Source of the DNA: an uncultured archaeon
GTDB lineage: Archaea; Aenigmatarchaeota; Aenigmatarchaeia; QMZP01
Assembly: GCA_964498245.1 (NCBI GenBank)
Contig: CAZCGK010000009.1
Span: 1,607-65,606, forward strand
Length of the DNA: 64,000 nucleotides
Direction of reading: 5' to 3'
Shown here: in pieces, positions 1 through 64,000 of the stretch
Layout of the letters: each line of letters opens with the position of its first letter
Numbering within the stretch: position 1 is the stretch's first letter
Made by a program: the position numbers and the translations under genes
The notes under the pieces: model-generated
Databases searched by the model: none
What the model was told of the DNA's origin: nothing
What the model saw: the letters and a program-made list of their open reading frames with translations, nothing else

Positions 1-883
1 AAGATTTTTTTCTTATTACAATTATTTCCTTTTGATACTTCTCGCTGAGAATGGTTGATATCACTGAAGTAAGATTGAGCTTGGTTTCTATTTTATAAAA
101 GATGACATCTCCTTTCCTTTCCTTCCTCCTTTCAAATTCTTCCAGAAGCCTGTTTATTTCTTTTTCAACCATGCCTTTCCATCTTTGCAGTTTTTCAACC
201 TTAATGAAATCATCGAAATAGTCGTAAAGTGATAAAACCTTCAGAGCGGTTGCAGCCCCTTTCAATCCTTTCAGAGTTACCGCAGAGGAGATGAGCTTTG
301 CAACTTCGGCTAACGGTGAAGTCATAGGATCTTCTTCCAGAAGGTATGGATATTCTTCTTTACACTCTTCTATGATATCTTTACAGTCTTCTGTACCATA
401 ATCGCCTATTATTCCCACAGCAGCCATCCATACGAGATGCGTGACCTTATACCGAAGCTTTTTTAAAAGAACATAAACCATACCTGATGTCGGAATATAC
501 AGGTCTTTATTTTTGAATCTGGGATTTATATGAACGATATTCTCAGAATTCAGATTCTTCTCCGGTATGTGATGATCCAATATCAGAATCCTCAGATCCG
601 GAAGAGCTTTAAAAAGCTTCTTAAGCATTTTTCTTTCCTGATCCACAGGTATGTCCAGAAAAACAATAAGTTCAGGCTTCTTTTCTATCAGAGATTTTGT
701 AAATTCCTCATCCATCAGCGGCCCCTTCCTCGGCATCGTCTCAAAACCGGTAAAGAATTTTAATAGGAGAGCAGCCGAACATATACCATCCGGATCGTTG
801 TGATACAGAAGGAGCTTTTTTCCTGTAAGCTGAAGAAGATTTTTGACGAGCAGAGCTTCCTTTTTTGTTATCGTCCATTTCAT
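1..883 (-). CDS. DHH-family phosphoesterase (RecJ-like), partial; C-terminus lies beyond the window start
   Basis: Minus-strand translation from the ATG at 881-883 gives MKWTITKKEALLVKNLLQ...ILDHHIPEKN... The DHH motif 'LDHH' is present and the frame stays open to position 1. This ORF is not in the supplied ORF track because it is incomplete. Confidence 0.55.
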   Translation of the reverse strand, partial: MKWTITKKEALLVKNLLQLTGKKLLLYHNDPDGICSAALLLKFFTGFETMPRKGPLMDEEFTKSLIEKKPELIVFLDIPVDQERKMLKKLFKALPDLRILILDHHIPEKNLNSENIVHINPRFKNKDLYIPTSGMVYVLLKKLRYKVTHLVWMAAVGIIGDYGTEDCKDIIEECKEEYPYLLEEDPMTSPLAEVAKLISSAVTLKGLKGAATALKVLSLYDYFDDFIKVEKLQRWKGMVEKEINRLLEEFERRKERKGDVIFYKIETKLNLTSVISTILSEKYQKEIIVIRKKS

Positions 884-921
884 AGCTTCTTTTAAATCTT
901 CTATTTTATAATATTTTCGTT

Positions 922-1521
922 ATGGAAGAAGAAATCGGTCGAATTGCAGTAGAAACAGCGAGAAAGGTGATAGATTCCTGGGTAAGGGATAGAATAAAAT
1001 ACACACCAAAAAACCTTCCGGAATTTTTTGATAAGGAACTCGGTGTTTTCGTGAGCATCCACACCTATCCTGAATACGAGCTCAGGGGCTGTATAGGTTT
1101 TGTTGAGCCAAATTTCCCTCTTTCTCATGGTCTTGTGGAGGCAGCGATCTTTGCGACAAGAGACCCTAGGTTTCCTGAACTGAAAGAAGATGAGTTAAAC
1201 AAAATTGTTGTGGAGGTTTCTATATTAACAGAACCCCGTGAAATAAAAGCGGACAGACCCGAGGATATTCCGAAAATGATAAAGATTGGAAGAGATGGAT
1301 TGATAGTGAGAAAGGGTTTTTATAACGGTTTGCTCCTTCCGCAGGTTGCGGTAGAGCACGGTATGGATGAAGAAATGTTTTTGTGCAACACATGCATCAA
1401 GGCAGGGTTGCAGCCATATGAATGGAGAGATAAAAAAACACGGGTATACGTTTTCAGTGCGGAGGTTTTCTGTGAAGAAAAGCCCCATGGCAGAATCATA
1501 AAAAAGGAATTAAAGACTTAA
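922..1521 (+). CDS. AMMECR1-domain protein
   Basis: Contains the conserved 'LRGCIGFVEP' motif typical of the AMMECR1 family. Length of 199 aa fits. Confidence 0.7.
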   Translation: MEEEIGRIAVETARKVIDSWVRDRIKYTPKNLPEFFDKELGVFVSIHTYPEYELRGCIGFVEPNFPLSHGLVEAAIFATRDPRFPELKEDELNKIVVEVSILTEPREIKADRPEDIPKMIKIGRDGLIVRKGFYNGLLLPQVAVEHGMDEEMFLCNTCIKAGLQPYEWRDKKTRVYVFSAEVFCEEKPHGRIIKKELKT

Positions 1522-1575
1522 AAATTTTCTCGTATTATTTTTTATTGTAATTTCCAGTAGCAGCAGAGGTCGGGC

Positions 1576-2076
1576 ATGACAAAAACACTACAATTTTCAA
1601 AGATAACAAAAAATATGTACATTTCAAAAGAAGCAGGTCAAATATTGAGAGGAATAGAATCAAAATTAGAGAGATATAACAAAAAACATGCTGAAGAACT
1701 ATTTGAGATTCTTCAAAGCAAAGAGAAGCTGGAATATCCTCCCTTGATTGCTCCGATATCTGCAGAAATAACAACCACCCCAAAGGGAAAATATAATATT
1801 TTTCCAGAGTTTAAAAAAAGATTTCTCAGAAAATATCCCGGATTCAAAGAAGAGTTTGAAAAGATAGAAAACAGCATAGCTAAGGATAAAATTCACGCAA
1901 TATTATTAAAACCTCAAAGAAAGCTTAGTGATGATGAGTATATAGAAGTTATAAAAGATATCACAGGATATGAAGAAAAGGTAGCAGAAACACTTTACAG
2001 GGACATCATAGCAACATCTAAGACTTTCAACCGCCCGCTTGAGGAAAGAGTTTACAAAATAAGGATAAAGAAATGA
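1576..2076 (+). CDS. hypothetical protein
   Basis: 166-aa ORF with charged, protein-like composition. No recognisable motif. Confidence 0.45.
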   Translation: MTKTLQFSKITKNMYISKEAGQILRGIESKLERYNKKHAEELFEILQSKEKLEYPPLIAPISAEITTTPKGKYNIFPEFKKRFLRKYPGFKEEFEKIENSIAKDKIHAILLKPQRKLSDDEYIEVIKDITGYEEKVAETLYRDIIATSKTFNRPLEERVYKIRIKK

Positions 2077-2077
2077 G

Positions 2078-2314
2078 CTATTTATTTTTCTTCAGTCTTA
2101 GATTTATGTATTTACCGCTACTGTAGTCAAATTTTAACCACCCATCCGCTACATACTCATTAATGAAATCTCTGAGCGGATAATTTGGAGCAATTCTAAA
2201 AATACCGCCCCTTCTTATCACTTCATCTTCAAGTTCCTCCATGGTAAACTCTTCTCTGGTTTTCAAGAATTCAACAGCTGTCCAAAAACATATCATTTTC
2301 CGATCCTTTGCCAT
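2078..2314 (-). CDS. hypothetical small protein
   Basis: 78-aa ORF fitting exactly between neighbouring genes. Confidence 0.35.
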   Translation of the reverse strand: MAKDRKMICFWTAVEFLKTREEFTMEELEDEVIRRGGIFRIAPNYPLRDFINEYVADGWLKFDYSSGKYINLRLKKNK

Positions 2315-2388
2315 TATCCACTCCTTTGAGCCTTCATTGAATCCTAGATTATAATAAAAAACCGGGACTTATAAAAATTTGTTAAATT

Positions 2389-3096
2389 TTAAAATATCCT
2401 GAACCCGGCTGGTTTTATACCCTCATCAACGATGATGAATTTTGCACTCTTTCCTTCAGGCATGTACCGGTGTTTTGTTATAGTTGCTTTCCTTTCAGAC
2501 ATCTTACCGGTTCTCTCCAGCAAAACCATAACCTTTGACCAGTATTTAATGACCTCACCGCCTATTATCTCTTCTTCTCCGGTATCCCAGTTACTGAACA
2601 CATGTGCAGTTATCACAACCGGTATGTTTTTTTCTCTGGCTATATTTGATAAAATAGAGAGCTGTCGTGAAAGTTCGCGATTTGCTTCCATAATCTGTGT
2701 GTTCAGACGCTTTAATTCACCATTTCTGGTTTCCGAATACTCTATTCTGTAAAGAGCGACCATAGAATCCACTATAATCATATCTGCATGTTGCTTGGAA
2801 AGATGTCTTATAATCCTGCCCTGTTCTTCAAAAGTACTGGGTTCGACAAGTTTTATTTTTTTCAGAAGAATGTTATAATCTTCTGGTTCAATCTGCTTTA
2901 CTCTTTCAAGAGAAAATCCACCTTCGGAATCCACATAAATTACTTCACCCCCCAGTTTTGCACATCTCAGAGCAGAGATAAGGCATATATTTGTCTTTCC
3001 GGTTCCTGGACCACCATAAAAATTAGTCAAAGACCTTGATTTGAGCCCACCGATAAGCATGTTCAGAGGCTCTGGCAACGGTATGGTCATGTTCAT
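2389..3096 (-). CDS. radB: DNA repair/recombination protein RadB (short RecA/RadA paralog)
   Basis: Walker A 'GGPGTGKTNICL' and Walker B 'MIIVDS' are present. The 235-aa length with no N-terminal HhH domain matches archaeal RadB. Confidence 0.8.
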   Translation of the reverse strand: MNMTIPLPEPLNMLIGGLKSRSLTNFYGGPGTGKTNICLISALRCAKLGGEVIYVDSEGGFSLERVKQIEPEDYNILLKKIKLVEPSTFEEQGRIIRHLSKQHADMIIVDSMVALYRIEYSETRNGELKRLNTQIMEANRELSRQLSILSNIAREKNIPVVITAHVFSNWDTGEEEIIGGEVIKYWSKVMVLLERTGKMSERKATITKHRYMPEGKSAKFIIVDEGIKPAGFRIF

Positions 3097-3131
3097 GATG
3101 AAATTAAATTGGTTTTAAGATTTAAATCAAT

Positions 3132-4226
3132 GTGAAAAATATTATTTTCATGGACATCGAAAATCGTCTCAGACTCATAAAGGAAGTCGGAGAAGAAATA
3201 ATAACAGAGGAAGAACTGAGACAGCTTCTCGAAACAAAAACCAAGCCTGTAGCCTATGACGGTTTCGAACCTTCTGGACAGATGCATATAGCTCAGGGAA
3301 TACTCAGAGCGATTAACGTAAACAAAATGCTTGAAGCCGGATGCAGGTTTAAATTTCTTGTCGCTGATTGGTTTGCCTGGATGAACAATAAGATGGGAGG
3401 AGATCTTGAAAAGATAAAAAAGGTCGGGGAATACATGATAGAGGTCTGGAAGGCCTCGGGTATGAATGTTGAAAAGGTTGAATTCATATGGAGCAGCGAA
3501 GTGGTTCAAAATGAAGAATACTGGAAGAAGGTGATAAATATCGCCAGAAACTGCACACTGAGAAGAATAATTCGATGCTCTCAGATAATGGGAAGGAAGG
3601 AAACCGAGATTTTGAGCGCGGCGCAGATTTTTTATCCCTGTATGCAGGCAGCTGATATTTTTCATCTAAAGGTAGATATTACCCAGCTGGGTATGGACCA
3701 GAGAAAGGTGAACATGCTTGCCAGAGAAATTGGTCCGAAACTCGGTTTCTGGAAACCTGTTGTGGTTTCACATCACATGCTTATGGGCCTCCTTCCACCC
3801 CCATCAAATGATAAACCAAAAGATGAAAGGATGATGGAGATGAAAATGTCCAAGAGCATACCAGATTCTGCAATATTCATGACGGATTCAGAAGAGGATA
3901 TAAAAAGAAAGATCCAAAAGGCATACTGTCCTCCAAAAGAAGTGAATGAAAATCCCATAATAGAGTATTGCAGATATATTATTTTTGAAAAATTTGATAC
4001 AATGCATATCAAACGTCCGAAAAAATTCGGTGGAGACCTGGAAATACAGAGTTTTGAAGAACTCGTGAAACTTTATTCCTCAGGCGAACTCCACCCGGCT
4101 GACCTTAAAAATACAGTTTCCGAGTACATCAACCAACTTGTAGAACCGGTCAGAAAGCACTTCAAACACAACAAGCATGCCAAAAAACTCGAAGAATTTG
4201 TGAAACAGCAAATGGTGACAAGATAG
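3132..4226 (+). CDS. tyrS: tyrosyl-tRNA synthetase, archaeal type
   Basis: Shows 'FEPSGQMHIAQG' (the HIGH-region equivalent) and 'KMSKSIPDSAIFMTD' (KMSKS). The C-terminal 'KRPKKFGGDLEIQSFEELVKLYSSGELHPADLKN' closely resembles archaeal TyrRS. Confidence 0.85.
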   Translation: MKNIIFMDIENRLRLIKEVGEEIITEEELRQLLETKTKPVAYDGFEPSGQMHIAQGILRAINVNKMLEAGCRFKFLVADWFAWMNNKMGGDLEKIKKVGEYMIEVWKASGMNVEKVEFIWSSEVVQNEEYWKKVINIARNCTLRRIIRCSQIMGRKETEILSAAQIFYPCMQAADIFHLKVDITQLGMDQRKVNMLAREIGPKLGFWKPVVVSHHMLMGLLPPPSNDKPKDERMMEMKMSKSIPDSAIFMTDSEEDIKRKIQKAYCPPKEVNENPIIEYCRYIIFEKFDTMHIKRPKKFGGDLEIQSFEELVKLYSSGELHPADLKNTVSEYINQLVEPVRKHFKHNKHAKKLEEFVKQQMVTR

Positions 4227-4262
4227 AAGAAATTTAAAACCAATGATTCTCAAATAAATACC

Positions 4263-5375
4263 ATGGTTGTAAACATAGATCCTTGGGGAAGCGTACAGGT
4301 TGAGGATTATAACAAGCTTATAGAGGAGTTCGGTATAAAACCTTTTGAAAAATTCAGAAGTATTTTACCTGATCTTCCTGTGTTTATGAGAAGAGGTGTA
4401 GTTTTTGGTCACAGAGATTTCGAGAGAATAGCGGAATGTCTCAAAGAGGGTAAAGAATTTGCAATGATGACAGGACTAATGCCCTCAGGCAAGTTTCATT
4501 TGGGTCATAAACTGGTTGCGGAGCAGATAATCTATTATCAGAAATCGGGAGCAAAAATATTTCTCTGTGTTGCGGATATAGAAGCATACAACATGAGGAG
4601 AATGTCACTCGAAGAATTAAAAAGAATAGCCATAGAGGAATACCTTCTGAATTACATAGCCTTGGGTCTTAAACCCAAAAACTGTGATTTCTATTTTCAA
4701 AGCCAGCGATCCAAAGACGGTGAAAAATCCTCTGCATATTACAGATTGGCAGAGATCTCTGCCAGATCGGTTACTTTGAATGAAATGAAAGCCATATACG
4801 GAGATACATCTCCGGCTAAAATCGTTTCTGTTCTCATGCAGGTTTCGGATATTCTTCACCCACAGCTCCCGGAATTTGGTGGACCAAAACCGGTTATTGT
4901 TCCTGTAGGCGTAGATCAAGACCCGCACATAAGGCTCACAAGAGATATAGCTTCACGTTTGGGCTCTACATTCGATTTCATACCCCCAAGCTCAACCTAT
5001 CATAAATTCATGCCCGGTTTAAAACGTGGAAAAATGTCATCCAGCGATCCCATGTCCTATATAGCGCTTACGGATGACCCTGAAACCGTGAAATACAAAA
5101 TAATGAAGCATGCATTCTCCGGCGGAGGAAATACCATAGAAGAGCACAGAAAAAAAGGTGGAAATCCGGATGTGGACGTTGCCTATCAGATTCTGTATTT
5201 CGGTTTCGAGCCTGATGATAGAAAATTGAAAAAAATTCATGATGATTACAGGTCCGGAAAACTTCTCACCGGCGAGCTTAAGATGTATACCATAGAAAAA
5301 ATCAACAAGTTTCTCGAAAAGCATAAAGAAAAACTCGAAAAAGCAAAGGATAAGGTAGATGAGTTTTTAAACTGA
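4263..5375 (+). CDS. trpS: tryptophanyl-tRNA synthetase, archaeal type
   Basis: Shows 'GLMPSGKFHLGH' (HIGH-like) and 'KMSSSDP' (KMSKS variant). The 370-aa length is typical of archaeal TrpRS. Confidence 0.8.
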   Translation: MVVNIDPWGSVQVEDYNKLIEEFGIKPFEKFRSILPDLPVFMRRGVVFGHRDFERIAECLKEGKEFAMMTGLMPSGKFHLGHKLVAEQIIYYQKSGAKIFLCVADIEAYNMRRMSLEELKRIAIEEYLLNYIALGLKPKNCDFYFQSQRSKDGEKSSAYYRLAEISARSVTLNEMKAIYGDTSPAKIVSVLMQVSDILHPQLPEFGGPKPVIVPVGVDQDPHIRLTRDIASRLGSTFDFIPPSSTYHKFMPGLKRGKMSSSDPMSYIALTDDPETVKYKIMKHAFSGGGNTIEEHRKKGGNPDVDVAYQILYFGFEPDDRKLKKIHDDYRSGKLLTGELKMYTIEKINKFLEKHKEKLEKAKDKVDEFLN

Positions 5376-5399
5376 AAAGAAGTATAATAAATCAAGCAT

Positions 5400-5570
5400 G
5401 CGAGGGTGCCCGAGCGGCCAAATCAAAGGCCAGAGGGGCAGGACTTAAGTTTTAGAAAAAACTTAAGTGTTGATTCGCTCAAGAAGATGAGAAATCCTGT
5501 GGCTTAGAACCCTTTCGCGAGATGCGAAAGGTGGGAAGTGCCTTCCTGGGTTCGAATCCCAGCCCTCGCA
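5400..5570 (+). tRNA. tRNA-Leu (anticodon UAA inferred), 171 nt, with a roughly 44-nt intron after position 37 and a second insertion in the variable-arm region
   Basis: The acceptor 5' arm GCGAGGG pairs with the 3' arm CCCTCGC followed by discriminator A. The T-arm is CTGGG-TTCGAAT-CCCAG. The anticodon stem is CAGGA...TCCTG, with loop CTTAAG followed by an intervening sequence. The D-loop GAGCGGCCAAA resembles class II Leu. An extra hairpin, CCTTTCGC-gagat-GCGAAAGG, sits in the variable region. Confidence 0.7.
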
Positions 5571-5600
5571 TTTTTATTTTTTACGTTGCCATACCTTATT

Positions 5601-6044
5601 ATGAGTTTAATCAAATGTGAAAGCCTGAATGAATTTTTTTATGAGCAAATCGAAAAACACGGAAAGTTTCTAAGTCCAACAGCAAGATTTTATGTTTCCG
5701 AACTTCTTTCAAATCTGGGAAACCCTCAAAAGCTTATCTCCCACGCTCTGGAAGAATATACAGAAAAATCTCTTACCTTGATGCTCAAAGATGCCGTGGA
5801 GGCAGAAGATAGATTCAAAAGCTTTTATCTTCACAGAAAACTCGGTGATTTGTGTTTAGTTTTAGGAGGAATTTACAAAATACCGAATGTAAGCGATGAT
5901 CTTATTATATACCTTGGAGAGGAAGGATACAGGGGGGCATCTCTATATTATCCATGGAAAGGATTTCTTAGTGTGTATCCGGAATTATGCGAAAAATTCT
6001 CCATGACAATGGAGGCTTTGAGAAAACTTGAAATAAAAATCTAA
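5601..6044 (+). CDS. hypothetical protein (start trimmed to the internal Met, because the upstream ORF extension overlaps the tRNA)
   Basis: ORF 5538..6044; the first 21 codons overlap the tRNA 3' end, so MSLIKCESL... at 5601 is the more plausible start. Confidence 0.4.
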   Translation: MSLIKCESLNEFFYEQIEKHGKFLSPTARFYVSELLSNLGNPQKLISHALEEYTEKSLTLMLKDAVEAEDRFKSFYLHRKLGDLCLVLGGIYKIPNVSDDLIIYLGEEGYRGASLYYPWKGFLSVYPELCEKFSMTMEALRKLEIKI

Positions 6045-6271
6045 AAACACAGCTCCTGATCTTCATCCGATTCCATTATGTACCTGTAAAATGCCTTTTC
6101 CACCACTATCTGTTTTTTTGGTTTGTTGGAGATGAGGGTTACAAGTTTTTCCAGAAGACGAATTCTTTCCATAAGCTGTTGAGTCATCTGCCTGTGTATA
6201 GCATCAAGCTCCTGATTTATATCCCTGAGTTCTTCCATCATTCTTTCAAGTTCTTCAAATTCTTTTTTCAT
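6041..6271 (-). CDS. hypothetical coiled-coil protein
   Basis: 76 aa, rich in E/L/R heptads (EELERMMEELRDINQELDAIHRQM). Confidence 0.35.
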   Translation of the reverse strand: MKKEFEELERMMEELRDINQELDAIHRQMTQQLMERIRLLEKLVTLISNKPKKQIVVEKAFYRYIMESDEDQELCF

Positions 6272-6364
6272 ATAATCACTACCAAATGGTTAATAAAAAG
6301 ATTTTTAAATCTTTCGGAGCAGAAATCCAAACGATTAAATTTCTGTTATAACAAAAAATATAAT

Positions 6365-7171
6365 ATGCTTGAATCCTTTCTGGACTTCAAAGAAATAAAG
6401 AACAGACCCCATATGATGCTCATCTGGGCGGTTATAATATCCAGTATAGCTGTTCTCATAAGCGCTCAGATCTCATATAAAGTGCTTATCGGTGAAACAA
6501 TCTTTAACCTTTCTGGCCTTTTTTCGGTCTTGTTTACGATCATACCCGCGGCGTATTTTTTGACGGTAATGATAAAAAGAGAAGAAGCCCTGGAAGAGAA
6601 GGAAATAATAAGGTATCACAAGAAGAGTTTCTGGGAAAAACATAAACTCCATCTAATATGGACAAGTTTGTTTTTTATCGGACTAACCCTGAGCTTTGCC
6701 TTCTGGTGCCTTGTACTGCCAGAGGATTTTTTCCAGGTACAGCACAATAAAATAGATCAGATTCAGGGAAGGATCACAGGAGAATACATAAGAGGCGACT
6801 TCAACAGCTTTGTTAGAATAGTGTATAACAACCTTCAGGTTATGATTTTTGCATTCCTTTTCTCGCTCATATTCGGTGCAGGGGCTGTATTTATAATAAC
6901 ATGGAATGCATCAATACTTGGTGTTGCAATAGCAAGAAATTGTAAACACATAGCCGAAATTCCTCTCGTAGGTCTGGGATACCTTCCTCACGGCCTTCCG
7001 GAAATAGCCGCATACCTCCTTGCAGGTTTGGCAGGTGGAATAATATCAGCGGCTGTGATAAAGAGAAATGATTGGAGGGTTCTAAAAGTGATAATAATGG
7101 ATAGTCTGAAACTCCTTGTGCTCGCTTCAATTCTTATAGTGATAGCGGGTATAATCGAGGTTTATCTATAA
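6365..7171 (+). CDS. integral membrane protein, SpoIIM/DUF95-like
   Basis: Multiple transmembrane segments. The patterns 'IFAFLFSLIFGAGAVFIITWNASILG' and 'GLPEIAAYLLAGLAGG' resemble the stage-II-sporulation-M family. Start moved to the internal ATG at 6365 to avoid overlap with the antisense ORF. Confidence 0.45.
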   Translation: MLESFLDFKEIKNRPHMMLIWAVIISSIAVLISAQISYKVLIGETIFNLSGLFSVLFTIIPAAYFLTVMIKREEALEEKEIIRYHKKSFWEKHKLHLIWTSLFFIGLTLSFAFWCLVLPEDFFQVQHNKIDQIQGRITGEYIRGDFNSFVRIVYNNLQVMIFAFLFSLIFGAGAVFIITWNASILGVAIARNCKHIAEIPLVGLGYLPHGLPEIAAYLLAGLAGGIISAAVIKRNDWRVLKVIIMDSLKLLVLASILIVIAGIIEVYL

Positions 7172-7188
7172 AATTCAATTTTTCGAAT

Positions 7189-7704
7189 TCAGCAAAAACC
7201 GAAAACCGTAAGTATCCAGCCCACGCTGTAATACCCAGCCCACGCGAGTATAAGACCTGCCAGAGTTTTGCCCGTCAGAGTAGCAAGGAAAAACCTTTTT
7301 ATATTATAATTCATCATTCCTGCAAGAATCCCTATTATGTCAAAAGGCAAGGGTGTTGCGGCAAATAGAACTATTATCACAAATGCACCGTGTGTTTCTA
7401 TCCATTTTCTTGCTTTATTAAGAAGTTTCAGATGTTTTTTGTTTACAATCCTTCTCCCCCCTCTTCCCAAAATATAAGAAGTCATTTCTCCTATTGCAGA
7501 ACCAAGTCCAGCAACCATCCCTACAATCCAGGGATTGAATCCCGGCATACCTCCGAGAAAAAAATTCACAGCAAATGCAGGCACAGGAAAGAATATACTC
7601 ATCGACCCTATTACTTCAACCAAGAAAAGTCCCAAGTAACCCCAGGTTATTATTAGAGAATTTGCCCATTCCGCAAATCCTCCAGCAATTCCAACAACAT
7701 CCAT
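7189..7704 (-). CDS. DedA/SNARE-associated (TVP38/TMEM64) family membrane protein
   Basis: Contains 'FFPVPAFAVNFFLGGMPGFNPWIVGMVAGLGSAIGEMTSYILGRGGRR', the DedA signature. Confidence 0.7.
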   Translation of the reverse strand: MDVVGIAGGFAEWANSLIITWGYLGLFLVEVIGSMSIFFPVPAFAVNFFLGGMPGFNPWIVGMVAGLGSAIGEMTSYILGRGGRRIVNKKHLKLLNKARKWIETHGAFVIIVLFAATPLPFDIIGILAGMMNYNIKRFFLATLTGKTLAGLILAWAGYYSVGWILTVFGFC

Positions 7705-7738
7705 AAACTAATTTTAATTCATATGCATAATTAAATAT

Positions 7739-8158
7739 ATGCCCGTAGAAACCCATAGCTTTGTTATAGAATCAAAACCGGATATGGATATAATAGAGAT
7801 TACAGATAAAGTTGCAGAGGCTGTAGAAAAATCCAAAATAAATTCCGGAATAGTAACCATATTTATCCCTGGGTCAACAGCTTCTGTGACAACCACGGAA
7901 TACGAACCCAATCTCAATTCTGACTTGAAAAATGCGGTTGAAAGACTTGTGCCTTCAAATATTGAATACAAACACAAAGAAACATGGGGTGATGACAACG
8001 GTAAATCCCACATCAGAGCGAGTCTTTTCAAGCCATGCCTGATTGTACCTTTTGTGAACAAAAAACTGCTTTTAGGAACGTGGCAGAACATAGTTGTTCT
8101 GGATTTCGATGTTCCTGCGAGAAAAAGAGAAGTGATACTCCAGATCTTGGGAGAATAA
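7739..8158 (+). CDS. YjbQ/UPF0047 family protein (secondary thiamine-phosphate synthase-like)
   Basis: 139 aa. 'GIVTIFIPGSTASVTTTEYEPN...HIRASL' matches the YjbQ fold signature. Confidence 0.75.
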   Translation: MPVETHSFVIESKPDMDIIEITDKVAEAVEKSKINSGIVTIFIPGSTASVTTTEYEPNLNSDLKNAVERLVPSNIEYKHKETWGDDNGKSHIRASLFKPCLIVPFVNKKLLLGTWQNIVVLDFDVPARKREVILQILGE

Positions 8159-8183
8159 AGTCTCAGGAGGTGGTGAGTTTTAA

Positions 8184-9149
8184 CTAAAGAGCTTCTATTG
8201 TTGAGGGCGGTTTTTTTGTTATGTTATAGGTGACGCTTACAATACCCGGTACCTCCTTTGTCAACCTTTCTGCCAATTTATCTAAAGTTTCATAAGGAAG
8301 TCTTGTTGGAGATGCCGTCCTTCCATCATTACTATCCCAACACCTCACCTCTAATTGCAATCCGTAATCTCGTTTTCCTTCCCTTATTCCGGTAACTCTG
8401 TCTTCGTGCAGAACAGCCAAATATTGAAATGCTTTTGTATTCGATAATTCATCTTCAACAATTTTTGTTGCTTTTCTTATAATCTCCACTTTCTCTGGTG
8501 TAACTTCCCCTATTATCCTCGCCGCTAAAGCAGGACCCGGAAAGGGCGGTCTGTTATATATTTCTTCAGGCAATCCAAGAGCCTTTGCAACTTCCCTTAT
8601 TGCCGATTTTCTGAGCTGAATTAACGGTTCTATAACTTTGTAACCATACACCTCCTCTGCATCAATCCCAAGCTGTTCAAGTACATTGTGCTGCCTTTTA
8701 ATTCCCGAAACGGTTTCCTCCACATCCGTATAATTTGTGCCTTGAAGAAGGTATTTTACACCGGTTTTTCTTACCAAAGGACCAAAAACATCCTTGTAAA
8801 ATACCTGCGTGATTGCTTCTCTCTTTTCTTCTGGATCTGTAAGACCTTTTAATCTCTCAAAGAAAACCTCCTTTGCATCTATAAGCTCCACATCCACTCC
8901 CAAATTTTTAAACAGTGAAACAATATATTCTGCTTCGCCTTCTCTCATCAAACCGTTATCAATGAAATATGTTTTGAGCCTGTTACCCAGAGCTTTATAC
9001 CCAAGCATCGTAACGGTTGAAGAATCAACACCACCCGACAGTGCACTGATGGCCAAGTCATCACCAACAATTGAAGAAATTTCTCGAACTTTCTCTTCAA
9101 TAAACCTTTCGGGATTTAATTCTCCCAGGGTTATTTCTTTAATTTTCAT
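8184..9149 (-). CDS. guaAb: GMP synthase subunit B (ATP pyrophosphatase, archaeal split form)
   Basis: Contains the PP-loop 'ISALSGGVDSSTV'. The 321-aa length and absence of a GATase domain match archaeal guaAb. Confidence 0.85.
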   Translation of the reverse strand: MKIKEITLGELNPERFIEEKVREISSIVGDDLAISALSGGVDSSTVTMLGYKALGNRLKTYFIDNGLMREGEAEYIVSLFKNLGVDVELIDAKEVFFERLKGLTDPEEKREAITQVFYKDVFGPLVRKTGVKYLLQGTNYTDVEETVSGIKRQHNVLEQLGIDAEEVYGYKVIEPLIQLRKSAIREVAKALGLPEEIYNRPPFPGPALAARIIGEVTPEKVEIIRKATKIVEDELSNTKAFQYLAVLHEDRVTGIREGKRDYGLQLEVRCWDSNDGRTASPTRLPYETLDKLAERLTKEVPGIVSVTYNITKKPPSTIEAL

Positions 9150-9245
9150 AATGATTTATTGAAGAAAAATCAGTTATTTAAATTTTTAAGCAGGTCTTAT
9201 TGAGTTAAAAGTTTTAATATCAACCTTTAATATTCGATAGATAAA

Positions 9246-9366
9246 GGGACCGTGGTGTAGTTTGATCGGTTTCGAGTTTCAGAACCGATCCTGTATTGGT
9301 CTAGCATTCGGGCTTCGGGTCTTTGGAGAAAAAGCCCGCGACCTGGGTTCAAATCCCAGCGGTCCC
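9246..9366 (+). tRNA. tRNA-Pro (anticodon CGG inferred), 121 nt, with an unusual D-loop intron plus a short anticodon-loop intron
   Basis: Acceptor GGGACCG pairs with CGGTCCC followed by A. The T-arm is CTGGG-TTCAAAT-CCCAG. The D-region GTGTAGTT...TGGTCTAGCAT is interrupted by a roughly 32-nt hairpin (gatcggtttcgagtttcagaaccgatc). The anticodon stem CGGGC/GCCCG encloses loop TTCGGG plus a roughly 13-nt insert. Confidence 0.65.
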
Positions 9367-9367
9367 A

Positions 9368-9844
9368 CTAAGCAAATGTTGCGGATATCCATATGCCGAG
9401 AACATGAGCAAGAAGTATAACCATCAGAGCTATAAGCACGTGCTCTACAACAGGTTTCCATGGATTTGTTTTCTGTTCAATTCCTATGTAGTAGCTGAAT
9501 ATGCCGAGAAAGCTCAGTCCCAGAGCTATGTTCACGGGCACGGAAATTCCGAGAGGCAGAACGAGAAGAGGAAGAATGAATATCATTGCAAATACGAATT
9601 TAGAGAGAAAAGTCGAGAACGTGGATTCCCATATTTCTCTTTCACTGTGCCTGTTTTCCGATTCTTCTGCAATATGGATGCCTAATGCATCCGAAAACGC
9701 ATCTGCAATGGCTATTGTCAGTATTCCGCCGATTACTGCAAGCCTGGAGTGCGTGCCTGATGTAAGTCCAACCATTAAACCGAGAGTTGTGATTATTGCA
9801 GAGGTCATTCCGAAGCTGATACCTGTTCTCAGAGAGCGCTTCAT
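9368..9844 (-). CDS. VIT1/CCC1 family membrane protein (short form)
   Basis: Carries the transmembrane pattern 'GISFGMTSAIITTLGLMVGLTSG...IGGILTIAIADAFSDALG' characteristic of VIT family iron/manganese transporters. Confidence 0.6.
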   Translation of the reverse strand: MKRSLRTGISFGMTSAIITTLGLMVGLTSGTHSRLAVIGGILTIAIADAFSDALGIHIAEESENRHSEREIWESTFSTFLSKFVFAMIFILPLLVLPLGISVPVNIALGLSFLGIFSYYIGIEQKTNPWKPVVEHVLIALMVILLAHVLGIWISATFA

Positions 9845-11040
9845 CTTTCTACCCTTCTGCGGATAAAATAGAGGAGATCGTTCCCCTCAAGCTTGAAACT
9901 TCCCTGCTCCGCATGCTCCTCATCGAACATTTCAATCCTATCAGGTTCTATTCCCTTTCCAGCTATGAGCACAGGAACAGGGTCTGTAAGGTGTTCATAA
10001 CCCTTATACTCAGGAAGGCTTGCTGTTCTGTGATCACATGTTATTACAACAATCATATCCTTCAAATCCAAGCTTTTCAGTACAGTACCAAGGCACTGAT
10101 CTATTTTTTCTATAAACCTCTTTTTACCTTCCCGATCCCTGTTGTGTGAAAGTATGTCTGTTCCATTGAAATGGAGAAACACAAAATCATAATCATTTAC
10201 AGCACCTGTTATCTCCTCTGTTTTTTCACACAGCTCATAATCTATCTCAGGAATAGAATCAAACTCCAATACATCCATTCCCAGAAACCTTGCAACACCC
10301 CTTGCAACAGGCATTGCAGATATACACACACCGTTCAAAGAAAACCTCTCCCTGAAGCTTTTTGTGGTTTTCTTTCTCCCTGCGTTTCGAATTATGAGTG
10401 CATTGGCTGGAAATGTTCTTTCTCTGTTTTCCGGCTGTTCAGAAAGTATTTTTCTTGCCTTGTAAAGAAATCGATTAAGAACAGAGGCTGTAAACTTTGC
10501 GGATTTATCCTTCGGGGCTATCTGGGGTAGAGGAACCCCTGTTCTCTTCGGATCATTGGAGATTATTTTTTCCGAGACGTTTTTTCCGCTGAGAATTATA
10601 ACCACTCTGTGACCCTGGGACTTCTTCACAGTGAAATGCACACCGTCTATTTCCATTCCATCGAGAAGCTTACAGAATCTATCCAGGCCTCTTTCATCAC
10701 GTCCCGCCCTTCTGTCTATCACATTTCCTCTGCTATCCAGTGTCACAAAGTTTGCTCTTATACATACATCCTCCTCGCCTGGACTCAGTCCCAGACCCAG
10801 AGCCTCGAGGTAACCCCTTCCTGGATATGTATCATCAGAATAACAGCCCAAAAGCTTGAGGTAGCCTACATCAGAATCAGCCCTCTCCCTGTATTTAAGG
10901 TCCAGGAGACCCACAATACCGGATTTGGCAAGGAAATCAATTGTGGGTTTTTTTGCAAGAGAAAGGGGAGTTTGCGGTCCTATATCCCCCCCACCATCCA
11001 GAACCACGAAAAGGTATTTCATGAGTAGTATTGGTATCAA
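9841..11040 (-). CDS. apgM: 2,3-bisphosphoglycerate-independent phosphoglycerate mutase, archaeal type
   Basis: N-terminus 'KYLFVVLDGGGD' and the 'VITCDH' metal site are present. The 399-aa length fits. Confidence 0.85.
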   Translation of the reverse strand: MIPILLMKYLFVVLDGGGDIGPQTPLSLAKKPTIDFLAKSGIVGLLDLKYRERADSDVGYLKLLGCYSDDTYPGRGYLEALGLGLSPGEEDVCIRANFVTLDSRGNVIDRRAGRDERGLDRFCKLLDGMEIDGVHFTVKKSQGHRVVIILSGKNVSEKIISNDPKRTGVPLPQIAPKDKSAKFTASVLNRFLYKARKILSEQPENRERTFPANALIIRNAGRKKTTKSFRERFSLNGVCISAMPVARGVARFLGMDVLEFDSIPEIDYELCEKTEEITGAVNDYDFVFLHFNGTDILSHNRDREGKKRFIEKIDQCLGTVLKSLDLKDMIVVITCDHRTASLPEYKGYEHLTDPVPVLIAGKGIEPDRIEMFDEEHAEQGSFKLEGNDLLYFIRRRVER

Positions 11041-11070
11041 AAATTAAAAAAATTAATACCCAGTTTTTAT

Positions 11071-12093
11071 ATGGAGGCAGGAGTGATAAGGAACAGAGAA
11101 GTTCTGGAGATGGATTTTATTCCATTCAGAGTTGTATGCAGAGACGGACAAATAAAGGCTCTGGTCAACAATTTAAAACCAGTAATCGAAGGTGGAAAGC
11201 CACGAAACTCCTTTCTTTTTGGCCCTACAGGAACGGGAAAAACCTGTATTGCAAGGTATGTTTTGGAAGAGTTTTCCAAAGAGACCGGAGCTTTCGCATC
11301 CTATATAAACTGCTGGAGGGTCAGAACAAGATTCAACATACTCTATGAGCTTTCCAGAGATCTCGGAATGGGGTTATCATTTCACAGAAAGGGTACACCT
11401 GTAGATGAGATAGCTCTTGCCTTGGAGAGAAGGCTTGAGGAGAAACCTTGTGTGCTCGTATTGGATGAGGTGGATCAGATTGAGGAGACCGATGTTATTT
11501 ACGACCTCCTGACCCTTCCAAACATGTGTTTGATAATGATATCGAACAATCCACACGCGTTCTACAAGATGGATCCGAGAATAATGAGCAGGCTCGCCTC
11601 TACGGAGAGAATAGAGTTTCCCGTATACAGGAAAGAGGAAATTGTTTCCATACTCAGGGATAGAGTGGAATGGGGTTTGTTTCCGGGAGTGATATCCATA
11701 CCGCAGCTGGAAAAGATCGCAGAAACAAGCTCAGGTGATGCAAGAGTTGCGATAGAGATTCTCAGAATCTGCGCAGAGGAGGCAGAGAGAAGAGACCTGA
11801 ACAGAATAACCGATGATGTGATCGCAAGGTTTACCTCCTCGATTTTCAATCCAAAACTCGAATCGAGATTTAGTATGCTTAACCCGTACCAGAAACTTAT
11901 TATAAATATCCTTAAACAGGAAGGAGAAATGACCTCTGGAAAGCTTTTTAAAAAGCTTAACGAAATCTGCCGAAATGAGGGTTTGCAACCGGTAGTTGAC
12001 AGAACTTTTAGAAAATATACCTCATCCCTTCTAAAATCTGGATTTATTTCTGTTAAAAGGAAAGGTAAAAACCGTATATATGATTTTATCTAA
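11071..12093 (+). CDS. cdc6: Orc1/Cdc6 replication initiator AAA+ ATPase
   Basis: Contains Walker A 'FGPTGTGKTCIARYV', Walker B 'VLVLDEVD' and a C-terminal winged helix. Confidence 0.85.
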   Translation: MEAGVIRNREVLEMDFIPFRVVCRDGQIKALVNNLKPVIEGGKPRNSFLFGPTGTGKTCIARYVLEEFSKETGAFASYINCWRVRTRFNILYELSRDLGMGLSFHRKGTPVDEIALALERRLEEKPCVLVLDEVDQIEETDVIYDLLTLPNMCLIMISNNPHAFYKMDPRIMSRLASTERIEFPVYRKEEIVSILRDRVEWGLFPGVISIPQLEKIAETSSGDARVAIEILRICAEEAERRDLNRITDDVIARFTSSIFNPKLESRFSMLNPYQKLIINILKQEGEMTSGKLFKKLNEICRNEGLQPVVDRTFRKYTSSLLKSGFISVKRKGKNRIYDFI

Positions 12094-13328
12094 AATCTTT
12101 TTGCTATATCTAATGCCGCCTTCCTTCCGGTAATACTGGACATTTCCATACAGGGGAGTGAAAAATCCCCAACTTTATAAAATCTATCAAATCTTTCATC
12201 CACCATTCTCGGGATTTGTTCAAGAGTTGATACAACCGGCAGGGCGTGTTTCCATTCAACGGATTCAACTATCTCATAATCCGTAAAGAAATCCTCAAAT
12301 TGCGGGTTTTTCGTGTATGCTGAAACCTTGTACAGATTTTTTCCTTTTTTGGAAATGTGGGTAATTCCGGAGTTTCCCTCTCCAATGAACAGGCTGTCCA
12401 CCTTCTTGTATTTATTTTTCAGATTACCTCTAACAACAGCCTCCATCGAACTTCCATATTTAATCTTGCATTGATCCTTTACATCTTTGAATATTTCCGC
12501 AAGTTTTGGAAGCGGTACAGCGCTTATTACAAAATCGAATTCTTCCTCTCCCATTGGTGTGGCTATTCCGTATTTACCATCGAGAAATTCGATTTTTTCC
12601 ACGGGTGTTTCCAAGGAAATCCTGTCGCGATACGCTTCATAAATTTTCTTGGGAAGGGAATCCATTCCTTCTTCGAGTGTATAAATATCGGTTACTGTTG
12701 GAATGAATACGGCTTTGCCTACGGCTTCATTGATTTCTTCAGGTTCGGCACATAGTGTTGAAACCACAAACGGTCTAACAAAGTATTCTCTTATCCTTTT
12801 ACCCAAACTGTAAAAAAATCCTCTAAAAGACTTGCTGTAGCCCTTTTTTGTGAGCGGAAACCACTCCAAAATATCCATAAATTCAAGATCATTAAAGTAC
12901 CAGTAATATTCCAGAGCGGTGTAACCCTCTACAGCTTGGGCTTTTGCTTTCCTTTTAAGTTTGAAGAGAGATACCACATCCTTTGGATATAATTTTCCGG
13001 AGAGCAGAGAGAGAATGATGCCCTTATTATCAAGGGTCACAATACCATCATTCAAGAGAAACCCGGTTTTTTTAGCCTCATAGGATTTCAGCCTTTCTCC
13101 GAGACCGAATTCCTTTATCAGCTCTCGCAAACTGTAGTAGTATCCATGAAAATATGATGCACCAAGCTCTATTCTTTCACCACCAGCATTGGATGTATAT
13201 ATCCTTCCGCCAACTCTTTGGGAACTTTCATATAAGTGTGCATCGATATCAGAAATTTTGGCAAGCTCATGCAATGCAGACAGACCCGATATTCCGGCTC
13301 CTATTACAGCAACCCTTTTCTTTTTCAT
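12090..13328 (-). CDS. FAD-dependent oxidoreductase (amine-oxidase/protoporphyrinogen-oxidase-like)
   Basis: Shows the N-terminal Rossmann motif 'VAVIGAGISGLSALHEL' and 'GGRIYT'. Confidence 0.65.
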   Translation of the reverse strand: MKKKRVAVIGAGISGLSALHELAKISDIDAHLYESSQRVGGRIYTSNAGGERIELGASYFHGYYYSLRELIKEFGLGERLKSYEAKKTGFLLNDGIVTLDNKGIILSLLSGKLYPKDVVSLFKLKRKAKAQAVEGYTALEYYWYFNDLEFMDILEWFPLTKKGYSKSFRGFFYSLGKRIREYFVRPFVVSTLCAEPEEINEAVGKAVFIPTVTDIYTLEEGMDSLPKKIYEAYRDRISLETPVEKIEFLDGKYGIATPMGEEEFDFVISAVPLPKLAEIFKDVKDQCKIKYGSSMEAVVRGNLKNKYKKVDSLFIGEGNSGITHISKKGKNLYKVSAYTKNPQFEDFFTDYEIVESVEWKHALPVVSTLEQIPRMVDERFDRFYKVGDFSLPCMEMSSITGRKAALDIAKRF

Positions 13329-13440
13329 ATTTCGTATGTAGAGATTAAATTTTAAAAACCTTGATTTACAGATAGATGTTTATATAAATCATTTTAATCA
13401 CTTTGTCGAAAATTCATTCAGAGCTTGAGGTGATGAATAC

Positions 13441-14097
13441 ATGAAAATGATCTTTCTTGGTGCACCCGGTGTTGGTAAAGGCACACATGCAGGATTGATA
13501 GCAAAGTTATATTCAATTCCGAAAATATCCACAGGCGATCTATTCAGGGAAGAGGTAAAGAAAGGTACCGAACTCGGAAAAAGGATTGAAGGAATACTGA
13601 ATGCCGGTGAACTTGTGCCTGATGAAATAGTTATAGAGGTTTTGAAAAAGCGAATTTCCCAGGAGGACTGCAAAAACGGTTACATACTCGATGGTTTTCC
13701 AAGAACGATTCCTCAAGCAGAGGCTTTGGATAAGATTACGAAAATAGACCTTGTTGTGAATCTGGTTGCTTCAGAACAAACTATAATAGACAGAATAACG
13801 AACCGTTACACATGTAGAAACTGCGGTGAAGTGTATAATATAAAATTCGTTCCGCCAAAAAAGGAAGGCATATGCGATAAATGCGGCGGAGAGCTTTATC
13901 AAAGGGAAGACCAAAAGCCGGAAGTGGTAAAGGAAAGGTTAAGGGTTTACGAAGAAAAAACAAAACCCCTTATCGAGTATTACAAAAATAAGGGAATACT
14001 CCTTGAAGTCAATGTTGAAGGCGAGGTCAACGAGGTTCACGAAAGGATTGCAAATGCTATAAAGAAGTGGCTTGAAGAACACGGGAAACAAGCCTAA
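13441..14097 (+). CDS. adk: adenylate kinase, long type with Cys4 zinc lid
   Basis: Contains 'IFLGAPGVGKGTHA' and the lid 'CRNCGEVYN...CDKCGG'. Confidence 0.85.
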   Translation: MKMIFLGAPGVGKGTHAGLIAKLYSIPKISTGDLFREEVKKGTELGKRIEGILNAGELVPDEIVIEVLKKRISQEDCKNGYILDGFPRTIPQAEALDKITKIDLVVNLVASEQTIIDRITNRYTCRNCGEVYNIKFVPPKKEGICDKCGGELYQREDQKPEVVKERLRVYEEKTKPLIEYYKNKGILLEVNVEGEVNEVHERIANAIKKWLEEHGKQA

Positions 14098-14297
14098 AAT
14101 CTCTCATGTTTTATGCCGGAAGCCACGTTTATCCACAGCAATCCTGCAATTAGAAAGAATATAAAGGCAATGAGAAGCGCTATTAAATACGAAAAATAAG
14201 AGACACCGATATTAAGCTCAAGATTATTCACAATCCAGCAGCCTATGAGAATAAAAAACCCTCCAGCTATCCATGAAACAACCAGCTTGGATGTCAT
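14094..14297 (-). CDS. small membrane protein
   Basis: 67 aa with two hydrophobic helices. Confidence 0.35.
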   Translation of the reverse strand: MTSKLVVSWIAGGFFILIGCWIVNNLELNIGVSYFSYLIALLIAFIFFLIAGLLWINVASGIKHERF

Positions 14298-14330
14298 GTT
14301 TTAAATTATTCGGATAAATGATTTTTATAG

Positions 14331-14600
14331 TTATAGCCCCAGACGTTTTTTTGCAAGAAGCACATCTTCCTCTGTTATGGTTCTTCTTCCAGAATGCTCG
14401 GCAAGCTTTCCAGCTTCCTGTGCAAGATCCTTAATCGTCTTTTCCATCCATTCTGCAAACAGAATCACTGCTTTTTTAGAAACCCTTTTCGCTCCGGCAT
14501 CTTTAAGAATTCTCTCAACAGTTGCGAGAGGCAGTTCTGCCAAATCTTTCACCTGATTTATTTTATTAATTTTGAGAAGATTTATAAATTCGAACAGCAT
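14331..14600 (-). CDS. archaeal histone (HMf-like); the true start is probably the internal GTG near 14549
   Basis: 'LPLATVERILKDAGAKRVSKKAVILFAEWMEKTIKDLAQEAGKLAEHSGRRTITEEDVLLA' aligns with the histone fold of HMfB. Confidence 0.7.
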   Translation of the reverse strand: MLFEFINLLKINKINQVKDLAELPLATVERILKDAGAKRVSKKAVILFAEWMEKTIKDLAQEAGKLAEHSGRRTITEEDVLLAKKRLGL

Positions 14601-14633
14601 TTAATAAAATATCTCTAAAGAAGGAGGGATGAG

Positions 14634-14774
14634 ATGACAGAAGCGTACTGTGTGAAGTGCAAGAAAAAAGTCACAATGAAAGATGAAAAGAGCGTAACGC
14701 TCAAAAACGGTAAACCCGCAAAACAGGGAATATGCCCTGAATGCGGAACAAAGGTTTTCAAAATAGGATGTTAA
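14634..14774 (+). CDS. small zinc-ribbon protein (46 aa)
   Basis: MTEAYCVKCKKKVTMKDEKSVTLKNGKPAKQGICPECGTKVFKIGC carries a CxxC...CxxC motif. A GGAGG sequence lies 8 nt upstream. Not in the ORF track because it is under 60 aa. Confidence 0.5.
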   Translation: MTEAYCVKCKKKVTMKDEKSVTLKNGKPAKQGICPECGTKVFKIGC

Positions 14775-14802
14775 AATCCTCATCCTTTTCATTTTTTATT
14801 TT

Positions 14803-15048
14803 TTAGGTAAACTCCCTTATGTTTCTGAAGATGATATACATTGTGATTATGCTGAGCATAATGAAAAATCCAATAAAGGCGAAACTTAAAAAAAGACCAG
14901 CATCCGGAGCTTTAAAACTGCAAACGGTTTTTGTTTCGCTATTGTAGCAATCCATATATTTTTTTCCTATCCAGTCTGTTATAAAGAATACGAAAAAACT
15001 TGAAATAAATACTATTATCATACCAATAGCTATAAGCACTTTCATCAT
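14803..15048 (-). CDS. small membrane protein
   Basis: 81 aa with two transmembrane helices. Confidence 0.35.
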   Translation of the reverse strand: MMKVLIAIGMIIVFISSFFVFFITDWIGKKYMDCYNSETKTVCSFKAPDAGLFLSFAFIGFFIMLSIITMYIIFRNIREFT

Positions 15049-15077
15049 TATATATTTCGGTTTTGGTGATTATAAAT

Positions 15078-15419
15078 TTATGAAGGATTCTTTAATTTCT
15101 CCTTTCTGTAAGGATACCTCATGATATGCCCGCAGTTCCCGCATCTTATTATTACAGATTTCTGCCTTGAACTGATTCTAACCGTGCAGTTAACACCGTA
15201 GACGAAAAAAATATAACACTTCCTACAGAACCGCCTTTTGTATTCTCTGGGAATACCTAAATTGTACCGCATGCATATTTTCATTGCCATTTCAACATAT
15301 CGTTTGGAATAATCCGGGTTTTCCCTGGAAAGTTTCTCAGCGGTTTGAAAAAGAGCATTAATCCTCTCTTTTGCTGTTCTTATCTGCCAGTAGGGCTTTG
15401 AACGCTTTTTTGTTTTCAT
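15078..15419 (-). CDS. rnp4: RNase P protein component 4 (Rpp21/Rpr2 family)
   Basis: MKTKKRSKPYWQIRTAKERINALF...CRKCYIFFVYGVNCTVRISSRQKSVIIRCGNCGHIMRYPY contains the Rpr2 zinc ribbon. Start trimmed to the internal ATG at 15419; the longer ORF extends into the HisS promoter region. Confidence 0.7.
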   Translation of the reverse strand: MKTKKRSKPYWQIRTAKERINALFQTAEKLSRENPDYSKRYVEMAMKICMRYNLGIPREYKRRFCRKCYIFFVYGVNCTVRISSRQKSVIIRCGNCGHIMRYPYRKEKLKNPS

Positions 15420-15480
15420 TAGATAATTTTTGAAATAAAAAAGTATTAATTTCATTACAATAAAAAATGGAAATGGAGGA

Positions 15481-16797
15481 TTGATTATGCCTTTCCAACC
15501 ACCAAGAGGAATGAGAGATTTCCCTCCGGAAGTAATGATAAAGAGGATGTATGTAATCGAAAAAATCCGCGAAACCTTTGAAAGATACGGTTTTAGCCCT
15601 GTATGCACCTCAGCTGTGGAATACTGGAAAGTTCTTTCCAGAAAGGGTGGTGGAGGAGAGGCGATAAAAGAAGAGATATACTATTTTAAAGACAAGGGAG
15701 ATCGTGAGCTTGGCCTCAGATTCGATCTCACAACATCTCTTGCAAGATTTGTTTCTGGAAACCCGCAGATACCCAAACCCTTCAAGGTCTATCAGATAGG
15801 AAGGGTGTGGAGATATGATAGACCGCAGGCTGGAAGATATCGGGAATTCTGGCAGGCAGATGCGGATATAATAGGCTCTCCATTTATGGATTGCGAAGCA
15901 GAATGTATAGCTCTTGCCTCTGAATGCTTGCAAAAACTGGGCTTTGAAAATTTTGAAATAAGAATAAATAACAGGAAAGTTCTCAACGGTATGATGGAAT
16001 TTCTCGGAATAGAGAAGGAGAAACAGCCTGAGGTTTTCAGAATACTGGATAAGCTTGACAAGATTGGAGAAAACGGTGTGAAAAAAGAACTTGAGAACAA
16101 GGGTGTAAAAAACAAAACTCTGGAAGGTCTTCTTGCTTTTGCAAGAATGAAAGGAAAGCCTGAAAAGATTATTGAGGAGTGCATGCAGACTTTTGCGGGT
16201 TTTTCTGAAGCAGAGGAAGGCCTGAAGGAGCTCAGGGAAATCATAGAAAAGCTTAAACCCTACAATATTTCAGGAAAAATCCTCATTGACCTGAGCCTGG
16301 TAAGAGGTCTGGATTACTACACAGGCCCTATTTTCGAGATTGAAGCGAAAGGAAAGGAAAATTTGGGAAGCATCTCTGCAGGAGGAAGATATGATAAGTT
16401 TATTGAAGTACTGGGTGGTAAACCAACTCCGGCTGTGGGCGTGTCCCTAGGCATTGAAAGGATATTCGATATTCTTGAAGAGAAAAGCAGATTCACTCTA
16501 CCTCAAACAAAAACCGAGATTTTTGTAGTTTCCGTAGAAGATTCTTTCAGGACAGAAACTATCAAAATTGCACAGGAACTGAGAAGAGCCGGCTTTAACG
16601 TGGAAACAGACCTGATGTCAAGAAATCTGAAAAAGCAACTAGAACACATCAACAGGACCGGAATACCTTATGCCCTGTTTGTGGGACAGAAGGAAATAAA
16701 AACAGGAAGGTATACACTCAGAGACATGAACACAGGTAAGCAAAAAGAAATGTCAGTGAATGAAATAATAAAGGAGCTTGCAGATTTACGCGGTTAG
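15481..16797 (+). CDS. hisS: histidyl-tRNA synthetase
   Basis: Shows 'PRGMRDFPPE' and the motif 3 'GGRYD'. The 438-aa length fits. Confidence 0.9.
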   Translation: MIMPFQPPRGMRDFPPEVMIKRMYVIEKIRETFERYGFSPVCTSAVEYWKVLSRKGGGGEAIKEEIYYFKDKGDRELGLRFDLTTSLARFVSGNPQIPKPFKVYQIGRVWRYDRPQAGRYREFWQADADIIGSPFMDCEAECIALASECLQKLGFENFEIRINNRKVLNGMMEFLGIEKEKQPEVFRILDKLDKIGENGVKKELENKGVKNKTLEGLLAFARMKGKPEKIIEECMQTFAGFSEAEEGLKELREIIEKLKPYNISGKILIDLSLVRGLDYYTGPIFEIEAKGKENLGSISAGGRYDKFIEVLGGKPTPAVGVSLGIERIFDILEEKSRFTLPQTKTEIFVVSVEDSFRTETIKIAQELRRAGFNVETDLMSRNLKKQLEHINRTGIPYALFVGQKEIKTGRYTLRDMNTGKQKEMSVNEIIKELADLRG

Positions 16798-17297
16798 CTT
16801 TTCTGATACAGCGTTTCTAGAATGATCTTCAGAGCACGTTTTTTGCTTATTTTTCGTGTATCAATCACAACAGTTTTTGATTCTGCATCATCAAAAGTAT
16901 ACATGAGTTTTTTTATTTTTTCATCTTCAAGTGCATCACAGCGCTCACGGAATTTGTATCTTTCTGTAAGGGTCTCAAAATCCGAGGTCAATGTAAAAAT
17001 ATACGATGTATATCCGTATTTTTCAAAAAATTTTGTGAATAAATCTGTTCTTTTTTCTACAAGAAGAGAATCTCCTATAATTATATCCCACCCATCTTTA
17101 ACGAAAAAATCCCTGCATATTCTAAGTATTATCTCATATGCAAGATACTTGTCGGACAAACTGGAAGCATTTCCTCCGAAGCAGCGAACAAAGTGATCCG
17201 CATCAAACATCACAGCTTTTCCTAGGACATCTCGAAGGCATCTTGCAATCGTTGTTTTTCCCGAAGCGGGCGGACCCCTGATCAGTATGAATCTTTT
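16794..17297 (-). CDS. P-loop NTPase/kinase family protein
   Basis: Contains Walker A 'IRGPPASGKTTIA'. The roughly 168-aa kinase-sized fold suggests a start at MKRFILIRG. Confidence 0.5.
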   Translation of the reverse strand, partial: KRFILIRGPPASGKTTIARCLRDVLGKAVMFDADHFVRCFGGNASSLSDKYLAYEIILRICRDFFVKDGWDIIIGDSLLVEKRTDLFTKFFEKYGYTSYIFTLTSDFETLTERYKFRERCDALEDEKIKKLMYTFDDAESKTVVIDTRKISKKRALKIILETLYQKS

Positions 17298-17355
17298 CAT
17301 TAATAAATTAGGAAATGAGTGTGATTTATATAATTTTGATACCAAAAAATTTAAC

Positions 17356-17688
17356 ATGAACAAACAATCTATTATTGCTGAAATTCAAAAGGAGAAAAGC
17401 CTTTTGGATTCTCAGGATGTAGAAACCCTGTTCAGAGATTCTGCAAACGTTGAAAGGCTTGTTTTTGAGACTGATGAGGAGGACGAGTTGGTGGAAAAAC
17501 TCACATCCCTGAAGGATTCAAGGGCATTGCTTATAGATTGCAGAAGCGTGTCCGAAAACGTGCTGCTTCTGTATAAGAAGGTGATGGAAAATCTAAGGGG
17601 AAATATAAAGGTGATATCTTACTTCACGGTTGTGGAAAAACCCGAAAGCGAAAAGAAATACTGGGTAAGGGTTTTTGCTGAAAGGTGA
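17356..17688 (+). CDS. hypothetical protein
   Basis: ORF 17287..17688, trimmed to the internal Met to avoid overlap with the kinase gene. Confidence 0.3.
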   Translation: MNKQSIIAEIQKEKSLLDSQDVETLFRDSANVERLVFETDEEDELVEKLTSLKDSRALLIDCRSVSENVLLLYKKVMENLRGNIKVISYFTVVEKPESEKKYWVRVFAER

Positions 17689-17696
17689 TTTTTTGT

Positions 17697-18764
17697 TTAA
17701 TTCTGATAAAACCTGAACCTTAAAAATCCAGCAATACCTCCTAAATGCAAAAATCTCTCTCCTGCTTCATGATCCGAAGAAATTATCTTCACCTTCCCTC
17801 CCATTTTTTCGGTTAGATCCATAATTTTCTCAAATTCCGGGATTTTTTCCTCAGAAACGAGAAGGGTTTCCACCGCACCGAGCTTTACTGCATGCTCTGT
17901 TTCCTTTTTGCCATATACAGCTAAGCCTTCAGAATATATCCTCGAAAAAAGTTCTTCCACGAGTTCGGTCTCCTTTGCAATTCTGGAATCCCGAAGAATT
18001 CTTGCAGAACATTTCCTCACAACCTCATTAATTCCTGTTATGCCCAGGGAATGGCAGTGCTCGATAAAAATCTTCTTTGCAAGCTCCGGGTTCCTTTCTT
18101 TTATATGTTTCAGAAGGTTTTCCTTCTCAAAACCAGGACCAGCAATGATAATAGCATTGAATTTTTCCTGCTTGCCTTCCAGATACTTCAAAATCTCATT
18201 TCGATATCCATCCAGATTGTCCTCTTCTCTCTGCTTTTTCGAGTAGATGGTTGTTAGATATTCTATACCGGATTCTTTCAGTTCGGCAAAACATGCTTCA
18301 TCTCTATCCAGAACACATATTAGAAGCAGTGAGGGTTTGATTTTTGCTTTTTCGAGTCTTTCCAGATGATAGGATTTCCATTCTTTTTTCTGGATTGTGA
18401 TAACGGTTCTTATACCCACAGCTATAGTATGGTACGAGCCAATCTGAACCTTATCTTCAGGTCCGGATATTATGGGACCTGTCAATCTTAACTGGTGCGT
18501 GTCCTTATGATATTCCATTTTTTCAAGTTCTATGGACAGAACCAAAGCTTCTCTATCACCTTCTCTTAATTCAGAACCCCTTTTTATCACCACCTTGCGG
18601 AATGTTTTACCTGTTATTATATCGCCTGGTTCGAGAATTTTCTCGAGATGCCAGAGATCATCAGGAGTTTCTGTTCTGATTTTCACCATTCCGTGTTTCA
18701 AGTCTTTCTTCAGGATTTGCATAGATTCCACTTTAATTGAATAATTTATTATAAGTTTACGCAA
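17697..18764 (-). CDS. pelA: Pelota/Dom34 (mRNA surveillance, eRF1 paralog)
   Basis: N-terminus 'MQILKKDLKHGMVKIRTETPDDLWHLEKIL', typical of archaeal Pelota. 355 aa. Confidence 0.85.
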   Translation of the reverse strand: MRKLIINYSIKVESMQILKKDLKHGMVKIRTETPDDLWHLEKILEPGDIITGKTFRKVVIKRGSELREGDREALVLSIELEKMEYHKDTHQLRLTGPIISGPEDKVQIGSYHTIAVGIRTVITIQKKEWKSYHLERLEKAKIKPSLLLICVLDRDEACFAELKESGIEYLTTIYSKKQREEDNLDGYRNEILKYLEGKQEKFNAIIIAGPGFEKENLLKHIKERNPELAKKIFIEHCHSLGITGINEVVRKCSARILRDSRIAKETELVEELFSRIYSEGLAVYGKKETEHAVKLGAVETLLVSEEKIPEFEKIMDLTEKMGGKVKIISSDHEAGERFLHLGGIAGFLRFRFYQN

Positions 18765-18799
18765 CCAAAATAATATATATCACAAAAATTGGTGGTCTG

Positions 18800-19903
18800 A
18801 TGGACGATTTTGTTTATTTGCTTGTGATTGCTGTTGCCCTCCTGGTTGTTATCGGACTTGCTGCAACTTTTCTTCAATGGACACCTCCGGAAAAATACAC
18901 ACTCATAGGAGAGTTCTCCGGAGGCTATGCTGGATTTACAAATCAGGCATCAAAGATCATAGACCTCGGTTCCTTCAGCGTTGGTGAAACACAAAAGGAA
19001 AATCTGAAAACCGTTCCGCAACTACAGGTTTCTTCCAGCTGGTTTGGAAGTGAAAGAAAGAAATATTATATAACGGTTCCTGAATGGCTTGAAGTAACAA
19101 AAAGAGGTGTTAGAATAAGCTTCTATGTGTACGATACTAACAGATACGGAAACCTGATAATAAAATGGAACGGAAAGGTTTTCTTTTCAAAACCCGCTGA
19201 GACCAAGCACTACACCGTATTTATAAACTCAAGTTATGTGAAAGGCTCGAACACACTGGAGATTTACACTGACGGTCCAGGTTTCATGTTCTGGGCTTCA
19301 ACCGTTTACATTCTCAAAAACATGAACATAAATCTGGAATACGGACCGGATAAAATCATTGCTTTTTCCATGCTTCCTGATGAGGTGAGTATGTTCGATA
19401 AGGGGCAGATAAGCTTTTATGCAAGCGGTACAGGAAATCTGAAGGTGAAAGTCAACGGTGTTGAAATTTACAGCGGTGCACCCAAAGGTGTGACCACGGT
19501 AGAATTCGATTATCTCGATACCCCTATAAAATCCGGAAGTAACATAATAACATTCATTGATAGAGATGGTGTTTACAGTCTTCACGATGTGGAACTGAAG
19601 ATTTACCTTCTCCATAACAAATCTGTGATAATCAGAAAATTCAACATCACCGAAGAGAACTACAGTCTTCTGGAAAAGGGTTTGGTAAAGGGGAGGATTG
19701 ATTACAGAGTTGAAACAATTGCAAGACCAGGACCGCTTACCATAAAACTCAACGGCAATACCCTGGGTGTATTCAATCCAGAGGAAGGATGGAATTCTGC
19801 TGAATTTGATGTTAATGATGCTCAGTTGGGAGAGAACGATATCGAGTTTTCCGGAACCGGAGGATACCAGATACCGGAAATAAAAATCGGGCTTGTAGCA
19901 TAA
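18800..19903 (+). CDS. N-terminally membrane-anchored extracellular protein (hypothetical)
   Basis: N-terminal transmembrane segment 'YLLVIAVALLVVIGLAATFL' followed by a beta-rich body. Lies upstream of the S-layer-like gene. Confidence 0.5.
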   Translation: MDDFVYLLVIAVALLVVIGLAATFLQWTPPEKYTLIGEFSGGYAGFTNQASKIIDLGSFSVGETQKENLKTVPQLQVSSSWFGSERKKYYITVPEWLEVTKRGVRISFYVYDTNRYGNLIIKWNGKVFFSKPAETKHYTVFINSSYVKGSNTLEIYTDGPGFMFWASTVYILKNMNINLEYGPDKIIAFSMLPDEVSMFDKGQISFYASGTGNLKVKVNGVEIYSGAPKGVTTVEFDYLDTPIKSGSNIITFIDRDGVYSLHDVELKIYLLHNKSVIIRKFNITEENYSLLEKGLVKGRIDYRVETIARPGPLTIKLNGNTLGVFNPEEGWNSAEFDVNDAQLGENDIEFSGTGGYQIPEIKIGLVA

Positions 19904-19974
19904 AACATAAAATTCTTTTAAATTCGATATATTTGTAGCAATTTTTATAAATTTTACTACATATATGTAGAATT

Positions 19975-21297
19975 ATGGACAAAAATCAGCTGATAAGTGT
20001 TCTTGCTCCGTGGAATCTGTGGGGAAATAAGATAGATACGGGAATAAAAAGAGAGGAATATATAAAAGAAGCACGCGAGTGCTTGAAAACAAACAGCGTG
20101 TTGGCATTAATAGGTATAAGAAGATCCGGAAAAAGCTATATAACGAAACAGATTGCTTCAACTTTGACAAAGAAAAAAGAAGACTCGCTTATAGTAAATT
20201 TTGAAGAAGTGAAGCTGCAGGAGCCTGCAACCAAAGATCTTTTGGTAAAAATATATGAAGCATATCTTGAAATAGTTAAACCTACATCAAAACCGCTCAT
20301 TATACTTGATGAGGTACAGAATGTAAAAGGTTGGGAGAAATTTGTAAGAACTCTACATGAAAGAAAAGAAGCAAAAATTGTAGTAACAGGATCGAGTGCA
20401 AAGCTTATGAGTGAAGAACTTGCCACACTTCTCACAGGAAGGATTTTGTCAATAAACGTTTTTCCTTTATCCTTCAGAGAATTTCTAATATTTAAAGGGA
20501 TTAAAATTCATACAGAGCTTGATGTTCTCAGAAATGAAAGGAAAATAAAAACATTACTTCACGAATATCTCGAATTCGGAGGATTTCCAGAGGTTGTACT
20601 TACAGAAAGAAAAGACATAAAAACAAAGCTTCTTCAAACATACTATGATGATATATTGGTTAAGGATATTGTGAAAAGATATGATATTCGAAAACCGGGA
20701 AAGCTTGAAATAATAGGAAATTTCTATATAAACAATTTTTCGTCAAGAATAACGTTCAATTCAATAGCGAGGTTTACGAAACTTAATGAGAACATAGTTG
20801 AAAGGTATACAAAATATTTGGAAAATGCAAAATTATTGTTTCTTCTCAAAGCTTTCAGTCCTTCAATAAAAGAAGAGGAAAGCAATCCGAAAAAAGCCTA
20901 TATTATGGATATTGGTTTCAAAAACGTAATGAATCTCTCTCTTTCGGACAGAATAACCGCGGGATACGAAAATGTTGTCGCTGTTCATTTGTTAAAGAGG
21001 CACGGAAAAAATCTCTTTTACTGGAAAGACTATCATAACCGAGAAGTTGATTTTGTAATAAAGAAGGGAAATAAAATAGAATACCTGATTCAGGTATGTT
21101 ACAATATAAATGATGAGACCACGAGAAAAAGAGAGCTGAGGTCTTTGTTACATGCATCAAAAAATCTCAGATGCAAAAATCTGCTTGTGATCACGGATAA
21201 TTATGATGGTGAGGAAGAAGTGGAGTGGTGGGGTCTGAAAAGAAAGGTCAGATTTGTCCAACTCTGGAGATGGTTATTAACGCATGAAAACGGTTAA
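19975..21297 (+). CDS. AAA+ ATPase with C-terminal DUF4143 (restriction-endonuclease-like) domain
   Basis: Walker A 'IGIRRSGKSY' and Walker B 'LIILDEVQ' are present. Overall architecture is shared with the paralog at 35043..36317. Confidence 0.75.
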   Translation: MDKNQLISVLAPWNLWGNKIDTGIKREEYIKEARECLKTNSVLALIGIRRSGKSYITKQIASTLTKKKEDSLIVNFEEVKLQEPATKDLLVKIYEAYLEIVKPTSKPLIILDEVQNVKGWEKFVRTLHERKEAKIVVTGSSAKLMSEELATLLTGRILSINVFPLSFREFLIFKGIKIHTELDVLRNERKIKTLLHEYLEFGGFPEVVLTERKDIKTKLLQTYYDDILVKDIVKRYDIRKPGKLEIIGNFYINNFSSRITFNSIARFTKLNENIVERYTKYLENAKLLFLLKAFSPSIKEEESNPKKAYIMDIGFKNVMNLSLSDRITAGYENVVAVHLLKRHGKNLFYWKDYHNREVDFVIKKGNKIEYLIQVCYNINDETTRKRELRSLLHASKNLRCKNLLVITDNYDGEEEVEWWGLKRKVRFVQLWRWLLTHENG

Positions 21298-21564
21298 AAA
21301 ACAAGAATTTCTAAAATCAAATTTTATAGTTAATTATAATCTATTTTTGCTTTTGAAACAATTAAATTAAAAAACAGATATTTTTAATAAATAAAAACAA
21401 ATAAAATATCGGCTAAAAATTGTTTCTGAAACTGTTTCAAGTAACCTATATATATAGGGTAAAACCAACTATCTAACATCAGTTATTTCGCTTCTGGGTA
21501 CTGGAAGAACGATCCGTTCTTCCTTTATCCGGGGCGAAATATAAACTATACGGAGGAATGAAAA
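21298..21564 (+). promoter_or_regulatory. strong promoter and long 5' leader of the surface-protein gene
   Basis: AT-rich region with palindromic TATA 'cctatatatatagg' (about 21446-21459), a leader hairpin 'ggaagaacgatccgttcttcc' (21503-21523), and 'ggagg' 9 nt before the ATG. Confidence 0.5.
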
Positions 21565-24063
21565 ATGAATATTAGAAAGGTACTGGCAGGAGGTCTTGCT
21601 GCACTTACTGCCGGTGCAACTGTGGCATTCGGCGCATTTGCGCAGAGCACATCTCTTAAGGACTACGTTGTAGCCACACCTGAAGGTGTGCTTACATCCC
21701 CGATAATAGTGGTACCCAGCTACGAAGGAATAACACCTCCGGCAGGTCTTGCAAAGGATATTGTCGGAGCAGCAGACATCGCAGCAGCTGTTGCTGGCTA
21801 TGCAACACAGGAGGTTTCAGTCGGTACAGGAACAACAGTTTCCGTGAGCAACGGTGTTGACATTTCTACAGCAAACACAAAGATTTACTTGGGAGACAGC
21901 CTGACAAAGTCAGGTCTGAAAACAACCCTGACAAAGAATGATCTCCCAACACTTCTGGCATCCGGAACTGTAACAGATGACAGCGGAAACACATATCCAT
22001 ATGACCAGTACATAACACTGTCTGCAGGTACTGTAACAGCAGGAAAGAGCAATGGTGACCTTTCCGACCCTGCAATATACATAGATACAGGTTACAGCAC
22101 AACAACACCTCTTTACAAGATATCAATAGTATTTAACAAACTCCTGAACGCTTCAAGTACAGATGTGCAGGGTAACAGCATAGAGATTCTGGGACAGGCT
22201 TACTCAATAGGAGCAGGAAGCAGTGATACAAAGCTTGTTCTCTACTCCAGTGCAAACAAGCAGACAATAAGCCAGGGAGAAACCGTAACAGTCAACATTG
22301 ATGGTGTTGACCATGAAATCGGTCTGATAGGTACATCAAGCACAACCACAGCTGTTATAACAGTGGACGGTGAATCAAGGTCCGTAACAAAAGGAAACTC
22401 CTACACAATAGCAGGATTGAATGTATACATAGAGGATGTATTCTACTTCGGAGGAGGAGCAACAGCACCTCCGGGACAGGTCGTTCTCAGCGTCAGCACA
22501 GGTGCATCCAAGATAACACTTGAAAACGGCCAGCCTGTAAAGGTTGGAACACAGGATGATATTGTAGACGGAACTCTGGTATCGATAACATCAACATCAG
22601 GACAGGGTATTTCCAAGATAGAGATATCCGTAACAGCAAAGGACCAGAACGCTGATTACATACTTGAGGGAGAAGCATTTACAGACCCAGTTTTCGGAAG
22701 CTTCAAGATCGCCTTCGGCGGCATGAACATGGGAACAACTGACACAATAACAGTAGACAACTCAGGAACAACTGCAGCCTCTCTAAAGGTAACAGACTAC
22801 AGAGGAAATGAGAAGACAATCACCTGGGCTTACACATCTTCAAGCAACTTCAACCCAGCACTTAACGAAACAAGCACAAGGCAGTTCCATGTAGTCGAAG
22901 GTGAGGCGGTAAAGAAGGGTGATTATGTACTTCTTGCACCTTCACAGGGATCCGAATTCGGTCATATAATGCAGTACACATCCTCAGGCAGCCTCGGACA
23001 GAGCGGTGCATACATAGACCTGAAGGATGTATTTACCGGAACAACAACAAGAGTCTACCTCACGGAAGGTAACAACTGGGGAGGAACATTCTACATAGAC
23101 GGTCAGCAGTACTATGTGAACTCAAGTGGTAGCGGTTCCTCGGATATGGTATTCACATGGGGAACAACTGCAAGTAGAGGTAGTGCAGGAAATGAGACAA
23201 CCGTGTTCCCACTGATAAAGCTCAACGGTGGTGAGTGGTTCACATTGACAACAAAGGTAAGTCTTAGCGATGGTACATGGTATGAGCTGCCAACAGGAAC
23301 ATTCTATTACAATGCAACAACAGATGCAAACTCTATTAAGCCACTAGGAAGGGTTACATACAACATAACAAGCGGACAACTCGCACTGGCAAACCCATCT
23401 GACAACACACAGCTCCAGTATCCAGCAGTTCTCGTACTTGAAGAGAAAGCAAAGGATGCAAACAACAATGATGTGCAGGATGCAATAATTGTAACCATAG
23501 CTGACGGCAGTGGAAGTGGTGTGGATCTCACAATTCAGGCACCTCTGCTAACAGCTACAGGTGCAAGTACAGGATACACAAAGGAAAGTGACAACAGCGT
23601 GACTGTATACGCGGACAGAAGAGGAACAATGGTTGAACATGATACAGACAGCCAGGGACTTGTGACAATCACATATCCGGATGAGCAGGCAACTGCAAAT
23701 GTTGCTGTAGGTCCGGATCCACAGTTCTCTGTTGCAGGCGAGGCAGGAACAGTTGAGCAGGCAATCAAGATAACCACACCGGTTGCCAAGCTCGACAATG
23801 AAATAAACACAGCATCTCTGACAGGAGACCTCATCCTCATCGGAGGACCATGTGCTAACAAGCTGGTAGCACAGCTCGCTGAGGATGAGACCACAGGTAT
23901 TCCAGCATGCGATGCATGGGATCTCTCAAAGGGTCTCATCAAGGAAGTAACAAACGCATTTGGTTCAGGAAAGAAAGCTCTCGTCGTTGCCGGTACAACC
24001 GCTGACGACACAAGAGAGCTTGCAGCCAAGGTAATGCAGGGAGTACTGTCTTTTGAAGAATAA
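21565..24063 (+). CDS. secreted Thr/Ser-rich surface (S-layer-like) protein
   Basis: Signal peptide 'MNIRKVLAGGLAALTAGATVAFGAFAQ'. The 832-aa body has T/S/G-rich, low-charge composition, many N-x-T/S sequons, and an oligo-T terminator downstream. Confidence 0.6.
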   Translation: MNIRKVLAGGLAALTAGATVAFGAFAQSTSLKDYVVATPEGVLTSPIIVVPSYEGITPPAGLAKDIVGAADIAAAVAGYATQEVSVGTGTTVSVSNGVDISTANTKIYLGDSLTKSGLKTTLTKNDLPTLLASGTVTDDSGNTYPYDQYITLSAGTVTAGKSNGDLSDPAIYIDTGYSTTTPLYKISIVFNKLLNASSTDVQGNSIEILGQAYSIGAGSSDTKLVLYSSANKQTISQGETVTVNIDGVDHEIGLIGTSSTTTAVITVDGESRSVTKGNSYTIAGLNVYIEDVFYFGGGATAPPGQVVLSVSTGASKITLENGQPVKVGTQDDIVDGTLVSITSTSGQGISKIEISVTAKDQNADYILEGEAFTDPVFGSFKIAFGGMNMGTTDTITVDNSGTTAASLKVTDYRGNEKTITWAYTSSSNFNPALNETSTRQFHVVEGEAVKKGDYVLLAPSQGSEFGHIMQYTSSGSLGQSGAYIDLKDVFTGTTTRVYLTEGNNWGGTFYIDGQQYYVNSSGSGSSDMVFTWGTTASRGSAGNETTVFPLIKLNGGEWFTLTTKVSLSDGTWYELPTGTFYYNATTDANSIKPLGRVTYNITSGQLALANPSDNTQLQYPAVLVLEEKAKDANNNDVQDAIIVTIADGSGSGVDLTIQAPLLTATGASTGYTKESDNSVTVYADRRGTMVEHDTDSQGLVTITYPDEQATANVAVGPDPQFSVAGEAGTVEQAIKITTPVAKLDNEINTASLTGDLILIGGPCANKLVAQLAEDETTGIPACDAWDLSKGLIKEVTNAFGSGKKALVVAGTTADDTRELAAKVMQGVLSFEE

Positions 24064-24100
24064 GACGGTTACTTCCTTCCCTTTCTTTTTTATTTTATTT
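24064..24100 (+). terminator. oligo-T archaeal terminator
   Basis: 'ccctttcttttttattttattttgtttc' lies immediately after the stop codon. Confidence 0.5.
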
Positions 24101-24325
24101 TGTTTCAGAAATAATCACGATTTTTTCACAAATTTGTGAAAAATTTTAAATTTTCTATCATGTATATCGGAAATTCCATACTCAACACCAACCAGTAATT
24201 ATCAATCTCTGCAGAAAAACTTAAATTCCTGAAAACAAGAAACATGGACAGAGACCCTACGAAAATAAATTAACAAAACGCACCTACTTTAAAATTTATA
24301 AATTATTAGTTACCAAAATAACAAT

Positions 24326-24877
24326 ATGGTCAAAAAAGTTTCAATATGGTCAAGTTTGGAACCTTTACTTTATTTGGAAGAACCTGTACATCTGGCAGAA
24401 ATCTCAAAAAAACTGAAAAAACCGCACACAACAGTAAGAAAACACCTTGCAGTTTTTGAAAAAATGGGCTTGGTAGCAAAAGAAAGGAAGGGCAGACAAA
24501 CCTTTTATAAACTAAAAGAAATCCCTTTATTTATCGATTACCTGACGATAATAGAAAAAGAGAAATTGATCAAAATATGCGAAAAAAACCTTATGTTCAA
24601 AGAAATAGTTGATTACCTTCACGATTTTGATAACATGTTTGTTATATTTGGTTCTGCTGTTGAATCGATTAAGAAAGCAAATGATATAGACCTCCTTGTA
24701 ATAGGAAAATTCAAAAAAGAAAAACTGAAAGTTCTTGAAGGCAGGTTAAATGTTAAATTCCACATAATAAATGTCAGAAACTTGAATGAAATCAGTGAAA
24801 CATTAAAAAAGGAAATTGTTGATAAGCATGTGATAATTCAAGGGAGTGAAAAGTTGATAAAATGGTTGATAAGTTAA
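24326..24877 (+). CDS. wHTH-fused minimal nucleotidyltransferase (MntA-like antitoxin component)
   Basis: NTase motif 'FGSAVESIKKANDIDLLV' (GS...DxD). The N-terminal part resembles a winged-helix DNA-binding domain. Confidence 0.7.
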   Translation: MVKKVSIWSSLEPLLYLEEPVHLAEISKKLKKPHTTVRKHLAVFEKMGLVAKERKGRQTFYKLKEIPLFIDYLTIIEKEKLIKICEKNLMFKEIVDYLHDFDNMFVIFGSAVESIKKANDIDLLVIGKFKKEKLKVLEGRLNVKFHIINVRNLNEISETLKKEIVDKHVIIQGSEKLIKWLIS

Positions 24878-25335
24878 AATGGTGCTTTGAGCAGAAAAGA
24901 GGAATAAAACTTATAAAACCAAATGAAAATCTTGCAAAGGAATATATAAGAAGTGCAGAAGAAACATTACTTATCCTAAAAGACATAGAAGGAAAATCAA
25001 ATATGTGGCTTGCAACAACTAGATACTATTGTGAATATTTTATTGTTTATGCTTTATTAATGAAACTCGGCATTAAATCTGAAATTCATGATTGTACAAT
25101 CGAAATTGCTAGATTTCTTGAAAAGCAAGGAATTCTTATGAAAGGAACAACAAAAATGTTGGAAAGGGATAAAGAATTAAGAATAGATAATCAGTATTAT
25201 TTAAAAAACAGAAAAGTTGATATGGATTTCAATAAACTTAGAGATTTTGTATTAATGATTAAAGAAAAAATCAATACCATAACAAACGAAGAAATTCAGA
25301 AGATTAGAATACAGCTGGAAGATTTAAGAACTTGA
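24862..25335 (+). CDS. HEPN-domain protein (HepT-like toxin component)
   Basis: 157-aa helical protein overlapping the NTase gene by 16 nt, the classic MNT-HEPN arrangement. The HEPN assignment rests on context plus helical composition; no clear Rx4-6H motif is visible. Confidence 0.55.
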   Translation: MVDKLKWCFEQKRGIKLIKPNENLAKEYIRSAEETLLILKDIEGKSNMWLATTRYYCEYFIVYALLMKLGIKSEIHDCTIEIARFLEKQGILMKGTTKMLERDKELRIDNQYYLKNRKVDMDFNKLRDFVLMIKEKINTITNEEIQKIRIQLEDLRT

Positions 25336-25344
25336 AACGCACTT

Positions 25345-27399
25345 TCACAAAAATCCTTTCACAGCTTCGCTTGCTTCATGATCTATTCTGTTGAAAACCC
25401 CATCTACCAAAATCCTTTTTTCACCTTTTTTAATCATCCAGTAAGGATAATATACAGCCTCTGCTTTTATAACCGTTACATTCCAGAGCTCGGAAATCTT
25501 TCTGACAAAATCCGAAGATATCATAAAGTTCAGAACCCTTCCAGAAATCTCTCCGGAAACAGGTTTTTCCTTTAACTGAACTTGATGCAGATTTGGGGGT
25601 ATGTTTTCCAGAACAAGAGAATTTCTGTACATGTAACCGTCTGTTGATACAAAACCACGGGAAACAAGATCGCGAATGTTTGTTTGCACCGTGCTTAGAG
25701 GCATTTTCAAACCCTCGGCAATCCTTTCAAGTGTGGAAAGGCCCTGTTTGGTTAGATATAGTATTATCAGCCTGCTGGAAGGATGTAATTCCAGAAGCTT
25801 TCTTACACCTTTACTTCTCTCCACATCCTCTCCCCTCTGAAATACAATTTCTCCCGTAACCCCATCAACATAAAGATTAAAGGTATAGCTTTTGAATTTC
25901 ACCCTGACCTTCCATAAAGGATAGTAAACAAGCTCGGGTTTTTCCACACCTTTATAAACAGACAGGATATCACCCTCTCTGTATCTCGGCTCGAACAGAA
26001 GAATTTTTTCTTTTTCCTTTTCAGGGAGTGATATACTTACATCCTCTCCTCCATGCTGGGTTCTCCTTATCCTTATATCTACAACCAGAGGATGTTCCGT
26101 AGCACCTACGATCATGGCAACACCCACAGGCAGGTCCCTTATTTCCTCTTTCATACCGGAAGTAAATCCTTCCAAAGATTCTGCTATTGCTTTGAGATCA
26201 TTAGGATTTGTGACCTTCAGGATTATCTGGGTATTGCACTGAGAGAGAACGGATTTATCTATCCTTGCAGGTCTCTGTGTTACAACACACAAACCAAAAC
26301 CAAACTTTCTTCCCTCACTTGCAACAGTTCTTATCATCTTGGAACTTGCCACTTCTCCGAAACCTCTTTCCGGACAGAAATTGTGAGCCTCTTCCAGAAC
26401 AAGAAGAAATGGTGGTATCAGATTATGCTTCCTTGCATGAAACAGTTCTTCAACAACCTTCATCACAATTATCTGCTGAATTTCGGGTTTTCCATCCTTG
26501 AGATCTATAATGGAGATCTTGCCCTTCTGCACAAGGTCCTGAGGCAGTGTAGCATCCGGTGAGAAGAGTTTCGTATCTTCCAAAAACTCGAGCATTGAAA
26601 CAACATTCCACTTCACAGGAGAACTCTGCGCCATCACTTCCTCTATAAGGTCGCGAAGGGTATAATCCTTTCCCTCCAAGCTCTTAAGAGCCGAATAAAT
26701 TATACCTTTCTGCGCAGAGGATAAAGATGTGGGTAACATCTGAAATATCTCTTGGGCTGTCAGCTTTGAACTGAGTTTTATCTTCTTCATACCGGAAAGC
26801 GAAAAAACATTTATTTTTTCCCTGTAAGATTTCGGTTTTATACCGAACCTTTCTGCAAGTCTGAGCTCCTGAGGATTTTTATTTTCCTTTCTGAGACTTG
26901 CATACTCACCATGAGGGTCTATGATAACCGCAGGAATATTGTTTTCAGCAAGTTCTTCAAGAAGAACACCAACCACATAGCTTTTACCTGCACCGGTTTT
27001 TGCAAGAACGGAGATATGTTTTTTTATTATACGTTCTATATCCAGCATAACCTTTATATCATAACCCTCAAGAAGACCTATATACGCACCGGATTTTGAA
27101 AGACCGAGAGTTTCCATTATAAAATCCCTTTCAGCCGCATATACAGGCGTGCCAGGAGCTAAGGGAATTTTGGGTGTTTGCAAAAAACCCCTGTTATCCC
27201 TGTATCCTATCACCTTTGCACCGACTCTTATGCAATCTCCATACTGTACAACAGAATCCACCAGCGCAAGAACCCATTTACCTTCAGGATCCTTAGCAGC
27301 AACATAATCCAGTCTGTTTACTCTGGCTTCAGCTTTAAAACTGAACCTTTTGGTTGTTGTTTTGCCGCAAACCTTCCCTAAAAGCATGAGATTCACCAA
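25345..27399 (-). CDS. HerA-like (DUF87) FtsK/HerA-superfamily ATPase with C-terminal wHTH and duplicated small domains
   Basis: Walker A 'LAKTGAGKSYVVG' and Walker B 'LLVLEEAHNF' are present, with a HAS-barrel-like N-terminus. The C-terminal roughly 200 aa contain a wHTH (LYLTKQGLSTLERIAEGL...RDLVSRGFV) and two 'VYYP.W' repeats. Confidence 0.65.
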   Translation of the reverse strand: MVNLMLLGKVCGKTTTKRFSFKAEARVNRLDYVAAKDPEGKWVLALVDSVVQYGDCIRVGAKVIGYRDNRGFLQTPKIPLAPGTPVYAAERDFIMETLGLSKSGAYIGLLEGYDIKVMLDIERIIKKHISVLAKTGAGKSYVVGVLLEELAENNIPAVIIDPHGEYASLRKENKNPQELRLAERFGIKPKSYREKINVFSLSGMKKIKLSSKLTAQEIFQMLPTSLSSAQKGIIYSALKSLEGKDYTLRDLIEEVMAQSSPVKWNVVSMLEFLEDTKLFSPDATLPQDLVQKGKISIIDLKDGKPEIQQIIVMKVVEELFHARKHNLIPPFLLVLEEAHNFCPERGFGEVASSKMIRTVASEGRKFGFGLCVVTQRPARIDKSVLSQCNTQIILKVTNPNDLKAIAESLEGFTSGMKEEIRDLPVGVAMIVGATEHPLVVDIRIRRTQHGGEDVSISLPEKEKEKILLFEPRYREGDILSVYKGVEKPELVYYPLWKVRVKFKSYTFNLYVDGVTGEIVFQRGEDVERSKGVRKLLELHPSSRLIILYLTKQGLSTLERIAEGLKMPLSTVQTNIRDLVSRGFVSTDGYMYRNSLVLENIPPNLHQVQLKEKPVSGEISGRVLNFMISSDFVRKISELWNVTVIKAEAVYYPYWMIKKGEKRILVDGVFNRIDHEASEAVKGFL

Positions 27400-27439
27400 T
27401 AAAATTTTTTAAAACCGGAATTTTAAATAACTGAAATTT

Positions 27440-30283
27440 TCATCCCTTCCAGAACCTCTTTGTTTTTGCATAATTCCTTTCAGCTCTAAGTATTGCCCTG
27501 AAAAGATCATCCCCTTCAGGCATTTTAGCAAGTATTCTTCCAGCGGTTTTAACACCAACACCCCGTCCTGCTAAGGCTATAACAGCATTTTTTCCTGAGG
27601 ACATAACCATTGCAGCAGTATCATGCATAATGTTATAATACTTTAACTCTTCCTGAGAAAGCGGAACACCCGCGTTTTTCTTTCTTACCAGCTCCTGTGC
27701 TTCAAATACATATCTTGAAGGCACAGCGCTTATCAATCCTGCAGAACATTTAGGACACCTGATTTCTTCCGGAACATCCTTCACTTTCTTTATGGTTGCA
27801 TATTCTCCGCACTGCATACAAACAAGACCCATACTGGTTTCCAAAAGTCTCTTTTTAAAGACCTCAAATATCTCCCTTTCCGGTCTCTCAGGAGCTACTA
27901 TCTCATATTTTTTCTGTATACCCATTGTTCCCATGGGCGATATTCCCTGCTTTACAGCAATCTTTATCTTATCTCTGCCTATTTCTTCTACAATCTTTTT
28001 CGCCATGGCTGTGTCCAGTTTTTCCCGCAAAACCTCATTCATAGCTTCCCTGAAAGCAGGTGTGCCTTCATAGACTTCAATTATTTTTCTTATATAACCC
28101 TTTCCAAAATCCGCATCTTTTGAGATTATACCGAATCTTTTTGCGACATGAATAAACCTCCATGCAAAGATTTCTGTTTTGGGAACAGTCTCATTTAGAA
28201 CTTCATCTATATCTTCAGGCTTTATGTTTTTCATCGCCTCAACCACATATTTCCAGTCACCAATATGCTGAAGCTTCAGCATTATCCTGTACGGATCTGT
28301 CTGCAAACCCACCGAACCTAATTTAGTCATAAGCACAGAGGCCAAAACCCTTCCTATGGTATCGTTAACAAGCGAACCCCAGCATGCATGAATAACCACC
28401 CAAGAATTTTCCTCATCACTGTAATATTCAATAAGCACATGTTTATGGTCGGGCACGTATCCCCAGGTGTTTTGCTTTTTTACGTAAGAGTATATTTTTT
28501 CCGCTACATCCTTCGATACAGGATAAAGTGACATTAACTGATTTATAATTTTATGCTTTTTCTGGGTTCTGAGCTTTTCTTTTATAAATCTCCGGATTCT
28601 TCCAACCTCCTGAGCAACTTCAAATGGAACCGGTATAAGTTCACCCTCCCATGCGGGTATTGCTCCGGCAATACCCGAAAGAGGCTCAACTATTACTTTA
28701 TTGCTTCTAACATCAAGTATCCTCCATGGTTGTCCTTTCACTATAAAAGCAGAACCGGGCTGACCATGAAGCGCGACAAACTCTGCATCGAGTGTTCCCA
28801 CAGGCTTATCCGAAACCACATCAAACACTGTATAGGTTTTCGTGTCCGGAATAACGGAAAGGTTTTCATAGTAGTGAATAAAACTTCTTTCCCTCCTTTT
28901 CAGCACAGGCTTTTTTTCGAATTTCGAATCAATCCAGATAAGTCTTAATTTTTCCAGCATCTTTGCTGTCTCCATAAAAGTCTTAAAACCCAAGTTTCTG
29001 TACGGATATGCACGTTTGATGATTTTATACGCATTCTCCACCGGAATTTTATACTCATCGAGGCTGAGCCCCAATATCTGATTCGCCAGCACATCTAGTG
29101 CGGTTCCATAGGTTTTTGTTGGTTCCATCCATCCTTTAAGAGCAAGAGAGGCGATTGCCGCAGCCTCTAAACAATCATCAGCATCTGTAGAAACTATCAC
29201 ACCTTCTGAGGTTTTTTCCAGGGAGTGTCCTGACCTCCCTATTCTCTGCAAAAGCTTGGATACCTGCCTAGGAGACATGTACTGAATAACAAGATCTATG
29301 GAACCTATATCTATTCCGAGTTCCAAGCTGGATGTGCATATAAGCGATTTTATCCTTCCATCTCGAAAATCCCTTTCAGCAGAGACCCTTACATCCCGCG
29401 AGAGAGATGAATGATGGGTCTCAACAGGAAGATTTTTATCGAAAATCTTTAATCTGGATGAAAGAATCTCGGAAAACTCACGGGTATTTGTAAATGTCAG
29501 GACGGATTTTCTTTCCCTGATCAGATCTCTTATTCTTCTTATCCTTGCTGCAATCTCGGGTGTTGCTGCTATTTTATCCGCTATGAGAACATCGATTTTT
29601 TCAGGTGCCGGAGACTCGACTTTTATGCTGATTCTTTTTCTCTTTTCCACATTTATGATTTTATATTTCCTTTTGTTCAGTGAAAAAAACTTCACAATCT
29701 CTTCAGGTGTGCCCACGGTCGCAGACATACAGAGTATCTGCGGTTCTTTTTTCAAAATCTCCTTGAGCCTTTCCAAACCAACACAGAGCTGAAGACCCCT
29801 TTTATTCGTAACAAGCTCGTGAACCTCATCTATAACTATGTAACGAATATTTTTCAGATTTTTGCGCATAAGCTTTCCTGTAAGCATTGCCTGAAGGGAT
29901 TCCGGTGTTGATATTATCATATCAGGTGGTTGTTTCACCTGTCTTGATCTTTCCGCTGGAGTGGTATCTCCGTGCCTAACACTTACAGAAAAACCAATCT
30001 TTTCTGACCACCATTTTATTCTTTTCAGTAAATCCCTGTTGAGACTTCTCAGAGGGGTTATATAAAGTATGGATATGGGCCTTGGCTTATCCCTCAACCA
30101 CACATCAAAAATGGGAAGCATTGCGGCTTCTGTCTTGCCTGAGCCTGTTTCTGATATTGTAAGCACATTCTTTCCTGCAAGAATCTCGGGAATAACACCT
30201 TCCTGAATAGGTGTGGGTTTTTCAAACCGCTTTACCACTATTTTTCTGAGTTCCGGTTCCAGTATATGAAATGCATTTACCAT
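27440..30283 (-). CDS. lhr: Lhr-family large ATP-dependent helicase
   Basis: Walker A 'TGSGKTEAA', DEVH box 'VIDEVHE' and a Zn-finger-like 'CMQCGE...CPKC' are present, with the Lhr-core architecture. 947 aa. Confidence 0.85.
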   Translation of the reverse strand: MVNAFHILEPELRKIVVKRFEKPTPIQEGVIPEILAGKNVLTISETGSGKTEAAMLPIFDVWLRDKPRPISILYITPLRSLNRDLLKRIKWWSEKIGFSVSVRHGDTTPAERSRQVKQPPDMIISTPESLQAMLTGKLMRKNLKNIRYIVIDEVHELVTNKRGLQLCVGLERLKEILKKEPQILCMSATVGTPEEIVKFFSLNKRKYKIINVEKRKRISIKVESPAPEKIDVLIADKIAATPEIAARIRRIRDLIRERKSVLTFTNTREFSEILSSRLKIFDKNLPVETHHSSLSRDVRVSAERDFRDGRIKSLICTSSLELGIDIGSIDLVIQYMSPRQVSKLLQRIGRSGHSLEKTSEGVIVSTDADDCLEAAAIASLALKGWMEPTKTYGTALDVLANQILGLSLDEYKIPVENAYKIIKRAYPYRNLGFKTFMETAKMLEKLRLIWIDSKFEKKPVLKRRERSFIHYYENLSVIPDTKTYTVFDVVSDKPVGTLDAEFVALHGQPGSAFIVKGQPWRILDVRSNKVIVEPLSGIAGAIPAWEGELIPVPFEVAQEVGRIRRFIKEKLRTQKKHKIINQLMSLYPVSKDVAEKIYSYVKKQNTWGYVPDHKHVLIEYYSDEENSWVVIHACWGSLVNDTIGRVLASVLMTKLGSVGLQTDPYRIMLKLQHIGDWKYVVEAMKNIKPEDIDEVLNETVPKTEIFAWRFIHVAKRFGIISKDADFGKGYIRKIIEVYEGTPAFREAMNEVLREKLDTAMAKKIVEEIGRDKIKIAVKQGISPMGTMGIQKKYEIVAPERPEREIFEVFKKRLLETSMGLVCMQCGEYATIKKVKDVPEEIRCPKCSAGLISAVPSRYVFEAQELVRKKNAGVPLSQEELKYYNIMHDTAAMVMSSGKNAVIALAGRGVGVKTAGRILAKMPEGDDLFRAILRAERNYAKTKRFWKG

Positions 30284-30345
30284 TCTCCCCCCTTGAAGGA
30301 GTTCGAAAGAGTGAATATATAGGAGTTTATCTATTAAAATTAAAT

Positions 30346-32787
30346 ATGCATAAAAAACTGACTCTCGGTTTTCTAATCATAATTACACTTCTCGTTAGCT
30401 TTTCTTCTGCAGAGGCTTATATTGCTCTTGATATAAACGATGAAAAGATCAATCATTCCATACACACATATCTTGACATGAATATAAGCATTATCCACGA
30501 TGTACATCTTTCAGAAGATATTGTGCTCAAAATCTACATAGATGATGAAAAGGCAGCAGTAATAGATTTAGAAGAATACCTTCAGAACCAGCAGAATTAC
30601 ACGCTTAAAACCCACATTTTCAATTACAATGTTGTGGCAGAGGGATGGAATAACTGGACTGATTATCCTTCCCAGACCTTTACATATACTGTTTCTGCAA
30701 GGGGATGGTGTGGAAGTGACTTGGGAGCATCCGATGAATGCAAAACAGCGTGTTCCTGCGATGGTGACTGCCCCGCATATCCCTGTGAATGGCATATAGA
30801 ATATCCGCAGCTTCAGGCAGAGGTTTCTGGATATGATGGATTGAAGTTCATAAAAGATGGTTTGAGCCTTATAGCACCACCTCAAGACGGCTGGATAGAA
30901 GAATGGAGTGTAAGTGTGATAGATAACACAAACGTTGAGGCAACGATGAGAGCGGCCTGCGGCGGAGAGGAATACCCTCCGGGTATAACCCGGGATAAGA
31001 CCGGATGGAACGTTGTTGGAAGAAAAATCAACACATTCTGTACAAAACAGGGAGCAGGTGCTGTTTGCAACATAGGACCGTTTAATGAAGAAAGCCTGCA
31101 GGAAGGATACAGAAAATACGGCGGCCCTTCAGTACAGGGTATTACCGGCGGTGGAGTGTACATGATCGATGATAACGGAAACATGATTTATCAGAGACCT
31201 GGTGTGGAAATATCCTCCTGGAATGGAAGCGAGGGAAAAATAGTGTTCAATGTTTACGATGCAGACAGAACCTATGTTATATTCTATTTACCGCCTGATG
31301 GTTCAGAATTCAATGAAAGCCACAGAATGTGTGCATATACAGACTATTCGGTCAAAAACTCATCCGAATGGAAGGTTTATCAAGAAGTAAGTGGAAACCA
31401 GGTCTCATATGATAAAGAATATATCAGAACACTCACAGATGACTATATAAATAACCTTCCATATCCCGATTGTCCTATACCAGATCAGAGCGAATGCAAC
31501 AGAACTATAGACATGCTCTATGTTGTTAAAACATACGACCCGGATAATGCTGTGAGTTTGAATTTTGATCCCAAAACAAAAACCGTTACAGCAAGGGTGA
31601 CAAAAATTATTTTTGCGCAGAATTATACGGAAAATGTGAGCCTTTACAGGTATAGAATATCCCTAAGCTCATTAGATTTGAACAGTTCCCATGTACTTAA
31701 AGCAGAACTGTGGAACGGATCGGTAAAGCTTTTGGAATCCTCTTCTGAGTTCTGGGTCTGTGAAGATCAGGATGAGGACGGCTACTGCGAGACATCAGGC
31801 ATATGCAGCGATAATGATCCGAGTCAGTATCCCGGAGCAAAGGAAATATGCGATGGAAAGGATAATGATTGCGATGGTGAAGTTGATGAGGATTTCAGGG
31901 ATCCTGCTAAAGTTCTTTCTGGAGAATTACCCGCATTGCTGGGCGAGGAGTGTTATAATTGGGAGGGCAGTGCCTGTGCAGGTACATGGGTATGCTCTCA
32001 AGATGGTTTGAACCTTACTTGTAATGCACCCCGTCTTCCCGGAGAACAGCCAGAAATATGTGCAAACAATATAGATGATGACTGCGATGGAGAAATAGAT
32101 GAAACCTTTGAAAGTGATGGAAAAACACCAGCGTGTGTGATAAACGAATCGTGCACACCTGGAGAAACCAAACCCTGCGGAAGCAATATAGGAAGATGTA
32201 AAGAGGGTTACAGAATATGCATAAATAATGAATGGAGCGAGTGCAGAGATTATGTCGGCCCTGTAGAAGAGGTATGCAATCGCATTGACGATGATTGTAA
32301 CGGTATTGTGGATGATGTTAATGGTGGCGAGTCCGTAGAGGAAACACATTGCAGATGCTATAATAATGGAATTCCTTCAGCAGAAATATGCAATGATATA
32401 GATGATGATTGTGATGGGAAAATAGATGATGGTATATCTTGCTGTACCGAAGGAGAAACAAGGACTTGTGGTATAAACATCGGTGTGTGCAAATCCGGAA
32501 TTCAACGATGCATTAATGGTTCATGGGGAAAGTGTGAAGGAGCAGTGTTACCTTCGGAAGAAATATGTTATGATAACCTTGATAATGATTGTGACGGTAG
32601 TGTTGATGAAAACTGCAATCCGGATATAACCTGCAGAAATGGAATCCAAGACCTCAATGAAAACGGTATCGATTGCGGTCCCTACTGTCCCAACAAATGC
32701 TTCAATTTTTTTGGTTTGGTACTGATAGCACTCGGTACCCTGATTTTAATAATATTATTCATAATGATACAGATTAAGAAGATTTAA
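30346..32787 (+). CDS. secreted Cys-rich repeat protein with at least 5 'DNDCDG-x-DE' (MopE-like putative metal-binding) repeats and a C-terminal transmembrane anchor
   Basis: Signal/transmembrane segment 'LTLGFLIIITLLVSFSSAEA'. Repeats include CDGKDNDCDGEVDEDF, CANNIDDDCDGEIDETF, CNRIDDDCNGIVDDV, CNDIDDDCDGKIDDG and CYDNLDNDCDGSVDENC. The C-terminus is hydrophobic, 'FFGLVLIALGTLILIILFIMIQIKKI'. Confidence 0.65.
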   Translation: MHKKLTLGFLIIITLLVSFSSAEAYIALDINDEKINHSIHTYLDMNISIIHDVHLSEDIVLKIYIDDEKAAVIDLEEYLQNQQNYTLKTHIFNYNVVAEGWNNWTDYPSQTFTYTVSARGWCGSDLGASDECKTACSCDGDCPAYPCEWHIEYPQLQAEVSGYDGLKFIKDGLSLIAPPQDGWIEEWSVSVIDNTNVEATMRAACGGEEYPPGITRDKTGWNVVGRKINTFCTKQGAGAVCNIGPFNEESLQEGYRKYGGPSVQGITGGGVYMIDDNGNMIYQRPGVEISSWNGSEGKIVFNVYDADRTYVIFYLPPDGSEFNESHRMCAYTDYSVKNSSEWKVYQEVSGNQVSYDKEYIRTLTDDYINNLPYPDCPIPDQSECNRTIDMLYVVKTYDPDNAVSLNFDPKTKTVTARVTKIIFAQNYTENVSLYRYRISLSSLDLNSSHVLKAELWNGSVKLLESSSEFWVCEDQDEDGYCETSGICSDNDPSQYPGAKEICDGKDNDCDGEVDEDFRDPAKVLSGELPALLGEECYNWEGSACAGTWVCSQDGLNLTCNAPRLPGEQPEICANNIDDDCDGEIDETFESDGKTPACVINESCTPGETKPCGSNIGRCKEGYRICINNEWSECRDYVGPVEEVCNRIDDDCNGIVDDVNGGESVEETHCRCYNNGIPSAEICNDIDDDCDGKIDDGISCCTEGETRTCGINIGVCKSGIQRCINGSWGKCEGAVLPSEEICYDNLDNDCDGSVDENCNPDITCRNGIQDLNENGIDCGPYCPNKCFNFFGLVLIALGTLILIILFIMIQIKKI

Positions 32788-32792
32788 AATTT

Positions 32793-34457
32793 TCATTTAT
32801 GAGCAAAGAAAATTGTAACAATGTTTTTGTCCACAGCATCAACCCTTCCGAAACCTATTCTTTCCATCTGTATAATATCCCCGGGTTTTAAACTTTCCAT
32901 AGAATATTCCCCTATACCCTCTTCTTCTCCTTCAGGTTTCACAATAATCACATTCACGTACCTCTCAGGAACCCATTGAATCTTTTGCAACACTCTGTCT
33001 TCTTCCGGTATACTTTCCATTTCCTCAAATCTCTTATTGAGAACTCCTGTAGCAAGTTCTTTCAATCTTATTTTTTTACCTTTGAACTTTTCGAAATCCT
33101 CTTTTGAGACGTAGATATAGTTTCCAACTTCAACCTCTCTGGTTTCCTCCTTTTCAGGATGGGTTTTTAGTCTTACTTTACTTCCACTTACCTTAGAAGA
33201 ACTGATATCTATCTTCACAGGGTTTATAACAACCATGTATCTCTTTGCAATAGGATCTATCACCTTTCTGTTATAGGATTCAAAAGTTTCCCAGTTCAAA
33301 ATAATATCGGTTTTCGTCAAACTGCAGTGTTCCGCATACATTCTAAAAGCCTCTGGTTGAAAACCCCTTCTGAGCAGAGCCCGAACGGTGTGAAGTCTTG
33401 GATCATCCCAGCCTGAAACCTCTCCGTTCTCTATCATCCTTTTTATATCCCTTGTGTGAAGCTTCTCTCCAGGAAGATATATCATACCAAAATTCACTAC
33501 TATTGGTGGTTCCCAACCAAAAGCCTGATATATTCTTCTCTGTATTTCTGTATTGTGTTCATGCTCTTTTCCCCGAAATACATGTGTTATTCCACAAACG
33601 TGATCTTCTATTACATTAGCATAATTATAGAGAGGCCATACTCTGTATTTTTTCCCTTTCAGAGGATGTTCGGCTTCATTAATCCTCATTATGGGCGGAT
33701 CTCTGAAAGCGGGATTGGGATCATGCATGGAAGTTTTAAACCTGAGAACTATTTCACCTTCTCTGTATTTCCCCTTCAGCATTTCCTGCCACAGCTTCAT
33801 ATTTTCTTCTTTACCCTTTTCCCTGCATGGGCAATTCCTCTTTTCAAGCTTGAATTTTCTAAAATTCTCAGCAGAACATGTACATGCATAGGCTTTATTT
33901 GTATTTATAAGCTCTTCTGCGTATTTGTAATACAATTCCATATCATCAGATTCTATAACAAGTTTATCCCATTTTACACCACAAACCTTCAGGTCCTCCA
34001 TTATCATATCATAAAATCTCTTTTCTATTCTTCTTGCATCCGTATCTTCAAACCTTAAAATAAACTTTCCGTTATATTTTTTCGCATAAAGATAACTCAG
34101 CATGGCTGCCCTGAGCAAATGACTTATATTTAACGGGCCTGTTGGTGCAGGGGCAAACCTCGTCACAACTCTTCCAGGATGTGCTCCAGGAAGCTCAGGA
34201 AGAGTTTCCTGCCTTTTTTCCTCTCTTTTGAGAAGTTCGGGTGCAATTTTCTGAAGCATTTCTTTTTGTTTTTCCCGAGACAGAGAGTTCACTTCCTTCA
34301 CAACCTTCTCAATTTCCGCTTTTACCTCATGCACCCTTTTCCTTAGTTCAGGTTCGCTGGCCATGACTTTTCCTAAGACAGCCTTGGGGCTTGCCTTACC
34401 TCCATAAAAAACCGCATTCTGTAAAACATATTTAAGCACAACATTCTTCAGATTCAT
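32793..34457 (-). CDS. gltX: glutamyl-tRNA synthetase, archaeal type
   Basis: 'RFAPAPTGPLNISHLLRAA' is the archaeal HIGH region. 554 aa. Confidence 0.9.
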   Translation of the reverse strand: MNLKNVVLKYVLQNAVFYGGKASPKAVLGKVMASEPELRKRVHEVKAEIEKVVKEVNSLSREKQKEMLQKIAPELLKREEKRQETLPELPGAHPGRVVTRFAPAPTGPLNISHLLRAAMLSYLYAKKYNGKFILRFEDTDARRIEKRFYDMIMEDLKVCGVKWDKLVIESDDMELYYKYAEELINTNKAYACTCSAENFRKFKLEKRNCPCREKGKEENMKLWQEMLKGKYREGEIVLRFKTSMHDPNPAFRDPPIMRINEAEHPLKGKKYRVWPLYNYANVIEDHVCGITHVFRGKEHEHNTEIQRRIYQAFGWEPPIVVNFGMIYLPGEKLHTRDIKRMIENGEVSGWDDPRLHTVRALLRRGFQPEAFRMYAEHCSLTKTDIILNWETFESYNRKVIDPIAKRYMVVINPVKIDISSSKVSGSKVRLKTHPEKEETREVEVGNYIYVSKEDFEKFKGKKIRLKELATGVLNKRFEEMESIPEEDRVLQKIQWVPERYVNVIIVKPEGEEEGIGEYSMESLKPGDIIQMERIGFGRVDAVDKNIVTIFFAHK

Positions 34458-34538
34458 AACAATAATTTTTGAACCGTTCTTTTTATAAGCAATTTTCCAA
34501 ACAAACCATCATTCACGTTTCGAAGAGATACAGATAAA

Positions 34539-34790
34539 CTATTTGAATTTTTCTCTAATTAAACTCACTAGTTGCGTTGAAGCTCTATCATATGGTTTAA
34601 ATGTTAAATGTAACAAATCAACTCCCGGTTCAAATTTTAACTTCATTACCAACTCTCTGTATTCATCATCAGAGGATTTCCTATAACAAGTTATTTCATA
34701 TTCAGATGCTCTTAGTTCCAAACCTTGATATACACATTCCTCCTTCAGAATCTTCCTTAATTTTTTCAAATCGATGTGTATTTTTGGCAT
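34539..34790 (-). CDS. hypothetical small protein
   Basis: 83-aa charged ORF in an otherwise empty intergenic region. Confidence 0.35.
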   Translation of the reverse strand: MPKIHIDLKKLRKILKEECVYQGLELRASEYEITCYRKSSDDEYRELVMKLKFEPGVDLLHLTFKPYDRASTQLVSLIREKFK

Positions 34791-35042
34791 ATTGTTCTAT
34801 TTGCACATAGTTTTATAAGGATATATATTGTTTAACCTCAAAGCAAGTTCTTATTGCATCTCTAGTGGTCAAATTATAATTAAAAGTAGCAAACATACAA
34901 ATATAGCATCCTGCTTTTTGTTTAGGTTAAAATTCCGCATATCTCCTAAAAATAACTGCGCAATTACGAGAATAATCACATTTCTAGTTTTCATCAGTTT
35001 TTTGTTTCCAGTCTTATTAAGAACTATCTCTTAGAAAGAGTA

Positions 35043-36317
35043 TCACAAATCAAGCAACCATCTCCAGAGAGGCACAAATTTTATTTTTCTTCCTTCTGAA
35101 GTTTCCTCTCCCTCATAATCCCAAGTTATAACAAGCAAATTCCTGCATTTCAGTTCCCTTCCTGCTTTGAGCAAAGCCCTGATCTCCCTTCTTTCAATCT
35201 CATCTCTACTTTCCATGCAGGTTACCTGTATAAGCTGTTTTATGTTCACTCCATTCTTAATCACAAAATCCACTTCATGTTGCCGGTAATCCTTCCAATA
35301 GTAAATCTCTTCGCTTCCGTATCTGTAACTCCTTCTTCTCATAAGCTCTACTGCCACAAGATTTTCCATAAGCCTTCCAAAATCTTCTGAAATTCTGAAG
35401 GAAATCGTATTGGCAAGCCCTGTGTCTATACAATAGAACTTCTTTGGAGATATCATCTGTTCCTTCAGCTTTGGTGAATATCTCTTCAGAACAAAACCAA
35501 GATATGCATTTTCCAGAAAACCCAGCCAGTTTCTGAGTGTATGAACATCCCTTACCTCAAGGATATTTTTTGTTTTTCTTATGCTGAATTCCTTTGCCGA
35601 GTTTGTTACAAGATATTTAATGAATTCTTTCAGGGCATCTTTTTTCTTTATTCTGATTCTTTTCAAAATATCCTTTTCTATCATATCCCCGTATATCCTC
35701 AGCAGGATTTCTCTTCCAAATCTGTTGACTTCAGGAAACCCTCCTGCTCTGATGTAATCTTTCAGCATTTTTTTAATCTCAGCTATTTTCAGGGAATAGA
35801 GTTCACCGATATCGAATTCATTGTATTTGAGAAATTCCGAAAAACTGAAAGGAAAAAGTGTAAACTGAATATGTCTTCCAGTCAGGGCAGTGGCGAGCTC
35901 TCCTGATAGCAGTTGGGAATTGCTACCAGTGATTATTAGCCTTTTGGTTCTTCTTAGCCTGTTGGCAAACAGTTCCCATCCTTTCACTCTCTGGGGTTCA
36001 TCAAGGATTATGTTTTCAACCTTTCCGTAAAGCTCGTAGAAAGCTTCAAGTATTTTGTTTAAATCTTTTGCTTCAATCTCCACAAATCTTTCATCATCGA
36101 AATTGATGTAGGCGAAGTTTTTCTGAAAAATCTGAACTGAGAGTACGGATTTTCCGCATCTCCTGACACCGAGAATTGCGAGAATGTTGGGAAAACCCAG
36201 AAATTTTCTTAATTCTTCTCTATTTACTTCCCTTTCTATGATCTTTTCTTTTTCGAATTTTTCTCCAATCTCCTCTCTCTGGGCAGTTATTATATCCTTG
36301 ATTTCATGGAGTTTCAT
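35043..36317 (-). CDS. AAA+ ATPase with C-terminal DUF4143 domain (paralog of 19975..21297)
   Basis: Walker A 'LGVRRCGKSV' and Walker B 'NIILDEPQ' are present. The C-terminal region aligns with the paralog ('...YWKDY..EVDFVIK.G...LIQV...'). Confidence 0.75.
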   Translation of the reverse strand: MKLHEIKDIITAQREEIGEKFEKEKIIEREVNREELRKFLGFPNILAILGVRRCGKSVLSVQIFQKNFAYINFDDERFVEIEAKDLNKILEAFYELYGKVENIILDEPQRVKGWELFANRLRRTKRLIITGSNSQLLSGELATALTGRHIQFTLFPFSFSEFLKYNEFDIGELYSLKIAEIKKMLKDYIRAGGFPEVNRFGREILLRIYGDMIEKDILKRIRIKKKDALKEFIKYLVTNSAKEFSIRKTKNILEVRDVHTLRNWLGFLENAYLGFVLKRYSPKLKEQMISPKKFYCIDTGLANTISFRISEDFGRLMENLVAVELMRRRSYRYGSEEIYYWKDYRQHEVDFVIKNGVNIKQLIQVTCMESRDEIERREIRALLKAGRELKCRNLLVITWDYEGEETSEGRKIKFVPLWRWLLDL

Positions 36318-36546
36318 AAAATTATAATCACAAACTTTATATAAAAAGTTTGCGGTTTTAAATTTTAAAAACCGTACAGTTTTAACAAAACCAGCGGAAT
36401 TGTTGAATATTTATCGCAGATTGTACATATTTATAAGATTTTGTACAGTAAAATGGGCAAAATTGCATTAAATGTTTCGGTATAATGTAACATTTTAAAT
36501 TTCTGTTTGTTAAACTTCGATAATAAAATCTAATATTTAATATTTG

Positions 36547-36753
36547 TTAACGCTTCTTTTCCAAAAAACCAGAGATTGAAAACGCTAAAACAACAGCGAA
36601 TGAAATAAAAGCAAACGAAGCATAAATTGTAGATTTAATATCACATACATCAGATTCAAGTGAACAAGGAATAAATAACCCCATTAAATAATCAAAATAC
36701 ATCCCAAGTACTAAAAATATTATTACAAAAACCAAACACTGATTCCTGTTCAT
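36547..36753 (-). CDS. small membrane protein
   Basis: 68 aa with two hydrophobic helices. Confidence 0.3.
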   Translation of the reverse strand: MNRNQCLVFVIIFLVLGMYFDYLMGLFIPCSLESDVCDIKSTIYASFAFISFAVVLAFSISGFLEKKR

Positions 36754-37211
36754 AAAAATTGATGATATAACAAGATTTATAAAATTTTATTTAAAAAGAA
36801 TTCCACCGGTCTGTGATCGATGGGTATGGGCTTTATTATCACAATATTTTTGATCAGCTTTAACTTCTATTATGCCATTTTTCCATTAATTTTTCTCGTC
36901 TATCCAATTCACTTAAGTTTAAAGGATCAAACTTCGAGCTCTTATACCAAAAAAGTCGAGCACATAGTGGAAGATAACCAGGACTTTCGAGTTCATCGTA
37001 GTATCCCTTTTGTATTCCTTTGCTCATTTTTATTTTTTGGATTAATTTTCCGATTTCCATTTTTATCACTTTTAAAGCACTATAATAAATAACTTTAAAA
37101 ATTATCTTGCCGAAGGGAATGAGTCAAGCAAATGCGAAGACAAGAATTTGTATTTTATAAGTAGTAAAAAACCGAAAAATTTATAAAGATTGAGTTTTAT
37201 ATTCTTGTTAG

Positions 37212-37631
37212 GTGGTTAGAGTGGGTAAGGGATTAGTTAAACTTTATGTAGAAATTATAAAAGAAGATTACTCTGATTTGCTGGGAAAAATCGGATACAA
37301 CAATATTGAAGAGGATTTGACCGATGATGGAGAGTGGCACGGAGATATTAAGCCTCTTGGAAAGGTAGCTTTTTGGAGAGGGGAAAGCAAAGATGACGGA
37401 ATAGTTATAAGGCATGTCAAATTCTACGGGCCTGATGGACAGACAGCTCATGGAAGAGGTTTTTATGCAATCGGAAATGCCCCTCAGCAATTAAAAAAAT
37501 TGGGATATAAATGCAGAGGTTATGAAACAAAAATAAAAATCAACAATAGAGAATACAAAGCAATCAAACTGTTTGGTGATATGAACCTTTATGATTTTTT
37601 AGAAGAAAAAACAAAATCCTACAGAAGCTAG
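37212..37631 (+). CDS. hypothetical protein
   Basis: 139-aa ORF with protein-like composition. Confidence 0.4.
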   Translation: MVRVGKGLVKLYVEIIKEDYSDLLGKIGYNNIEEDLTDDGEWHGDIKPLGKVAFWRGESKDDGIVIRHVKFYGPDGQTAHGRGFYAIGNAPQQLKKLGYKCRGYETKIKINNREYKAIKLFGDMNLYDFLEEKTKSYRS

Positions 37632-37674
37632 TTACACAAAAAACAAATTTATTCCTCCCTCACAAAATTCTAAT

Positions 37675-38448
37675 ATGCTCAGCATTTTTGACAGTTTTAT
37701 TCTCGGTGTGATTCAGGGATTGACAGAATGGTTTCCTATCTCAAGTTCTGGACACCTTGTTCTATACCAGCAGCTCTCAGGAATTGATGTGCCTGTGGCT
37801 TTTGATGTTATGCTTCACTTCGCAACACTTGTTGTGATCCTTTTCGTGTTCAGGAAGGATATTATCTCCATACTCAGGAGTGTTGCAAAAGGAGATTTCA
37901 AATCTCCGGAAGGAAAACTCGTTCTGTTCATTCTTGCTGGAACCATTCCCACAGCTTTAATGGGATTTTTCTTTTATGATTTTTTCACATCCCTTTTCAC
38001 GAATCTCCTTTCCGTTGGGATTTCCCTGATAGTCACAGGCATGGTTTTATTCACATCGAAATTCGTTCCTGCAAGAGGTGAGATAAATTACAGAAAATCC
38101 CTTCTGATAGGTACAGCCCAGGGAATATCCCTTATACCCGGAATGTCAAGGAGCGGTTTGACCATAGGAACAGGAATCCTTTCAGGCATATCCAGAGAAA
38201 CAGCCGTGAGGTATTCATTTCTCCTTTCCATACCCGCAATTCTCGGTGCAACCCTTTTTGAGTTCAACAACCTCACAGTATCGGGTGTGGATGCTGTATC
38301 TCTTGCTATAGGCATGCTTACAGCCATGATAGTCGGATATTTCTCTCTGAAAACCCTGATATCCCTTGTCCTGAAAGGTAGGTTTCATCTTTTTGCTTTC
38401 TACTGCTGGATTGTTGGTGTGATTATAATTCTGATCTCAATGGTGTGA
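37675..38448 (+). CDS. uppP: undecaprenyl-diphosphatase (UppP/BacA)
   Basis: Contains 'GLTEWFPISSSGHL' and 'PGMSRSG', the UppP signatures. Confidence 0.85.
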   Translation: MLSIFDSFILGVIQGLTEWFPISSSGHLVLYQQLSGIDVPVAFDVMLHFATLVVILFVFRKDIISILRSVAKGDFKSPEGKLVLFILAGTIPTALMGFFFYDFFTSLFTNLLSVGISLIVTGMVLFTSKFVPARGEINYRKSLLIGTAQGISLIPGMSRSGLTIGTGILSGISRETAVRYSFLLSIPAILGATLFEFNNLTVSGVDAVSLAIGMLTAMIVGYFSLKTLISLVLKGRFHLFAFYCWIVGVIIILISMV

Positions 38449-38451
38449 GCT

Positions 38452-38976
38452 ATGGCTGAAACCCCGAACAAGGAAGGAAAATCCCTTCCCGAACTTGTCC
38501 TGATCTGCGGCCTTCCGGGAACAGGCAAAACCACAGTAGCAAGGTTTCTTGCAAGAAAAATAAACGCGGAAATAATAAGAACCGATGCGGTTAGAAAGCA
38601 AATGTTCAGAAAACCTGTATATTCAGAAGAAGAGAAATCCAGAGTCTACAACCGGGTTCTTGAAATTACCGAGAGCCTGCTCAAAAAAGGAAAAAACGTG
38701 ATAGTGGATGCAACTCTTTACAAAAAATCTTTAAGAAAGCCTTTTTACGAACTTTCTGAAAAACTCGGAACAAAACTCAAGGTAATAGAATGTATCTGTC
38801 CTGAGAAAATCCTGAAAGAGAGGCTTCGTTCCAGAAGAAATGACCTGTCTGATGCGGATTTCCAGGTATACCTGAAGATAAAAAAGCAATGGGAAGAAAT
38901 AGAGAGGGAACATATCATAGTGAATACCTCGAAAAATCTGGAGAAGCAGCTGGCGGATGAAATTTCTAATCAGTAA
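38452..38976 (+). CDS. P-loop kinase (AAA_33/zeta-toxin-like fold)
   Basis: Contains Walker A 'ICGLPGTGKTTVA' and 'VIVDATLY'. 174 aa. Confidence 0.6.
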   Translation: MAETPNKEGKSLPELVLICGLPGTGKTTVARFLARKINAEIIRTDAVRKQMFRKPVYSEEEKSRVYNRVLEITESLLKKGKNVIVDATLYKKSLRKPFYELSEKLGTKLKVIECICPEKILKERLRSRRNDLSDADFQVYLKIKKQWEEIEREHIIVNTSKNLEKQLADEISNQ

Positions 38977-38981
38977 CCGGT

Positions 38982-40007
38982 TTAACATGAACTCTCCGCA
39001 ATTTTCGAACAATACTCAAAATACCTCCTTGCAAGGGATATTGCTTTTTCCCTCTCCTCTTCAGAAATCCCCTTCTCCATCAACCTGAAGGATGTGACCT
39101 TGCCTCTCACATACGCTCTGTAGCACTTGTAAAAGTCCAGAAGCTTCTCCAGGCCTGAATCCCCGCTTTTTTCCAGGTATTTTTTCACAAAATAATCCGA
39201 AAGGGTTTTCTTTCCCCTGAACTCCACATCCATTACAAGAAAAGCAATATCGCTTGCAACATCCGAGCATGCGAACCTTTCATTAAACTCTATTGCATCG
39301 AATATCCAGACCTTGCCATCCTCAAGGAAGATATTGCCTGAGTGCAGATCTCCGTGACACCAGAGTACTTTTCCTTCTTTAATCCTATCAAGGAAAAGCT
39401 TTCGGTTTCTCTCCAAAAATCCTTCCACATATTGCTTTACCATCCTGAAACTTTTTTCATCTATGGTTTTTCCTAAAAAGCCTCGGGTCTGCCTGAAATT
39501 TTCCTCCCAATTAAACCAGATCATTTCAGGAGAACCGAATCTTTCTATTCTCCTTCCTCTTTCGGTTTTTTCGTAAAATCGGAGAAGTATATCTGCTATT
39601 TTTTCCATATCCCTTTTGCAAACCTCACCTCTTTCAAGCTTCTCGCTCATCAAACACTCCTGAGGAATTTCCCTCATCTTCACAACATATTCCAGAACCT
39701 TTCCCTCTCCACCGAGCTTTATATTTCCAGCCTTCTCCGCAAGAGGAAGCACTCCAAGATATATCTCTGGAGAAAATCTTCTGTTTATCTCCACCTCTCT
39801 TTCACAGAAATATTTTCTCTTTTCCAGTGTTGTGAAATCCAGAAATCCGAAATTCACGGGTTTTTTTATTTTATAGGCGAATTTCCCTGTTAGAAACACC
39901 CAGGATATATGCGTCTGAACAATCCTTATATCCTCAACACTCTCATCATAGGTCTCAGGCCTTTTCATTGCTTTTAGGAGGAGGTTTTGGTTCATTTTGA
40001 AAGACAC
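38982..40007 (-). CDS. aminoglycoside-phosphotransferase-like (protein-kinase-like fold) phosphotransferase
   Basis: Catalytic loop 'HGDLHSGNIFL' followed by 'IFDAIEF' (DFG-equivalent), typical of the APH/choline-kinase family. Confidence 0.6.
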   Translation of the reverse strand: MSFKMNQNLLLKAMKRPETYDESVEDIRIVQTHISWVFLTGKFAYKIKKPVNFGFLDFTTLEKRKYFCEREVEINRRFSPEIYLGVLPLAEKAGNIKLGGEGKVLEYVVKMREIPQECLMSEKLERGEVCKRDMEKIADILLRFYEKTERGRRIERFGSPEMIWFNWEENFRQTRGFLGKTIDEKSFRMVKQYVEGFLERNRKLFLDRIKEGKVLWCHGDLHSGNIFLEDGKVWIFDAIEFNERFACSDVASDIAFLVMDVEFRGKKTLSDYFVKKYLEKSGDSGLEKLLDFYKCYRAYVRGKVTSFRLMEKGISEEEREKAISLARRYFEYCSKIAESSC

Positions 40008-40015
40008 GTTTAATT

Positions 40016-41044
40016 TTAATACAATAATTCGGTCAGCTCACCAAGTATTTCATCGTGTTTCCTTTTTGCCTTTTGCCTTTGTTCTTCAGGAATTTCGGGA
40101 TTTTCGTATATCTTTTGAAGCTCTTTAAGCACATGTGTTACAGGGTATCCTCCTCTATACAGCTCGATCTGTTCTTCGATATATTTGTTCAATGCACGAG
40201 GCACCGCATTCCGCATCTCCTCCCGCAATTCCTTAGGAATTCTTTTATCCTCTGAGAATTCCTTAAGATATTCCCATTCTCCCCTTTCAATGAGTTTTTT
40301 TCCTACATATACTCTTATTTCTTCGGACAGTTTATCGTTTGTTATCAAATATACAATCCAGCTTCCTTCGAACCTATTGAAACCTTTGTCAGCAGCGATT
40401 CTTCTCTTTTCTATCGGAATACTTTCATTCGCAACTACTTCGAACAAAAGCTCTCTTTTATTCTCATTAACACATTTTTCGATATACCTATCAACAGCCT
40501 CCGGGACTTTCTCGGATGCGTATTCTTTCATTCCTTCAGGAACCACCGGATTATCCCTTAAGTATATTAGAGACCTCCATTCTCCTTCCTCGGTGAGGCA
40601 CTCGATGGCTTTTCTGCTTCCATTTATAACCTCATTCAGTGCTTTTTCCCCTATTTTTCTGTTTTCAGAAGTTCTAGCTGTATTTATAAGATTCGTGTAC
40701 CGCTTCTCTTTACCCCAATTCTTAATAATCTCATCACACGTATTTTCTATATCTTTCTTTTTTCTCTTAGAAATATCAAGTTCATACAATCCCAGAAGGT
40801 CTTTTACATTCCCTTCTTTAACGTATTTCTTAATAGCACTGTCCACCGCGTCTGGAAACCTTTCTTCCGCTTTTTTCCTTACTTCTTCCGGTGTATGTGG
40901 ATATTTTCTCAGTTCTTCAAGACGCCAAATATCACCTTCTTTAACATAACTTTCAACAAGCCTAGACCCTGCATCCTTTCTTATTTTTTCCAAAGGATGA
41001 TACTCCATCAAAGCATAAAGATCTGTGTAACTTATCTTCTTCAT
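40016..41044 (-). CDS. hypothetical protein with three internal repeats of roughly 90 aa
   Basis: Repeats 'EGDIWRLEELRKYPHTPEEVRKKAEERFPDAVDSAIKKYVKEG', 'EGEWRSLIYLRDNPVVPEGMKEYASEKVPEAVDRYIEKCVNE' and 'RGEWEYLKEFSEDKRIPKELREEMRNAVPRALNKYIEEQIE'. It is 8 nt upstream of, and co-oriented with, the phosphotransferase gene. Confidence 0.45.
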   Translation of the reverse strand: MKKISYTDLYALMEYHPLEKIRKDAGSRLVESYVKEGDIWRLEELRKYPHTPEEVRKKAEERFPDAVDSAIKKYVKEGNVKDLLGLYELDISKRKKKDIENTCDEIIKNWGKEKRYTNLINTARTSENRKIGEKALNEVINGSRKAIECLTEEGEWRSLIYLRDNPVVPEGMKEYASEKVPEAVDRYIEKCVNENKRELLFEVVANESIPIEKRRIAADKGFNRFEGSWIVYLITNDKLSEEIRVYVGKKLIERGEWEYLKEFSEDKRIPKELREEMRNAVPRALNKYIEEQIELYRGGYPVTHVLKELQKIYENPEIPEEQRQKAKRKHDEILGELTELLY

Positions 41045-41098
41045 TTTAACTCCACCTACTAATAACTAGGATGTTAATTTTTAAAACCTTAACCGGCT

Positions 41099-41884
41099 TT
41101 AAAGTTCCTTTACCTTTTTCATGAATTCTTCTGCTTTTTTCTCCAGAATCTCAGCTGCTTTGGAAACTATATATTCGGGTTCAAGACCGGAAACACTTTC
41201 AACTCTGAATATGAATTTGTTCGGATTTCCTTTTATCCTCACTCCCTCACAAACCTCCTCGCATTTCCTGCAAAGGTCGCATTTCTCCGGATTTGCAAGA
41301 ACAAGCTTTCCATTTTTTATTTGCAAAACCCCTTTCGGACATTCAGAAGCGCATTTTTTGAGATCTCCAACCCTTTTGTAATCAACCTCAAGTTCAGGAT
41401 AATACTGATAGCTTGCTATTGCAGCCTGCCATTTTGCATGTTCAGCTCCTTTTCCCAATCGCGCAATAGCTTCAAACTTTATCTTCTGATTCTCCAGAAG
41501 CTCCACTATGGGAAAATCAGGACTTGTGGGCTTCACATCTTTGTTGGAAGATTTCATATCTCCTGAATAAACCATACACGGACCGGACTTTTCCACCACA
41601 AATACTACTTGACACAAAGCACAACCCTTACCTTCACAGGAACATTCATCAGGCAGATTTAGTTTAGCTGGATCGAACTTAAGCGGTATCAGACCCACCC
41701 TGTGTGCTATCATTTCATCAAAAAGAACGGAACTGTTTTCATGCACATCTATCCAGTCCACTGCAAGAGTCGGAACCTCGGAAATCATTATTCTTCTTAA
41801 AGCATTTGCAAATGCGGGTGTTGCACCTTCCAGCACGAATTTTACAACATCTGGTTTTTCCTTAGAGAGTATTTCCACTTTCAT
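41099..41884 (-). CDS. rpoD: DNA-directed RNA polymerase subunit D (Rpo3)
   Basis: 'ANALRRIMISEVPTLA' and the 4Fe-4S cluster motifs 'CSCEGKGCALC' / 'CDLCRKCEEVC' are present. Confidence 0.85.
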   Translation of the reverse strand: MKVEILSKEKPDVVKFVLEGATPAFANALRRIMISEVPTLAVDWIDVHENSSVLFDEMIAHRVGLIPLKFDPAKLNLPDECSCEGKGCALCQVVFVVEKSGPCMVYSGDMKSSNKDVKPTSPDFPIVELLENQKIKFEAIARLGKGAEHAKWQAAIASYQYYPELEVDYKRVGDLKKCASECPKGVLQIKNGKLVLANPEKCDLCRKCEEVCEGVRIKGNPNKFIFRVESVSGLEPEYIVSKAAEILEKKAEEFMKKVKEL

Positions 41885-41891
41885 GTTTCAC

Positions 41892-42296
41892 CTACCTCAA
41901 TCTTAACTTAGAGATATTAAGATGTCTTTTTACTATCTCTCTCAAAGCTTTTATATTTTCGCCCCCCTTGCCTATCACAACGGTTTTATATTTGGAGGGA
42001 ACAGTCACGGTGATCGAACTGTTGTTTATTTCTATATTTTTAACATGTGGTATTAAATTTCTTATCAGTTCTTCAGGGTTTTTACTGTATCCAAAAACCT
42101 TAACATTTTTGTTAAGTATCCTTTTTATCTCTTTTATATTCGAGCCGTTTCTGCCTATTGCAAGTCCCACAAGCTGTGGATCTACGAGAAAATATACACT
42201 GTTTTCCATTATAACACAATCCTTTGCTGGAATTTTTGTAATTCTCTCAAACAAAGCCAAGGTTCTTATACTTTCTGTTGTCAGTTTTATTACCAT
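41892..42296 (-). CDS. nusA: archaeal NusA-like KH-domain protein
   Basis: Two KH motifs ('GLAIGRNGSNIK', 'VIGKGGENIK'). Sits next to L30e as in the conserved archaeal arrangement. Start trimmed to avoid a 60-nt overlap with L30e. Confidence 0.75.
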   Translation of the reverse strand: MVIKLTTESIRTLALFERITKIPAKDCVIMENSVYFLVDPQLVGLAIGRNGSNIKEIKRILNKNVKVFGYSKNPEELIRNLIPHVKNIEINNSSITVTVPSKYKTVVIGKGGENIKALREIVKRHLNISKLRLR

Positions 42297-42313
42297 AGCA
42301 CCACTATATAACT

Positions 42314-42592
42314 TTATTTTGGATTTTCTTGTTTTATTATTCCAACCATGAGTATGCTGAAGGGTTTTCCACACAGCTCTCCAAGTTCTGCTGAATTTCC
42401 ATCAAATCTTTGCAGGGAAAATCCTGCTATATTTGAATAATATTTCAAATCTCTTTTTTTACTTTCTGGAAGATTGGAAGCGTAAATAACAGTATCTATT
42501 CTACCAAGCTTTACATCTTTTATCACAGATCTGCTTCCAATTATCAGTTTTCTTTCCTTTAGTGCCGTTCTTATTTTCTCCTTTACAGTCAT
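42314..42592 (-). CDS. rpl30e: ribosomal protein L30e
   Basis: 'LIIGSRSVIK...KYYSNIAG...LGELCGKPF' matches the L30e consensus. Confidence 0.75.
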   Translation of the reverse strand: MTVKEKIRTALKERKLIIGSRSVIKDVKLGRIDTVIYASNLPESKKRDLKYYSNIAGFSLQRFDGNSAELGELCGKPFSILMVGIIKQENPK

Positions 42593-42600
42593 ACTTCACC

Positions 42601-42987
42601 TCAATAAACATATCCGAGAAGCTTTCCTCCTGTGTTTTTCTTTATTGCCTCTCTCTGATCCATTATACCTTTCGAGGTTGTGAGTATGAGAATTCCTACT
42701 CCCTGTGCGGGAAGATACCTTTTCTCCCACTGTATTATTTCGTTTTTCTTTACAGAAAACCTAGGCTTTATAACATTACAATCATTTATTCTGCCTACTA
42801 GATGTACCCTGAACTTACCACCTCTACCATCATCTATAAATTCAAAATTACCTATATATCTGTGTCTCTGCATAACCTTGAGAACACCCTGAATGAGTTT
42901 GGATGCTGGAGTTTCGCAAACATGCTTTCCTATAGCTTCTGTGTTCTTTATGATACAGAACATATCAGCCAGAGGATCGTGTTTCAT
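42601..42987 (-). CDS. rps8: ribosomal protein S8
   Basis: 'DPLADMFCIIKNTE...GILILTTSKG' is typical of S8. Confidence 0.85.
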   Translation of the reverse strand: MKHDPLADMFCIIKNTEAIGKHVCETPASKLIQGVLKVMQRHRYIGNFEFIDDGRGGKFRVHLVGRINDCNVIKPRFSVKKNEIIQWEKRYLPAQGVGILILTTSKGIMDQREAIKKNTGGKLLGYVY

Positions 42988-42998
42988 ATATATCCCTC

Positions 42999-43229
42999 CT
43001 ATGAATATTTTTTAAATCCGAGTCTTTCAGCCTCTTCCCTGAAACACTGTCTGCAGTACATTAAACCATACTTCACTATCACACCCTCGGTCTTTCCACA
43101 TCTTCTACACGGATGCGTTGATTTTCCGAACTTTCTTTTTTTCGGTGCATTAAACTTCTCAAACCTTGCAAGTTTTACCGGTTTGTGCTCTATCTGTTTT
43201 CTAACTTTTTCGTAGGACATGTTAAACAA
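42999..43229 (-). CDS. rps14: ribosomal protein S14 (type Z, zinc-binding)
   Basis: '[27 protein letters not shown]' carries a Cys4 motif. Confidence 0.8.
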
Positions 43230-43725
43230 CCTCCACTCCTAATTCTTGTTTTACCCATTCCATTGCTTCTTCAGGCTTTATCCTGTGGGATTTGCCTATT
43301 TTTCCGGGTCTGATCTTTCTTCTTTTTACCCGGTATCCCGGTCTTTCCAGGGTTACACATACATCAAATCCAAGAATACCTATCTCTGGATCATATTTAA
43401 TTCCAGGAATATCTATATATTCCTTCACACCAAAGGAAAAATTTCCATTAGCATCAAATTGCGATGCTTTAAGCCTATTATCAACAGCACCCAAAAGTTT
43501 TTTAAGTATTTCCATCGCCTCTTCACCTCTGAGCGTGACCTTTACACCTATGGGTCTTCCCCTTGCCATTCCAAATGTTGTTCTTTTATGTGTATGGGTG
43601 ATAACAACCTTTCTATTGGTTATCTTTTCCACCATCTTCTTTGCTCTTTCGAGTTTCGGCCCTGATTCTCCTGCTCCCACGTTGATTGTGACCTTCTCCA
43701 GCCTTATTTGTTTCATGTGATTCAT
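43222..43725 (-). CDS. rpl5: ribosomal protein L5
   Basis: '[23 protein letters not shown]' matches the L5 signature. Confidence 0.85.
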
Positions 43726-44420
43726 TCTTTCTCACCCTTTGGAAACTCTCCTACAAACACGTATTCTTTAAGTGTTTGTGTTTCTTCACCATTCTTTGTT
43801 GCGAGGGTGACCATACTTTTTTCAAGCATGTTCTTTCTTTCTTTTATTTCCTTTATTTTTCCTCTCACACCTATATTCTTTCCGCCAATGATAACAGCAG
43901 AAGCACCTTTCTCCAGCTTGAAGTGTTTTATTATATTCTGATCAGGCAAACCTATGAGAAGCGAATCACCAACATTGTACATGTTTCTTTTGAGAAGTAT
44001 ATTTCTTCCATCATGCAGATTTATCTGAAACAGTCCGCCCTTAACTACAGTTTTTCCTATAATCTTGCATAACTTCATTCCACTCTCCTTTTCGGAAATC
44101 TCTCTCAAACCCATACCTTTCTCATTAACATCCATTCGGAAGAATTTCTTTGTTTCAGGAATCTCGATAACATCCATAAATCCTACAGGGAAATTAGGCT
44201 CTTTTCTAACCTTCTTGTCCACCAAAACTTTGCCTGCTGTTAGGATTTTTTTCGCTTCATACGAGTTTTCTGCATAGCCGAGTATATCCCTTATTATTAT
44301 CTTTAAAGGTACGGATTTATCCCACGGATGGGGACCGGGCATCGGTTTAACAACGAAAGTATGGGTTTTCCTCGGAACAGGCCACCACTTCGGCATTGCG
44401 TGCCTTTTTAAATGTGCCAT
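43722..44420 (-). CDS. rps4e: ribosomal protein S4e
   Basis: 'MAHLKRHAMPKWWPVPRKTHTFVVKP' is the S4e N-terminus. Confidence 0.85.
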   Translation of the reverse strand: MAHLKRHAMPKWWPVPRKTHTFVVKPMPGPHPWDKSVPLKIIIRDILGYAENSYEAKKILTAGKVLVDKKVRKEPNFPVGFMDVIEIPETKKFFRMDVNEKGMGLREISEKESGMKLCKIIGKTVVKGGLFQINLHDGRNILLKRNMYNVGDSLLIGLPDQNIIKHFKLEKGASAVIIGGKNIGVRGKIKEIKERKNMLEKSMVTLATKNGEETQTLKEYVFVGEFPKGEKE

Positions 44421-44422
44421 AT

Positions 44423-44842
44423 TTAACCACCAACCTCCTCAACTCCAGGAGTCTCCTTGCCGCCGGATCTCTCAAGCACGGCTACCCTCCTTTTATCATC
44501 AAGATTAAGCTTTGTAATCATCAGATTTGAAGGGTGAATAGGTCTGTGAACCTCAGATCCATCCACCTTCTTAACCTTTATTTCTTCAAGGTAAACCTTA
44601 CATCTCTTCAAATCAATCTTAGTAACAGTTCCTTTCATACCTTTAAATTGACCTTTCATTATTTTAACCTCATCACCCCTTCTCACAGGAATGGACCTCT
44701 TACCATATTTTTTCCTCAATTCTTTTGAAAGGTGTGCGGAAAGGAATTTTCGCTTTATATGAAGAGGAGCATTGTATCTGTATTTTCTCTGCTTTCTTGG
44801 CTGCACACTTGAAACCCATTTATTTGACCATTTTTGCTTCAT
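44423..44842 (-). CDS. rpl24: ribosomal protein L24
   Basis: KOW motif 'RRGDEVKIMKGQFKGMKGTV'. Confidence 0.8.
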   Translation of the reverse strand: MKQKWSNKWVSSVQPRKQRKYRYNAPLHIKRKFLSAHLSKELRKKYGKRSIPVRRGDEVKIMKGQFKGMKGTVTKIDLKRCKVYLEEIKVKKVDGSEVHRPIHPSNLMITKLNLDDKRRVAVLERSGGKETPGVEEVGG

Positions 44843-45241
44843 TTAAACCACCAAACTTGCAATCTTTCCTATTGTAGGAAATCTTTCTACAGCTTCCTTT
44901 GCAACAGGACCTTTTATCAAAGTCCCTACAGGTTCAAACTTATCATTAACCAGCACAGCAGCATTATCTTCAAAACTTATTCTTATGCCGTTGGGTCTCC
45001 TGTATTCTTTTTTCTGTCTTATAATCACTGCTCTGTGAACTTCATGCATGACCTTTTGGTCGCCCTTTACAGCCCTGCAACTTACCAAACTTCCGACTCC
45101 TGCTGCGGGTTTTGTTCTTCTCTTTCCCTTGTAGCCACGAACAGCTATTATCTGCAACTCTTTTGCTCCACTATTATCTGCACAAACCACCACAGCACCA
45201 ACAGGCAATGCCTTTGCTATTTTGCTTGATAGAGCTTTCAT
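44843..45241 (-). CDS. rpl14: ribosomal protein L14
   Basis: 'VVCADNSGAKELQIIAVRGYKG' is the L14 signature. Start trimmed to MKALSS. Confidence 0.85.
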   Translation of the reverse strand: MKALSSKIAKALPVGAVVVCADNSGAKELQIIAVRGYKGKRRTKPAAGVGSLVSCRAVKGDQKVMHEVHRAVIIRQKKEYRRPNGIRISFEDNAAVLVNDKFEPVGTLIKGPVAKEAVERFPTIGKIASLVV

Positions 45242-45251
45242 GTTTCCACCT

Positions 45252-45590
45252 TTATTTTGCAAACCCAACCATTACAAATCTCTTGGTTTTGGAAAGCGGT
45301 CTGCACTCAGCTATTACAACCTTATCTCCTTCCTTGACCTTCATGCACGGTGGTTTATGTGCTGCTACCCTGGATTTTCTCCTTTCATACCTCTCGTATT
45401 TTGGAACATAAAGATTGTAGCTCCACTCTACTATAACCGTATTGTGAGGTTTCGTGGACCTTACAACACCAGTAAATACCCTGCCTCTTACAGGAAGCTT
45501 ACCGTGCCAGGCACACTTTTCATCATTACACGTTCTTTTTGGTGGTTCAACATCTATTCCTATGGATTTCTTGCACTTGGTTTTATCCAT
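45252..45590 (-). CDS. rps17: ribosomal protein S17
   Basis: 'GKLPVRGRVFTGVVRSTKPHNTVIVEW' is the S17 OB fold. The ORF-track start at 45629 is TTG; the ATG at 45590 is preferred. Confidence 0.8.
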   Translation of the reverse strand: MDKTKCKKSIGIDVEPPKRTCNDEKCAWHGKLPVRGRVFTGVVRSTKPHNTVIVEWSYNLYVPKYERYERRKSRVAAHKPPCMKVKEGDKVVIAECRPLSKTKRFVMVGFAK

Positions 45591-45805
45591 GTTTCCCTCC
45601 CGTCCAGACAAGGCCGTGTTTACCTTCAAAGGGCTCTGAGGTTTCTAAAAACCAGAGCCTCTCTACCTTCTTCGTGCCGTAGCACAAAGGTAGGTAACTC
45701 GGCCTTTAAGTTTATTCAATAATATGCAGTATAAAGGTTTTATATATTTATAAATGTTACATGGTTTTGAGAAAAATTCAAAGATATCCAGCATTTTTTA
45801 GAATT

Positions 45806-46441
45806 CTATCCGCTCTTTTCTCCGTAGAAACCTTTCTCCCCTTCTGAGCATTTTCTATCAATTTCATTGTGGACCAGAACTATGCAGTGCGATGCAAGAT
45901 AAATTTCCGGACCCACAGAAATCCTTTCAGCACCGATGCTATCAAGAAACTTTTCTTCCTTTTGTGGAAGACCTCCATGATCTCCGAGAATAAACAATTC
46001 ATTTCCCAGAAATCTTGTATCCCTTATATCTTTTCCGTTCTGATGAAGGTAAACGAGTCTTCTTTTTTCGGCAAAATCTTTTATAAAATCCCGAAAACTT
46101 ATCCTTTCAGCATAAAATCCTTTAGAAACCCTTGTTCTGTTTTTGTTTGCAACAAGTCTAAGAGCTTCTCTTATTTTTCCAGCTATACTTCTCTCATCAT
46201 AGTAAAGTCCTTTAAGTTCAGAACCTAAGAAACTCAAAAGAACCGGCGGTCTGGGAGGCCCATTCAATGAAATATAAAGATTGCTGTCTTTTCTGAGGGA
46301 TGAAGAAAGGAAGAATGTGCTGGATACACATCTCACAATCACATCCATTCTTCCAGAACCAGAAAGGTTGTTTAATGAAAAGGGCTCTGTTACAGCCTCC
46401 TGAGCATAAAGCAAAAACTCTCTCATATGCGGATGTAACAC
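45806..46441 (-). CDS. SPOUT-class RNA methyltransferase, TrmY-like (DUF358, tRNA m1-pseudouridine54 methyltransferase family)
   Basis: 'GSGRMDVIVRCVSSTFFLS' and 'FILGDHGGL...RISVGPEIYLASHCIVLVHNEIDRK' match my recollection of the DUF358 fold and motifs. Confidence 0.5.
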   Translation of the reverse strand: MLHPHMREFLLYAQEAVTEPFSLNNLSGSGRMDVIVRCVSSTFFLSSSLRKDSNLYISLNGPPRPPVLLSFLGSELKGLYYDERSIAGKIREALRLVANKNRTRVSKGFYAERISFRDFIKDFAEKRRLVYLHQNGKDIRDTRFLGNELFILGDHGGLPQKEEKFLDSIGAERISVGPEIYLASHCIVLVHNEIDRKCSEGEKGFYGEKSG

Positions 46442-46501
46442 TTTTTGGCTTAAATATTTTCTAACAAATTTTATTTAAAGTTTAACAGCCAGAAAATAAA
46501 T

Positions 46502-47152
46502 ATGGGTGTCAGAAAAATAGGCAATATAATCCTCATTCAGCTTTCTGATATAGATTCTAATATATATGTTCTCGGAGACACGGTTATCGATACGGGGACG
46601 GGTTTCAATTTTACCAGAATGTATTCCCTAATGAAAGCTCTTAAGCTTGATCCAAAGAATATAAAGCATGTTGTAAACACCCACGGTCATTTCGATCACA
46701 TCGGAGGAAACGGATATTTTTTAAATGCTGATGTGTCCATTCATGAAAAGGATGCTGATATCATAGAGAAAGCAGATATAAAGAGAAGTTATGCGGATTT
46801 CTTTAACGGTCAGCTGAGACCGAGAAAGGTGGACAGAAAGCTTAAAGAAGGGGATATAATAGATGCTGAAGAACTCGAGCTTGAAGTAATTCATACACCA
46901 GGACATACCGAAGGATCGATATGCCTTTATGACAGGGCAAAGGGAATTCTCTTCACCGGAGACACGATATTTGCTGATGGCATCGGCAGGACGGATATGC
47001 CGGGAGGAAATCCTGCAGATATGGAAAAATCCCTTCAGAAAATACTCAATCTCGAAAAGATAACAACAATCCTTCCCGGACACGGGGAACCGGTTCTCAC
47101 CAATGCAAGAAAGGTTCTCGAAGAGATAATACTTGGAACAGAGCAGACCTAA
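46502..47152 (+). CDS. MBL-fold metallo-hydrolase
   Basis: Contains 'HTHGHFDHIGG' (HxHxDH), plus 'TPGHTEGS' and 'DTIF'. Confidence 0.8.
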   Translation: MGVRKIGNIILIQLSDIDSNIYVLGDTVIDTGTGFNFTRMYSLMKALKLDPKNIKHVVNTHGHFDHIGGNGYFLNADVSIHEKDADIIEKADIKRSYADFFNGQLRPRKVDRKLKEGDIIDAEELELEVIHTPGHTEGSICLYDRAKGILFTGDTIFADGIGRTDMPGGNPADMEKSLQKILNLEKITTILPGHGEPVLTNARKVLEEIILGTEQT

Positions 47153-47781
47153 TCAGAATCGTGTCGCAACGGAACGAAAGCAACATCCATAAGTTCTCGA
47201 ACTTCGAGCTTTCCCTTCCTTTTCCTCCCTATCACAAGTTTTTGGAAAAAACCCTGCCCTAAAGGCAGAACGATTATGCCATAATTTTTAAGCTGTTCCT
47301 TCCATGCAGGGTAAATCTTATCAGCAGCACATGTTACCAATATTTTATCAAACGGTGCTTTTTCAGGCAAACCCCTGCTTCCGTCACCTCTTATTACCTC
47401 AACATTTTTACACCCGAATCTTTTAAGATTCTCTTTCGCAAACTTCACGAGTTCCTCCTCCACTTCGATTGTATACACTTTTTTAACGAGCAGGGAAAGA
47501 ACGGCAGCCTGATAACCCGAACCGGCACCGATTTCCAGAACCACATCGGTTTTTCTCGGTTCAATAAGTTCTGTCATTAACGCAACCATATGCGGAGCAG
47601 AAATGGTCTGACCCCTCCTTATCGGAAGGGGTTCATCGACATAAGCATATTCTCTGTATTCCTCAGGCACAAACCACTCTCGTGGAACCTTCCAGAAAGC
47701 ATTAATTATGCTTTTTGTTTTAAGGTAACCCTCCTTTGTAAGCAAGTCTATAAGGTTTTTCTTTTTATTCAAAAGATCCAT
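47149..47781 (-). CDS. pcm: protein-L-isoaspartate O-methyltransferase
   Basis: 'VLEIGAGSGYQAAVLS' (SAM motif) and 'VPREWFVPE' are present. Confidence 0.85.
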   Translation of the reverse strand: MDLLNKKKNLIDLLTKEGYLKTKSIINAFWKVPREWFVPEEYREYAYVDEPLPIRRGQTISAPHMVALMTELIEPRKTDVVLEIGAGSGYQAAVLSLLVKKVYTIEVEEELVKFAKENLKRFGCKNVEVIRGDGSRGLPEKAPFDKILVTCAADKIYPAWKEQLKNYGIIVLPLGQGFFQKLVIGRKRKGKLEVRELMDVAFVPLRHDSD

Positions 47782-47831
47782 ATTAATAATCAGTTATCTT
47801 TGTGCTTTAAAATTAAAGCAATGTGATGTGA

Positions 47832-48506
47832 ATGAAATTTTACGATTACTTTACCCGAATAGAACGGATAAATGAAGGAATAAAAATGGCAAAAGAATTG
47901 GGCTGGAACGGAATTGTGGTTTCCATCCCCTATACCAGTGAAAACCTTGAAAAACTGAAAGCAGAAAAAACAGATTTTGATTTGATAATTGCTGCAGAAA
48001 TCGATATAGCAGGCCTGAAGAATCCGAAAAAAACCCTCAGAAAACTCCGCAGAAAATTCGAAATTCTCATAGGCAGAGGCGGAACAGCTGAAGTGAACAG
48101 AAAAATTGTAGAAATGCCGGAATTTGATATACTGGTAAACCATGTTATTGACAAGGAAAAATGCGGGATAAATCATGTTCTTGCTAGGCTGGCAAGAAAA
48201 AACAATGTTGCGATATGTTTCGATTTTCACAGCGTGCTGACTTCTTACGGAAAAACCCGTGCCAAACTGTTTTCAGCGCTTGTTGAGACAGCAAAAATTG
48301 TAAAAAAGTACAACAGTCCCTTTGTTATCTCTTCCGGAGCTATAAGCGAATGGGATCTGCGCTCTCCTCACGATCTGGGTGTCTTCGGAAAGGTTCTGGG
48401 TCTTCCGGAAGATAAGATAAAGCATTGGCTTTCTGAGAAATTGATAGAGGAAAACAGAAAAAGACTGACAGAAAAATGGATTATGCCAGGAGTGGAAATA
48501 GAATAA
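47832..48506 (+). CDS. rnp3: RNase P protein component 3 (Rpp30)
   Basis: 'GINHVLARLARKNNVAICFDF...FVISSGAISEWDLRSPHDLGVFGKVLGL' aligns with Pyrococcus Rpp30 ('[21 protein letters not shown]...RYPRDLISLGVVIGM'). Confidence 0.7.
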   Translation: MKFYDYFTRIERINEGIKMAKELGWNGIVVSIPYTSENLEKLKAEKTDFDLIIAAEIDIAGLKNPKKTLRKLRRKFEILIGRGGTAEVNRKIVEMPEFDILVNHVIDKEKCGINHVLARLARKNNVAICFDFHSVLTSYGKTRAKLFSALVETAKIVKKYNSPFVISSGAISEWDLRSPHDLGVFGKVLGLPEDKIKHWLSEKLIEENRKRLTEKWIMPGVEIE

Positions 48507-48546
48507 TTTTTAAATCAAAAATCCAAATTTTTCACCGAGGGAAAAA

Positions 48547-48888
48547 ATGTACGAATACCTTTTTCCTCTGAGTTTTACCTTCCTGCTGCTATCCCTGATT
48601 TTCAGCAGTATAAGAATATTTGCGAAAAGCGACAAGGATAAATACGATACATGGCATGAGATGTTGCACGCTCCTATGCTTGTCAGCCTGCTGATAGGTG
48701 TTGTTTATTACTGGATATCCCCTCTCACAGCTTTTGGAGAAAAGCTTACAGTTCTGGCCGTTTTTGTTCTGGCCGTTCTTGCAGGACCTGTATCCGGTAT
48801 GTATATGAGAACTCAGATACAGAGATACGTGCATTATCTTCTGGAAATAACAACACTTTTAGCCCTTCTGTGGATTATCTTTTCTTGA
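48547..48888 (+). CDS. membrane protein, hypothetical
   Basis: 113 aa with three or four transmembrane helices. Confidence 0.35.
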   Translation: MYEYLFPLSFTFLLLSLIFSSIRIFAKSDKDKYDTWHEMLHAPMLVSLLIGVVYYWISPLTAFGEKLTVLAVFVLAVLAGPVSGMYMRTQIQRYVHYLLEITTLLALLWIIFS

Positions 48889-49171
48889 TTTTCTTAATAT
48901 CTTCAAGCTCCCTCAAAATTCTTTTCTGATTGATGTACATTTCCATTATTATGGGATTTTTTTCAGAGATTCTCCTCATTTCTTCTGGATATATCCATTT
49001 AAAATCTATTATCGCAAGAATCGCACCTGCAATTCCCACAGCAAGAAGTGTGGTTATCAGATTGAACTCCGTACCTACTATAAAGAGATAACCTATCATC
49101 GCGAACTGAATTATGCTTATATAATACCTTGCCCTGTCAAACATTATTTTAAAGTTGATAACCTTTCTCAT
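48875..49171 (-). CDS. membrane protein, hypothetical
   Basis: 98 aa with two transmembrane helices. Confidence 0.35.
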   Translation of the reverse strand: MRKVINFKIMFDRARYYISIIQFAMIGYLFIVGTEFNLITTLLAVGIAGAILAIIDFKWIYPEEMRRISEKNPIIMEMYINQKRILRELEDIKKIKKR

Positions 49172-49248
49172 ATTATTAAGTTTTTAGTAAAAGGTTCAAA
49201 ATAAAGTTTTCCTTTTTTATTCTTCATATTAAACATAGATGTGAGAAC

Positions 49249-50289
49249 ATGCATTTTCAGCCCGTGTGGTTCGATTCCTTCGGTGCGAAGAGTTCCTGTG
49301 TAAAAATAGAGACCCCGGATGTTTCCATTGTGATAGATCCAGGTGCGGCCATCATGCAGCCCAGCTTCCCTGCAAGCCTCGTGCAAAAACTCCTGTGGCT
49401 CGAGCAAGGAAAAAGGGCTGTAAAAAACGCATGTAAAAATACAGATATCATCGTGATCTCACATTATCATTACGATCATTATTTCCCGGAAGATATCGAT
49501 ATTTACAGAAACAAGCTTTTGCTTGCCAAAAACCCCAATGAATATATAAACGATTCTCAAAGGGCGAGGGCAGAGGCTTTCTATTCCAAGCTTTTTCACG
49601 AATTCGGCGGAATCGGGCTTGAAGAGGTTGTGAAAAAACCCAAATCCAGAAGCTTTCCGCATCCTTTGGAGGGATTGCCTCTGGTGAAGGAGAGATATTT
49701 TTTTGGGGATAAGAGAAAGAGGGAGATTCTAAGCTCTGGCCTGAAGTGGTATGATGCTCGGTGTAGAAATTGGTGCAGGGTAGAAAGGATACCTGAGATG
49801 GAATTTGAAAGTGTGAGAATAAGATTTCCCGAGGGTAAAACCTTTAGATTCGGTAAAACCATTCTGAGATTTACAAAGCCTATGTTCCACGGTATTGAGT
49901 TTTCAAGGGTAGGGTGGGTTTTTGCCAGTGTTATCGAATTTGGAGATGAGAAACTCATTCACACAAGTGACCTCTGCGGTCCGGTTATAGAGGATTATGC
50001 TGAATGGATCATAAAGGAAAACCCCAATGTACTTGTTCTTGATGGACCGATGACATACATGCTTGGATATCTGCTGAGCAAAGAGAATCTCCAAAGAAGT
50101 GTGAACAATCTGATAAAAATTCTCAAAGAAACAGAAACCCGTACAATAATCTACGATCATCACCTTCTCAGGGAAAAAAGGTTTAAAGAAAACACAATCA
50201 ATGCATGGAAAACCGCAAAGGAGTTGGGAAAAAACCTTCTCACCGCCGCAGAATATGTAGGCAAAAAGCCAAAGGTTTTGGAAGTTTGA
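49249..50289 (+). CDS. MBL-fold-like conserved archaeal hypothetical protein
   Basis: 'ISHYHYDHY' (HxHxDH-like). 346 aa. This is the last gene with host-like composition before the low-GC element. Confidence 0.5.
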   Translation: MHFQPVWFDSFGAKSSCVKIETPDVSIVIDPGAAIMQPSFPASLVQKLLWLEQGKRAVKNACKNTDIIVISHYHYDHYFPEDIDIYRNKLLLAKNPNEYINDSQRARAEAFYSKLFHEFGGIGLEEVVKKPKSRSFPHPLEGLPLVKERYFFGDKRKREILSSGLKWYDARCRNWCRVERIPEMEFESVRIRFPEGKTFRFGKTILRFTKPMFHGIEFSRVGWVFASVIEFGDEKLIHTSDLCGPVIEDYAEWIIKENPNVLVLDGPMTYMLGYLLSKENLQRSVNNLIKILKETETRTIIYDHHLLREKRFKENTINAWKTAKELGKNLLTAAEYVGKKPKVLEV

Positions 50290-50564
50290 GCAAAGAATTT
50301 AAAGAAAGCCCCCGGTGGGACTTGAACTAAAGTTCGGATCTCCTCTTTCAGCCTTTAAAAAATTATTCATAAATTATCACTTTCTTATCTTCTAATTCAA
50401 TATTAACTATATCCCCCTTTTTGATTTTGAGTTGTTTAATGATTTCTTCAGGAATACAAACATATAAGGAGTTTCCAGATTTCATCACTTTTCTTTTAAA
50501 AATTACACCCATATTAAATCTATACTGTGTATATGTTTATAAAACTTTCGGTCTATTTTATAAT

Positions 50565-51383
50565 ATGAATTACAACCAAAAAGTAAAGAAAGAATTCATA
50601 AAATATTTATACAGGAGAAATTTGTCAGAGGGGAGAATAAGGAAATATATGCTGGTTTTTGATGAGATTGAAAAGCTTAAAATAAACCTAAAAAGACTCA
50701 CCAAGAACGATATAGACAAATACTTTTTCTATTTGATGAAAAGTAAATATAAGGAATGGACGATAGTAACTAAATGGAAATGCTTTAAAAGAATTTGCAA
50801 ATTTGTCAAGAACATAGATCTAAGCGAATGGTATATAAAAACTCCAAACATAGAACCGGAGATACTTTCTCTTGATGAAATAAAAGCTATTATTGAAAAT
50901 CTTAGGAATTTCAGAGATAGATTAATCGTGATGTTGTTATATGAGAGTGGTATGCGCATAAGTGAATTGCTGAATTTAAAGAAAGGGGATGTTATATTCG
51001 ATTTCTACGGAGCATTGTTAAGAGTTCATGGAAAAACAGGTGTTAGATATATAAGAGTTGTAAAAATTGCTGAATTGCTTAGAATTTATATTAATTTATC
51101 TGCATCAGAAAGATTGTTTGAAATTACTGAACGTGCAGTTTTAAAAAATATAAAAAAGGCATGTGAAAAGGCTGGAATTAAAAAGCGTGTATATCCACAC
51201 TTATTCCGTCATACGAGAGCAACACATCTTGCGAAATATCTTACTGAGTCGGAACTAAAGGCTTATTTTGGTTGGTCGAAATATTCGAATATGCCTGCTA
51301 TATATGTACACTTATCAAGTAGGGACGTTGATGAAAAGATCATTAAAACAAGTCAGATTCATGATCTACAGTTAAAAATATAA
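50565..51383 (+). CDS. int: tyrosine recombinase/integrase
   Basis: Box I 'ESGMRISELLNLKKGDV' and box II 'HLFRHTRATHL...YVHLSSRDV' (catalytic Tyr) are present. Start trimmed to the ATG at 50565, downstream of an AT-rich promoter ('tttataaaac'). Confidence 0.8.
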   Translation: MNYNQKVKKEFIKYLYRRNLSEGRIRKYMLVFDEIEKLKINLKRLTKNDIDKYFFYLMKSKYKEWTIVTKWKCFKRICKFVKNIDLSEWYIKTPNIEPEILSLDEIKAIIENLRNFRDRLIVMLLYESGMRISELLNLKKGDVIFDFYGALLRVHGKTGVRYIRVVKIAELLRIYINLSASERLFEITERAVLKNIKKACEKAGIKKRVYPHLFRHTRATHLAKYLTESELKAYFGWSKYSNMPAIYVHLSSRDVDEKIIKTSQIHDLQLKI

Positions 51384-51433
51384 AAATATAAAAGTAATAA
51401 AATAATACTTAAGGTGGCCTGAGTGGTGGGAAT

Positions 51434-51574
51434 TTGACTAAAAAATCAATACACGTTTCTCGTGAGACTTGGAAATCACTCATGAAAATCAAGTTGGAAA
51501 CGAATGCAAGTTCTTTAGATGATGTTATTCGTTTTCTAATCGAGAAGGGTGGTAAGAAATGGTTAAAGAAATGA
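51434..51574 (+). CDS. ribbon-helix-helix (CopG/Arc-like) DNA-binding protein with a TTG start
   Basis: (M)TKKSIHVSRETWKSLMKIKLETNASSLDDVIRFLIEKGGKKWLKK shows a beta-strand and two-helix RHH pattern. 46 aa, so absent from the ORF track. Confidence 0.4.
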   Translation: MTKKSIHVSRETWKSLMKIKLETNASSLDDVIRFLIEKGGKKWLKK

Positions 51575-51726
51575 ATTTAACTGATAAAATTTCGCTTGTT
51601 GTAATATATGTTATGATTGTGCTCGCATTTTTATTCGGTGAACCGTATGGTGTGAGACAGTCTTATGTGATTACAATAGCTATAATCGTGACTATGAGTA
51701 TTATTTGGTATCTCACCAAAAAATAG
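51559..51726 (+). CDS. small membrane protein (55 aa), overlapping the RHH gene
   Basis: MVKEMNLTDKISLVVIYVMIVLAFLFGEPYGVRQSYVITIAIIVTMSIIWYLTKK has two hydrophobic helices. Confidence 0.3.
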   Translation: MVKEMNLTDKISLVVIYVMIVLAFLFGEPYGVRQSYVITIAIIVTMSIIWYLTKK

Positions 51727-52126
51727 TGATCAGGTAGGCTCCGAGAAGCAGAATGTATCCGGGAGTTTCCTCTCTTTCTTTTTTGATCAATTTTTTTGTT
51801 ATAAAAGATAGTATGAAAAGTCCTGTGAAAGCTATTAGAAACTTTATTATTTTGAAATGTTCTATCGCTCCGAAGCCGAGCAGGATCCAGACAAGAGCTT
51901 GTAAATCACCGGTGGCCATGAATTTTTTTGTTAAGAGTATTACAATAATAGTGAGAAAAATCAGTATGAAAACTAAAATTATATTTATTTTAAAGTACCC
52001 TAAAAGCATCATTGTTGCTCCAAACATGAAATAGTTGTATCGTTCATCTATTTCTCTCGTTCTGATGTCTCTGAAAGTGTTGTAAATGAGCATGAGTATA
52101 GAGAGAAAGTAATATATTGTGATCAT
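51713..52126 (-). CDS. element membrane protein
   Basis: 137 aa with four transmembrane helices. Confidence 0.4.
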   Translation of the reverse strand: MITIYYFLSILMLIYNTFRDIRTREIDERYNYFMFGATMMLLGYFKINIILVFILIFLTIIVILLTKKFMATGDLQALVWILLGFGAIEHFKIIKFLIAFTGLFILSFITKKLIKKEREETPGYILLLGAYLITIFW

Positions 52127-52569
52127 TCTGTCAACCCTTTCAAAATCTCTCTTGATTTAACTATAAGCTCGCTCATTATTGCTTCTACAAAGATTTCGTT
52201 AATCTTGATAACAAAATTTTCAACATCTTCAACAAGCGGAACAAAAGAATCTGATTTGTCTTTTGGAATTATTTTTTCATAGTATTTCTTTATCTCTTTC
52301 TTATAAGTTTTGAATTCTTTTATTTGTTTTGTAAGTGCGTTGAATCGTACATAAACTTTAAATATGATTGATCTAAGTTGATTTATTGTTTCCATCAAAC
52401 TTTTCTTCTCCGAATCTTCTATATCATATTTTTGCAAACTTTCTTCTGTGTATTTGTTTTTGAGATGAACATAAAGATTTATGTAAGATGAAGCGTAAGC
52501 TATGAGAAACTCTATATCTGAAAGGAATGTAAGCAAGTAACTTGCTCCTGCGACTTTTTCTTCTTGCAT
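52123..52569 (-). CDS. element hypothetical protein
   Basis: 148 aa, helical and charged. Overlaps its neighbours by 4 nt in the translationally coupled array. Confidence 0.4.
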   Translation of the reverse strand: MQEEKVAGASYLLTFLSDIEFLIAYASSYINLYVHLKNKYTEESLQKYDIEDSEKKSLMETINQLRSIIFKVYVRFNALTKQIKEFKTYKKEIKKYYEKIIPKDKSDSFVPLVEDVENFVIKINEIFVEAIMSELIVKSREILKGLTE

Positions 52570-52572
52570 ACT

Positions 52573-53394
52573 TCACCTCGTCTGCACAGCTGTTTTAACA
52601 GTTTCTTGCGTTGCCGAAATTGCAGGTCTAAGTGTTTCTGATATGATTGGTAAAAATGTCATAGCGAGTAATACGAAAACAACTATTAATACAAGCCAGA
52701 ACCACCACGAGGATAAGAATCCAAATGGTTTTTTCGGTTTTGTCATTTCTACGACATGTCGTGCGAAGTCTCTCATTATGCTTGTGAGTTCTTCTGTTTT
52801 CTTTTTCAAATATAAAACAAGATGTTTTATCATAGCATCTTCTTCAAGTTTAGCGAGAGCATCTTTAGTTAAGAATGCATCCATGCTTTTATTATAGATC
52901 AGAACCGGAAAATGTTCGAAAGCGAATGTTATTTTATTAGTATCTTCTTTTTTGTATCTAAGTATGTAATAATCATAATCTTCACTGAATTTTTCTTTAA
53001 GTTTTTCTTTGGCTTCTTCTTTACTGAGTTTTGTTATTGTCGCTTCTTTTGGTTTTTTCATATAAAAAACACTTTTTCTGTCAAATAGTGATGTCGTTTT
53101 GTATTTATCTGAATCAATAAAGGGTAGTCTTACTTTTGCTATGAATGGTTCAATGAGGCCAGAACTATCGAATGTGAATGCGAGAAGTCCTTCTCCTTCG
53201 AGAAACTGTAGTACCGGATGTCTCACTATCATATTAAATAAAAATATTGAAAGAACCATTGTGATTAACCATGCAACTATAGCGAATATCAGACCGTATC
53301 CGAACAGAATAAACATAAAAAACATAAGCGTAGGCATAAATCCAACTAAGAACAGTGCAGCCCATTTCTTTATTTTAAACATATTAAGTTTCAT
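52573..53394 (-). CDS. element membrane protein
   Basis: 273 aa with an N-terminal two-helix transmembrane region and a C-terminal transmembrane segment. Confidence 0.45.
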   Translation of the reverse strand: MKLNMFKIKKWAALFLVGFMPTLMFFMFILFGYGLIFAIVAWLITMVLSIFLFNMIVRHPVLQFLEGEGLLAFTFDSSGLIEPFIAKVRLPFIDSDKYKTTSLFDRKSVFYMKKPKEATITKLSKEEAKEKLKEKFSEDYDYYILRYKKEDTNKITFAFEHFPVLIYNKSMDAFLTKDALAKLEEDAMIKHLVLYLKKKTEELTSIMRDFARHVVEMTKPKKPFGFLSSWWFWLVLIVVFVLLAMTFLPIISETLRPAISATQETVKTAVQTR

Positions 53395-53395
53395 G

Positions 53396-53941
53396 CTATC
53401 TCCTCAAGCTAATAAATGTTTTTTGTTCGGGCGGTTTCTCCAGAGAGGGAACGAGGGTATATGGATAGTCGTATTGATATTCGAATCTTGATTTTGAAAG
53501 ACTATCAAAAGCAAATGCTTCAAGGCCAAGCGTGCTGCGTGAAAGAAATAGAAAGACGTCAACACTAAACTTCACGTCGTGCAACATCATCTTTTTGATC
53601 TGGTCGAGTATTTCTTTTATCTCTTGTTTGTATTTTTTGAAATTGAATTTTTCGAGTTGTTGTTCATAATCATAGAGAAACTCTGCTAATTTTGTGAGAT
53701 CACGAACCCATGTGAAGTATTTTCCAAGCAAATAGCGATCATACTCTTGCAAATTTGTGAGCTTGAGTTCAATATTTGTGAGCATATAAAGAAGTTCTAA
53801 GAGTTCTTCACGTGTGAGATCATCTTTTTTGATAAGTTCTCGGAGCCTTTCGGCTTCTCTCCTACCGAGAAGCTTGTCTATAAAAGTCTTCTCTGTTTGT
53901 TGAGCATGTAACTTTTGTGATAGAAGTTTCTCAAATTGCAT
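53396..53941 (-). CDS. element hypothetical protein
   Basis: 181 aa, helical. Confidence 0.4.
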   Translation of the reverse strand: MQFEKLLSQKLHAQQTEKTFIDKLLGRREAERLRELIKKDDLTREELLELLYMLTNIELKLTNLQEYDRYLLGKYFTWVRDLTKLAEFLYDYEQQLEKFNFKKYKQEIKEILDQIKKMMLHDVKFSVDVFLFLSRSTLGLEAFAFDSLSKSRFEYQYDYPYTLVPSLEKPPEQKTFISLRR

Positions 53942-54176
53942 ATTTGTTCCTCAGATAATTTATTTCTTGATTCGTCCTGTAGAGATAGTATGCACCCACT
54001 ATAAGTGCAACTGTAACAATATAAAAACCAAATTGCAAGAACTCTGTTGCATAAGATAAGAATGAGAAAACAATTATCATAATTGCAAGCAGTCTGATTG
54101 TATAGAGTTTTTTAAGCACCTCTGCTGCTGCTACAGTCTTTGTAATCATTTCATTCTGTTTTTTCATAGAGATCAC
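53931..54176 (-). CDS. element small membrane protein
   Basis: 81 aa with two transmembrane helices. Confidence 0.35.
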   Translation of the reverse strand: MISMKKQNEMITKTVAAAEVLKKLYTIRLLAIMIIVFSFLSYATEFLQFGFYIVTVALIVGAYYLYRTNQEINYLRNKYAI

Positions 54177-54333
54177 ATAAATAGTTTAAAACTTCATCGA
54201 GGGAACGTGCTTTTATTTTTAATTTGATTTTCATAAGACGTTCCCATGTGGTCTCTCTAACATTAAGTGTTTTTTTCATACTTTTATATTTTAGTAAAAA
54301 AGTATTTAAATATTTTTATAGAAATATAAAAAT

Positions 54334-54729
54334 ATGAAGATATTTGGAAAAAGGTTCTTTGAATTCGTTTTCAGTAAATTAGGTAGTAATCTCAATAAAA
54401 AAATTGATATATGTTTTGATATCGAAGTTTATGGTGATTCTTTCAAAGTAGAATTGTTTTATGAATTGCCAAAGACATGGTATTTACAAGCACTTAGATA
54501 TACCCTCAAGAAAGATGTTAATTTACCGGACACATTTAGAACTGATAAAAGAGCATTTTCTTTTGCAACACCAAGGTTGAAAAGCACATTAAAAAAGATT
54601 GAAAAGGATGTACAAAGAGATCTAAAAGCATTCAGAATTGTGACATACAAAATTAAAGATATGTTGTTTGTTGTTAAAGATAATGTTGTTGAAACAAAAA
54701 TAATTGTTGAGGGATTATGCGTGAGTTGA
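54334..54729 (+). CDS. element hypothetical protein
   Basis: 131-aa ORF on the opposite strand to the main array. Confidence 0.35.
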   Translation: MKIFGKRFFEFVFSKLGSNLNKKIDICFDIEVYGDSFKVELFYELPKTWYLQALRYTLKKDVNLPDTFRTDKRAFSFATPRLKSTLKKIEKDVQRDLKAFRIVTYKIKDMLFVVKDNVVETKIIVEGLCVS

Positions 54730-54959
54730 TATTTTATGTTTCTGTTGTAAACCAGAATGAAAAACCTGTTCTCTATATTCGCAAAGTTACATCTGATCGT
54801 AATTTTATGATTGATTTGATAAATACTCTTGTTAAGAATGAAGAATATGTGTTTCGAGGAAGATTGAAATTTAGAAATAGACTTTCAGCTATTGTAACAC
54901 TTAAAAAAATGCTCGGTTTTTTGTGAGTTATCCGTAATTTGTCACTGAAGATCTTGGAA

Positions 54960-55056
54960 GTATGGATAACTAAAAATAAAAAATAAAGAAAAAACTAAGA
55001 AAATGCTATGTTGGGTGCTGTTGTTTCTGTGCTGCTAAGTGCTTTACAGAGCACTT
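54960..55056 (-). terminator. hairpin plus oligo-T terminator after the capsid-like gene
   Basis: On the minus strand, the hairpin 'aagtgctctgtaaagcactt' is followed by 'ttttttctttattttttattttt'. Confidence 0.45.
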
Positions 55057-55388
55057 CCGTAGTAGCCGTAGCTTGTTGATCTTCCAAGTCCCATGATAAG
55101 CCCAAGAACCACGAAGATTATCACTGCCAAAACAACAATCGGTAGATAGTTACCTGTGGTCTTCAGGGCTTTGAACCCAGAAGTTATGCTGTCCTTGACA
55201 TATGTCTGTATTGTTGTATCGTTTATTGCATTTATGTCTGTCTCGACCTGACTGTATACCTGTCCACCGAGTGTGCCGACGAAAATCAAAACGAGTGTCG
55301 CCACACCGACGCCCATGATCAAAAGTATTACTGCACCGGTTTGCTCCTGAACTGCTCCTCTCTTTTTATAAACAAGTTTTGTGTTCAT
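55044..55388 (-). CDS. small two-helix hydrophobic protein; candidate major capsid protein of a spindle-shaped virus
   Basis: The 114-aa protein has two hydrophobic segments (VILLIMGVGVATLVLIFVGTL; LPIVVLAVIIFVVLGLIMGL). It is followed by a strong hairpin plus oligo-T terminator. Confidence 0.4.
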   Translation of the reverse strand: MNTKLVYKKRGAVQEQTGAVILLIMGVGVATLVLIFVGTLGGQVYSQVETDINAINDTTIQTYVKDSITSGFKALKTTGNYLPIVVLAVIIFVVLGLIMGLGRSTSYGYYGSAL

Positions 55389-55436
55389 GTTAAAGAAATA
55401 GAATTGCTTTTTTATAAAAATAGTAGAAATGCCATT

Positions 55437-55766
55437 TTATATTTTTACTTTTTTATATTTTTTGAATGGATGTTTTGAGAGATGTAGCATGATTTCTATT
55501 ATTGTGAATATCACAACAAGAGAGAATAAGAATGTGTTTATGTTATGCAGAAATGCAAACATTCTGATTATATTTTTCGCTGAATCTAAAGAGAATGATA
55601 GAGTTGCGAGCGTTATGAGAAACGAGAAGAATGAGAGAATCAAAGTTATGAAAGATGCTTTTATGTCAAATGTTTTCACGAAGCTCATTAGATTGTAGAG
55701 CTTAGATAGAAATATACATAAATTGATTGTGAAAAACATCAGTCCGAGTAATTCTATTATATTCAC
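55437..55766 (-). CDS. element membrane protein
   Basis: 109 aa with three transmembrane helices. Confidence 0.35.
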   Translation of the reverse strand: MNIIELLGLMFFTINLCIFLSKLYNLMSFVKTFDIKASFITLILSFFSFLITLATLSFSLDSAKNIIRMFAFLHNINTFLFSLVVIFTIIEIMLHLSKHPFKKYKKVKI

Positions 55767-56044
55767 ACTATCACCGACTGTGTTTTCTTGTAGCTTATGA
55801 GTAACGATATAGTTAGTATGACGAATGATGCAAGTATCATTATAATGTGATACATCGTGTTGAATCCAAGAGCATAAAATATCATAAATTCGATTGACGT
55901 CATGAAGAATAGCAAAAGTAAACCTAATCTAAATTCTTTTGCCATGAAAATTATACTTGAGAGAACTGTAACTATAAGTATGAACACTTCATTTGTTACT
56001 CCGAGATTACTCGTCAATTCTGTGAGTATTTCGAACATACTCAT
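55763..56044 (-). CDS. element membrane protein
   Basis: 93 aa with three transmembrane helices. Overlaps its neighbour by 4 nt. Confidence 0.35.
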   Translation of the reverse strand: MSMFEILTELTSNLGVTNEVFILIVTVLSSIIFMAKEFRLGLLLLFFMTSIEFMIFYALGFNTMYHIIMILASFVILTISLLISYKKTQSVIV

Positions 56045-56493
56045 ACTATCGAACCTCTACTTCTTATATTCAGTATGAAAGCCAACAAATTCATGAAGTA
56101 AAGTATTGATATAGCACTAAACACGAATAACTTGAGCTGTGCTGATAAAAAAGCATCAAGATTGAAAAACATCAAAAAGAAATTTGTGAGTATACTAAAC
56201 ATGCTCGGAATTGCGAAGAAGAAGTTAAGCATGAGATCTATAATGATATTACCGGAATAGAATACCAAGGCACCCAAATCAATAAGTGGAATGTTCATCT
56301 GTTGTTGTGTTGTTGATTCTATCTGAGATGTTATATCTGTTATATCTGTTGTAATATTCTGCATCTCTGTGAAGTAGATGTTGTTTACATTGTAAAGAGA
56401 GAAAGCATGAGTTAGCGTTGTAACTCCGAAACTGTAGAATAATTGAATTATTATGATCCATACGAAATATTTGTATGCTGACATTTTCACCAC
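56041..56493 (-). CDS. element membrane protein
   Basis: 150 aa with multiple transmembrane helices. Confidence 0.35.
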   Translation of the reverse strand: MVKMSAYKYFVWIIIIQLFYSFGVTTLTHAFSLYNVNNIYFTEMQNITTDITDITSQIESTTQQQMNIPLIDLGALVFYSGNIIIDLMLNFFFAIPSMFSILTNFFLMFFNLDAFLSAQLKLFVFSAISILYFMNLLAFILNIRSRGSIV

Positions 56494-56531
56494 TACTATT
56501 TTATATTTTTACTATTTTATATTTTAACATT

Positions 56532-59387
56532 TTATGTTATTTTCGAATATTCTTCTTTATAGACGAGTAATACGAATATGAGCATAATGATGATTATTGT
56601 TTGTATAAACACGATTTGTGTCGTCGCTGGTGCAAGTGTTGTTATTGCTAAAGCGATTATTAAAGTGATTATACCGAAAAAACCAAAGATGTGTCTTACA
56701 GCTACGAATGTTAAACCGAAAAATATTAGAGTTGCTGATATAAATATTGCGAGCCATGTGTCTATAAGTCCGATCGCTCCGGACAATGTGAATATTCTCA
56801 CTATTTCTGATTGAGATGTCTGCGTGTATTTCTTTACTACAAGCTTTAGTATGTTGTTCTGAATACTTATGCTTGAGTAATCGAAGTAAATCGTAAATTC
56901 GTTTGGTGTTTCTGTTTCAGTATGAGAAAATAGAACTGTGTCCCCGTCATAGATATAGATTTCTGTTTTTGTATTCTCATTTTCTAAGTTTTTATAGTAA
57001 ATTTTCAGTGTTGTATTAGATATTTTGCTTACGCTTATATCGTCAGTTGTAAGTGTGAAGGTGTAAGTCTTTTTTGTTGATTCTAAAACGTCGAGATTAA
57101 CTGATGTTGCTACTGATCCGTCAAGCGTTGCTAAAAATACTTTCTGATCGTTTTCGTAAGTGTAGAGATAATAGAGAGCTTTGATTGTATATGCCTTTGC
57201 CATGAGTGCATCTTGATATGCGTATTTTGTATAATCTGCGAGGACATAGCACTGAGCGAGATTGTTTTTAACTGCTATCGGTTTGTTTGTGCTGGAGTAA
57301 AAAACTATTTCATAGAATTGTTGTGTCTTTGCTACACACGCTCTTGTTGTTGTATCTATTAATTCGAGATTTAAATCAATATATAGTAAGCTGTTAGGAT
57401 CAGTATTATAACGTTTTTCTATGCGAATTACATCACTTTGATTTGAAATAAAGAGTATAGATGTGTCATTGTTTTCTAAGAAGTTGAAAATCTCTTGTGT
57501 TTTCTCACTAATTGCTCTGAGTGTGTTCATATCTGAGAATGAATTGAAAACACTACCGTCATCTTCGTTGATCAGAGTTATATTTTTCTTGTAGATGTAT
57601 ATCTTGTTGCTGCTTGAATCTTGATTGTTTACAATATCGTGACATGTTACACTAAACGAGTTCGTTCCGTCACTGAGTGTGAAGCTATAAACCGTATAAT
57701 TATTTGCGAATAAATATGAATATTTATTTGTATTTATTGTTATATTACATTCTTGCACTGGACTCACTGAATCGCTTACAGAGATATTTATGTATTCAGT
57801 TGCGTTATTGCGAAAACCGTAATTGAAATTATAAGAAATAATTATTTGTGGTGGATTGATATCGCTTATATATGTAAAGTTTTTGCTTTCTATAATGTCG
57901 GGATCTTTAAACAAAAATACAATGGCTGTTAATTCTGTGTCTATGTTATTTGTGTAAATGGTGCTGAATTGATAAGTTATATTGTTGCATTGTATTATTG
58001 TTTCGTTGTAATATTGTGTATTTGCATAATCATCTATTCTTACAATAACACTGATTGAGTTATTTAATAATCCACACCGTGCTGAATAATTTATGTTTAT
58101 TGTATGTGCATAATTTATATTGTTATAAGTTGTGTAATTTGAGAATGTAACAATAAGTGTATATAAATCTGTTGTAAAGAAAACTGTTTCAGATGATGTT
58201 TTACTTTCGCTATCTGTTGCATATATTGTTAAATTGTTGAGTGTTTCACTCTCTACTGTTATGTTCATTTCTATTGTTGTGTCATTGTAATAACTGTTAT
58301 TTTCGTATATTTTTTGCCCATTGAGATATATTGTAACATTTAAGGTTGTTGAATTATCATCTGAAACTATGAAGTTTAGAAAAATATTGCTTGTATAGTA
58401 AGTTGTATTTGACGGTGAGTAAATTATTATCGATGGTGGATTGGTTTCTGCTGTTTCCTCCGCTCCAAAACTGTATGTCGGTTCTGGGTCGTGGTATTTT
58501 CTTATAAAAAACCAATCTGTATATGATATACAATCATATGATGGTCTATATCGAATCATATCTCCTATGTTTTCTCCAGACACTGTTTGCTCGAAAACAA
58601 AATCTCCATTATCGAGGTCTGCGATGAGATATGTCGTGTTCGGAGTTATTGCTGTATATTCGTGAAACTCCGTTGTATCGAATACATATGTTGATGAATA
58701 ATAATAATTATTTGTTCCTCCGTATCTGTCGCTAATTCTTATATAATCGTTTATTCCATCAAACATTATTTGATCATGATTATCTATATCTTCGTATCTT
58801 ACATCAACTTGTGTTTGTGCATTTGTTGATGTGTTAACTTTCCAATGCACCGCAATTGAGTCAGTTGTTGTATATGATACTGAAAGGACTCCCCAAGATG
58901 TTGTATCCGTTCTTTGTAAATACCCATCTGCCTCTGTATATGTGCCTGACTCTACAGTCCATTTGCTTGTATTGAAATCTTCATCATCGAAATCATCTGC
59001 AAACAAAAAAGTTGAATCTATATCACTTTCATTCGCCGCTCCCGAATTCCCGTAATACATGCAGATTGTGCTGTTTATCGTGGGAACTTTAACCCAAACT
59101 TCAGCATACTGCCCGTCAACTTTGTTTTCAATCCAGTAGGGAATTTCGTAAGCATCGTCTGAACAGTTGTTCGTGAATCTCAAATCGTCGAAATCAGATT
59201 GCATTCCAGACTCGTATGTAACATTAAGCAAAACCTGATAATCTGTCAAGCTTGAGCCATCAGGAACGGTTATTTCTATCTGCTTCCTGTACTGCCAATC
59301 GGTATTCCACCAAACAGCGTATGCAGAGTTTATAGTAAGAAGTAAGAAAATCATCAAACTTAACGTTATTATCGTTTTTCGTATCAT
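56532..59387 (-). CDS. large secreted and membrane-anchored protein with an N-terminal DUF2341-like (concanavalin/LamG-like) domain; putative virion adhesin
   Basis: Signal peptide 'MIRKTIITLSLMIFLLLTINSAYA', then 'VWWNTDWQYRKQIEIT...DLRF...YWIE...VWVKVP...YYGN', the DUF2341 hallmark. The body is N/T/S/Y-rich and ends in a C-terminal cluster of three or four transmembrane helices. 951 aa. Confidence 0.6.
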   Translation of the reverse strand: MIRKTIITLSLMIFLLLTINSAYAVWWNTDWQYRKQIEITVPDGSSLTDYQVLLNVTYESGMQSDFDDLRFTNNCSDDAYEIPYWIENKVDGQYAEVWVKVPTINSTICMYYGNSGAANESDIDSTFLFADDFDDEDFNTSKWTVESGTYTEADGYLQRTDTTSWGVLSVSYTTTDSIAVHWKVNTSTNAQTQVDVRYEDIDNHDQIMFDGINDYIRISDRYGGTNNYYYSSTYVFDTTEFHEYTAITPNTTYLIADLDNGDFVFEQTVSGENIGDMIRYRPSYDCISYTDWFFIRKYHDPEPTYSFGAEETAETNPPSIIIYSPSNTTYYTSNIFLNFIVSDDNSTTLNVTIYLNGQKIYENNSYYNDTTIEMNITVESETLNNLTIYATDSESKTSSETVFFTTDLYTLIVTFSNYTTYNNINYAHTININYSARCGLLNNSISVIVRIDDYANTQYYNETIIQCNNITYQFSTIYTNNIDTELTAIVFLFKDPDIIESKNFTYISDINPPQIIISYNFNYGFRNNATEYINISVSDSVSPVQECNITINTNKYSYLFANNYTVYSFTLSDGTNSFSVTCHDIVNNQDSSSNKIYIYKKNITLINEDDGSVFNSFSDMNTLRAISEKTQEIFNFLENNDTSILFISNQSDVIRIEKRYNTDPNSLLYIDLNLELIDTTTRACVAKTQQFYEIVFYSSTNKPIAVKNNLAQCYVLADYTKYAYQDALMAKAYTIKALYYLYTYENDQKVFLATLDGSVATSVNLDVLESTKKTYTFTLTTDDISVSKISNTTLKIYYKNLENENTKTEIYIYDGDTVLFSHTETETPNEFTIYFDYSSISIQNNILKLVVKKYTQTSQSEIVRIFTLSGAIGLIDTWLAIFISATLIFFGLTFVAVRHIFGFFGIITLIIALAITTLAPATTQIVFIQTIIIIMLIFVLLVYKEEYSKIT

Positions 59388-59556
59388 TCATCAGTCACCA
59401 CACTTGTTTTGTTTCATTACCTGCAATCTTTCTTCGTGTTGCTTTACGTCATCCTCTCTCCATCCTTTTATGACTTCCAATATTCTCTCAAATAACTCTG
59501 TTTGTTTCCGAAGTTCCTTCAATATCGCTTTTAATAATATTTGTGTTGTCATACTA

Positions 59557-59760
59557 TCATGTGCTTATATTCGAGTTTTTCAACGCTTCTGATGTCTTTT
59601 CACACTGTTTTCCATTTATTTTCATATAGATCGGTGCTATTTCGAGTTTGTAATAATCGTAAAAATCTACTTCCTTACCACATCTCATGCAAACATAATC
59701 TATTCCGTTCATGTCTTTCGGAATAAAAACATGTTTGCATTTTCTTTGCATAACTATCAC
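59557..59760 (-). CDS. small zinc-finger protein
   Basis: 67 aa with 'CKHVFIPKDMNGIDYVCMRCGKEV'. Confidence 0.35.
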   Translation of the reverse strand: MIVMQRKCKHVFIPKDMNGIDYVCMRCGKEVDFYDYYKLEIAPIYMKINGKQCEKTSEALKNSNIST

Positions 59761-60104
59761 CTTATTTCGCTTTCAACTATTGTTCTTGTTCGCATGAACA
59801 AAATAAACAAAATTATGATTAGTATGATTAACCATGAATATTGATAAAAAAATGAAAGTGCTGATATTTGTTGAGATGTGCTCGTTCTTGCAGCTTCTAT
59901 ACTTTCGTTTGCTACAGCAGGTAAAGTGCTTGTATTTATTGAATTAAGAATATCGTTGCCTGCTGAATAAAATTGTGTATTAAATTCTATTAAGATTGGA
60001 ACTGCGAAACCGAACAGAAAGAGAAGAAGAACACTCATGATAATAAAAACTAACCACATTCCTACTACTCCTTTTCTGTTTCTTATTTTTTGTTTCATAT
60101 TCAC
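59757..60104 (-). CDS. element membrane protein
   Basis: 115 aa with an N-terminal transmembrane segment and an internal transmembrane helix. Confidence 0.35.
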
Positions 60105-61375
60105 ATCATCAAATCTTGCATAACTTTACGCATTTTTTGCAATTCATTGTAATAGATAAGTCTACCTTTTTTGAAAACACCTTTCATTTCACCTGGTAGT
60201 TTTCCGGGAATAAGAGGTAATGGTGGTGGGACTCTTACTTGTGGTGTTGGTGTAGGAGTTGGAGTGGGTGTTACTGTTGGTGTAGGAGTTGGAGTATCTG
60301 TTGGTGTAGGAGTGGGTTCTGGTGTAGGTTCAGGAGTAGGTGTAGGAGTTGGACTCGGTTCTGGTGTTGGAGAAGGTGTTGGTGTAGGGGTGGGTGTTAC
60401 TGTTGGTGTAGGAGTTGGAGTGGGTGTAGGGGTTGGCATAGGTGTAGGAGTTGGACTCGGTTCTGGTGTTGGAGAAGGTGTTGGAGTAACTGTTTTTATT
60501 CTTATTCTCTTTTTTCCTTTTGTTTGTGTTGGTGTTTGCGTTGTGGTAGATGTGGGAGTTGGTGTTATAGTTGGAGTTATGATTGGAACTGTCGGTTCTT
60601 TTACAAATTTATGTCCTAAAACATCACCAATTTTTTCATATGGATCTATAAGTGACTGTCCTATCCAATCTACCGCTTTTGCTCCTTTCATTTTGTTTAT
60701 ATACATTTTTGATAAACCATAACCACCTATCCCAGCACTTATTGTACCCAATCCAGCACTAATTAAAATTGTTCCTGGTTCAACTTTACCTTCTCGTGCA
60801 AGAGATGATACTATTGATGTTACAGTGCCTTCATAAAGACCACCAACTGCAGACGCTTTTAATACTTGTTTTGGTATTTGTTTTTTAGCTACATTTAATG
60901 CAATTTTACCACCACTTTTTGCTGTTAATTTAGTTATACCTTTTGTTGCGATTTTTGCACCAAGTGCTTCTGATGCACCAGAAGGTATTGCTACACCTAT
61001 TGCTTCTCCTATTCCCCCAGCGAGTTCAAGTGTTGATACGGCTGATGCAATTTTCTTAGCTTGTGTTTTATCTACACCACGCTGTATAAGTTTTTGTTCA
61101 GTCTTTTTTGCAACCTCTTCTCTATAAAATAGCTGTGATCCTGGAATATCGAAAGCTGTTATTTCTTTACCGCCATCGGGAAGAATATCGATACCGGGAG
61201 ATGATTCTCTTACTTCCGCTTTTGCTTCTTGTATCGTTTGTTGTATTGTTGTGTTTGTTTCTATTTGCTGTTTCACATCTGCTTCTATTTGTGTTTTCGC
61301 TATTTCTTTTGCTATGATTGGTGCTAATATGCTCGCTGCTGTTGCAATTGCCAATCCAACAAGGAATCCCACCAT
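60101..61375 (-). CDS. membrane-anchored protein with a long Pro/Thr-repeat linker (fibre/tape-measure-like)
   Basis: N-terminal transmembrane segment '[20 protein letters not shown]', a Gly/Ala-rich helical region, then about 110 aa of ([12 protein letters not shown])n repeats, followed by a basic C-terminus. Confidence 0.55.
60236..60495. repeat. DNA-level tandem repeats encoding the Pro/Thr linker
   Basis: 'ggtgttggtgtaggagttggagtgggtgt' units are reiterated. A roughly 38-nt block 'ggagttggactcggttctggtgttggagaaggtgttgg' occurs twice (about 60349 and about 60452). Confidence 0.7.
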
Positions 61376-61379
61376 TCTT

Positions 61380-61922
61380 TCACCCGAACATCGATTTTAT
61401 TACATCGAAAGCTGTAGGTGGTTTTTTCTTATTTTTAAGAGATCTTGTAGGTCTCATCGCTACTCCCCCCGATATGGCCACTCCCGGTGGTTTTGCTCGA
61501 CCCTTCTCAAATTTTGGAACATAACCTTCAGCTTGGTTAATTCTTAGCTCGATTAATGCAACGAGCTTAGGATCTAAGCCACGAGAAATTATATAAGCAC
61601 GTAGTCGCTCAAGAAATTCTCTATCATTTATCTTTCCTTGAGCGTTTGCAAGCGTGAGTTTTTCTATGTATTGGATATCATCAAGTAAATGTGGAGCGTA
61701 CTTTCTTGCAAGTAATTTCAAAATTCTGAAACGGCCTCGTAGTTCTTTTATTGTTGCTGGATCATATTTCTGTGGTGTTCTTGTAAGAAGTTGTCCATTT
61801 ATTTCATCATATGCTGTTGCATATAAATTTGTTAATAATTCCCAATCTTCATTTACTTTACCATGTGTTGGGATCCCAGCAACGCTTCTACCTACACCCA
61901 TATAAATATTTTTCTTCTTCAC
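61380..61922 (-). CDS. element hypothetical protein
   Basis: 180-aa basic protein. Confidence 0.4.
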
Positions 61923-61955
61923 AGTATAAAATAGTAATTTAGTATTTTTATAAAT

Positions 61956-62366
61956 TTATGAAATGGCACTTTCCTCTTTTTCTGATTCAGCATTTTTTGT
62001 TTTTCTAAAGACAATTGAAATATTTATCTTTCTTGTTCTCGAGTCGAGTAGTTCTGCGACTTTTTTTATTTCTTTAAGTAACTGATCCGTCTTATCTGCA
62101 TGCTTATTCTTTATTTTCTTTCTAAAGTCGACGAAGTCAAAATTAAATTTTTGTCCGAGTAAAGCTTCTGCTATACGTAGCATTTGAAGATAAGAGTTAA
62201 AGCGATCTTCTGATGACTGATTCGGATTTGAATAACTCATAAGTCCTGCTTTGATGTGTTGATAGAACAAATGTATTATAGGGTCTTTAGCGAAATCTAT
62301 AATTTCTTGATATTCTCCGAGTTGTTTTTCAATTATTTCTTCATTAGATTTTGTTTTCTTTTTCAT
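61956..62366 (-). CDS. element hypothetical protein
   Basis: 136 aa, helical and charged. Overlaps the downstream ATPase gene by 4 nt. Confidence 0.35.
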   Translation of the reverse strand: MKKKTKSNEEIIEKQLGEYQEIIDFAKDPIIHLFYQHIKAGLMSYSNPNQSSEDRFNSYLQMLRIAEALLGQKFNFDFVDFRKKIKNKHADKTDQLLKEIKKVAELLDSRTRKINISIVFRKTKNAESEKEESAIS

Positions 62367-63337
62367 ATCAACCCTCTTCTTTTGACTTCTTCTATGAATC
62401 TTGGTAAAAATTCTTTTTTGAATTCTGATTTCGATAAATCGAACATTTTCATTATTATCTGTGCATTCTGTGTCGTAAAGTAAACACCACGACGCTTTGA
62501 GAACGAAGCGAGATTCTTCACCATTTCAAAGATTTCATCAACTTGCAGTTCTTGTGTGAAATCTCTGATCTCTCCGAGTTCACGCTTTATCTCCCGGAGA
62601 ATTATCTCACGCTTTCTCTTGAGTATTTTTGATTTAGTTTCTATACTATGTTTAATAAACTCTTGTTTTACTTCTGTGCTTGGCATAGTTATTATCGATG
62701 TTGAAATCTTGAAAGTATAATCTCCGAAAGGAAGTTCTAATCTTTTTAAACGCAGTATTGGCTTTTCAACGTTGCTTCTGTCATTCCAGAATGTGTAGAT
62801 ATGCATTTGCACCTGATGCTTACGTTCAAGAATTATATCATAGTGGATTGTTTTTCTTACATCTTTTACTATATCTCCGAGATCTTGTGAATTGTAAATG
62901 AGAATTCCACCATAACCACAGTTTTCAACTTTAATCGCTCGTAGTGTTGCGTTTGCTTCCGCAATGGATTGAGAGAGTAATGTATACCATCTGTGAGCTG
63001 AAACAAGTTGTCTTAACTCCTCTATAACGAGAGTTATGTATTTACTCTTTGTCCATAGATCTACTTTTTTTGAATACTCAGCTGGTGTGTAAATAACTTG
63101 TTTGATAACATTGTAGTTTATAGCGATATTCATTATACGAGAGAATAAATTTTCAAGACGTTGTGCAAGAGAAAGACATGTCATACTTTTACCTTCTCCA
63201 CTTTTACCTTCAACAAATACAATAATTATACGATCATTAAAAATAGGTTCGATGAATGCTTTATAGAGAATGAGATCTTCAAGAGTTTCTATCGCATCAA
63301 AAACCCTTTTATCTTTTATTTCGATTTTTATTTCCAT
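62363..63337 (-). CDS. P-loop ATPase (viral or plasmid type)
   Basis: Walker A 'VEGKSGEGKSMT' and Walker B-like 'ITLVIEE' are present. 324 aa. Confidence 0.55.
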   Translation of the reverse strand: MEIKIEIKDKRVFDAIETLEDLILYKAFIEPIFNDRIIIVFVEGKSGEGKSMTCLSLAQRLENLFSRIMNIAINYNVIKQVIYTPAEYSKKVDLWTKSKYITLVIEELRQLVSAHRWYTLLSQSIAEANATLRAIKVENCGYGGILIYNSQDLGDIVKDVRKTIHYDIILERKHQVQMHIYTFWNDRSNVEKPILRLKRLELPFGDYTFKISTSIITMPSTEVKQEFIKHSIETKSKILKRKREIILREIKRELGEIRDFTQELQVDEIFEMVKNLASFSKRRGVYFTTQNAQIIMKMFDLSKSEFKKEFLPRFIEEVKRRGLI

Positions 63338-63491
63338 ATTAATATATTTTTATAAAAATATTAATTTATAGTTTTACTTTTTTTATCAAAAAACACTTTA
63401 TCGACAAAATGGTTATTTTGTCGCAAAAAGAGATCGAAAGTTCGTGTGATAGACCAGTTATATTAAAAGTCAAATAGATAACCTAAATAGA

Positions 63492-64000
63492 CTAACTCAT
63501 TACTTTCTTAAGGTATTTAGCAACTTCGAGAGCATATCTACGAGATCCGTGAACATAGAATGTCGAAGATCCAGCGATGGCTTTCGGCAACAAAGGTTTA
63601 CCGAAGTAAAAGTTTATGTATTTTTCTTCAAGTCCTAAATCAAAGAGAATAGATGCTATGTTGTGCCTGAAGAAGTAAAATGTGTATGGGTAGAATTTGC
63701 CTTTTACGGTTTCTCCGATATTGTATTCTATATTCAGACGCAAAAATTTATCTCGTGGGTTTCGATACTTCGCTATATGTGTAAACAAATACTCCTTTGG
63801 AAAAATCTTTTTCTTGAAAAATTCTGCGAGAAATTCGGTTTGTTCATTGCAGATAGGGAGCATTATAAGCCGTTCAAAACCGCCTTTTATCGTCTGTATC
63901 TTCATTCTTATATATTCTTTCTCTATTTCTATTCTTTCCCGGACTATCAAACATATTTCGGCAGGCCTTGCTCCTACAAGATATTGCGTTATGAGCAAAG
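63492..64000 (-). CDS. tyrosine-recombinase catalytic domain (second integrase), N-terminus beyond the window
   Basis: Box I-like 'LVGARPAEICLI', box II-like 'FFRHNIASILFDLG', and '...TFYVHGSRRYA' with a candidate catalytic Tyr. The frame is open to the window edge; the ORF-track start is a TTG. Confidence 0.45.
   Translation of the reverse strand, partial: LLITQYLVGARPAEICLIVRERIEIEKEYIRMKIQTIKGGFERLIMLPICNEQTEFLAEFFKKKIFPKEYLFTHIAKYRNPRDKFLRLNIEYNIGETVKGKFYPYTFYFFRHNIASILFDLGLEEKYINFYFGKPLLPKAIAGSSTFYVHGSRRYALEVAKYLKKVMS

Follow-up and report, generated by a model that had tools for sequence, protein, structure and literature searches.

Archaeal tRNA genes with several introns and relaxed BHB splice motifs are documented (PMC5829648, PMC4033280, PMC8450103). 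In the Thermoproteales (Pyrobaculum calidifontis, Thermofilum pendens), according to the accounts of Sugahara et al. 2007/2008 given in PMC4033280 and PMC8450103, a tRNA gene can contain up to three short introns, and three is also the stated maximum for archaeal tRNA genes (PMC8450103, PMC4033280). ARMAN/Micrarchaeota and other DPANN archaea possess disrupted tRNA genes together with epsilon2 or loop-bearing alpha4 forms of the splicing endonuclease EndA (Fujishima 2011, PMC3239211; Kaneta 2018, PMC5829648). Loop-bearing, broad-specificity EndA variants and multi-intron tRNAs are found in several DPANN lineages, and the incomplete tRNA sets of DPANN genomes point to disrupted genes that have gone undetected (PMC5829648). 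Ectopic or multiple introns are also known from the nuclear tRNA genes of Cyanidioschyzon merolae (PMC3728597). With respect to intron function, the archaeal pre-tRNA-Trp intron acts as a box C/D RNA that guides the formation of Cm34 and Um39 (Clouet-d'Orval 2001; Singh 2004; as reported in PMC4033218 and PMC7994747) and is the known precedent for an intron-borne guide (PMC7994747, PMC4033218), while in Pyrococcus position 34 of tRNA-Leu(UAA) and tRNA-Leu(CAA) is a predicted target of C/D sRNAs (PMC7994747).

We analyzed a 64,000-nt stretch of archaeal DNA (the window; 38% GC), in which all features described below lie on the plus strand. Judging from sequence and ortholog comparison, positions 5400-5570 very probably represent a single-copy-type, syntenic Aenigmatarchaeota tRNA-Leu(UAA) gene with four exons and three protein-spliced introns of the BHB type. 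Multi-intron archaeal tRNAs are already known, and with three introns the gene matches the highest number published. Similarly to the multi-intron tRNAs of the Thermoproteales, as these are summarized in the sources above, the gene combines a 37/38 intron with non-canonical, apparently protein-spliced introns that have strict or relaxed BHB motifs, and it is missed by ordinary tRNA finders. In contrast to these crenarchaeal genes, it belongs to a DPANN lineage (Aenigmatarchaeota), and it has an intron in the class-II variable-arm loop and a 12-nt bulge-helix-loop mini-intron. The Thermoproteales endonuclease is described in the same sources as an (alpha-beta)2 enzyme with a Crenarchaea-specific loop. 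With the disrupted tRNAs of ARMAN and other DPANN archaea it shares a DPANN host, multiple and non-canonical introns, and relaxed motifs of the BHL and hBH types; the Aenigmatarchaeota are outside the genome set of PMC5829648. As in C. merolae, several introns, here predicted to be BHB-dependent, occupy non-canonical positions within one tRNA gene, although that system resides in a eukaryotic nucleus, includes permuted genes and has no sequence relationship to the window.

The gene is 171 nt long and does not encode CCA. The original prediction of a tRNA-Leu(UAA) at this place was correct in its coordinates and in the strings it quoted. The acceptor strands are GCGAGGG/CCCTCGC and the anticodon TAA is at 5446-5448. 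According to the ortholog alignment, exon 1 (5400-5421) contains the acceptor 5' strand GCGAGGG, nt 8-9, the D-stem strand CCC and the 5' part of the D-loop, GAGCGGCCAA. Exon 2 (5434-5449) carries A21, the D-stem strand GGG, G26, the anticodon stem CAGGA and the loop CTTAAG, which includes the anticodon. Exon 3 (5494-5507) consists of A38, the 3' strand of the anticodon stem (TCCTG) and the 5' part of the variable region, TGGCTTAG. Exon 4 (5539-5570) contains TGCCTTC, a perfect T-arm (CTGGG-TTCGAAT-CCCAG), the acceptor 3' strand CCCTCGC and the discriminator base A5570. The genes on the 5' side are RadB, TyrRS and TrpRS. A TATA-box-like element, TTTTTAAA, was read from the sequence at 5364-5371, 29-36 nt 5' of the mature end; it overlaps the final TrpRS codons (stop codon at 5373-5375), and a TTTTAAAT-type box that resembles it is found ~25-35 nt 5' of tRNA-Leu at orthologous loci. 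We consider TTTTTAAA a putative promoter. Directly 3' of the discriminator base is a T-run, TTTTTATTTTTT (5571-5582). Oligo-T stretches serve as terminators in archaea and this one is likely such a terminator. The next gene is an ORF of 147 aa at 5601-6044. It had been proposed that an ORF start at 5538 reads spuriously through the 3' end of the tRNA; indeed, the GTG at 5538 lies inside the tRNA, and in the public annotation of the identical contig the ORF (L001, 4339-4782, equivalent to 5601-6044 of the window) starts at ATG 5601.

We then used tRNA and RNA gene finders on the sequence. Across the full 64 kb, neither default ARAGORN nor Rfam at gathering thresholds called a tRNA or other RNA gene, and the tRNA-Leu gene is therefore invisible to standard tools. 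When Rfam was run with E-values up to 10 on positions 5300-5700, only chance-level partial matches to the T-arm appeared, and ARAGORN with introns allowed reported only a second locus, the tRNA-Pro described below, which it mis-called as Leu(cag). The original prediction had listed two insertions, one at 37/38 and one in the variable arm. Both were real, but a third, the 12-nt segment at 5422-5433 in the D-loop, had been overlooked: ARAGORN called tRNA-Leu(taa) after removal of all three segments and made no Leu call if only the first two were removed. The resulting 84-nt product was 80-93% identical to 25 spliced orthologs and retained 24/24 consensus cloverleaf pairs, 9 of which covary, including its compensated A4-U69 pair. 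In addition, the 171-nt stretch folded more stably than 200/200 shuffles (z = -4.56).

In the pathway that we propose, transcription would start at the gene's own TATA-like promoter and end at the T-run. The archaeal tRNA-splicing endonuclease would then cut 2 nt 3' of each 4-bp helix strand at every intron; the motifs visible in the sequence suggest a strict hBHBh' at 37/38 and relaxed or bulge-helix-loop splice sites at the other two positions. An RtcB-type ligase would join the exons and, because the gene does not encode CCA, this would presumably be added post-transcriptionally. The predicted product is an 84-nt class-II tRNA with the variable arm GGC-UUAGU-GCC (or, in a shifted splice register of intron 3, 86 nt with the loop UUAGAGU). 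A motif search of the 64 kb, translated in all six frames, found no credible match to EndA, RtcB or a CCA-adding enzyme. Self-splicing group I or group II introns were also considered and rejected: the insertions are 12, 44 and 29-31 nt long, compared to a catalytic core of hundreds of nucleotides, and there were no Rfam matches.

BHB-like combinations of 4 bp often arise by chance in a sequence of 171 nt (dozens were listed by our scan), so a BHB motif alone is weak evidence and the comparison with orthologs carries the weight. The TrpRS of the window is at most 72-75% identical to any other, with its best relatives in Aenigmatarchaeota MAGs, and the window is therefore assigned to an uncultured DPANN archaeon. 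At ~25 Aenigmatarchaeota MAG loci we found a tRNA-Leu just 3' of TrpRS or elsewhere in the locus of a few kb. The contig with the nearest TrpRS (L098, 75% identity) had no tRNA-Leu downstream, and the search gave no closer relative in which covariation of the window's variable-arm hairpin could be followed. In silico splicing of 26 complete genes (including the window) yielded tRNA-Leu(taa) in 26/26. The number of insertions per gene varied from none (1 gene) through one (6), two (7), three (6, including the window) and four (5) to five (1). The gene with five insertions (L022, 372 nt) has them in the D-loop, the anticodon stem, at 37/38, in the variable arm and in the T-loop. At the other extreme, a metagenomic gene (L085) is a tRNA-Leu without any intron. 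Each of the window's three intron sites is also occupied in other members of the clade, and across the orthologs the exons are conserved while the intron sequences are unalignable. A literature search returned no report of four or five introns in an archaeal tRNA gene, nor of tRNA introns in Aenigmarchaeota.

These comparisons also bear on whether the locus might be a pseudogene in decay, with insertions gathered over time, while a functional tRNA-Leu(UAA) is located elsewhere in the genome. Such decay would fit with a gene that is unrecognised by Rfam or default ARAGORN and has a mismatch in one BHB helix, and 64 kb of the genome are visible. However, all exon positions are intact and changes in the stems are compensated (e.g. 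A4-U69), the syntenic position is conserved, a TATA-like box and a T-run are present, every insertion is exactly at an intron site of the relatives and the neighbouring tRNA-Pro has the same architecture. We therefore regard a pseudogene as highly improbable.

Intron 1, the D-loop mini-intron, is the 12-nt segment ATCAAAGGCCAG at 5422-5433. Its helix is formed by GGCC (5416-5419) and GGCC (5428-5431), with H = 4/4 bp, and closes an 8-nt loop, which makes it a motif of the bulge-helix-loop (BHL) type. Cleavage is predicted at AA^A and AG^A, which would leave the junction GGCCAA|AGGGG. With this segment the D-loop of the window has 23 nt, compared to 11-13 nt in orthologs without a D-loop intron. 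The same site holds introns of 17-48 nt in 8 other genes, and H was 4/4 in 6/9 genes. An inner helix is absent from this intron, which is a point against the three-intron model.

Intron 3 lies in the variable-arm loop. The original prediction had treated an extra segment of ~30 nt in this region as an insertion, not as part of a long class-II arm, and had named alignment with orthologous genes as the decisive comparison. In that alignment the intron-poor orthologs, which have the 37/38 intron only (L019, L016, L008, L020, L032 and L015), showed a variable region of 15 nt, TGGCTTAGTGCCTTC, and the window has 29-31 extra nt within the loop. Because of this 15-nt region in the intron-poor orthologs, we consider the segment an insertion. 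As had also been described, the segment contains a perfect hairpin, CCTTTCGC-GAGAT-GCGAAAGG (5511-5531), which an inverted-repeat search recovered as 8 bp between 5511-5518 and 5524-5531 with 100% complementarity and which corresponds to the inner helix (h') of the BHB. By our own estimate, chance alone would produce ~0.015 perfect 8-bp inverted repeats with a loop of 3-8 nt in 171 nt.

We next extended the comparison with a metagenome scan for variable-arm insertions, which added 12 more tRNA-Leu genes that were pooled with the MAG loci. All 14 other introns at the variable-arm site had H = GCTT/RRGY with 4/4 pairs and the bulges AG^N and NN^T, the 3' bulge being AA^T in 12/14, and their removal restored the consensus GGCTTAG|TGCC. 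An inner hairpin was present in every homologous variable-arm intron, although the sequences were unrelated. This pattern weighs on a second interpretation of the segment, in which it is retained in the mature tRNA as a 46-nt class-II arm tipped by the 8-bp hairpin. In line with such an extended arm, the minimum free energy fold keeps the GGC/GCC stem closed with the hairpin atop it, and the central helix of the variable-arm BHB is weak. Nevertheless, the orthologs have their 15-nt variable region without the segment, the 14 insertions at the homologous site keep the BHB geometry intact despite their unrelated sequences, and ARAGORN rejected the gene with the segment kept. Moreover, 46 nt is far beyond the usual class-II variable region, which comprises ~13-21 nt. 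A retained long arm thus appears extremely unlikely.

With the segment taken as an intron, its exact extent may be either 31 nt (5508-5538) or 29 nt (5509-5537), as read from the sequence. The 31-nt register is the one assigned by homology: it restores GGCTTAG|TGCC, but its helix GCTT/GGGA has 3/4 pairs, with one G.A mismatch. In the register shifted by one, H = CTTA (5503-5506)/TGGG (5532-5535) with 4/4 pairs, and the remaining loop is 2 nt longer. The variable-arm BHB of the window has an outer helix of ~2 bp and a 5' bulge of 4 nt. It is conceivable, though on balance we doubt it, that the endonuclease uses this sole contiguous 4-bp helix (C5503-G5535, U.G, U.G, A5506-U5532) and cuts after 5508 and 5537. 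This would remove 29 nt and leave an 86-nt tRNA with a 7-nt variable loop, UUAGAGU, compared to the clade consensus UUAGU, and with the junction GGCUUAGA|GUGCC. Consistent with such cuts, the BHB scan gave 4/4 pairs for 5509-5537 and 3/4 for the homologous register, the shifted register was also seen in the relatives L099, L100, L036 and L021 (of the CTTA or CTCA type in the last three), and ARAGORN accepted the 86-nt product as tRNA-Leu(taa) too. On the other hand, 25/25 spliced relatives converged on GGCT(T/C)AGTGCC and the 14 closest-site introns were in the other register. In archaea the variable-arm loop is an identity region for LeuRS, and a loop longer by 2 nt would therefore be unusual. 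A 24-nt intron at 5508-5531 (a mirrored BHB) was rejected, as it would place the bulges on the 5' side of the helix strands, contrary to the geometry of the enzyme, and would leave a variable loop that is 7 nt too long.

Intron 2, the canonical 37/38 intron, occupies 5450-5493. The string quoted in the original prediction as a canonical intron of ~44 nt is exactly this 44-nt segment, located between G37 and A38. The BHB scan identified a full hBHBh' with H = CTTA/TGAG (4/4), in which the outer helix has 6 bp and the inner one 3 bp. All related tRNA-Leu genes that we examined have a 37/38 intron, with H = 4/4 in most, except for the intron-less L085 and for L084, whose anticodon is CAA. By inverted-repeat search and in the minimum free energy fold we also detected a perfect 11-bp hairpin at 5443-5468, formed by ACTTAAGTTTT (5443-5453) and AAAACTTAAGT (5458-5468) around the loop AGAA. 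In this hairpin, A31-G37 and the 4 nt at the start of the intron pair with an anti-anticodon-loop element further inside the intron; the hairpin and the BHB helix are mutually exclusive. The internal CTTAAG, a copy of the palindrome of the anticodon loop, is conserved in ~35 orthologous and otherwise unalignable introns, in which a recurrent order was observed: CTTAAG, 2 nt, an NUGA box, a hairpin whose sequence varies, an xRU bulge of 3 nt and GA. In the window this corresponds to a K-turn-like motif at 5470-5490 with TTGA (a D'-like box), the stem TTC/GAA, the 3-nt bulge GAT and GA (a C'-like box). A strict rule-based scan found the K-turn architecture in 22/36 orthologous introns compared to 21/7200 shuffled introns (0.3%), and the introns that failed the rule were mostly K-loop variants. 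This conserved element, too, had escaped the first reading of the sequence.

Since the D'-like box lies 2 nt past the guide element, U34 is paired with the nucleotide five positions upstream of the box. The same spacing, with the fifth nucleotide opposite nucleotide 34, was found in 18/22 rule-positive introns. Furthermore, in the gene L090, which has the anticodon CAA within a CTCAAG loop, the internal element is CTTGAG, a compensatory change. The K-turn and the anti-anticodon element of intron 2 may therefore guide 2'-O-methylation of nucleotide 34. In the corresponding model, the pre-tRNA would adopt an alternative fold before splicing, in which the anti-anticodon element pairs with the anticodon loop beside the K-turn and plausibly presents nucleotide 34 for guided modification. 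As in the pre-tRNA-Trp intron, to the extent that it is described in the articles cited above, K-turn boxes and an antisense element to the tRNA's own anticodon loop occur within a 37/38 intron, the BHB fold precludes guide pairing and vice versa, and the predicted target is the wobble nucleotide 34. In contrast to what these articles describe for tRNA-Trp, the host is tRNA-Leu(UAA), and the 37-44-nt introns carry, as far as can be read from their sequence, a single K-turn (a D'/C'-like half-mer) and one candidate guide. The Pyrococcus C/D sRNAs (PMC7994747) share both the predicted target nucleotide and the tRNA species with this intron, but they are encoded by separate, trans-acting genes, whereas the candidate guide of the window is located inside the intron of its own target.

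We also considered that, for this canonical intron only, CTTAAG and the K-turn could be a structural or chaperone feature and not a methylation guide, for example a fold that binds L7Ae and helps the pre-tRNA to reach a splicing-competent shape. The 44-nt intron has one K-turn only and the second box pair (terminal C/D) is absent, as would suit a structural role. In the same direction, the guide pairing of 11 bp in the window is reduced to 7-8 bp in three relatives inspected by eye (L018, L019 and L027), 4/22 rule-positive introns are spaced for nucleotide 32 and not for 34, and no motif of fibrillarin, Nop5 or L7Ae was seen when the 64 kb were searched in all six reading frames. There was also no match to an Rfam C/D family at E-values up to 10 (5300-5700). 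Against a purely structural role, the spacing to nucleotide 34 is fixed in the other 18 introns, CTTGAG compensates for the CTCAAG loop, and both the Pyrococcus C/D-sRNA target at position 34 and the tRNA-Trp intron provide precedents (PMC7994747). We judge the structural explanation to be evenly poised. Only tentatively, as something a little short of an even prospect, do we put forward the joint reading that throughout the Aenigmatarchaeota the intron is a minimal cis-acting half box-C/D guide for Nm34, within a gene family that has up to five protein-spliced introns. With the same reservation, the half-guide would comprise one K-turn and the anti-anticodon-loop element and would act before BHB refolding and splicing.

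A scan of the 64 kb for an intact T-arm with a matching acceptor returned only tRNA-Leu and a tRNA-Pro(CGG) at 9246-9367. To obtain a tRNA-Pro, two introns have to be removed: a D-loop intron of 34 nt at 9263-9296 (H = GTAG/CTGT, with an inner helix of 9 bp) and a 13-nt 37/38 (anticodon-loop) intron at 9320-9332; the spliced 75-nt product was called as tRNA-Pro(cgg). Thus, both tRNA genes found in the 64 kb are multi-intron, in agreement with the earlier suggestion, made from this tRNA-Pro and the tRNA-Leu, that multiple or non-canonical introns are a feature of the genome. A separate scan for tRNAs with T-loop introns gave 8 scattered candidates which, judged by eye only, appeared to be chance matches.

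In small archaeal genomes, the multi-intron structure of tRNA genes is what keeps essential genes out of sight of annotation. Both tRNAs of the window are missed by Rfam and default ARAGORN, so that a MAG of this kind would be scored as devoid of tRNA-Leu and tRNA-Pro, which biases inferences about completeness and codon usage in DPANN archaea. Specialists would be most interested in the relatives with four or five insertions and in the K-turn/guide of the canonical intron. The Aenigmatarchaeota offer dozens of genomes in which one can trace how introns were gained and lost at five sites of a single orthologous gene, a record that is useful for studying how tRNA introns spread and how the specificity of the splicing endonuclease co-evolves with them. 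A functional K-turn/guide would be the second natural and independent case, after tRNA-Trp, of a tRNA intron that programs the modification of its own anticodon. Finally, a repeated sequence element is common to some of the long introns, a hint that introns may be mobile.

The canonical 37/38 intron of the tRNA-Leu(UAA) gene carries a conserved element that matches the anticodon loop in antisense, followed at a fixed spacing by a K-turn with D'- and C'-like boxes. In the window this arrangement occupies 5458-5490, and the same element is found in ∼35 orthologous introns from related MAG or metagenomic loci (L002-L037, L082-L096). Nucleotide 34 is faced by the fifth nucleotide upstream of the D'-like box. 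Moreover, in L090, where the anticodon loop is CTCAAG, the intron element reads CTTGAG, a compensatory change. We regard the element together with its K-turn as a candidate cis-acting half box-C/D guide.

L090 and a second locus, L084, encode tRNA-Leu with anticodon CAA (loop CTCAAG) and have a variable-arm intron with the same site and the same bulge-helix-bulge (BHB) motif as the UAA genes, indicating that this intron site is shared across tRNA-Leu isoacceptors.

Reviews give three as the maximum number of introns in an archaeal tRNA gene (PMC8450103, PMC4033280). Four insertions per orthologous tRNA-Leu(UAA) gene were observed on other Aenigmatarchaeota-like contigs (L036, L011, L087, L091, L002 and L100), and the 372-nt gene of L022 has five, located in the D-loop, the anticodon stem, position 37/38, the variable arm and the T-loop. 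In silico splicing of all these genes yielded tRNA-Leu(taa). A repeat with the pattern ACCCTTTTACGGGAGC...GCGTTTACGGAAAA recurs in many of the long insertions; it is present in the variable-arm and T-loop insertions of L002, in the D-loop insertions of L036, L022 and L082, in the 37/38 insertion of L022, and also in L030, L086 and L027. The same AACCCTTT forms the start of the variable-arm intron in the window. One possibility is that the repeat is a module, either mobile or bound by protein, that spreads from one intron site to another.

Across the entire window (1-64000), Rfam at gathering thresholds gave no match, rRNA included, and default ARAGORN gave zero hits. When ten related loci were searched with the Rfam tRNA model, the only tRNA-Leu gene found was the intron-less one of L085; even single-intron genes, such as that of L019, were missed, and in L036 one borderline partial tRNA match, at 30.6 bits versus a cut-off of 29, lay on the opposite strand. 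With introns allowed, ARAGORN mis-called the tRNA-Pro(CGG) gene at 9246-9367 as tRNA-Leu(cag). This gene has two introns: one of 34 nt in the D-loop, with an inner helix of 9 bp, and one of 13 nt at 37/38, with just 3 of 4 bp in its central helix.

Downstream of tRNA-Leu, several relatives have a 16S rRNA gene within 1-2 kb (L019, 4710-7051; L027, 5328-6747; L036, 6321-7104). In L019 the full 1478-position model was stretched over 2342 nt, and the gene therefore contains an insertion of ∼860 nt, probably an rRNA intron. In the window, the original prediction that the ORF start at 5538 is spurious was borne out, as this GTG from the mechanical ORF list falls within exon 4 of the tRNA gene; the downstream 147-aa ORF, which has no assigned function, actually begins with the ATG at 5601. 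Elsewhere, at 21565-24063 (+ strand), an ORF of 832 aa rich in Thr, Ser and Gly coincides with a local spike in GC and purine content (GC 0.46, AT skew 0.25); its product has a signal-like segment at the N-terminus and is probably a surface (S-layer-type) protein.

Follow-up and report, generated by a model that had tools for sequence, protein, structure and literature searches.

A tRNA-Pro(CGG) gene with putative D-loop and anticodon-loop introns in a DPANN archaeon, most likely of the Aenigmatarchaeota

The tRNA-Pro(CGG) locus

The window, by which we mean the whole 64-kb stretch of DNA analysed here, contains a 122-nt tRNA-Pro(CGG) gene with one insert in the D-loop and another in the anticodon loop. 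Its parts, with the evidence on which the principal assignments rest, are listed below.

9246-9367 (+): complete tRNA-Pro(CGG), 122 nt including discriminator A73, with no encoded CCA; Rfam RF00005, ARAGORN after in-silico splicing, and a T-arm plus acceptor scan
9246-9262 (+): exon 1, with the acceptor 5′ strand, U8 G9, the D-stem 5′ strand GUGU and D-loop nucleotides A14 G15 U16 U17
9263-9296 (+): putative intron of 34 nt in the D-loop, which it interrupts between 17 and 17a; relaxed HBh′ motif; motif scan, folds, shuffle tests and relatives
9297-9319 (+): exon 2, with the 3′ part of the D-loop (UGGUCUA), the D-stem 3′ strand GCAU, U26, the anticodon-stem 5′ strand CGGGC and loop nucleotides U32 U33 C34 G35 G36 G37
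9316-9318 (+): anticodon CGG; sequence and ARAGORN
9320-9332 (+): putative intron of 13 nt (UCUUUGGAGAAAA) in the anticodon loop, inserted at 37/38, the canonical site; relaxed hBH/BHL motif; inspection, motif scan, fold and a gap in the orthologue L005 described below
9333-9367 (+): exon 3, with A38, the anticodon-stem 3′ strand GCCCG, a 4-nt variable loop CGAC, the T arm, the acceptor 3′ strand and A73

The precursor at 9246-9367 (+) reads, with the putative introns in brackets:
GGGACCG UG GUGU AGUU[U GAUCGGUUU CGAGUUUCA GAACCGAUC CUGU AU]UGGUCUA GCAU U CGGGC UUCGGG[UCUUUGGAGAAAA]A GCCCG CGAC CUGGG UUCAAAU CCCAG CGGUCCC A

The acceptor stem (GGGACCG/CGGTCCC) consists of seven Watson-Crick pairs and is followed by discriminator A9367, and the T arm reads CTGGG-TTCAAAT-CCCAG. 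An earlier sequence-only reading of this locus had described the acceptor and T arms as intact, as indeed they are, and the anticodon arm is intact too. When run with permissive filters over 9200-9420, the RF00005 covariance model aligns globally (model positions 1-71) to 9246-9367 with a score of 32.6 bits (gathering threshold 29; E = 2.1e-5). The only large inserts in this alignment are 42 nt against 4 model positions in the D-loop and 17 nt against 4 in the anticodon loop, exactly the two loops in which that reading had placed them. Once 34 nt and 13 nt are taken out in silico, ARAGORN returns a tRNA-Pro(cgg) cloverleaf in which every stem is paired and the conserved tRNA nucleotides U8, A14, G18G19, U33, G37, the T-loop UUCAAAU and A73 are all present. 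Features typical of an archaeal tRNA-Pro are an NGG anticodon with G35 and G36, G37 (the m1G37 site), A73 and an acceptor end of G1-C72, G2-C71 and G3-C70; the sequence has each of these, and the L005 orthologue shows an uninterrupted UUCGGGA anticodon loop. The proposed identity, proline with anticodon CGG, is thus upheld by ARAGORN after splicing, by the RF00005 alignment and by the orthologue. On sequence analysis, we regard 9246-9367 as confirmed to be a real tRNA-Pro(CGG) gene that carries two short putative introns.

With two inserts separated by a 23-nt exon, the gene belongs among the multiple-intron tRNA genes. Its three exons sit together in colinear order within 122 nt, and it is neither split nor permuted. 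Rfam intron families gave no match in the tRNA-Pro region even at E ≤ 10 and the inserts are only 34 and 13 nt long, which sets them apart from group I and group II self-splicing introns, whose catalytic RNA cores extend over hundreds of nt.

Run with -i on the native sequence, ARAGORN reports a different layout, which makes 9246-9368 a type-II tRNA-Leu(CAG) interrupted by a single 28-nt intron and turns the D-loop hairpin into the anticodon arm. ARAGORN is very permissive on this sequence. In the tRNA-Leu(CAG) fold, the D stem would contain only G•U pairs and mismatches, the anticodon stem would be mismatched and the long variable region would stay unpaired. The covariance model favours the proline layout; moreover, L005 cannot fold as tRNA-Leu(CAG) and has an uninterrupted CGG anticodon arm. 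We consider the chance that the gene is a tRNA-Leu(CAG) to be negligible.

Upstream of the tRNA-Pro gene, an A/T-rich, TATA-like element, TTTTAATAT, lies at 9212-9220 (+), ~26-34 nt from the mature 5′ end, and could be an archaeal promoter. A/T-rich boxes at comparable upstream distances also precede the tRNA-Leu gene described next and the L005 gene. The octamer TTTAATAT occurs twice just upstream of tRNA-Pro, at 9213-9220 and 9226-9233, with the distal copy spaced as an archaeal TATA box would be.

A second interrupted tRNA gene and the probable host lineage

A T-arm plus acceptor scan of the window finds only two tRNA genes, the tRNA-Pro and a tRNA-Leu, both multi-intron. The latter lies 25 nt downstream of a TrpRS-like gene and comprises the following parts.

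5400-5570 (+): tRNA-Leu(UAA), 171 nt, acceptor GCGAGGG/CCCTCGC, T arm CTGGG-TTCGAAT-CCCAG; T-arm plus acceptor scan
5422-5433 (+): insert 1, 12 nt, in the D-loop, GGCC AA|A UCAAA GGCC AG|A, a loop-type motif
5450-5493 (+): insert 2, 44 nt, at 37/38, with H formed by CUUA/UGAG (4/4 pairs), h = 6 and h′ = 3, a near-canonical motif
~5510-5537 (+): insert 3, a 28-29-nt hairpin in the variable arm, boundaries uncertain

Judging from its sequence, tRNA-Leu(UAA) seems to be interrupted three times, at canonical as well as non-canonical sites. Over the whole 64-kb window, default ARAGORN and an Rfam gathering run reported no tRNA or other RNA gene, and tRNA-Leu(UAA) had no RF00005 match even in sensitive mode. 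The whole-window negatives reflect the settings of the tools rather than the absence of genes, because default ARAGORN runs without an intron search (according to its help text) and Rfam applies speed filters. For metagenome-assembled genomes (MAGs) of this lineage, tRNA counts obtained at default settings will be too low, and inferences about genome completeness and codon usage drawn from default tRNA prediction in such MAGs will be wrong.

The window comes from a metagenome assembly in ENA (contig ERZ27248349:k141_628835) and has a G+C content of 37.7%. Its gene content is archaeal and includes Cdc6/Orc1, a GMP synthase subunit B of archaeal type, RNase P p30, Pelota, RadB, RNA polymerase subunit D and an S-layer protein. 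For the phosphoglycerate mutase encoded two genes from tRNA-Pro, all named homologues carry the label Aenigmatarchaeota or Aenigmarchaeota, at no more than 65% identity, with one further homologue at 98%. The complete Aenigmatarchaeota genome CP070801.1 shares the Cdc6-apgM pair in synteny. NCBI taxonomy places Aenigmatarchaeota within the kingdom Nanobdellati, which we take to be the DPANN group. On this sequence evidence, the window most likely belongs to the DPANN archaea and, within them, to Aenigmatarchaeota. The sequence-only reading had held the intron positions to be informative about lineage, on the ground that non-canonical introns are uncommon outside Thermoproteales, Korarchaeota and some DPANN. 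It pointed in the right direction, toward the DPANN/Aenigmatarchaeota in which homologues were found, but the rarity it assumed has been overtaken: non-canonical or multiple introns also occur in Methanopyrus kandleri, Asgard archaea, Hadesarchaea and several DPANN lineages (PMC5829648, PMC4033280), and because such introns are known more widely, the lineage signal is weaker than was implied.

Neither EndA (tRNA_int_endo) nor RtcB had a Pfam match among the 30 window ORFs scanned; RtcB is present in L002-L004, three loci that bear no taxonomic label. Genes for a Methyltrn_RNA_2 (PF04013, TrmY-like) methyltransferase and for RNase P subunit p30, both concerned with tRNA maturation, lie at 45806-46441 (-) and 47832-48506 (+), respectively. 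The genes for GMP synthase subunit B and VIT1 occupy 8184-9149 (-) and 9368-9844 (-). Homologues of the first (75-79% identity) and of VIT1 (65-69%) carry labels of numerous bacterial phyla (KSB1, WOR-3, Zixibacteria, Omnitrophota, Patescibacteria) as well as archaeal ones, a mixture that suggests either wide horizontal transfer or DPANN contigs mis-binned into bacterial MAGs. Two tyrosine-recombinase (Phage_integrase) genes lie at 50421-51383 and 63492-63998, the second a weak match below the Pfam cut-off; the interval they delimit (50421-63998) holds small ORFs without Pfam matches and a 951-aa DUF2341 protein (56532-59387), and is possibly, judging from this content, an integrated virus or plasmid. 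Finally, two paralogous AAA_14 + DUF4143 ATPases are encoded 14 kb apart, at 19975-21297 (+) and 35043-36317 (-).

Splice motifs and their conservation

Archaeal tRNA introns are recognized by a bulge-helix-bulge (BHB) rule: a 4-bp central helix H, flanked by the outer helices h and h′, has a 3-nt bulge 3′ of each of its strands, and each bulge is cut after its second nucleotide. We used the motif definitions of PMC5829648 and PMC3241643. The strict form, hBHBh′, with a 4-bp H, two 3-nt bulges and both outer helices, is found at neither intron; motif scanning and inspection instead identify the D-loop intron as HBh′ and the anticodon-loop intron as hBH/BHL. The BHB motifs that the sequence-only reading had wished to see inspected at both junctions are thus present only in relaxed forms. 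A generic BHB scan of the precursor also returned many spurious candidates, and we kept only those that restored a cloverleaf as well. Brute-force deletion scans scored by ARAGORN were set aside as a splice-site test: the program accepted hundreds of alternative deletions, even truncated solutions, and therefore cannot fix splice sites.

In the D-loop intron, H is formed by G12 U13 A14 G15 (9257-9260) and C46 U47 G48 U49 (9291-9294; nucleotides numbered along the precursor), with 4/4 pairs, two of them G•U. The 5′ bulge, U16 U17|U18, leads directly into a 9-bp intron hairpin (9264-9272 with 9282-9290, nucleotides 19-27/37-45). The 3′ site, A50 U51|U52, has no closing outer helix, h amounting to only one pair. 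Excision at the HBh′ site would leave a mature D-loop of 11 nt, AGUUUGGUCUA. The insert had been estimated at roughly 32 nt, a figure that was right in location and approximate size; by the splice-motif rule, it is 34 nt. The U-run at this junction makes the cut register ambiguous by sequence alone, with the same product for all three registers. H, the UUU bulge and the hairpin all recur in the minimum-energy folds, but there the three 3′-bulge nucleotides pair with G9-U11, an extension that is not conserved: in L005, only U11-A can form. A C/D-box sRNA within the intron was considered and dropped, as 34 nt is too short and inspection revealed no box motifs.

We assessed how often such a motif arises by chance by shuffling the insert 20000 times and demanding a strict 4-bp helix, 3-nt bulges, a neighbouring helix of 9 bp or more and a remaining D-loop of 7-11 nt. 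This arrangement appeared in 16/20000 shuffles of the window insert, and for L005 a motif at the same cut site appeared in 8/20000. When the demand was relaxed to an h′ of 4 or more at any site, the frequencies were 7% for the window insert and 1.3% for L005, and conservation therefore weighs more than either sequence alone. Taken as sequence statistics, these results indicate that the D-intron motif is more than a product of chance or composition.

For the anticodon-loop intron, the anticodon stem serves as h, and H consists of U32-A, U33-A and C34-G plus a G35•A mismatch (3/4 pairs); h′ is lacking. On the 3′ side, the bulge reads AA|A38; the 5′ site, G36 G37|U, falls within the loop. In the L005 orthologue, this insert corresponds to one clean gap of 13 nt. 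The gap places the 5′ junction right behind G37, and the orthologue displays the mature loop UUCGGGA directly. The insert, estimated at roughly 13 nt after position 37, is exactly 13 nt long.

To look for relatives, the pattern of exon 2 plus exon 3 was scanned through 185,579 species-representative genomes and produced a single match, contig JAGGYQ010000060.1 of a Candidatus Aenigmatarchaeota MAG (L005). At L005 5157-5261, it encodes a tRNA-Pro(CGG) with a 30-nt insert at the same D-loop position and none in the anticodon loop. This insert reads GUAG CC|A GAUG...CAUC CUGC AA|U GGUCUA, with H formed by GUAG/CUGC, a 3-nt 5′ bulge and an adjacent hairpin; excision would leave a classic D-loop, AGCCUGGUCUA. 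Within H, the G12•U pair of the window is G12-C in L005. A second relative, L013 (JGI contig Ga0116200_10228240, 3300010332), carries the tRNA-Pro at L013 792-913 (-) beside a VIT1 protein that is 96% identical. Over 122 nt, it departs from the tRNA-Pro gene of the window at only two sites, and both fall in the apical loop of the D-intron hairpin.

Outside the inserts, the tRNA-Pro genes of the window and L005 are identical apart from acceptor pairs 4-69, 5-68 and 6-67, positions 16-17 and position 26, the last being the sole difference in exon 2. Each acceptor difference is compensatory, one replacing A-U by G-C and two replacing C-G by U-A, which argues for selection for pairing, and in the three-sequence alignment of the window, L005 and L013, 85 of 85 pair cells hold standard pairs. 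The D introns of the window and L005 are mostly different in sequence and share GAU...GAAC...AUCCUG near their ends; given these shared elements, both probably descend from one ancestral intron. Across the two relatives (n = 2, L005 and L013), the position and motif of the intron are kept while its sequence diverges.

These comparisons bear on two other explanations of the locus. The first holds that the gene is a tRNA-Pro pseudogene, once functional, whose two insertions are never removed. In its favour, the gene goes unreported by default tRNA finders and by the Rfam gathering run, and both of its splice motifs are relaxed rather than strict. Nevertheless, the exon stems are perfectly paired and the conserved nucleotides intact, the acceptor stem has changed in compensatory fashion, insert position and motif persist in a divergent genome while the insert itself drifts, and the close strain varies only in a hairpin loop. 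We find a pseudogene improbable. The second explanation accepts only the 37/38 insert as an intron and has the D-loop hairpin either retained as an expansion or removed by some other nuclease pathway. The D junction indeed lacks the outer helix of the strict motif, and the lowest-energy fold has one bulge, not two. However, a retained 45-nt D-loop would block the contacts of G18/G19 with the T-loop, tertiary interactions on which all elongator tRNAs rely. Moreover, a 4-bp helix, 3-nt bulge and adjacent hairpin occur where the HBh′ rule demands them in two lineages, and EndA is known to cleave HBh′ D-loop introns (PMC5829648, PMC3241643). Retention of the hairpin, or its removal by another route, strikes us as very improbable.

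Synteny was followed through three neighbouring genes. A tRNA-Pro lies beside guaA in 0 of 7 related loci (L002-L004 and L006-L009); the Cdc6-apgM pair is conserved in Aenigmatarchaeota loci L010-L012 with no tRNA nearby; and the VIT1 family is spread over archaea and bacteria, with only the near-identical strain L013 useful among its loci. Exon-pattern scans of a metagenome contig collection, which is incomplete, and of a viral contig collection gave no matches. The exact 26-mer GCCCGCGACCTGGGTTCAAATCCCAG is present in L013 and yet had no match in the metagenome collection, which must therefore lack some JGI contigs, making its negatives weak.

Proposed splicing, known systems and significance

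We propose that the locus encodes a functional tRNA-Pro(CGG) of a DPANN archaeon, probably one of the Aenigmatarchaeota, whose 122-nt precursor body contains two protein-spliced introns, a reading to which we assign a probability of roughly 0.88 on the evidence of sequence. In this model, the D-stem 5′ strand and A14-G15 would pair with the 3′ end of the intron beside the 9-bp intron hairpin, creating the relaxed HBh′ structure at which EndA would cut out the 34-nt D-loop intron (17/17a). EndA would likewise excise the 13-nt 37/38 intron at a relaxed hBH/bulge-helix-loop built on the anticodon stem. A 75-nt tRNA, to which CCA would be added, would result once an RtcB-type ligase had joined the three exons, and the mature molecule would have the D-loop AGUUUGGUCUA and the anticodon loop UUCGGGA. 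That cleavage and ligation occur, and at which exact positions, we infer by analogy with characterized systems. As both introns are of relaxed form, the host EndA is presumably an enzyme of broad specificity.

The closest of these systems is the pre-tRNA-Glu(UUC) of M. kandleri, whose mature form is seen in RNA-seq and whose D-loop intron is cut efficiently only by a broad-specificity EndA (Kaneta et al. 2018, PMC5829648). Like the tRNA-Pro, it combines two introns in one gene, a relaxed HBh′ in the D-loop and another at 37/38 (PMC5829648). The M. kandleri D intron, however, sits at 20b/21, on the 3′ side of G18G19, whereas that of tRNA-Pro lies 5′ of G18G19, at 17/17a; the 37/38 intron of M. 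kandleri has a strict BHB, as opposed to a 13-nt relaxed hBH/BHL; and its host is a hyperthermophilic euryarchaeon with an (αβ)2 EndA, in contrast to a DPANN archaeon of 38% G+C. In Aeropyrum pernix, the D-loop intron of pre-tRNA-Thr2(UGU) is excised in vivo, and EndA alone suffices to remove it in vitro, although an α′2 enzyme that lacks the specificity loop hardly cuts it (Hirata et al. 2011, PMC3241643). This example shares the D-loop location with tRNA-Pro and shows that protein-only splicing is compatible with it (PMC3241643), but it involves a single intron, a canonical BHB and a crenarchaeal EndA with a Crenarchaea-specific loop.

Multiple-intron tRNAs are also described from Thermoproteales and further archaeal groups (Sugahara et al. 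2008; reviews PMC4033280, PMC4090602). In the DPANN lineage here, which represents a different phylum, the neighbouring tRNA-Leu appears to reach three introns. Position 17/17a is not among the D-arm intron sites given in the two reviews (20/21 and 22/23; PMC4033280, PMC4090602). The disrupted tRNA genes already reported from DPANN come from the same superphylum and display the same marked load of non-canonical and multiple introns and the same incomplete tRNA sets from standard predictors (PMC5829648). Known DPANN EndAs include the ε2 enzyme of ARMAN-2 and α4 enzymes with an L3 loop in Woesearchaeota, Pacearchaeota and Nanohaloarchaea; Aenigmatarchaeota is absent from the species analysed in that study, where the name appears once, in the definition of DPANN (PMC5829648).

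The layout should come as no surprise to specialists: multiple-intron tRNAs, D-loop introns and relaxed motifs have all been described before (PMC4033280, PMC4090602, PMC5829648). Its main importance is that standard tRNA finders overlook such genes. What the locus contributes is, first, that tRNA genes interrupted more than once now extend to Aenigmatarchaeota. Second, the conserved 17/17a D-loop intron and the two very short introns with relaxed motifs provide substrates for testing how DPANN splicing endonucleases recognize their targets. More speculatively, the Aenigmatarchaeota may include a lineage with a Thermoproteales-like load of tRNA introns, in which 12-13-nt bulge-helix-loop mini-introns and a vertically inherited 17/17a intron are handled by an as yet uncharacterized DPANN EndA, possibly an α4 enzyme with an L3 loop. 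We offer this broader picture tentatively and consider it doubtful. If it is true, the tRNA sets of such MAGs would be systematically under-called, and the lineage would provide a mesophilic, small-genome test case for the co-evolution of endonuclease specificity and intron spread.

Follow-up and report, generated by a model that had tools for sequence, protein, structure and literature searches.

The gene described here is complete at 30346..32787 (+) of a 64 kb stretch of archaeal DNA (the window) and comprises 813 codons and a stop, giving a protein of 813 residues. Its enclosing open reading frame (30271..32787, +) is longer, and the first ATG of this frame overlaps the start codon of an Lhr-type helicase gene on the opposite strand (27440..30283, −), as pointed out in an earlier note made from the sequence. 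The same note took Met 30346 as the true start, with which we agree, since a protein in the public collection (P0001) is identical to the 813-residue product (100% identity, 100% coverage), the orthologues all start at the equivalent methionine, a signal peptide follows immediately (MHKK, a 15-residue hydrophobic core and AEA/Y) and a TATA-box-like element, AATATATA, lies upstream. The distance of ∼28 nt from this element to the ATG is typical of archaeal promoters and would fit a leaderless archaeal mRNA. Scanning the window for Rfam families and tRNAs gave no matches.

The organism was placed using the neighbouring glutamyl-tRNA synthetase (GluRS), the best matches of which are Aenigmatarchaeota metagenome-assembled genomes (52–65% identity); the window also contains archaeal ribosomal proteins. 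The GluRS contig search additionally turned up a locus (L006) bearing an orthologue of the gene. Group 4 membrane-bound hydrogenase clusters, which have been reported for the Aenigmatarchaeota phylum (PMC8407114), are found in the orthologous loci. The gene occurs once in every locus examined, with no paralogue in the window, and its surroundings recur: an Lhr gene lies at most 5 kb away in nine of ten loci and the convergent arrangement with GluRS is repeated in L001, L002 and L006. None of the extra neighbour ORFs of the related loci was matched in the window. The features of the locus are collected in Table 1.

Table 1. Features of the gene, its product and its neighbours, with positions in the window
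Feature	Positions	Strand	Basis or remark
MJ-type S-layer protein gene	21565..24063		PF05124, TIGR01564; signal peptide, without a membrane anchor of its own
Lhr-type helicase gene, divergent neighbour	27440..30283	−	49–73% identity to Pfam-annotated Lhr genes of related loci
TATA-box-like element AATATATA	30314..30321	+	∼28 nt 5' of ATG; candidate promoter, read from sequence
Signal peptide, aa 1–24 (MHKK, hydrophobic core, SSAEA/Y)	30346..30417	+	Hydropathy and sequence; layout common to nearly all full-length members
Head, β-rich ectodomain, aa 25–471 (447 aa)	30418..31758	+	AlphaFold2 pLDDT 91, pTM 0.69
Stalk, aa 472–786 (315 aa), about ten small modules	31759..32703	+	Composition, loop count, Cys conservation
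Complete MopE unit 1, aa 472–516 (C-E-D-Q-D-E-D-G-Y-C ... PGAKEICDGKDNDCDGEVDED)	31759..31893	+	Best PF11617 stretch, aa 487–515
Four-Cys module, aa 536–559 (CYNWEGSACAGTWVCSQDGLNLTC)	31951..32022	+	Four Cys invariant in family; no Pfam match
MopE core 2, aa 565–586 (PGEQPEICANNIDDDCDGEIDE)	32038..32103	+	PF11617, motif, loop scan
Six-Cys module A, aa 597–633 (C..C..G.T.PCGSNIGRC..G.R.C.N.EWS.C)	32134..32244	+	Invariant Cys, Gly, Trp
MopE core 3, aa 639–657	32260..32316	+	PF11617, motif, loop scan
MopE core 4, aa 677–695	32374..32430	+	PF11617, motif, conservation; invariant C-x-C upstream at aa 669/671
Six-Cys module B, aa 699–730 (CC..G.TR.CG...G.C..G.Q.C..G.W..C)	32440..32535	+	Family conservation
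MopE core 5, aa 736–755	32551..32610	+	PF11617, motif, loop scan
Juxtamembrane module, aa 757–785 (C....TC.NGIQDLNENGIDCG..C...C)	32614..32700	+	Conserved in 85–95% of family; no Pfam match
Single transmembrane helix, aa 788–810	32707..32775	+	Hydropathy up to 3.1; AlphaFold2 helix aa 788–812
Short basic cytoplasmic tail KKI	32776..32784	+	Sequence
Glutamyl-tRNA synthetase gene, convergent	32793..34457	−	5 nt from stop codon; orthologues in L001 and L002 carry tRNA-synt_1c families

Architecture of the protein and its family

Hydropathy analysis reveals only two hydrophobic segments in the protein, at aa 4–28 (where AlphaFold2 places an N-terminal helix with low confidence) and at aa 784–813, the latter followed by KKI. 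A Sec signal peptide exports the protein, and one C-terminal helix with a short basic tail keeps it in the membrane. The protein has more N-x-S/T sequons than expected (15 versus 6.7, z = 3.7; up to z = 12 in relatives) and 12 of the 15 are located in the head. The gene product is thus best read as a surface glycoprotein with type I membrane topology from an Aenigmatarchaeote, a member of the DPANN archaea. The expectation of a large, secreted protein has been borne out in size and export (813 residues, Sec-type signal peptide), but the description of it as 'built from' repeats has not: the repeat-bearing stalk makes up the C-terminal 40% only, and the N-terminal 55% is a head (aa 25–471), a separate β-rich domain which defines the family.

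AlphaFold2 models the head with confidence (pLDDT 91), and it can be divided into an N-terminal β-sandwich (∼aa 25–122), a conserved core (aa 123–384) and a C-terminal β-sandwich (aa 385–471), with near-invariant cysteines at positions 205, 329, 376 and 384. It has no match in Pfam, NCBIfam or the sequences of the PDB, and when its subdomains and the modules of the stalk were scanned singly against Pfam at E ≤ 10, only PF11617 and noise came up. Foldseek searches of the PDB with the head and with the whole model returned nothing significant (best E values of 9e-4 and 2.7e-3, probability ≤ 0.13), and a search of BFVD with the head gave no match; the top matches of these searches were generic tandem Ig folds, none above a probability of 0.35. 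The head residues conserved at 75% or more are glycines, prolines, aromatic and aliphatic residues and cysteines, together with single Arg, Lys, Asp, Ser and Thr positions, and across 41 members neither His nor Glu forms a conserved column, nor is there anything resembling a catalytic set. Between strain variants that are 91% identical, substitutions affect 17% of positions in aa 25–122 and 15% in aa 385–471, but 4.6% in the core. The terminal subdomains therefore vary fastest between strains, a pattern more in keeping with an exposed surface than with contact to a lattice.

The family defined by this head is small, with only 60 representatives found among 1.84 billion proteins by the head profile, for which the present protein served as founding member. 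Full-length members share a layout of signal peptide, head of ∼450 residues, fixed MopE stalk and C-terminal transmembrane helix, and nearly all representatives are 770–870 residues in length. PF11617 is matched by all 41 aligned full-length members, and the sole other domain match is a weak one to Endomucin in a single member. A word-index search with a 23-sequence head profile yielded three proteins, and a contig scan with a head alignment of four orthologues confirmed no relative. When loci were searched with the full-length alignment, 79 of the 80 fetched shared the stalk only (bacterial MopE arrays) and the remaining one, L027, was a family member. A literature search found no paper linking MopE or PF11617 with Aenigmarchaeota or DPANN.

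The stalk is strongly acidic and rich in cysteine, with 36 of the 48 Cys of the protein (11.4% of stalk residues), 23% Asp+Glu, a net charge of −53 and a single His (0.3%). It is better conserved than the head (37–57% versus 24–47% identity); its small Cys modules follow a fixed order and number across the family, and the stalk cysteines and loop aspartates are conserved in 85–100% of 41 relatives. The earlier note had counted at least five DNDCDG repeats in the C-terminal half, and five copies of C-x-[DN]-x-[DN]-D-[DN]-C-[DN]-G-x-[VI]-D-[DE] are indeed present (aa 502–515, 572–586, 644–657, 682–695 and 741–755), with the Cys and Asp of the repeat cores kept in 90–100% of the family. A profile search with PF11617, proposed in that note as a check, gave a strong match (88.3 bits against a cut-off of 27, E = 3.5e-25) in five stretches of the whole protein, and 95.4 bits for the stalk alone. 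At the DNA level the copies are only 62–88% alike, indicating that the repeats are old and not the product of recent duplication.

Putative calcium-binding loops of the DxDxDG type ([DN]-x-[DN]-x-[DN]-G followed by a hydrophobic and an acidic residue) occur in the stalk, and its count of seven [DN]x[DN]x[DN]G copies compares with 0.35 ± 0.6 expected from 2000 shuffles of the stalk; full-length relatives have three to eight. Unit 1 has the same layout as in the bacterial MopE-type proteins P0005 and P0008. Six-Cys module A is EGF-like by cysteine spacing only and has no Pfam match above noise. The juxtamembrane module carries the seventh loop, DxNxNG, and is doubled in tandem in the relative P0039. 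From these cysteines and loops we infer that disulfides and Ca2+ loading would make the stalk a stiff, protease-resistant spacer of fixed length. The disulfides are assumed, and in an anaerobe the cysteines of the stalk could ligate metals instead.

The C-terminal anchor and the match to the MopE repeat profile

A C-terminal transmembrane helix is found in all full-length family members, followed by cytoplasmic tails of 0 to ∼75 residues that are often rich in Lys/Arg. The ending had been described as one transmembrane segment with a short basic tail and no PGF consensus, which is accurate, and as a possible sortase-type anchor, against which every test run came out. In an archaeosortase substrate the helix would serve as a sorting signal, with a lipid anchor taking its place after cleavage, and the hydrophobic helix with its short basic tail does lend the C-terminus here a tripartite look. 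However, no PGF, PEF, VPXXXP, CGP or other conserved motif is found at the start of the helix in the protein or in 41 relatives (the former has ...CPNKCFNFFGLVLIALG... at this point, and target and relatives read FNFFGLV, PNMLSWV, YNPISLM and others), and instead of a Ser/Thr-rich linker the last Cys module (aa 757–785) joins the helix directly. An NCBIfam scan of the whole protein returned no family at E ≤ 1; this library contains models of archaeosortase/exosortase target C-terminal domains, the PGF-CTERM model (TIGR04126) among them. Several relatives have long tails, or a conserved GKE[LF]TWEE..KRW.PA motif, past the helix that would be lost on processing, which argues against cleavage. 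Among the 57 ORFs of the window (64 kb of genome) that were scanned against Pfam, none matched an archaeosortase or exosortase family. We consider processing of this kind highly improbable and read the C-terminus as a plain transmembrane anchor.

The strong match to PF11617, a family named 'Cu-binding_MopE' by Pfam, raises the question of whether the protein acquires copper or another metal in the manner of MopE or CorA, with the Cys/Asp repeats capturing the metal at the surface. The 48 Cys and many Asp of the ectodomain could be cited in favour, as thiolates could ligate metals in an anaerobe. On the other hand, the conserved D-x-D-C-D-G-x-[VI]-D is a calcium-loop pattern and not a Cu(I) site, and no metal-homeostasis genes are adjacent. 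In MopE* and CorA, copper is bound by two His and a kynurenine within a β-sandwich domain (PMC3423442, PMC3912023), a domain without a detectable counterpart here, and PF11617 takes in no more than a small, non-specific stretch of MopE (PMC6189053). The His–His–kynurenine(Trp) site is absent: there is one His in the 315-residue stalk and no conserved His column in the family. The MopE* and CorA structures have been deposited (PMC3423442, PMC3912023) and were thus covered when phmmer and profile searches of the PDB with the whole protein, the head profile and the stalk found no similar solved chain at E ≤ 10. The match to PF11617 does not imply MopE-type copper binding and, with the site absent and the profile confined to a non-specific region, the protein is not a MopE homologue in the functional sense. 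The metal-binding connotation carried over with the MopE name in the earlier note hence does not transfer as far as copper is concerned, and a role in metal acquisition appears very unlikely.

Possible functions

The architecture leads us to favour, at about even chances, an N-glycosylated type I surface receptor or adhesin carried on a Ca2+/disulfide-stiffened stalk, being neither an enzyme nor a metal scavenger. The Sec signal peptide would direct export and the C-terminal helix and basic tail would retain the protein in the membrane, next to which the disulfide-locked, Ca2+-loaded stalk might act as a stiff spacer, by rough estimate a few tens of nanometres long and so perhaps sufficient to span the pseudoperiplasm and the S-layer. 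The N-glycosylated β-rich head would then bind an outside partner, most likely the envelope of a host or neighbouring cell, or else a surface polymer. Binding to an external partner is suggested by the lack of conserved catalytic-type residues in the head and by its fast-varying terminal subdomains. A further step, that the head is an undescribed fold serving as a host- or partner-recognition module and that the family constitutes a dedicated cell-attachment receptor of the Aenigmatarchaeota, is offered tentatively, as a possibility that is more likely wrong than right.

The main rival to a receptor or adhesin is an S-layer tether or pillar similar to SlaB, in which the stalk would set the distance from membrane to S-layer and the head would dock into the lattice. 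The window does encode an MJ-type S-layer protein that lacks a membrane anchor of its own, and the invariant number of modules, with the stalk as the best-conserved part, is what would be expected of a spacer of defined length. The presence of a single gene per locus in conserved chromosomal synteny also resembles a core envelope component. Adhesins are usually variable in repeat number and copy number, and a classical adhesin accounts for the fixed-length, highly conserved stalk and the single copy per locus no better than a structural envelope component would. Against a tether, the S-layer gene is not linked (6.3 kb apart with four unrelated genes between), the 10 kb upstream of the L002 family gene show no S-layer family when annotated with Pfam, and the S-layer query was unmatched in all fetched loci, in a search able to find close relatives only. 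In addition, we know of no need for such a protein in MJ-type S-layer archaea outside this lineage, the head family is very rare (60 representatives, as noted above) and the outermost subdomains vary fastest between strains. We therefore regard a tether as unlikely, though deserving of serious consideration.

Two other roles for the head appear far less probable. Enzymatic activity of the stalk-displayed head, for instance as a glycosidase or protease that processes host or environmental polymers, might be read into a weak match to GH123_N at aa 287–348 (E = 0.008–0.045), but at 12–14 bits this falls below the cut-off of 22 and concerns a non-catalytic β-sandwich domain; with no His/Glu column or catalytic-looking set in 41 members and no enzyme fold from Foldseek, we give this reading little credence. 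Relatives of the lineage form intercellular connections, and a type I membrane protein with a β-rich, disulfide-rich ectodomain could conceivably be a cell–cell fusogen, fusexin or class II-like, that builds the cytoplasmic bridges seen between DPANN cells and their hosts. The PDB includes HAP2, archaeal Fsx1 and viral class II fusion proteins, yet the Foldseek searches of it with the head and the whole model found nothing significant, nor did that of BFVD, and the protein is devoid of a fusion-loop-like hydrophobic segment beyond the signal peptide and the transmembrane helix, which makes a fusogen the most remote of the readings. Four readings (copper protein, substrate of an archaeosortase, fusogen and enzyme) have accordingly been set aside, as the searches for site, motif, fold and catalytic set were all against them.

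For DPANN archaea, which are believed to live attached to other cells, contact proteins have to our knowledge been identified in very few cases and in no Aenigmatarchaeote. The present gene provides a concrete candidate: conserved, syntenic, single in each locus examined and with a clearly surface-exposed product, the head of which has been confidently modelled yet remains unmatched and has strain-variable terminal subdomains. An attachment receptor, if that is what it is, would offer a direct molecular handle on cell contact by uncultured DPANN archaea and a prokaryotic counterpart to the Cys-rich type I receptors of eukaryotes; a tether would represent a new way of anchoring an anchorless MJ-type S-layer. 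Either reading is a lead as to function. For the widespread 'MopE' repeat, a generic stalk module stabilized by Ca2+ and disulfides is a better reading than a copper site, a point that affects automatic annotation since hundreds of metagenomic proteins bear the PF11617 name.

Comparison with known systems

MopE and CorA (from the methanotrophs Methylococcus capsulatus and Methylomicrobium album) are, like the protein described here, surface-associated or secreted and carry the PF11617 motif; they also have a structural Ca2+ site (PMC3912023). Substrates of archaeosortase A with PGF-CTERM, such as the S-layer glycoprotein of Haloferax volcanii, are likewise surface glycoproteins of archaea with a hydrophobic helix and basic residues at the C-terminus, but their PGF motif, Thr-rich linker and NCBIfam match are all absent here. 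SlaB of the Sulfolobales combines a C-terminal transmembrane anchor, extracellular β-sandwich domains and a stalk of defined length beneath an S-layer whose main protein is anchorless. The SlaB stalk forms a coiled coil and its gene shares a transcript with slaA, whereas the present stalk consists of Cys/Asp modules and the gene is unlinked to the S-layer gene; as nothing in the PDB matched, no similarity of sequence or fold to SlaB was found.

In its mode of working the protein would be comparable to eukaryotic type I receptors (LDL-receptor class A, cbEGF and thrombospondin type 3), which combine a signal peptide, a ligand-binding head, a Cys-rich rod, a single transmembrane helix and a short tail, and the rods of which are built of small Cys-rich modules, each with an acidic Ca2+ cage. 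The LDL-A cage D-C-x-D-G-S-D-E resembles the core D-C-D-G-x-x-D-E, although this is a lead only. Pfam scans of the stalk and modules at E ≤ 10 gave no match to Ldl_recept_a (PF00057), EGF_CA (PF07645) or TSP_3 (PF02412), placing the protein outside those families and making the resemblance architectural.

Likeness in sequence is seen to the PF11617 repeat proteins ('MopE-related' Cys-rich secreted or surface proteins), mostly of Myxococcota and other bacteria, for which the literature searched describes no member with a demonstrated function. They share the unit D-x-D-x-D-G ... PGA-x-E-x-C-D-G-x-D-N-D-C-D-G-x-x-D-E, of which unit 1 is a complete copy, and the whole 300-residue stalk aligns with them at 30–36% identity. 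They are also exported, some with C-terminal anchors, and their genes lie mostly on contigs of high GC (median 0.60 across the 80 fetched loci, of which one is the family member). These bacterial proteins vary in repeat number and have other N-terminal domains, whereas the array described here is short and fixed in composition, interleaved with conserved four- and six-Cys modules, always fused to one head and found in an archaeal lineage.

Gene start, export and domain organization

The + strand reading frame listed for the window (30271..32787) begins with an ATG that overlaps the start of the Lhr gene on the other strand by 13 nt; that the frame runs into the Lhr start had been recognized in the earlier note. 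Initiation at the internal methionine at 30346, which the same note favoured, yields an 813-residue product. We adopt this start because an identical 813-residue protein is present in the public collection (P0001), three full-length orthologues (48–54% identity) begin at the same point, residues 1–24 are a canonical Sec signal, in which MHKK is followed by a hydrophobic core of 15 residues and SSAEA/Y, in keeping with the secretion proposed from the sequence, and a AATATATA element lies ∼28 nt upstream of the ATG, at what we infer to be the spacing of an archaeal TATA box before a leaderless transcript. The Lhr and target genes are divergent, with 62 bp between them. The product contains 48 cysteines. 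Its hydrophobic segments number just two (residues 4–28 and 784–813), and it is very likely an exported, single-pass protein with a C-terminal membrane anchor.

Features of the target protein and of the window (aa, residue of the target; other positions are window nucleotides)
Feature	Position	Strand	Remarks
Target gene	30346..32787	+	MopE-repeat surface protein
AATATATA element	30314-30321		
Signal peptide	aa 1-24		
Head	aa 25-471		almost all β
Head N-terminal sandwich	about aa 25-122		
Head core	aa 123-384		
Head C-terminal sandwich	aa 385-471		
Stalk	aa 472-786		
MopE-type motifs	aa 502-515, 572-586, 644-657, 682-695, 741-755		
Juxtamembrane module			C-x-N-G-x-x-D-x-N-E-x-G-x-D-C-G-x-x-C-x-x-x-C
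Single TM helix	aa 788-810		then tail KKI
Tandem PF00579 synthetase genes	3132-5375	+	class I (W/Y-type)
AAA_14/DUF4143 ATPase genes	19975-21297; 35043-36317	+; -	same domain pair, flanking the region
MJ-type S-layer protein gene	21565..24063	+	PF05124, TIGR01564; 6.3 kb upstream of target
Lhr-type helicase gene	27440..30283	-	947 aa
Glutamyl-tRNA synthetase (GluRS) gene	32793..34457	-	adjoins target gene
Tyrosine integrase	50421..51383	+	PF00589, phrog_1
DUF2341 protein	56532..59387	-	951 aa

The full-length AlphaFold2 model, based on an alignment of 41 family sequences, has a mean pLDDT of 85, with values above 90 over most of residues 40–470, 70–85 in the cysteine-rich region and a single helix at residues 788–812; the head modelled alone (residues 25–471) reached a pLDDT of 91 and a pTM of 0.69. 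Four head cysteines (205, 329, 376 and 384) are nearly invariant in the family; the target has 15 N-x-S/T sequons, 12 of them in the head. The stalk is 11.4% Cys and 23% Asp+Glu, with one histidine and a net charge of -53. It runs from a complete MopE unit through a four-cysteine module, the second MopE core, a six-cysteine module with EGF-like spacing and the third core to a C-x-C, the fourth core, a second six-cysteine module, the fifth core and the juxtamembrane module.

The five cysteine-rich repeats anticipated in the earlier note are in place, and the profile search suggested there matched PF11617 (Cu-binding_MopE) in Pfam over five stretches (score 88.3 bits, cut-off 27, E 3.5e-25). Their DNA sequences are 62–88% identical to one another, so that the copies are ancient rather than recent duplicates. 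Seven [DN]-x-[DN]-x-[DN]-G loops are found in the stalk, against 0.35 expected from shuffles of the same acidic segment: one in each MopE core, one in the first stalk segment (D474-x-D476-x-D478-G479) and one in the last module. The pattern D-x-D-C-D-G-x-[VI]-D agrees with the classical DxDxDG/EF-hand calcium loop at positions 1, 3, 5, 6, 8 and 9 and has a cysteine at position 4.

The family and its genomic setting

A head-only profile run against 1.84 billion representative proteins retrieved 60 proteins, 55 of them at E <= 1e-10. Nearly all full-length members have 770–870 residues and consist of an N-terminal signal, head, stalk and C-terminal TM helix; three giant members (1431–2097 residues) carry long N-terminal extensions ahead of the head. 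PF11617 matched all 41 aligned members, in which no other domain family was found save one weak Endomucin match in one member. The number and order of the stalk modules are invariant, and each stalk cysteine and loop aspartate is kept in 85–100% of members. Across eight loci the stalk (37–57% identity) is better conserved than the head (24–47%), the neighbouring Lhr gene showing 49–73%. Between strain-level variants 91% identical overall, substitutions cluster at the two ends of the head, where the sandwiches differ at 17 and 15% of positions; the head core differs at 4.6% and the stalk at 7.9%. The target has more sequons than expected (15 against 6.7, z 3.7), with several relatives showing a strong excess (z as high as 12). 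After the TM helix, four members (P0037, P0048, P0052 and P0053) carry a conserved cytoplasmic motif, GKE[LF]TWEE[LV].KRW.PA, suggesting that those lineages may have an intracellular partner for it; the target has KKI only.

The genes around the target are housekeeping genes, and the window encodes ribosomal proteins S4e and archaeal L24, RNA polymerase subunit D, RNase P p30 and Cdc6. The best matches of the adjoining GluRS are from Aenigmatarchaeota MAGs (52–65% identity), more remote ones being from Archaeoglobaceae and Woesearchaeota. In orthologous loci the family gene is adjoined by clusters for group 4 membrane-bound hydrogenase, a trait reported for non-thermal Aenigmarchaeota (PMC8407114). 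It is single in every locus examined, always on chromosomal contigs, with an Lhr gene within 5 kb in nine of ten loci and a CysRS, GluRS or MBL-fold gene on the opposite side, a setting kept even where head identity is only 24–31%. Single copy and conserved setting together point to vertical inheritance in one lineage rather than a mobile adhesin cassette; the association with Lhr may be due either to lineage synteny or to regulation shared by the two genes.

The slot between GluRS and Lhr is not always filled in this way. In Aenigmatarchaeota MAG B30_G1 (L004, 2092-4182, - strand) a 696-residue polytopic membrane protein without a Pfam family replaces the MopE-repeat gene. Proteins likened to it by eye, unaligned, from their similar, basic N- and C-termini (L023, 10768-12903; L024, 6879-8996) lie two to three genes from the family gene; neither has a match in the window. 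In the most divergent locus (L026, GCA_900175155.1) two large cysteine-rich proteins (3024-7927, + strand), one with 18 and the other with 40 Cys, each having a signal or TM segment and no Pfam match, stand between Lhr and the family gene, with which they may form a small island of surface-protein genes.

Elsewhere in the window, the stretch from the integrase to the end (50421-64000) consists almost only of - strand ORFans and has a GC content of mostly 0.31–0.33 (0.38 at 60–62 kb), compared with 0.37–0.43 over most of the remainder; a virus or mobile element has probably integrated here. The tandem synthetase genes are presumably TyrRS and TrpRS.

Proposed role at the cell surface

The layout is well supported: a conserved acidic, cysteine-rich region next to the membrane, a distal β-rich domain and an enrichment in glycosylation sequons. 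The stalk modules would be locked by disulfides, each holding one Ca2+ in its DxDxDG cage, and could together form a stiff rod of fixed length that bears the head through the pseudoperiplasm and the S-layer. Variation in the head is fastest in its outer subdomains; the head would bind an external partner, making the protein an adhesin or receptor, a role to which we give at best an even chance. Its main rival, a tether for the S-layer, we consider improbable. The window encodes an S-layer protein with a signal peptide and neither a C-terminal membrane anchor nor PGF-CTERM, and one may ask how the S-layer is then tethered; this proximity, the invariant stalk length and the core-gene behaviour of the family would suit a tether, but the family is rare and its gene is unlinked to the S-layer gene. 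The S-layer gene stretch itself is locally GC-rich (0.46) with a strong A-over-T skew (AT skew 0.25). We regard the target as a candidate for a protein of cell contact or of the envelope in an uncultured DPANN lineage.

Comparison with known systems

The sortase-type C-terminal anchor considered possible in the earlier note did not hold up. The C-terminal helix starts with no PGF or other conserved motif and is preceded by no Ser/Thr linker, no NCBIfam model matched the target at E <= 1, and relatives continue past the helix into long cytoplasmic tails or the conserved tail motif, so that an archaeosortase substrate is rejected on every point open to testing. No archaeosortase, metal-homeostasis gene or secretion system was found among 57 window ORFs scanned against Pfam. 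A recognizable fusogen, enzyme or lectin fold was likewise rejected: Foldseek searches of both models against the PDB and of the head against BFVD returned only tandem-Ig or capsid noise, none of it significant (best E 9e-4 to 2.7e-3, probability <=0.35, TM-score <=0.15), and no set of residues conserved in the head looks catalytic.

The MopE-type repeat is already known, and metagenomes, mostly bacterial, contain many such arrays (at least 363 matches; median contig GC 0.60 over the 80 loci kept). The combination found in Aenigmatarchaeota, where one uncharacterized head, a stalk of fixed composition and a plain TM anchor are conserved together in syntenic loci, is undescribed; no account of it was found in Pfam, NCBIfam, the PDB or the searchable literature. 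PF11617 covers just a small, non-specific piece of MopE (PMC6189053), and the name 'Cu-binding_MopE' should not be taken literally. Copper in MopE/CorA is bound by two histidines and a kynurenine in a β-domain (PMC3423442, PMC3912023), whereas the target stalk has a single histidine, and no solved chain matched the whole protein, head profile or stalk even at E <= 10; a copper protein of this type is therefore rejected. LDL-A, cbEGF and TSP3 modules were set aside for want of any profile match, but the architecture of the target works like these modules.

Follow-up and report, generated by a model that had tools for sequence, protein, structure and literature searches.

Three open reading frames were found at the locus by an ORF check of the window, i.e., the whole 64-kb stretch (64,000 nucleotides) of Aenigmarchaeota-like archaeal DNA that was analyzed: a P-loop kinase gene, an APH-like phosphotransferase gene and a gene for a repeat protein (Table 1). 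The sequence-only reading that preceded this work had described these genes at the same coordinates, and its spacings were confirmed: the first two stop codons are separated by 5 nt, and the third gene lies 8 nt from the second as read from the GTG of the latter. The kinase and APH-like genes are convergent and lie tail-to-tail, and the repeat gene, flanked by the gene for RNA-polymerase subunit D and by the APH-like gene, ends upstream of the latter at a distance that becomes 20 nt if the APH-like protein starts at an internal ATG. This ATG is favored as the start by the N-termini of homologues and by the public gene call (P0002). Rfam and tRNA scans over the window returned no matches.

Table 1. 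Features of the locus, in window coordinates
Feature	Position	Strand	Description
uppP (BacA) gene	37675-38448	+	kinase start 3 nt downstream
P-loop kinase gene (AAA_33 / polynucleotide-kinase-like)	38452-38976	+	174 aa; 'kin' half of split module
APH/choline-kinase/MtnK-fold phosphotransferase gene	38982-40007	-	341 aa from GTG; 'APH' half of module
APH-like gene from likelier start, ATG at 39995	38982-39995	-	337 aa
Repeat-protein gene (predicted all-alpha solenoid)	40016-41044	-	342 aa
Super-repeat 3 core	40103-40321	-	about aa 242-314; z = 8.5 against repeat 2, 4.5 against repeat 1
Super-repeat 2 core	40430-40624	-	about aa 141-205; z = 11.5 against repeat 1, 8.5 against repeat 3
Super-repeat 1 core	40781-40972	-	about aa 25-88; score 90 against repeat 2 (shuffle mean 29, z = 11.5)
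Possible promoter/ribosome-binding site of repeat gene	41050-41086	-	read from sequence; tentative

The kinase and the APH-like phosphotransferase

The kinase had been described as a 174-residue protein of the AAA_33 type, and Pfam agreed with this assignment (AAA_33, 2.3e-29; KTI12, 7.7e-16). It is a bare kinase domain with no accessory domains, its Walker A motif reads GLPGTGKT, and residues D45, R48, D86, R95 and R124 were invariant across 28 homologues. Profile comparison placed the archaeal PSTK (2.5e-20) and the kinase domain of Clostridium Pnkp (6e-16) nearest among solved structures. With these PNK-like kinases and with T4 PNK the window protein shares Walker A, the catalytic Asp-x-x-Arg that follows strand 2, a D-[AG]-T motif and an arginine in the lid, but it has neither the C-terminal tRNA-binding domain found in PSTK nor the phosphatase and ligase domains that Pnkp carries. 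Orthology to either protein was rejected, as the window kinase scored 42.9 bits against a cut-off of 290.5 for PSTK (L-seryl-tRNA(Sec) kinase) and 34.1 bits against 750 for Pnkp.

The APH/choline-kinase fold proposed for the second protein, together with its HGDLHSGN and IFDAIEF motifs, was likewise recovered: both motifs are present and the AlphaFold model (pLDDT 94.5) shows the APH/ChoK/MtnK fold. The generic Pfam APH cut-off was barely passed (24.1 bits versus 23.2). Clustered at 90% identity, the homologues returned by the search fill more than 8000 clusters, and many are AAA_33 fusions; identity between archaeal and bacterial phyla is 50-60%. In an alignment of 52 sequences, the invariant residues include K46/K48, E71, H218, G219, D220, D237, E240 and F241, and N225 is conserved in at least 90%; the catalytic loop HGDxHxxN and the metal-binding Asp (D-x-x-E-F) are thus conserved. 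The most conserved stretches of the family, which we used as scan patterns, are the N-terminal motifs THIS[WYC][VI]FLT and YK[IV]KKPV[ND], present in the window as QTHISWVFLTG and AYKIKKPVNF. Comparison with a near-identical strain showed 18 synonymous and 8 non-synonymous codon differences in the APH-like gene.

When the APH model was compared with the PDB by Foldseek, the best matches were MtnK (2pul, 1.8e-6), APH(2''), choline/ethanolamine kinases and homoserine kinase II; the best 50 consisted of MtnK, APHs and choline/ethanolamine, glucosamine and homoserine kinases, with no protein kinase among them. The rank of MtnK does not discriminate, since APH(2'') followed at 2.9e-6. MtnK (2pul/2olc) has the APH/ChoK fold in common with the window protein, and its catalytic loop, HGDLHTGS, resembles that of the window. 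However, identity is only ~13%, the TM-score is ~0.45 and the N-terminal motif set of the window protein is distinct. Identification as an MtnK orthologue was rejected: no MtnK model appeared among the NCBIfam matches, and MtnK was absent at E <= 1 from the matches of the APH family profile to PDB sequences. That profile search gave nothing significant, its best match being the protein kinase KSR (E = 0.04).

A fused or adjacent pair

It had been noted earlier that fusions of P-loop kinase and APH domains exist elsewhere, and a functional link between the two window genes had been suggested on that ground. Both points were borne out in a survey of 80 archaeal and bacterial loci, which were those most similar to the query rather than a random sample of the family. 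Kinase and APH were fused or linked in 65 of them (34 fused, 25 adjacent and 6 nearby); among the adjacent pairs, the kinase was on the same strand in 22 (directly downstream in 17, upstream in 5) and convergent in 3. The tight tail-to-tail layout of the window is repeated in no fewer than four further archaeal loci (L008, L020, L026 and L033), the last three with spacings from -6 to +9 nt, and it falls within a single archaeal section of the APH tree. The best stand-alone homologue of the kinase (P0141, 56% identity) lies tail-to-tail with an APH orthologue, the two genes overlapping by 6 nt. In locus L011 the kinase and APH genes share a strand and overlap. Most Aenigmarchaeota APH genes have no adjacent kinase, and therefore the two are not strictly obligate neighbors.

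The fusion proteins are ~500-530 aa long and carry the NCBI name 'bifunctional aminoglycoside phosphotransferase/ATP-binding protein'. They correspond to COG2187, to which Rv2004c, a gene of the M. tuberculosis dormancy regulon, is assigned; Rv2004c would be an actinobacterial member of this family. Both domains are common to the fusions and the window: the APH domains are 52-55% identical, and the window kinase aligns over its full length with the C-terminal domain of the fusions at 31-38% identity (E down to 4e-35). The two N-terminal family motifs, HGDLHSGN, D-A-I-E-F, Walker A and TDxxRK are also shared. The window differs in that each domain is encoded by a gene of its own, one per strand. 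A module kinase profile, built from the window kinase itself, its stand-alone homologues and eight kinase domains taken from fusion proteins, matched the window kinase at 1.1e-71 versus 1.8e-8 for the other AAA_33 paralogue in the window. The window locus is an ordinary split member of the already annotated APH-like + AAA_33 architecture. Both enzymes are probably active, because all catalytic residues are kept, and we infer that they probably work together.

Gene context and proposed role of the pair

We counted genes within 6 kb either side of the module and confirmed their identities by further searches. The neighbors included AhcY (22 loci), MetK (10), MTA phosphorylase (9), MtnA (6), a MtaD/DadD-like deaminase (5) and Dph2 (5); as a rough estimate, a given single-copy gene of a 1-3 Mb genome would fall into such a 12-kb span by chance in ~0.5-1% of cases. 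This association with SAM-cycle genes spans at least five lineages, and the gene orders differ: MtnA-MtnP-...-[APH-kin]-AhcY-MetK-PGM in Chloroflexota, MetK-AhcY-APH-kin in Pseudomonadota, MetK-AhcY..kin-APH in Thermodesulfobacteriota, APH>PHP<kin<AhcY> in Bathyarchaeia, AhcY<APH> in Aenigmarchaeota and MtaD..APH-kin-Dph2 in Thermoplasmatota. Frequently the module is accompanied by a PHP-domain gene with similarity to pAp phosphatase or RNase RNM. An attempt to identify a conserved 340-aa neighbor (c12) as a core methionine synthase gave no Pfam, NCBIfam or PDB match. None of AhcY, MetK, MtnP, MtnA and MtaD is encoded within the 64-kb window, so that for the window module the link to the SAM cycle is by homology only.

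Because the module is embedded elsewhere among SAM-cycle and methionine-salvage genes, the pair may be small-molecule kinases that recycle the nucleoside or ribose left over from SAM use. We consider such a role in SAM-by-product salvage to be slightly less likely than not. The pair would phosphorylate a nucleoside or ribose moiety freed by SAM use, and two candidate routes can be drawn: adenosine to AMP to ADP, following SAH hydrolase, or phosphorylation of ribose or a 5-substituted ribose (phosphate) released by MTA phosphorylase or a nucleosidase. By either route, the adenosyl part would rejoin the nucleotide pool, and the inhibitory products that AhcY or MtnP forms would be cleared. MtnK and the module are both associated with methionine-salvage genes such as MtnA. 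However, MtnP, the usual partner of the module, yields MTR-1-P directly, and an MTR kinase is therefore unnecessary. A more tentative proposal is that the pair carries out a widespread and so far unrecognized reaction of the SAM cycle or of methionine salvage, or two such reactions in succession, and that its two halves are kept abutting and convergent in archaea. The catalyst could be an adenosine kinase outside the PfkB family that acts together with a nucleotide kinase, or a ribose-phosphate kinase pair feeding PRPP, and it would be distributed over anaerobic archaea (DPANN and others), Chloroflexota, Desulfobacterota and, through Rv2004c, actinobacteria.

The family is large and strongly conserved across archaea and bacteria, and no biochemical activity has been assigned to it. 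Its placement beside SAH hydrolase, SAM synthetase, MTA phosphorylase and MtnA offers a testable lead to what may be a missing kinase step in the recycling of SAM by-products in anaerobes and reduced-genome archaea. If Rv2004c belongs to the family, the lead would extend to a dormancy-regulon gene without an assigned function. We found no published functional study of the APH + AAA_33 fusion family, its substrate included; a previous paper lists the fused family as functionally unassigned (PMC1950094), and the methionine-synthase paper of Price et al. does not mention a kinase (PMC7857596).

The pair could instead act on a macromolecule, either as a kinase that modifies or repairs RNA or tRNA ends or as a protein kinase that regulates SAM-cycle enzymes. 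The profile of the kinase half is nearest to PSTK, the Pnkp kinase domain and T4/mammalian PNK, its D-x-x-R and lid arginine are of the PNK type, the PHP neighbor scores against models of RNase RNM and 3',5'-bisphosphate phosphatase, and the best PDB sequence match of the APH profile, at E = 0.04 only, is a protein kinase. However, the neighbors of the module are metabolic (AhcY, MetK, MtnP, MtnA and PGM), no RNA ligase, Hen1 or tRNA genes were found in its neighborhoods, all structural neighbors of the APH half are small-molecule kinases, and AAA_33 itself holds many small-molecule kinases (gluconate, APS and 6PF2K). On this balance we regard a macromolecular target as unlikely.

The repeat protein and the remaining alternatives

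The repeat protein had been read as three divergent repeats of roughly 90 aa. The three repeats are statistically real, with Smith-Waterman scores above all 300 shuffles (z = 11.5, 8.5 and 4.5), although the period proved to be ~101-116 aa; a plain self-BLAST missed the repeats and gave no matches. Each super-repeat is made of helical hairpins with a recurring 'P-x-E-x-R/K-x-x-A' unit, and a single-sequence AlphaFold model (pLDDT 83.9) is all-helical, with 17 helices. No Pfam family was matched, UPF0147 included, and HEAT and ARM models remained unmatched even at E <= 10. Foldseek of the model returned weak matches only, to designed helical repeats and HEAT/ARM proteins (E >= 4e-4, TM <= 0.29), among them CAND1, importins and Armc8. 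An all-alpha solenoid of the HEAT/ARM kind is predicted for the window protein, but its super-repeat of 101-116 aa and its long-short-long-short helix pattern set it apart from canonical HEAT.

A word-indexed homology search found a single 100% match, the repeat protein itself, and when 1.84 billion representatives were searched exhaustively with phmmer, only 18 weak relatives came up, which share with it the repeat 'N-x-x-[IV]-P-E-x-[IV]-R-x-x-A'. UPF0147 (PF03685), a family of small archaeal helical-repeat proteins, is weakly matched by distant relatives of the repeat protein. Comparison of the repeat gene with its strain variant showed only 2 codon differences, too few for a synonymous/non-synonymous test.

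The sequence-only reading had joined all three genes in one functional cluster, with the repeat protein as a possible substrate or scaffold of the two kinases. The repeat gene does share its strand with the APH gene and ends 8-20 nt ahead of the APH start, its adjacency to the APH gene is kept in a 98.5% identical strain, and alpha-solenoids are typical protein-binding scaffolds. However, that strain is the only one in which the adjacency is kept: no homologue of the repeat protein occurs in any of 91 loci carrying kinase or APH genes, no kinase lies close to either of its two best distant relatives, and the closest APH orthologues (~55-61% identity) lack the repeat gene and usually the kinase, with AhcY upstream instead. 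Moreover, the APH fold matches small-molecule kinases and no protein kinases, and a TATA-like TATTAAAA 19-26 nt upstream of the APH ATG means that this gene may have its own promoter. We consider a three-gene cluster very unlikely, and the proposed role of the repeat protein as substrate or scaffold is not supported. The triple is not co-conserved, and the repeat protein matches no well-characterized family; it is a lineage-specific protein, predicted to be a HEAT/ARM-like solenoid, that adjoins the module by happenstance and is not a component of it.

A further alternative holds that the kinase and APH genes are independent enzymes juxtaposed in the window through the chance of a compact genome. 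They are convergent and therefore not co-transcribed, the kinase is apparently in an operon with uppP (3-nt gap), and the Aenigmarchaeota APH genes mostly have no kinase neighbor. This is hardly credible against the 65 fused or linked loci, the tail-to-tail layout in four further loci and the match of the module-specific profile to the window kinase. Least probable of all is that the APH-like gene encodes a resistance kinase for aminoglycosides, similar antibiotics or xenobiotics: source databases name homologues 'aminoglycoside phosphotransferase family enzyme', NCBIfam APH(3') is weakly matched (2e-4) and the Foldseek matches include APH(2''), APH(3') and APH(9), but the protein falls far under every resistance-family cut-off (NCBIfam APH_3p, 21 bits versus 205), and its high conservation across phyla and its location in housekeeping SAM-cycle operons argue for a core metabolic enzyme rather than an accessory resistance gene.

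Altogether, it is very probable that kinase and APH form a conserved functional pair to which the repeat protein is unrelated. The full explanation, a split two-kinase module with a role in SAM by-products and an unrelated repeat neighbor, is somewhat favored.

Reading of the sequence upstream of the repeat-gene ATG revealed a TATA-like TTTTAAAAATT at -42 to -32 and, at -13 to -6, AGGTGGAG, a candidate ribosome-binding site. TTTAAA/TTTATAAA boxes that resemble the repeat-gene box were seen ~25-35 nt upstream of the starts of other genes in the window.

Gene layout and the two kinases

A minus-strand archaeal string of ribosomal-protein and RNA-polymerase genes (S17, L14, L24, S4e, L5, S14, S8, L7Ae, a NusA-like KH protein and RpoD, in that order) ends at a region of three ORFs, all of which were found as a sequence-only reading of this DNA had described them. 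The P-loop kinase gene (kin) starts 3 nt after uppP (BacA) on the same strand. For the APH-like gene, an ATG at 39995 is the start favoured by the public gene call and by the N-termini of homologues; it gives a 337-aa product and places the stop of the repeat gene 20 nt away. No tRNA genes or Rfam families were found in a scan of the whole 64 kb.

Features of the window and of the compared loci (L-numbers denote loci from other genomes)
Feature	Position	Strand	Basis
P-loop kinase (kin), 174 aa	38452-38976	+	ORF call; Pfam AAA_33
APH-like protein	38982-40007	-	ORF call; Pfam APH, marginal
Repeat protein, 342 aa	40016-41044	-	ORF call
Divergent AAA_33 paralogue, 189 aa	16794-17363	-	Pfam 6.6e-10
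838-aa ORF adjoining GlnRS/GluRS	30271-32787	+	
~340-aa protein between MtnP and module	L031:3730-4752, L050:6862-7890, L037:1504-2538, L043:470-1495, L046:3276-4319, L055:2245-3393, L070:6571-7629		
PHP-domain gene (example)	L055:10887-11804		
Slot at APH 3' end, compared loci	L002:7014-7334, L008:4188-5008		
Giant 7691-aa beta-helix/Hint-domain protein	L009:5212-7600		
MtnA-transposase ORF	L046:706-2304		IF-2B, 1.5e-96; Y1_Tnp, 3e-11
APH mismatch tract (= window ~39250-39640)	L097:1571-1964		

Kin matched Pfam AAA_33 at 2.3e-29, and an alignment of 28 homologues displayed a Walker A motif and invariant D45, R48, D86, R95 and R124, the polynucleotide-kinase-like active-site pattern of T4 PNK. 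Three solved structures came closest to its family profile: archaeal L-seryl-tRNA(Sec) kinase at 2.5e-20, the kinase domain of Clostridium Pnkp at 6e-16, and APS kinase; kin fell far under the curated cut-offs of all three families. The APH-like protein barely passed the Pfam APH cut-off (24.1 bits; cut-off 23.2). It has more than 8000 strong homologues, the closest of which (55-61% identity) are labelled Aenigmarchaeota, and its alignment contains the invariant lysines of 'AYKIKKP', E71, H218-G-D220, D237 and E240, with N225 conserved at 90% or more. Its AlphaFold model, built with 52 homologues (pLDDT 94.5), gave 50 best Foldseek PDB matches, every one a small-molecule kinase from the APH/ChoK clan, in the order MtnK (1.8e-6), APH(2''), ethanolamine/choline kinases, glucosamine kinase and homoserine kinase II; for this model, the E-values are too close together to choose a substrate. 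Curated cut-offs ruled out the pair as a resistance APH, MtnK, PSTK or Pnkp, with the APH-like protein scoring far under those for resistance APH and matching no MtnK model.

The convergent kin and APH stops lie 5 nt apart (38977-39010 and 38920-38981 inspected), and the first oligo-T tracts able to terminate either transcript are within the opposite gene; judged from these signals, the mRNA 3' ends probably overlap by tens of nucleotides. The second AAA_33 paralogue in the window scored only 1.8e-8 against a module-specific kinase profile. The public call for the 838-aa ORF is an 813-aa product with a Cu-binding MopE domain. In the contig of a near-identical strain (L097), 28 of 31 mismatches fall in a ~400-nt stretch of APH (18 synonymous and 8 non-synonymous codon differences), against just 2 differing sites in the 1029-nt repeat gene; the clustered mismatches look like a local recombination tract.

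Conservation of the kinase pair and the repeat protein

In many APH-like homologues, 503-528 aa long, an AAA_33 domain is fused to the C-terminus, and kin aligns to this domain over its full length (31-38% identity, E down to 4e-35). We scanned one genome per species and sorted 80 archaeal and bacterial loci with our own ORF and HMM pipeline. The two domains were fused in 34 of the 80; that such fusions exist elsewhere had been stated in the sequence-only reading. The kinase lay directly downstream of APH on the same strand in 17 and directly upstream in 5, while groups of 3 loci each had it convergent and abutting, convergent ~0.9 kb off, or nearby on the same strand; 15 lacked it, several of these being truncated contigs. 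The best stand-alone kin homologue (P0141, 56% identity) is tail-to-tail with an APH orthologue with a 6-nt overlap, and tight tail-to-tail pairs (spacing -6 to +9 nt) also occur in Methanobacteriota (L020) and Hydrothermarchaeales (L026 and L033). A neighbour-joining tree built on the APH domain placed the convergent layouts in one archaeal region, with fused and split forms interleaved elsewhere, which argues for repeated fusion and fission. The functional link proposed earlier is thus borne out by fused, adjacent or nearby genes in the surveyed loci and by the orthologue-like relation of kin to the fusion C-domain.

The adjacent kinase is gone from most Aenigmarchaeota APH orthologues. At most Aenigmarchaeota loci a ~106-aa gene or a DHO_dh gene abuts the APH 3' end, the slot that holds the kinase in the window and in a locus with a similar tail-to-tail pair (L008), suggesting that the kinase was cleanly lost or relocated within this clade. 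At L009, the giant protein lies beside a kinase homologue.

The repeat protein behaved differently. Its homologue was present in 0 of 91 loci carrying APH or kinase genes, neither of its two best distant relatives, which stand alone, has a kinase near it, and its adjacency to APH was kept in one strain contig alone (98.5% identical). The proposed three-gene cluster therefore does not hold, and the suggestion that the protein is a substrate or scaffold of the kinases is unsupported. Altogether, kin and APH very likely make up a conserved functional pair to which the repeat protein is unrelated. A TATA-like box and a Shine-Dalgarno-like AGGTGGAG lie upstream of the repeat gene, and the APH ATG is preceded by a TATA-like box of its own, a weaker one; co-transcription of these two genes is therefore considered only possible.

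The three divergent repeats described earlier are real (Smith-Waterman z = 11.5, 8.5 and 4.5; observed score reached by 0 of 300 shuffles), but their period is 101-116 aa, not ~90 aa. Several helices make up each super-repeat and carry a recurring P-x-E-x-R/K-x-x-A unit. As first suspected, the protein has no obvious family: no Pfam family matched and a word-indexed homology search returned it as an orphan. Eighteen weak relatives were found among 1.84 billion representatives, all of them repeat proteins that share N-x-x-[IV]-P-E-x-[IV]-R-x-x-A as a motif, and some weakly match the archaeal UPF0147 family. A single-sequence AlphaFold model was an all-helical solenoid (pLDDT 83.9) that weakly resembled designed helical repeats and HEAT/ARM proteins alone. 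The protein is outside every described repeat family.

SAM-cycle neighbours and a candidate role

In the window, kin and APH represent a split version of an architecture annotated as 'bifunctional aminoglycoside phosphotransferase/ATP-binding protein', which is presumably COG2187. Rv2004c of M. tuberculosis is reported to be highly similar to COG2187, described there as a domain whose function is unknown (PMC1950094). A literature search found no assay of the kin/APH module.

Neighbours within 6 kb either side of APH were clustered for 86 loci, including the window, and their identities were confirmed by Pfam and NCBIfam. The recurrent neighbours were adenosylhomocysteinase (AhcY, 22 loci), SAM synthetase (MetK, 10), MTA phosphorylase (MtnP, 9), a phosphogluco/phosphopentomutase-type mutase (PGM, 8), a PHP-domain phosphatase or nuclease (8), MTR-1-P isomerase (MtnA, 6), an MtaD/DadD-like deaminase (5) and diphthamide synthase Dph2 (5), a SAM-cleaving enzyme that releases MTA.

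Gene orders around the module
Lineage or locus	Order
Chloroflexota	MtnA-MtnP-x-...-[APH-kin]-AhcY-MetK-PGM
Pseudomonadota	MetK-AhcY-APH-kin
Thermodesulfobacteriota	MetK-AhcY..kin-APH
Bathyarchaeia	APH>PHP<kin<AhcY>
Aenigmarchaeota	AhcY<APH>
Thermoplasmatota	MtaD..APH-kin-Dph2
L011	MtaD-MtnP..kin-APH, then MtnA and AhcY

Inherited synteny is an unlikely explanation, since the association outlasts rearrangement across phyla; chance adjacency to one single-copy gene was estimated at ~1% or less. No AhcY, MetK, MtnP, MtnA or MtaD-type partner gene lies within the 64-kb window itself. As these neighbours recur despite differing gene orders, we infer that the two enzymes phosphorylate a by-product of SAM use, either a nucleoside or a ribose, although we hold such a salvage role only tentatively, at somewhat under even chances. 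The candidate steps would be adenosine to AMP, possibly on to ADP, downstream of AhcY, or phosphorylation of ribose or a 5-substituted ribose (phosphate) downstream of MtnP. A competing reading, that the module is a nucleic-acid or regulatory kinase, draws on the PSTK/PNK affinity of the P-loop half and on the similarity of the PHP neighbour to RNase RNM or pAp phosphatase. What our analysis adds is the family-level association with the SAM cycle, which points to substrates that can be tested for a large family of uncharacterised kinases.

The PHP-domain gene lies between or directly beside APH and the kinase in L021, L023, L027, L037, L050, L055, L076 and L078, and may be a third module component in those lineages; its best NCBIfam similarities, below cut-off, were to 3',5'-nucleoside bisphosphate phosphatase and RNase RNM. 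The MtnA ORF of L046 runs on into a tyrosine transposase domain of the IS200/REP-associated type, which reflects either genuine fusion or read-through in the ORF calling. Furthermore, in seven Chloroflexota/Dehalococcoidia loci a conserved ~340-aa protein, with no Pfam, NCBIfam or PDB sequence match, is located between MtnP and the module; its invariant H-C-C-G and P-x-C-G motifs are reminiscent of the residues that bind zinc in MetE-type (core) methionine synthases.
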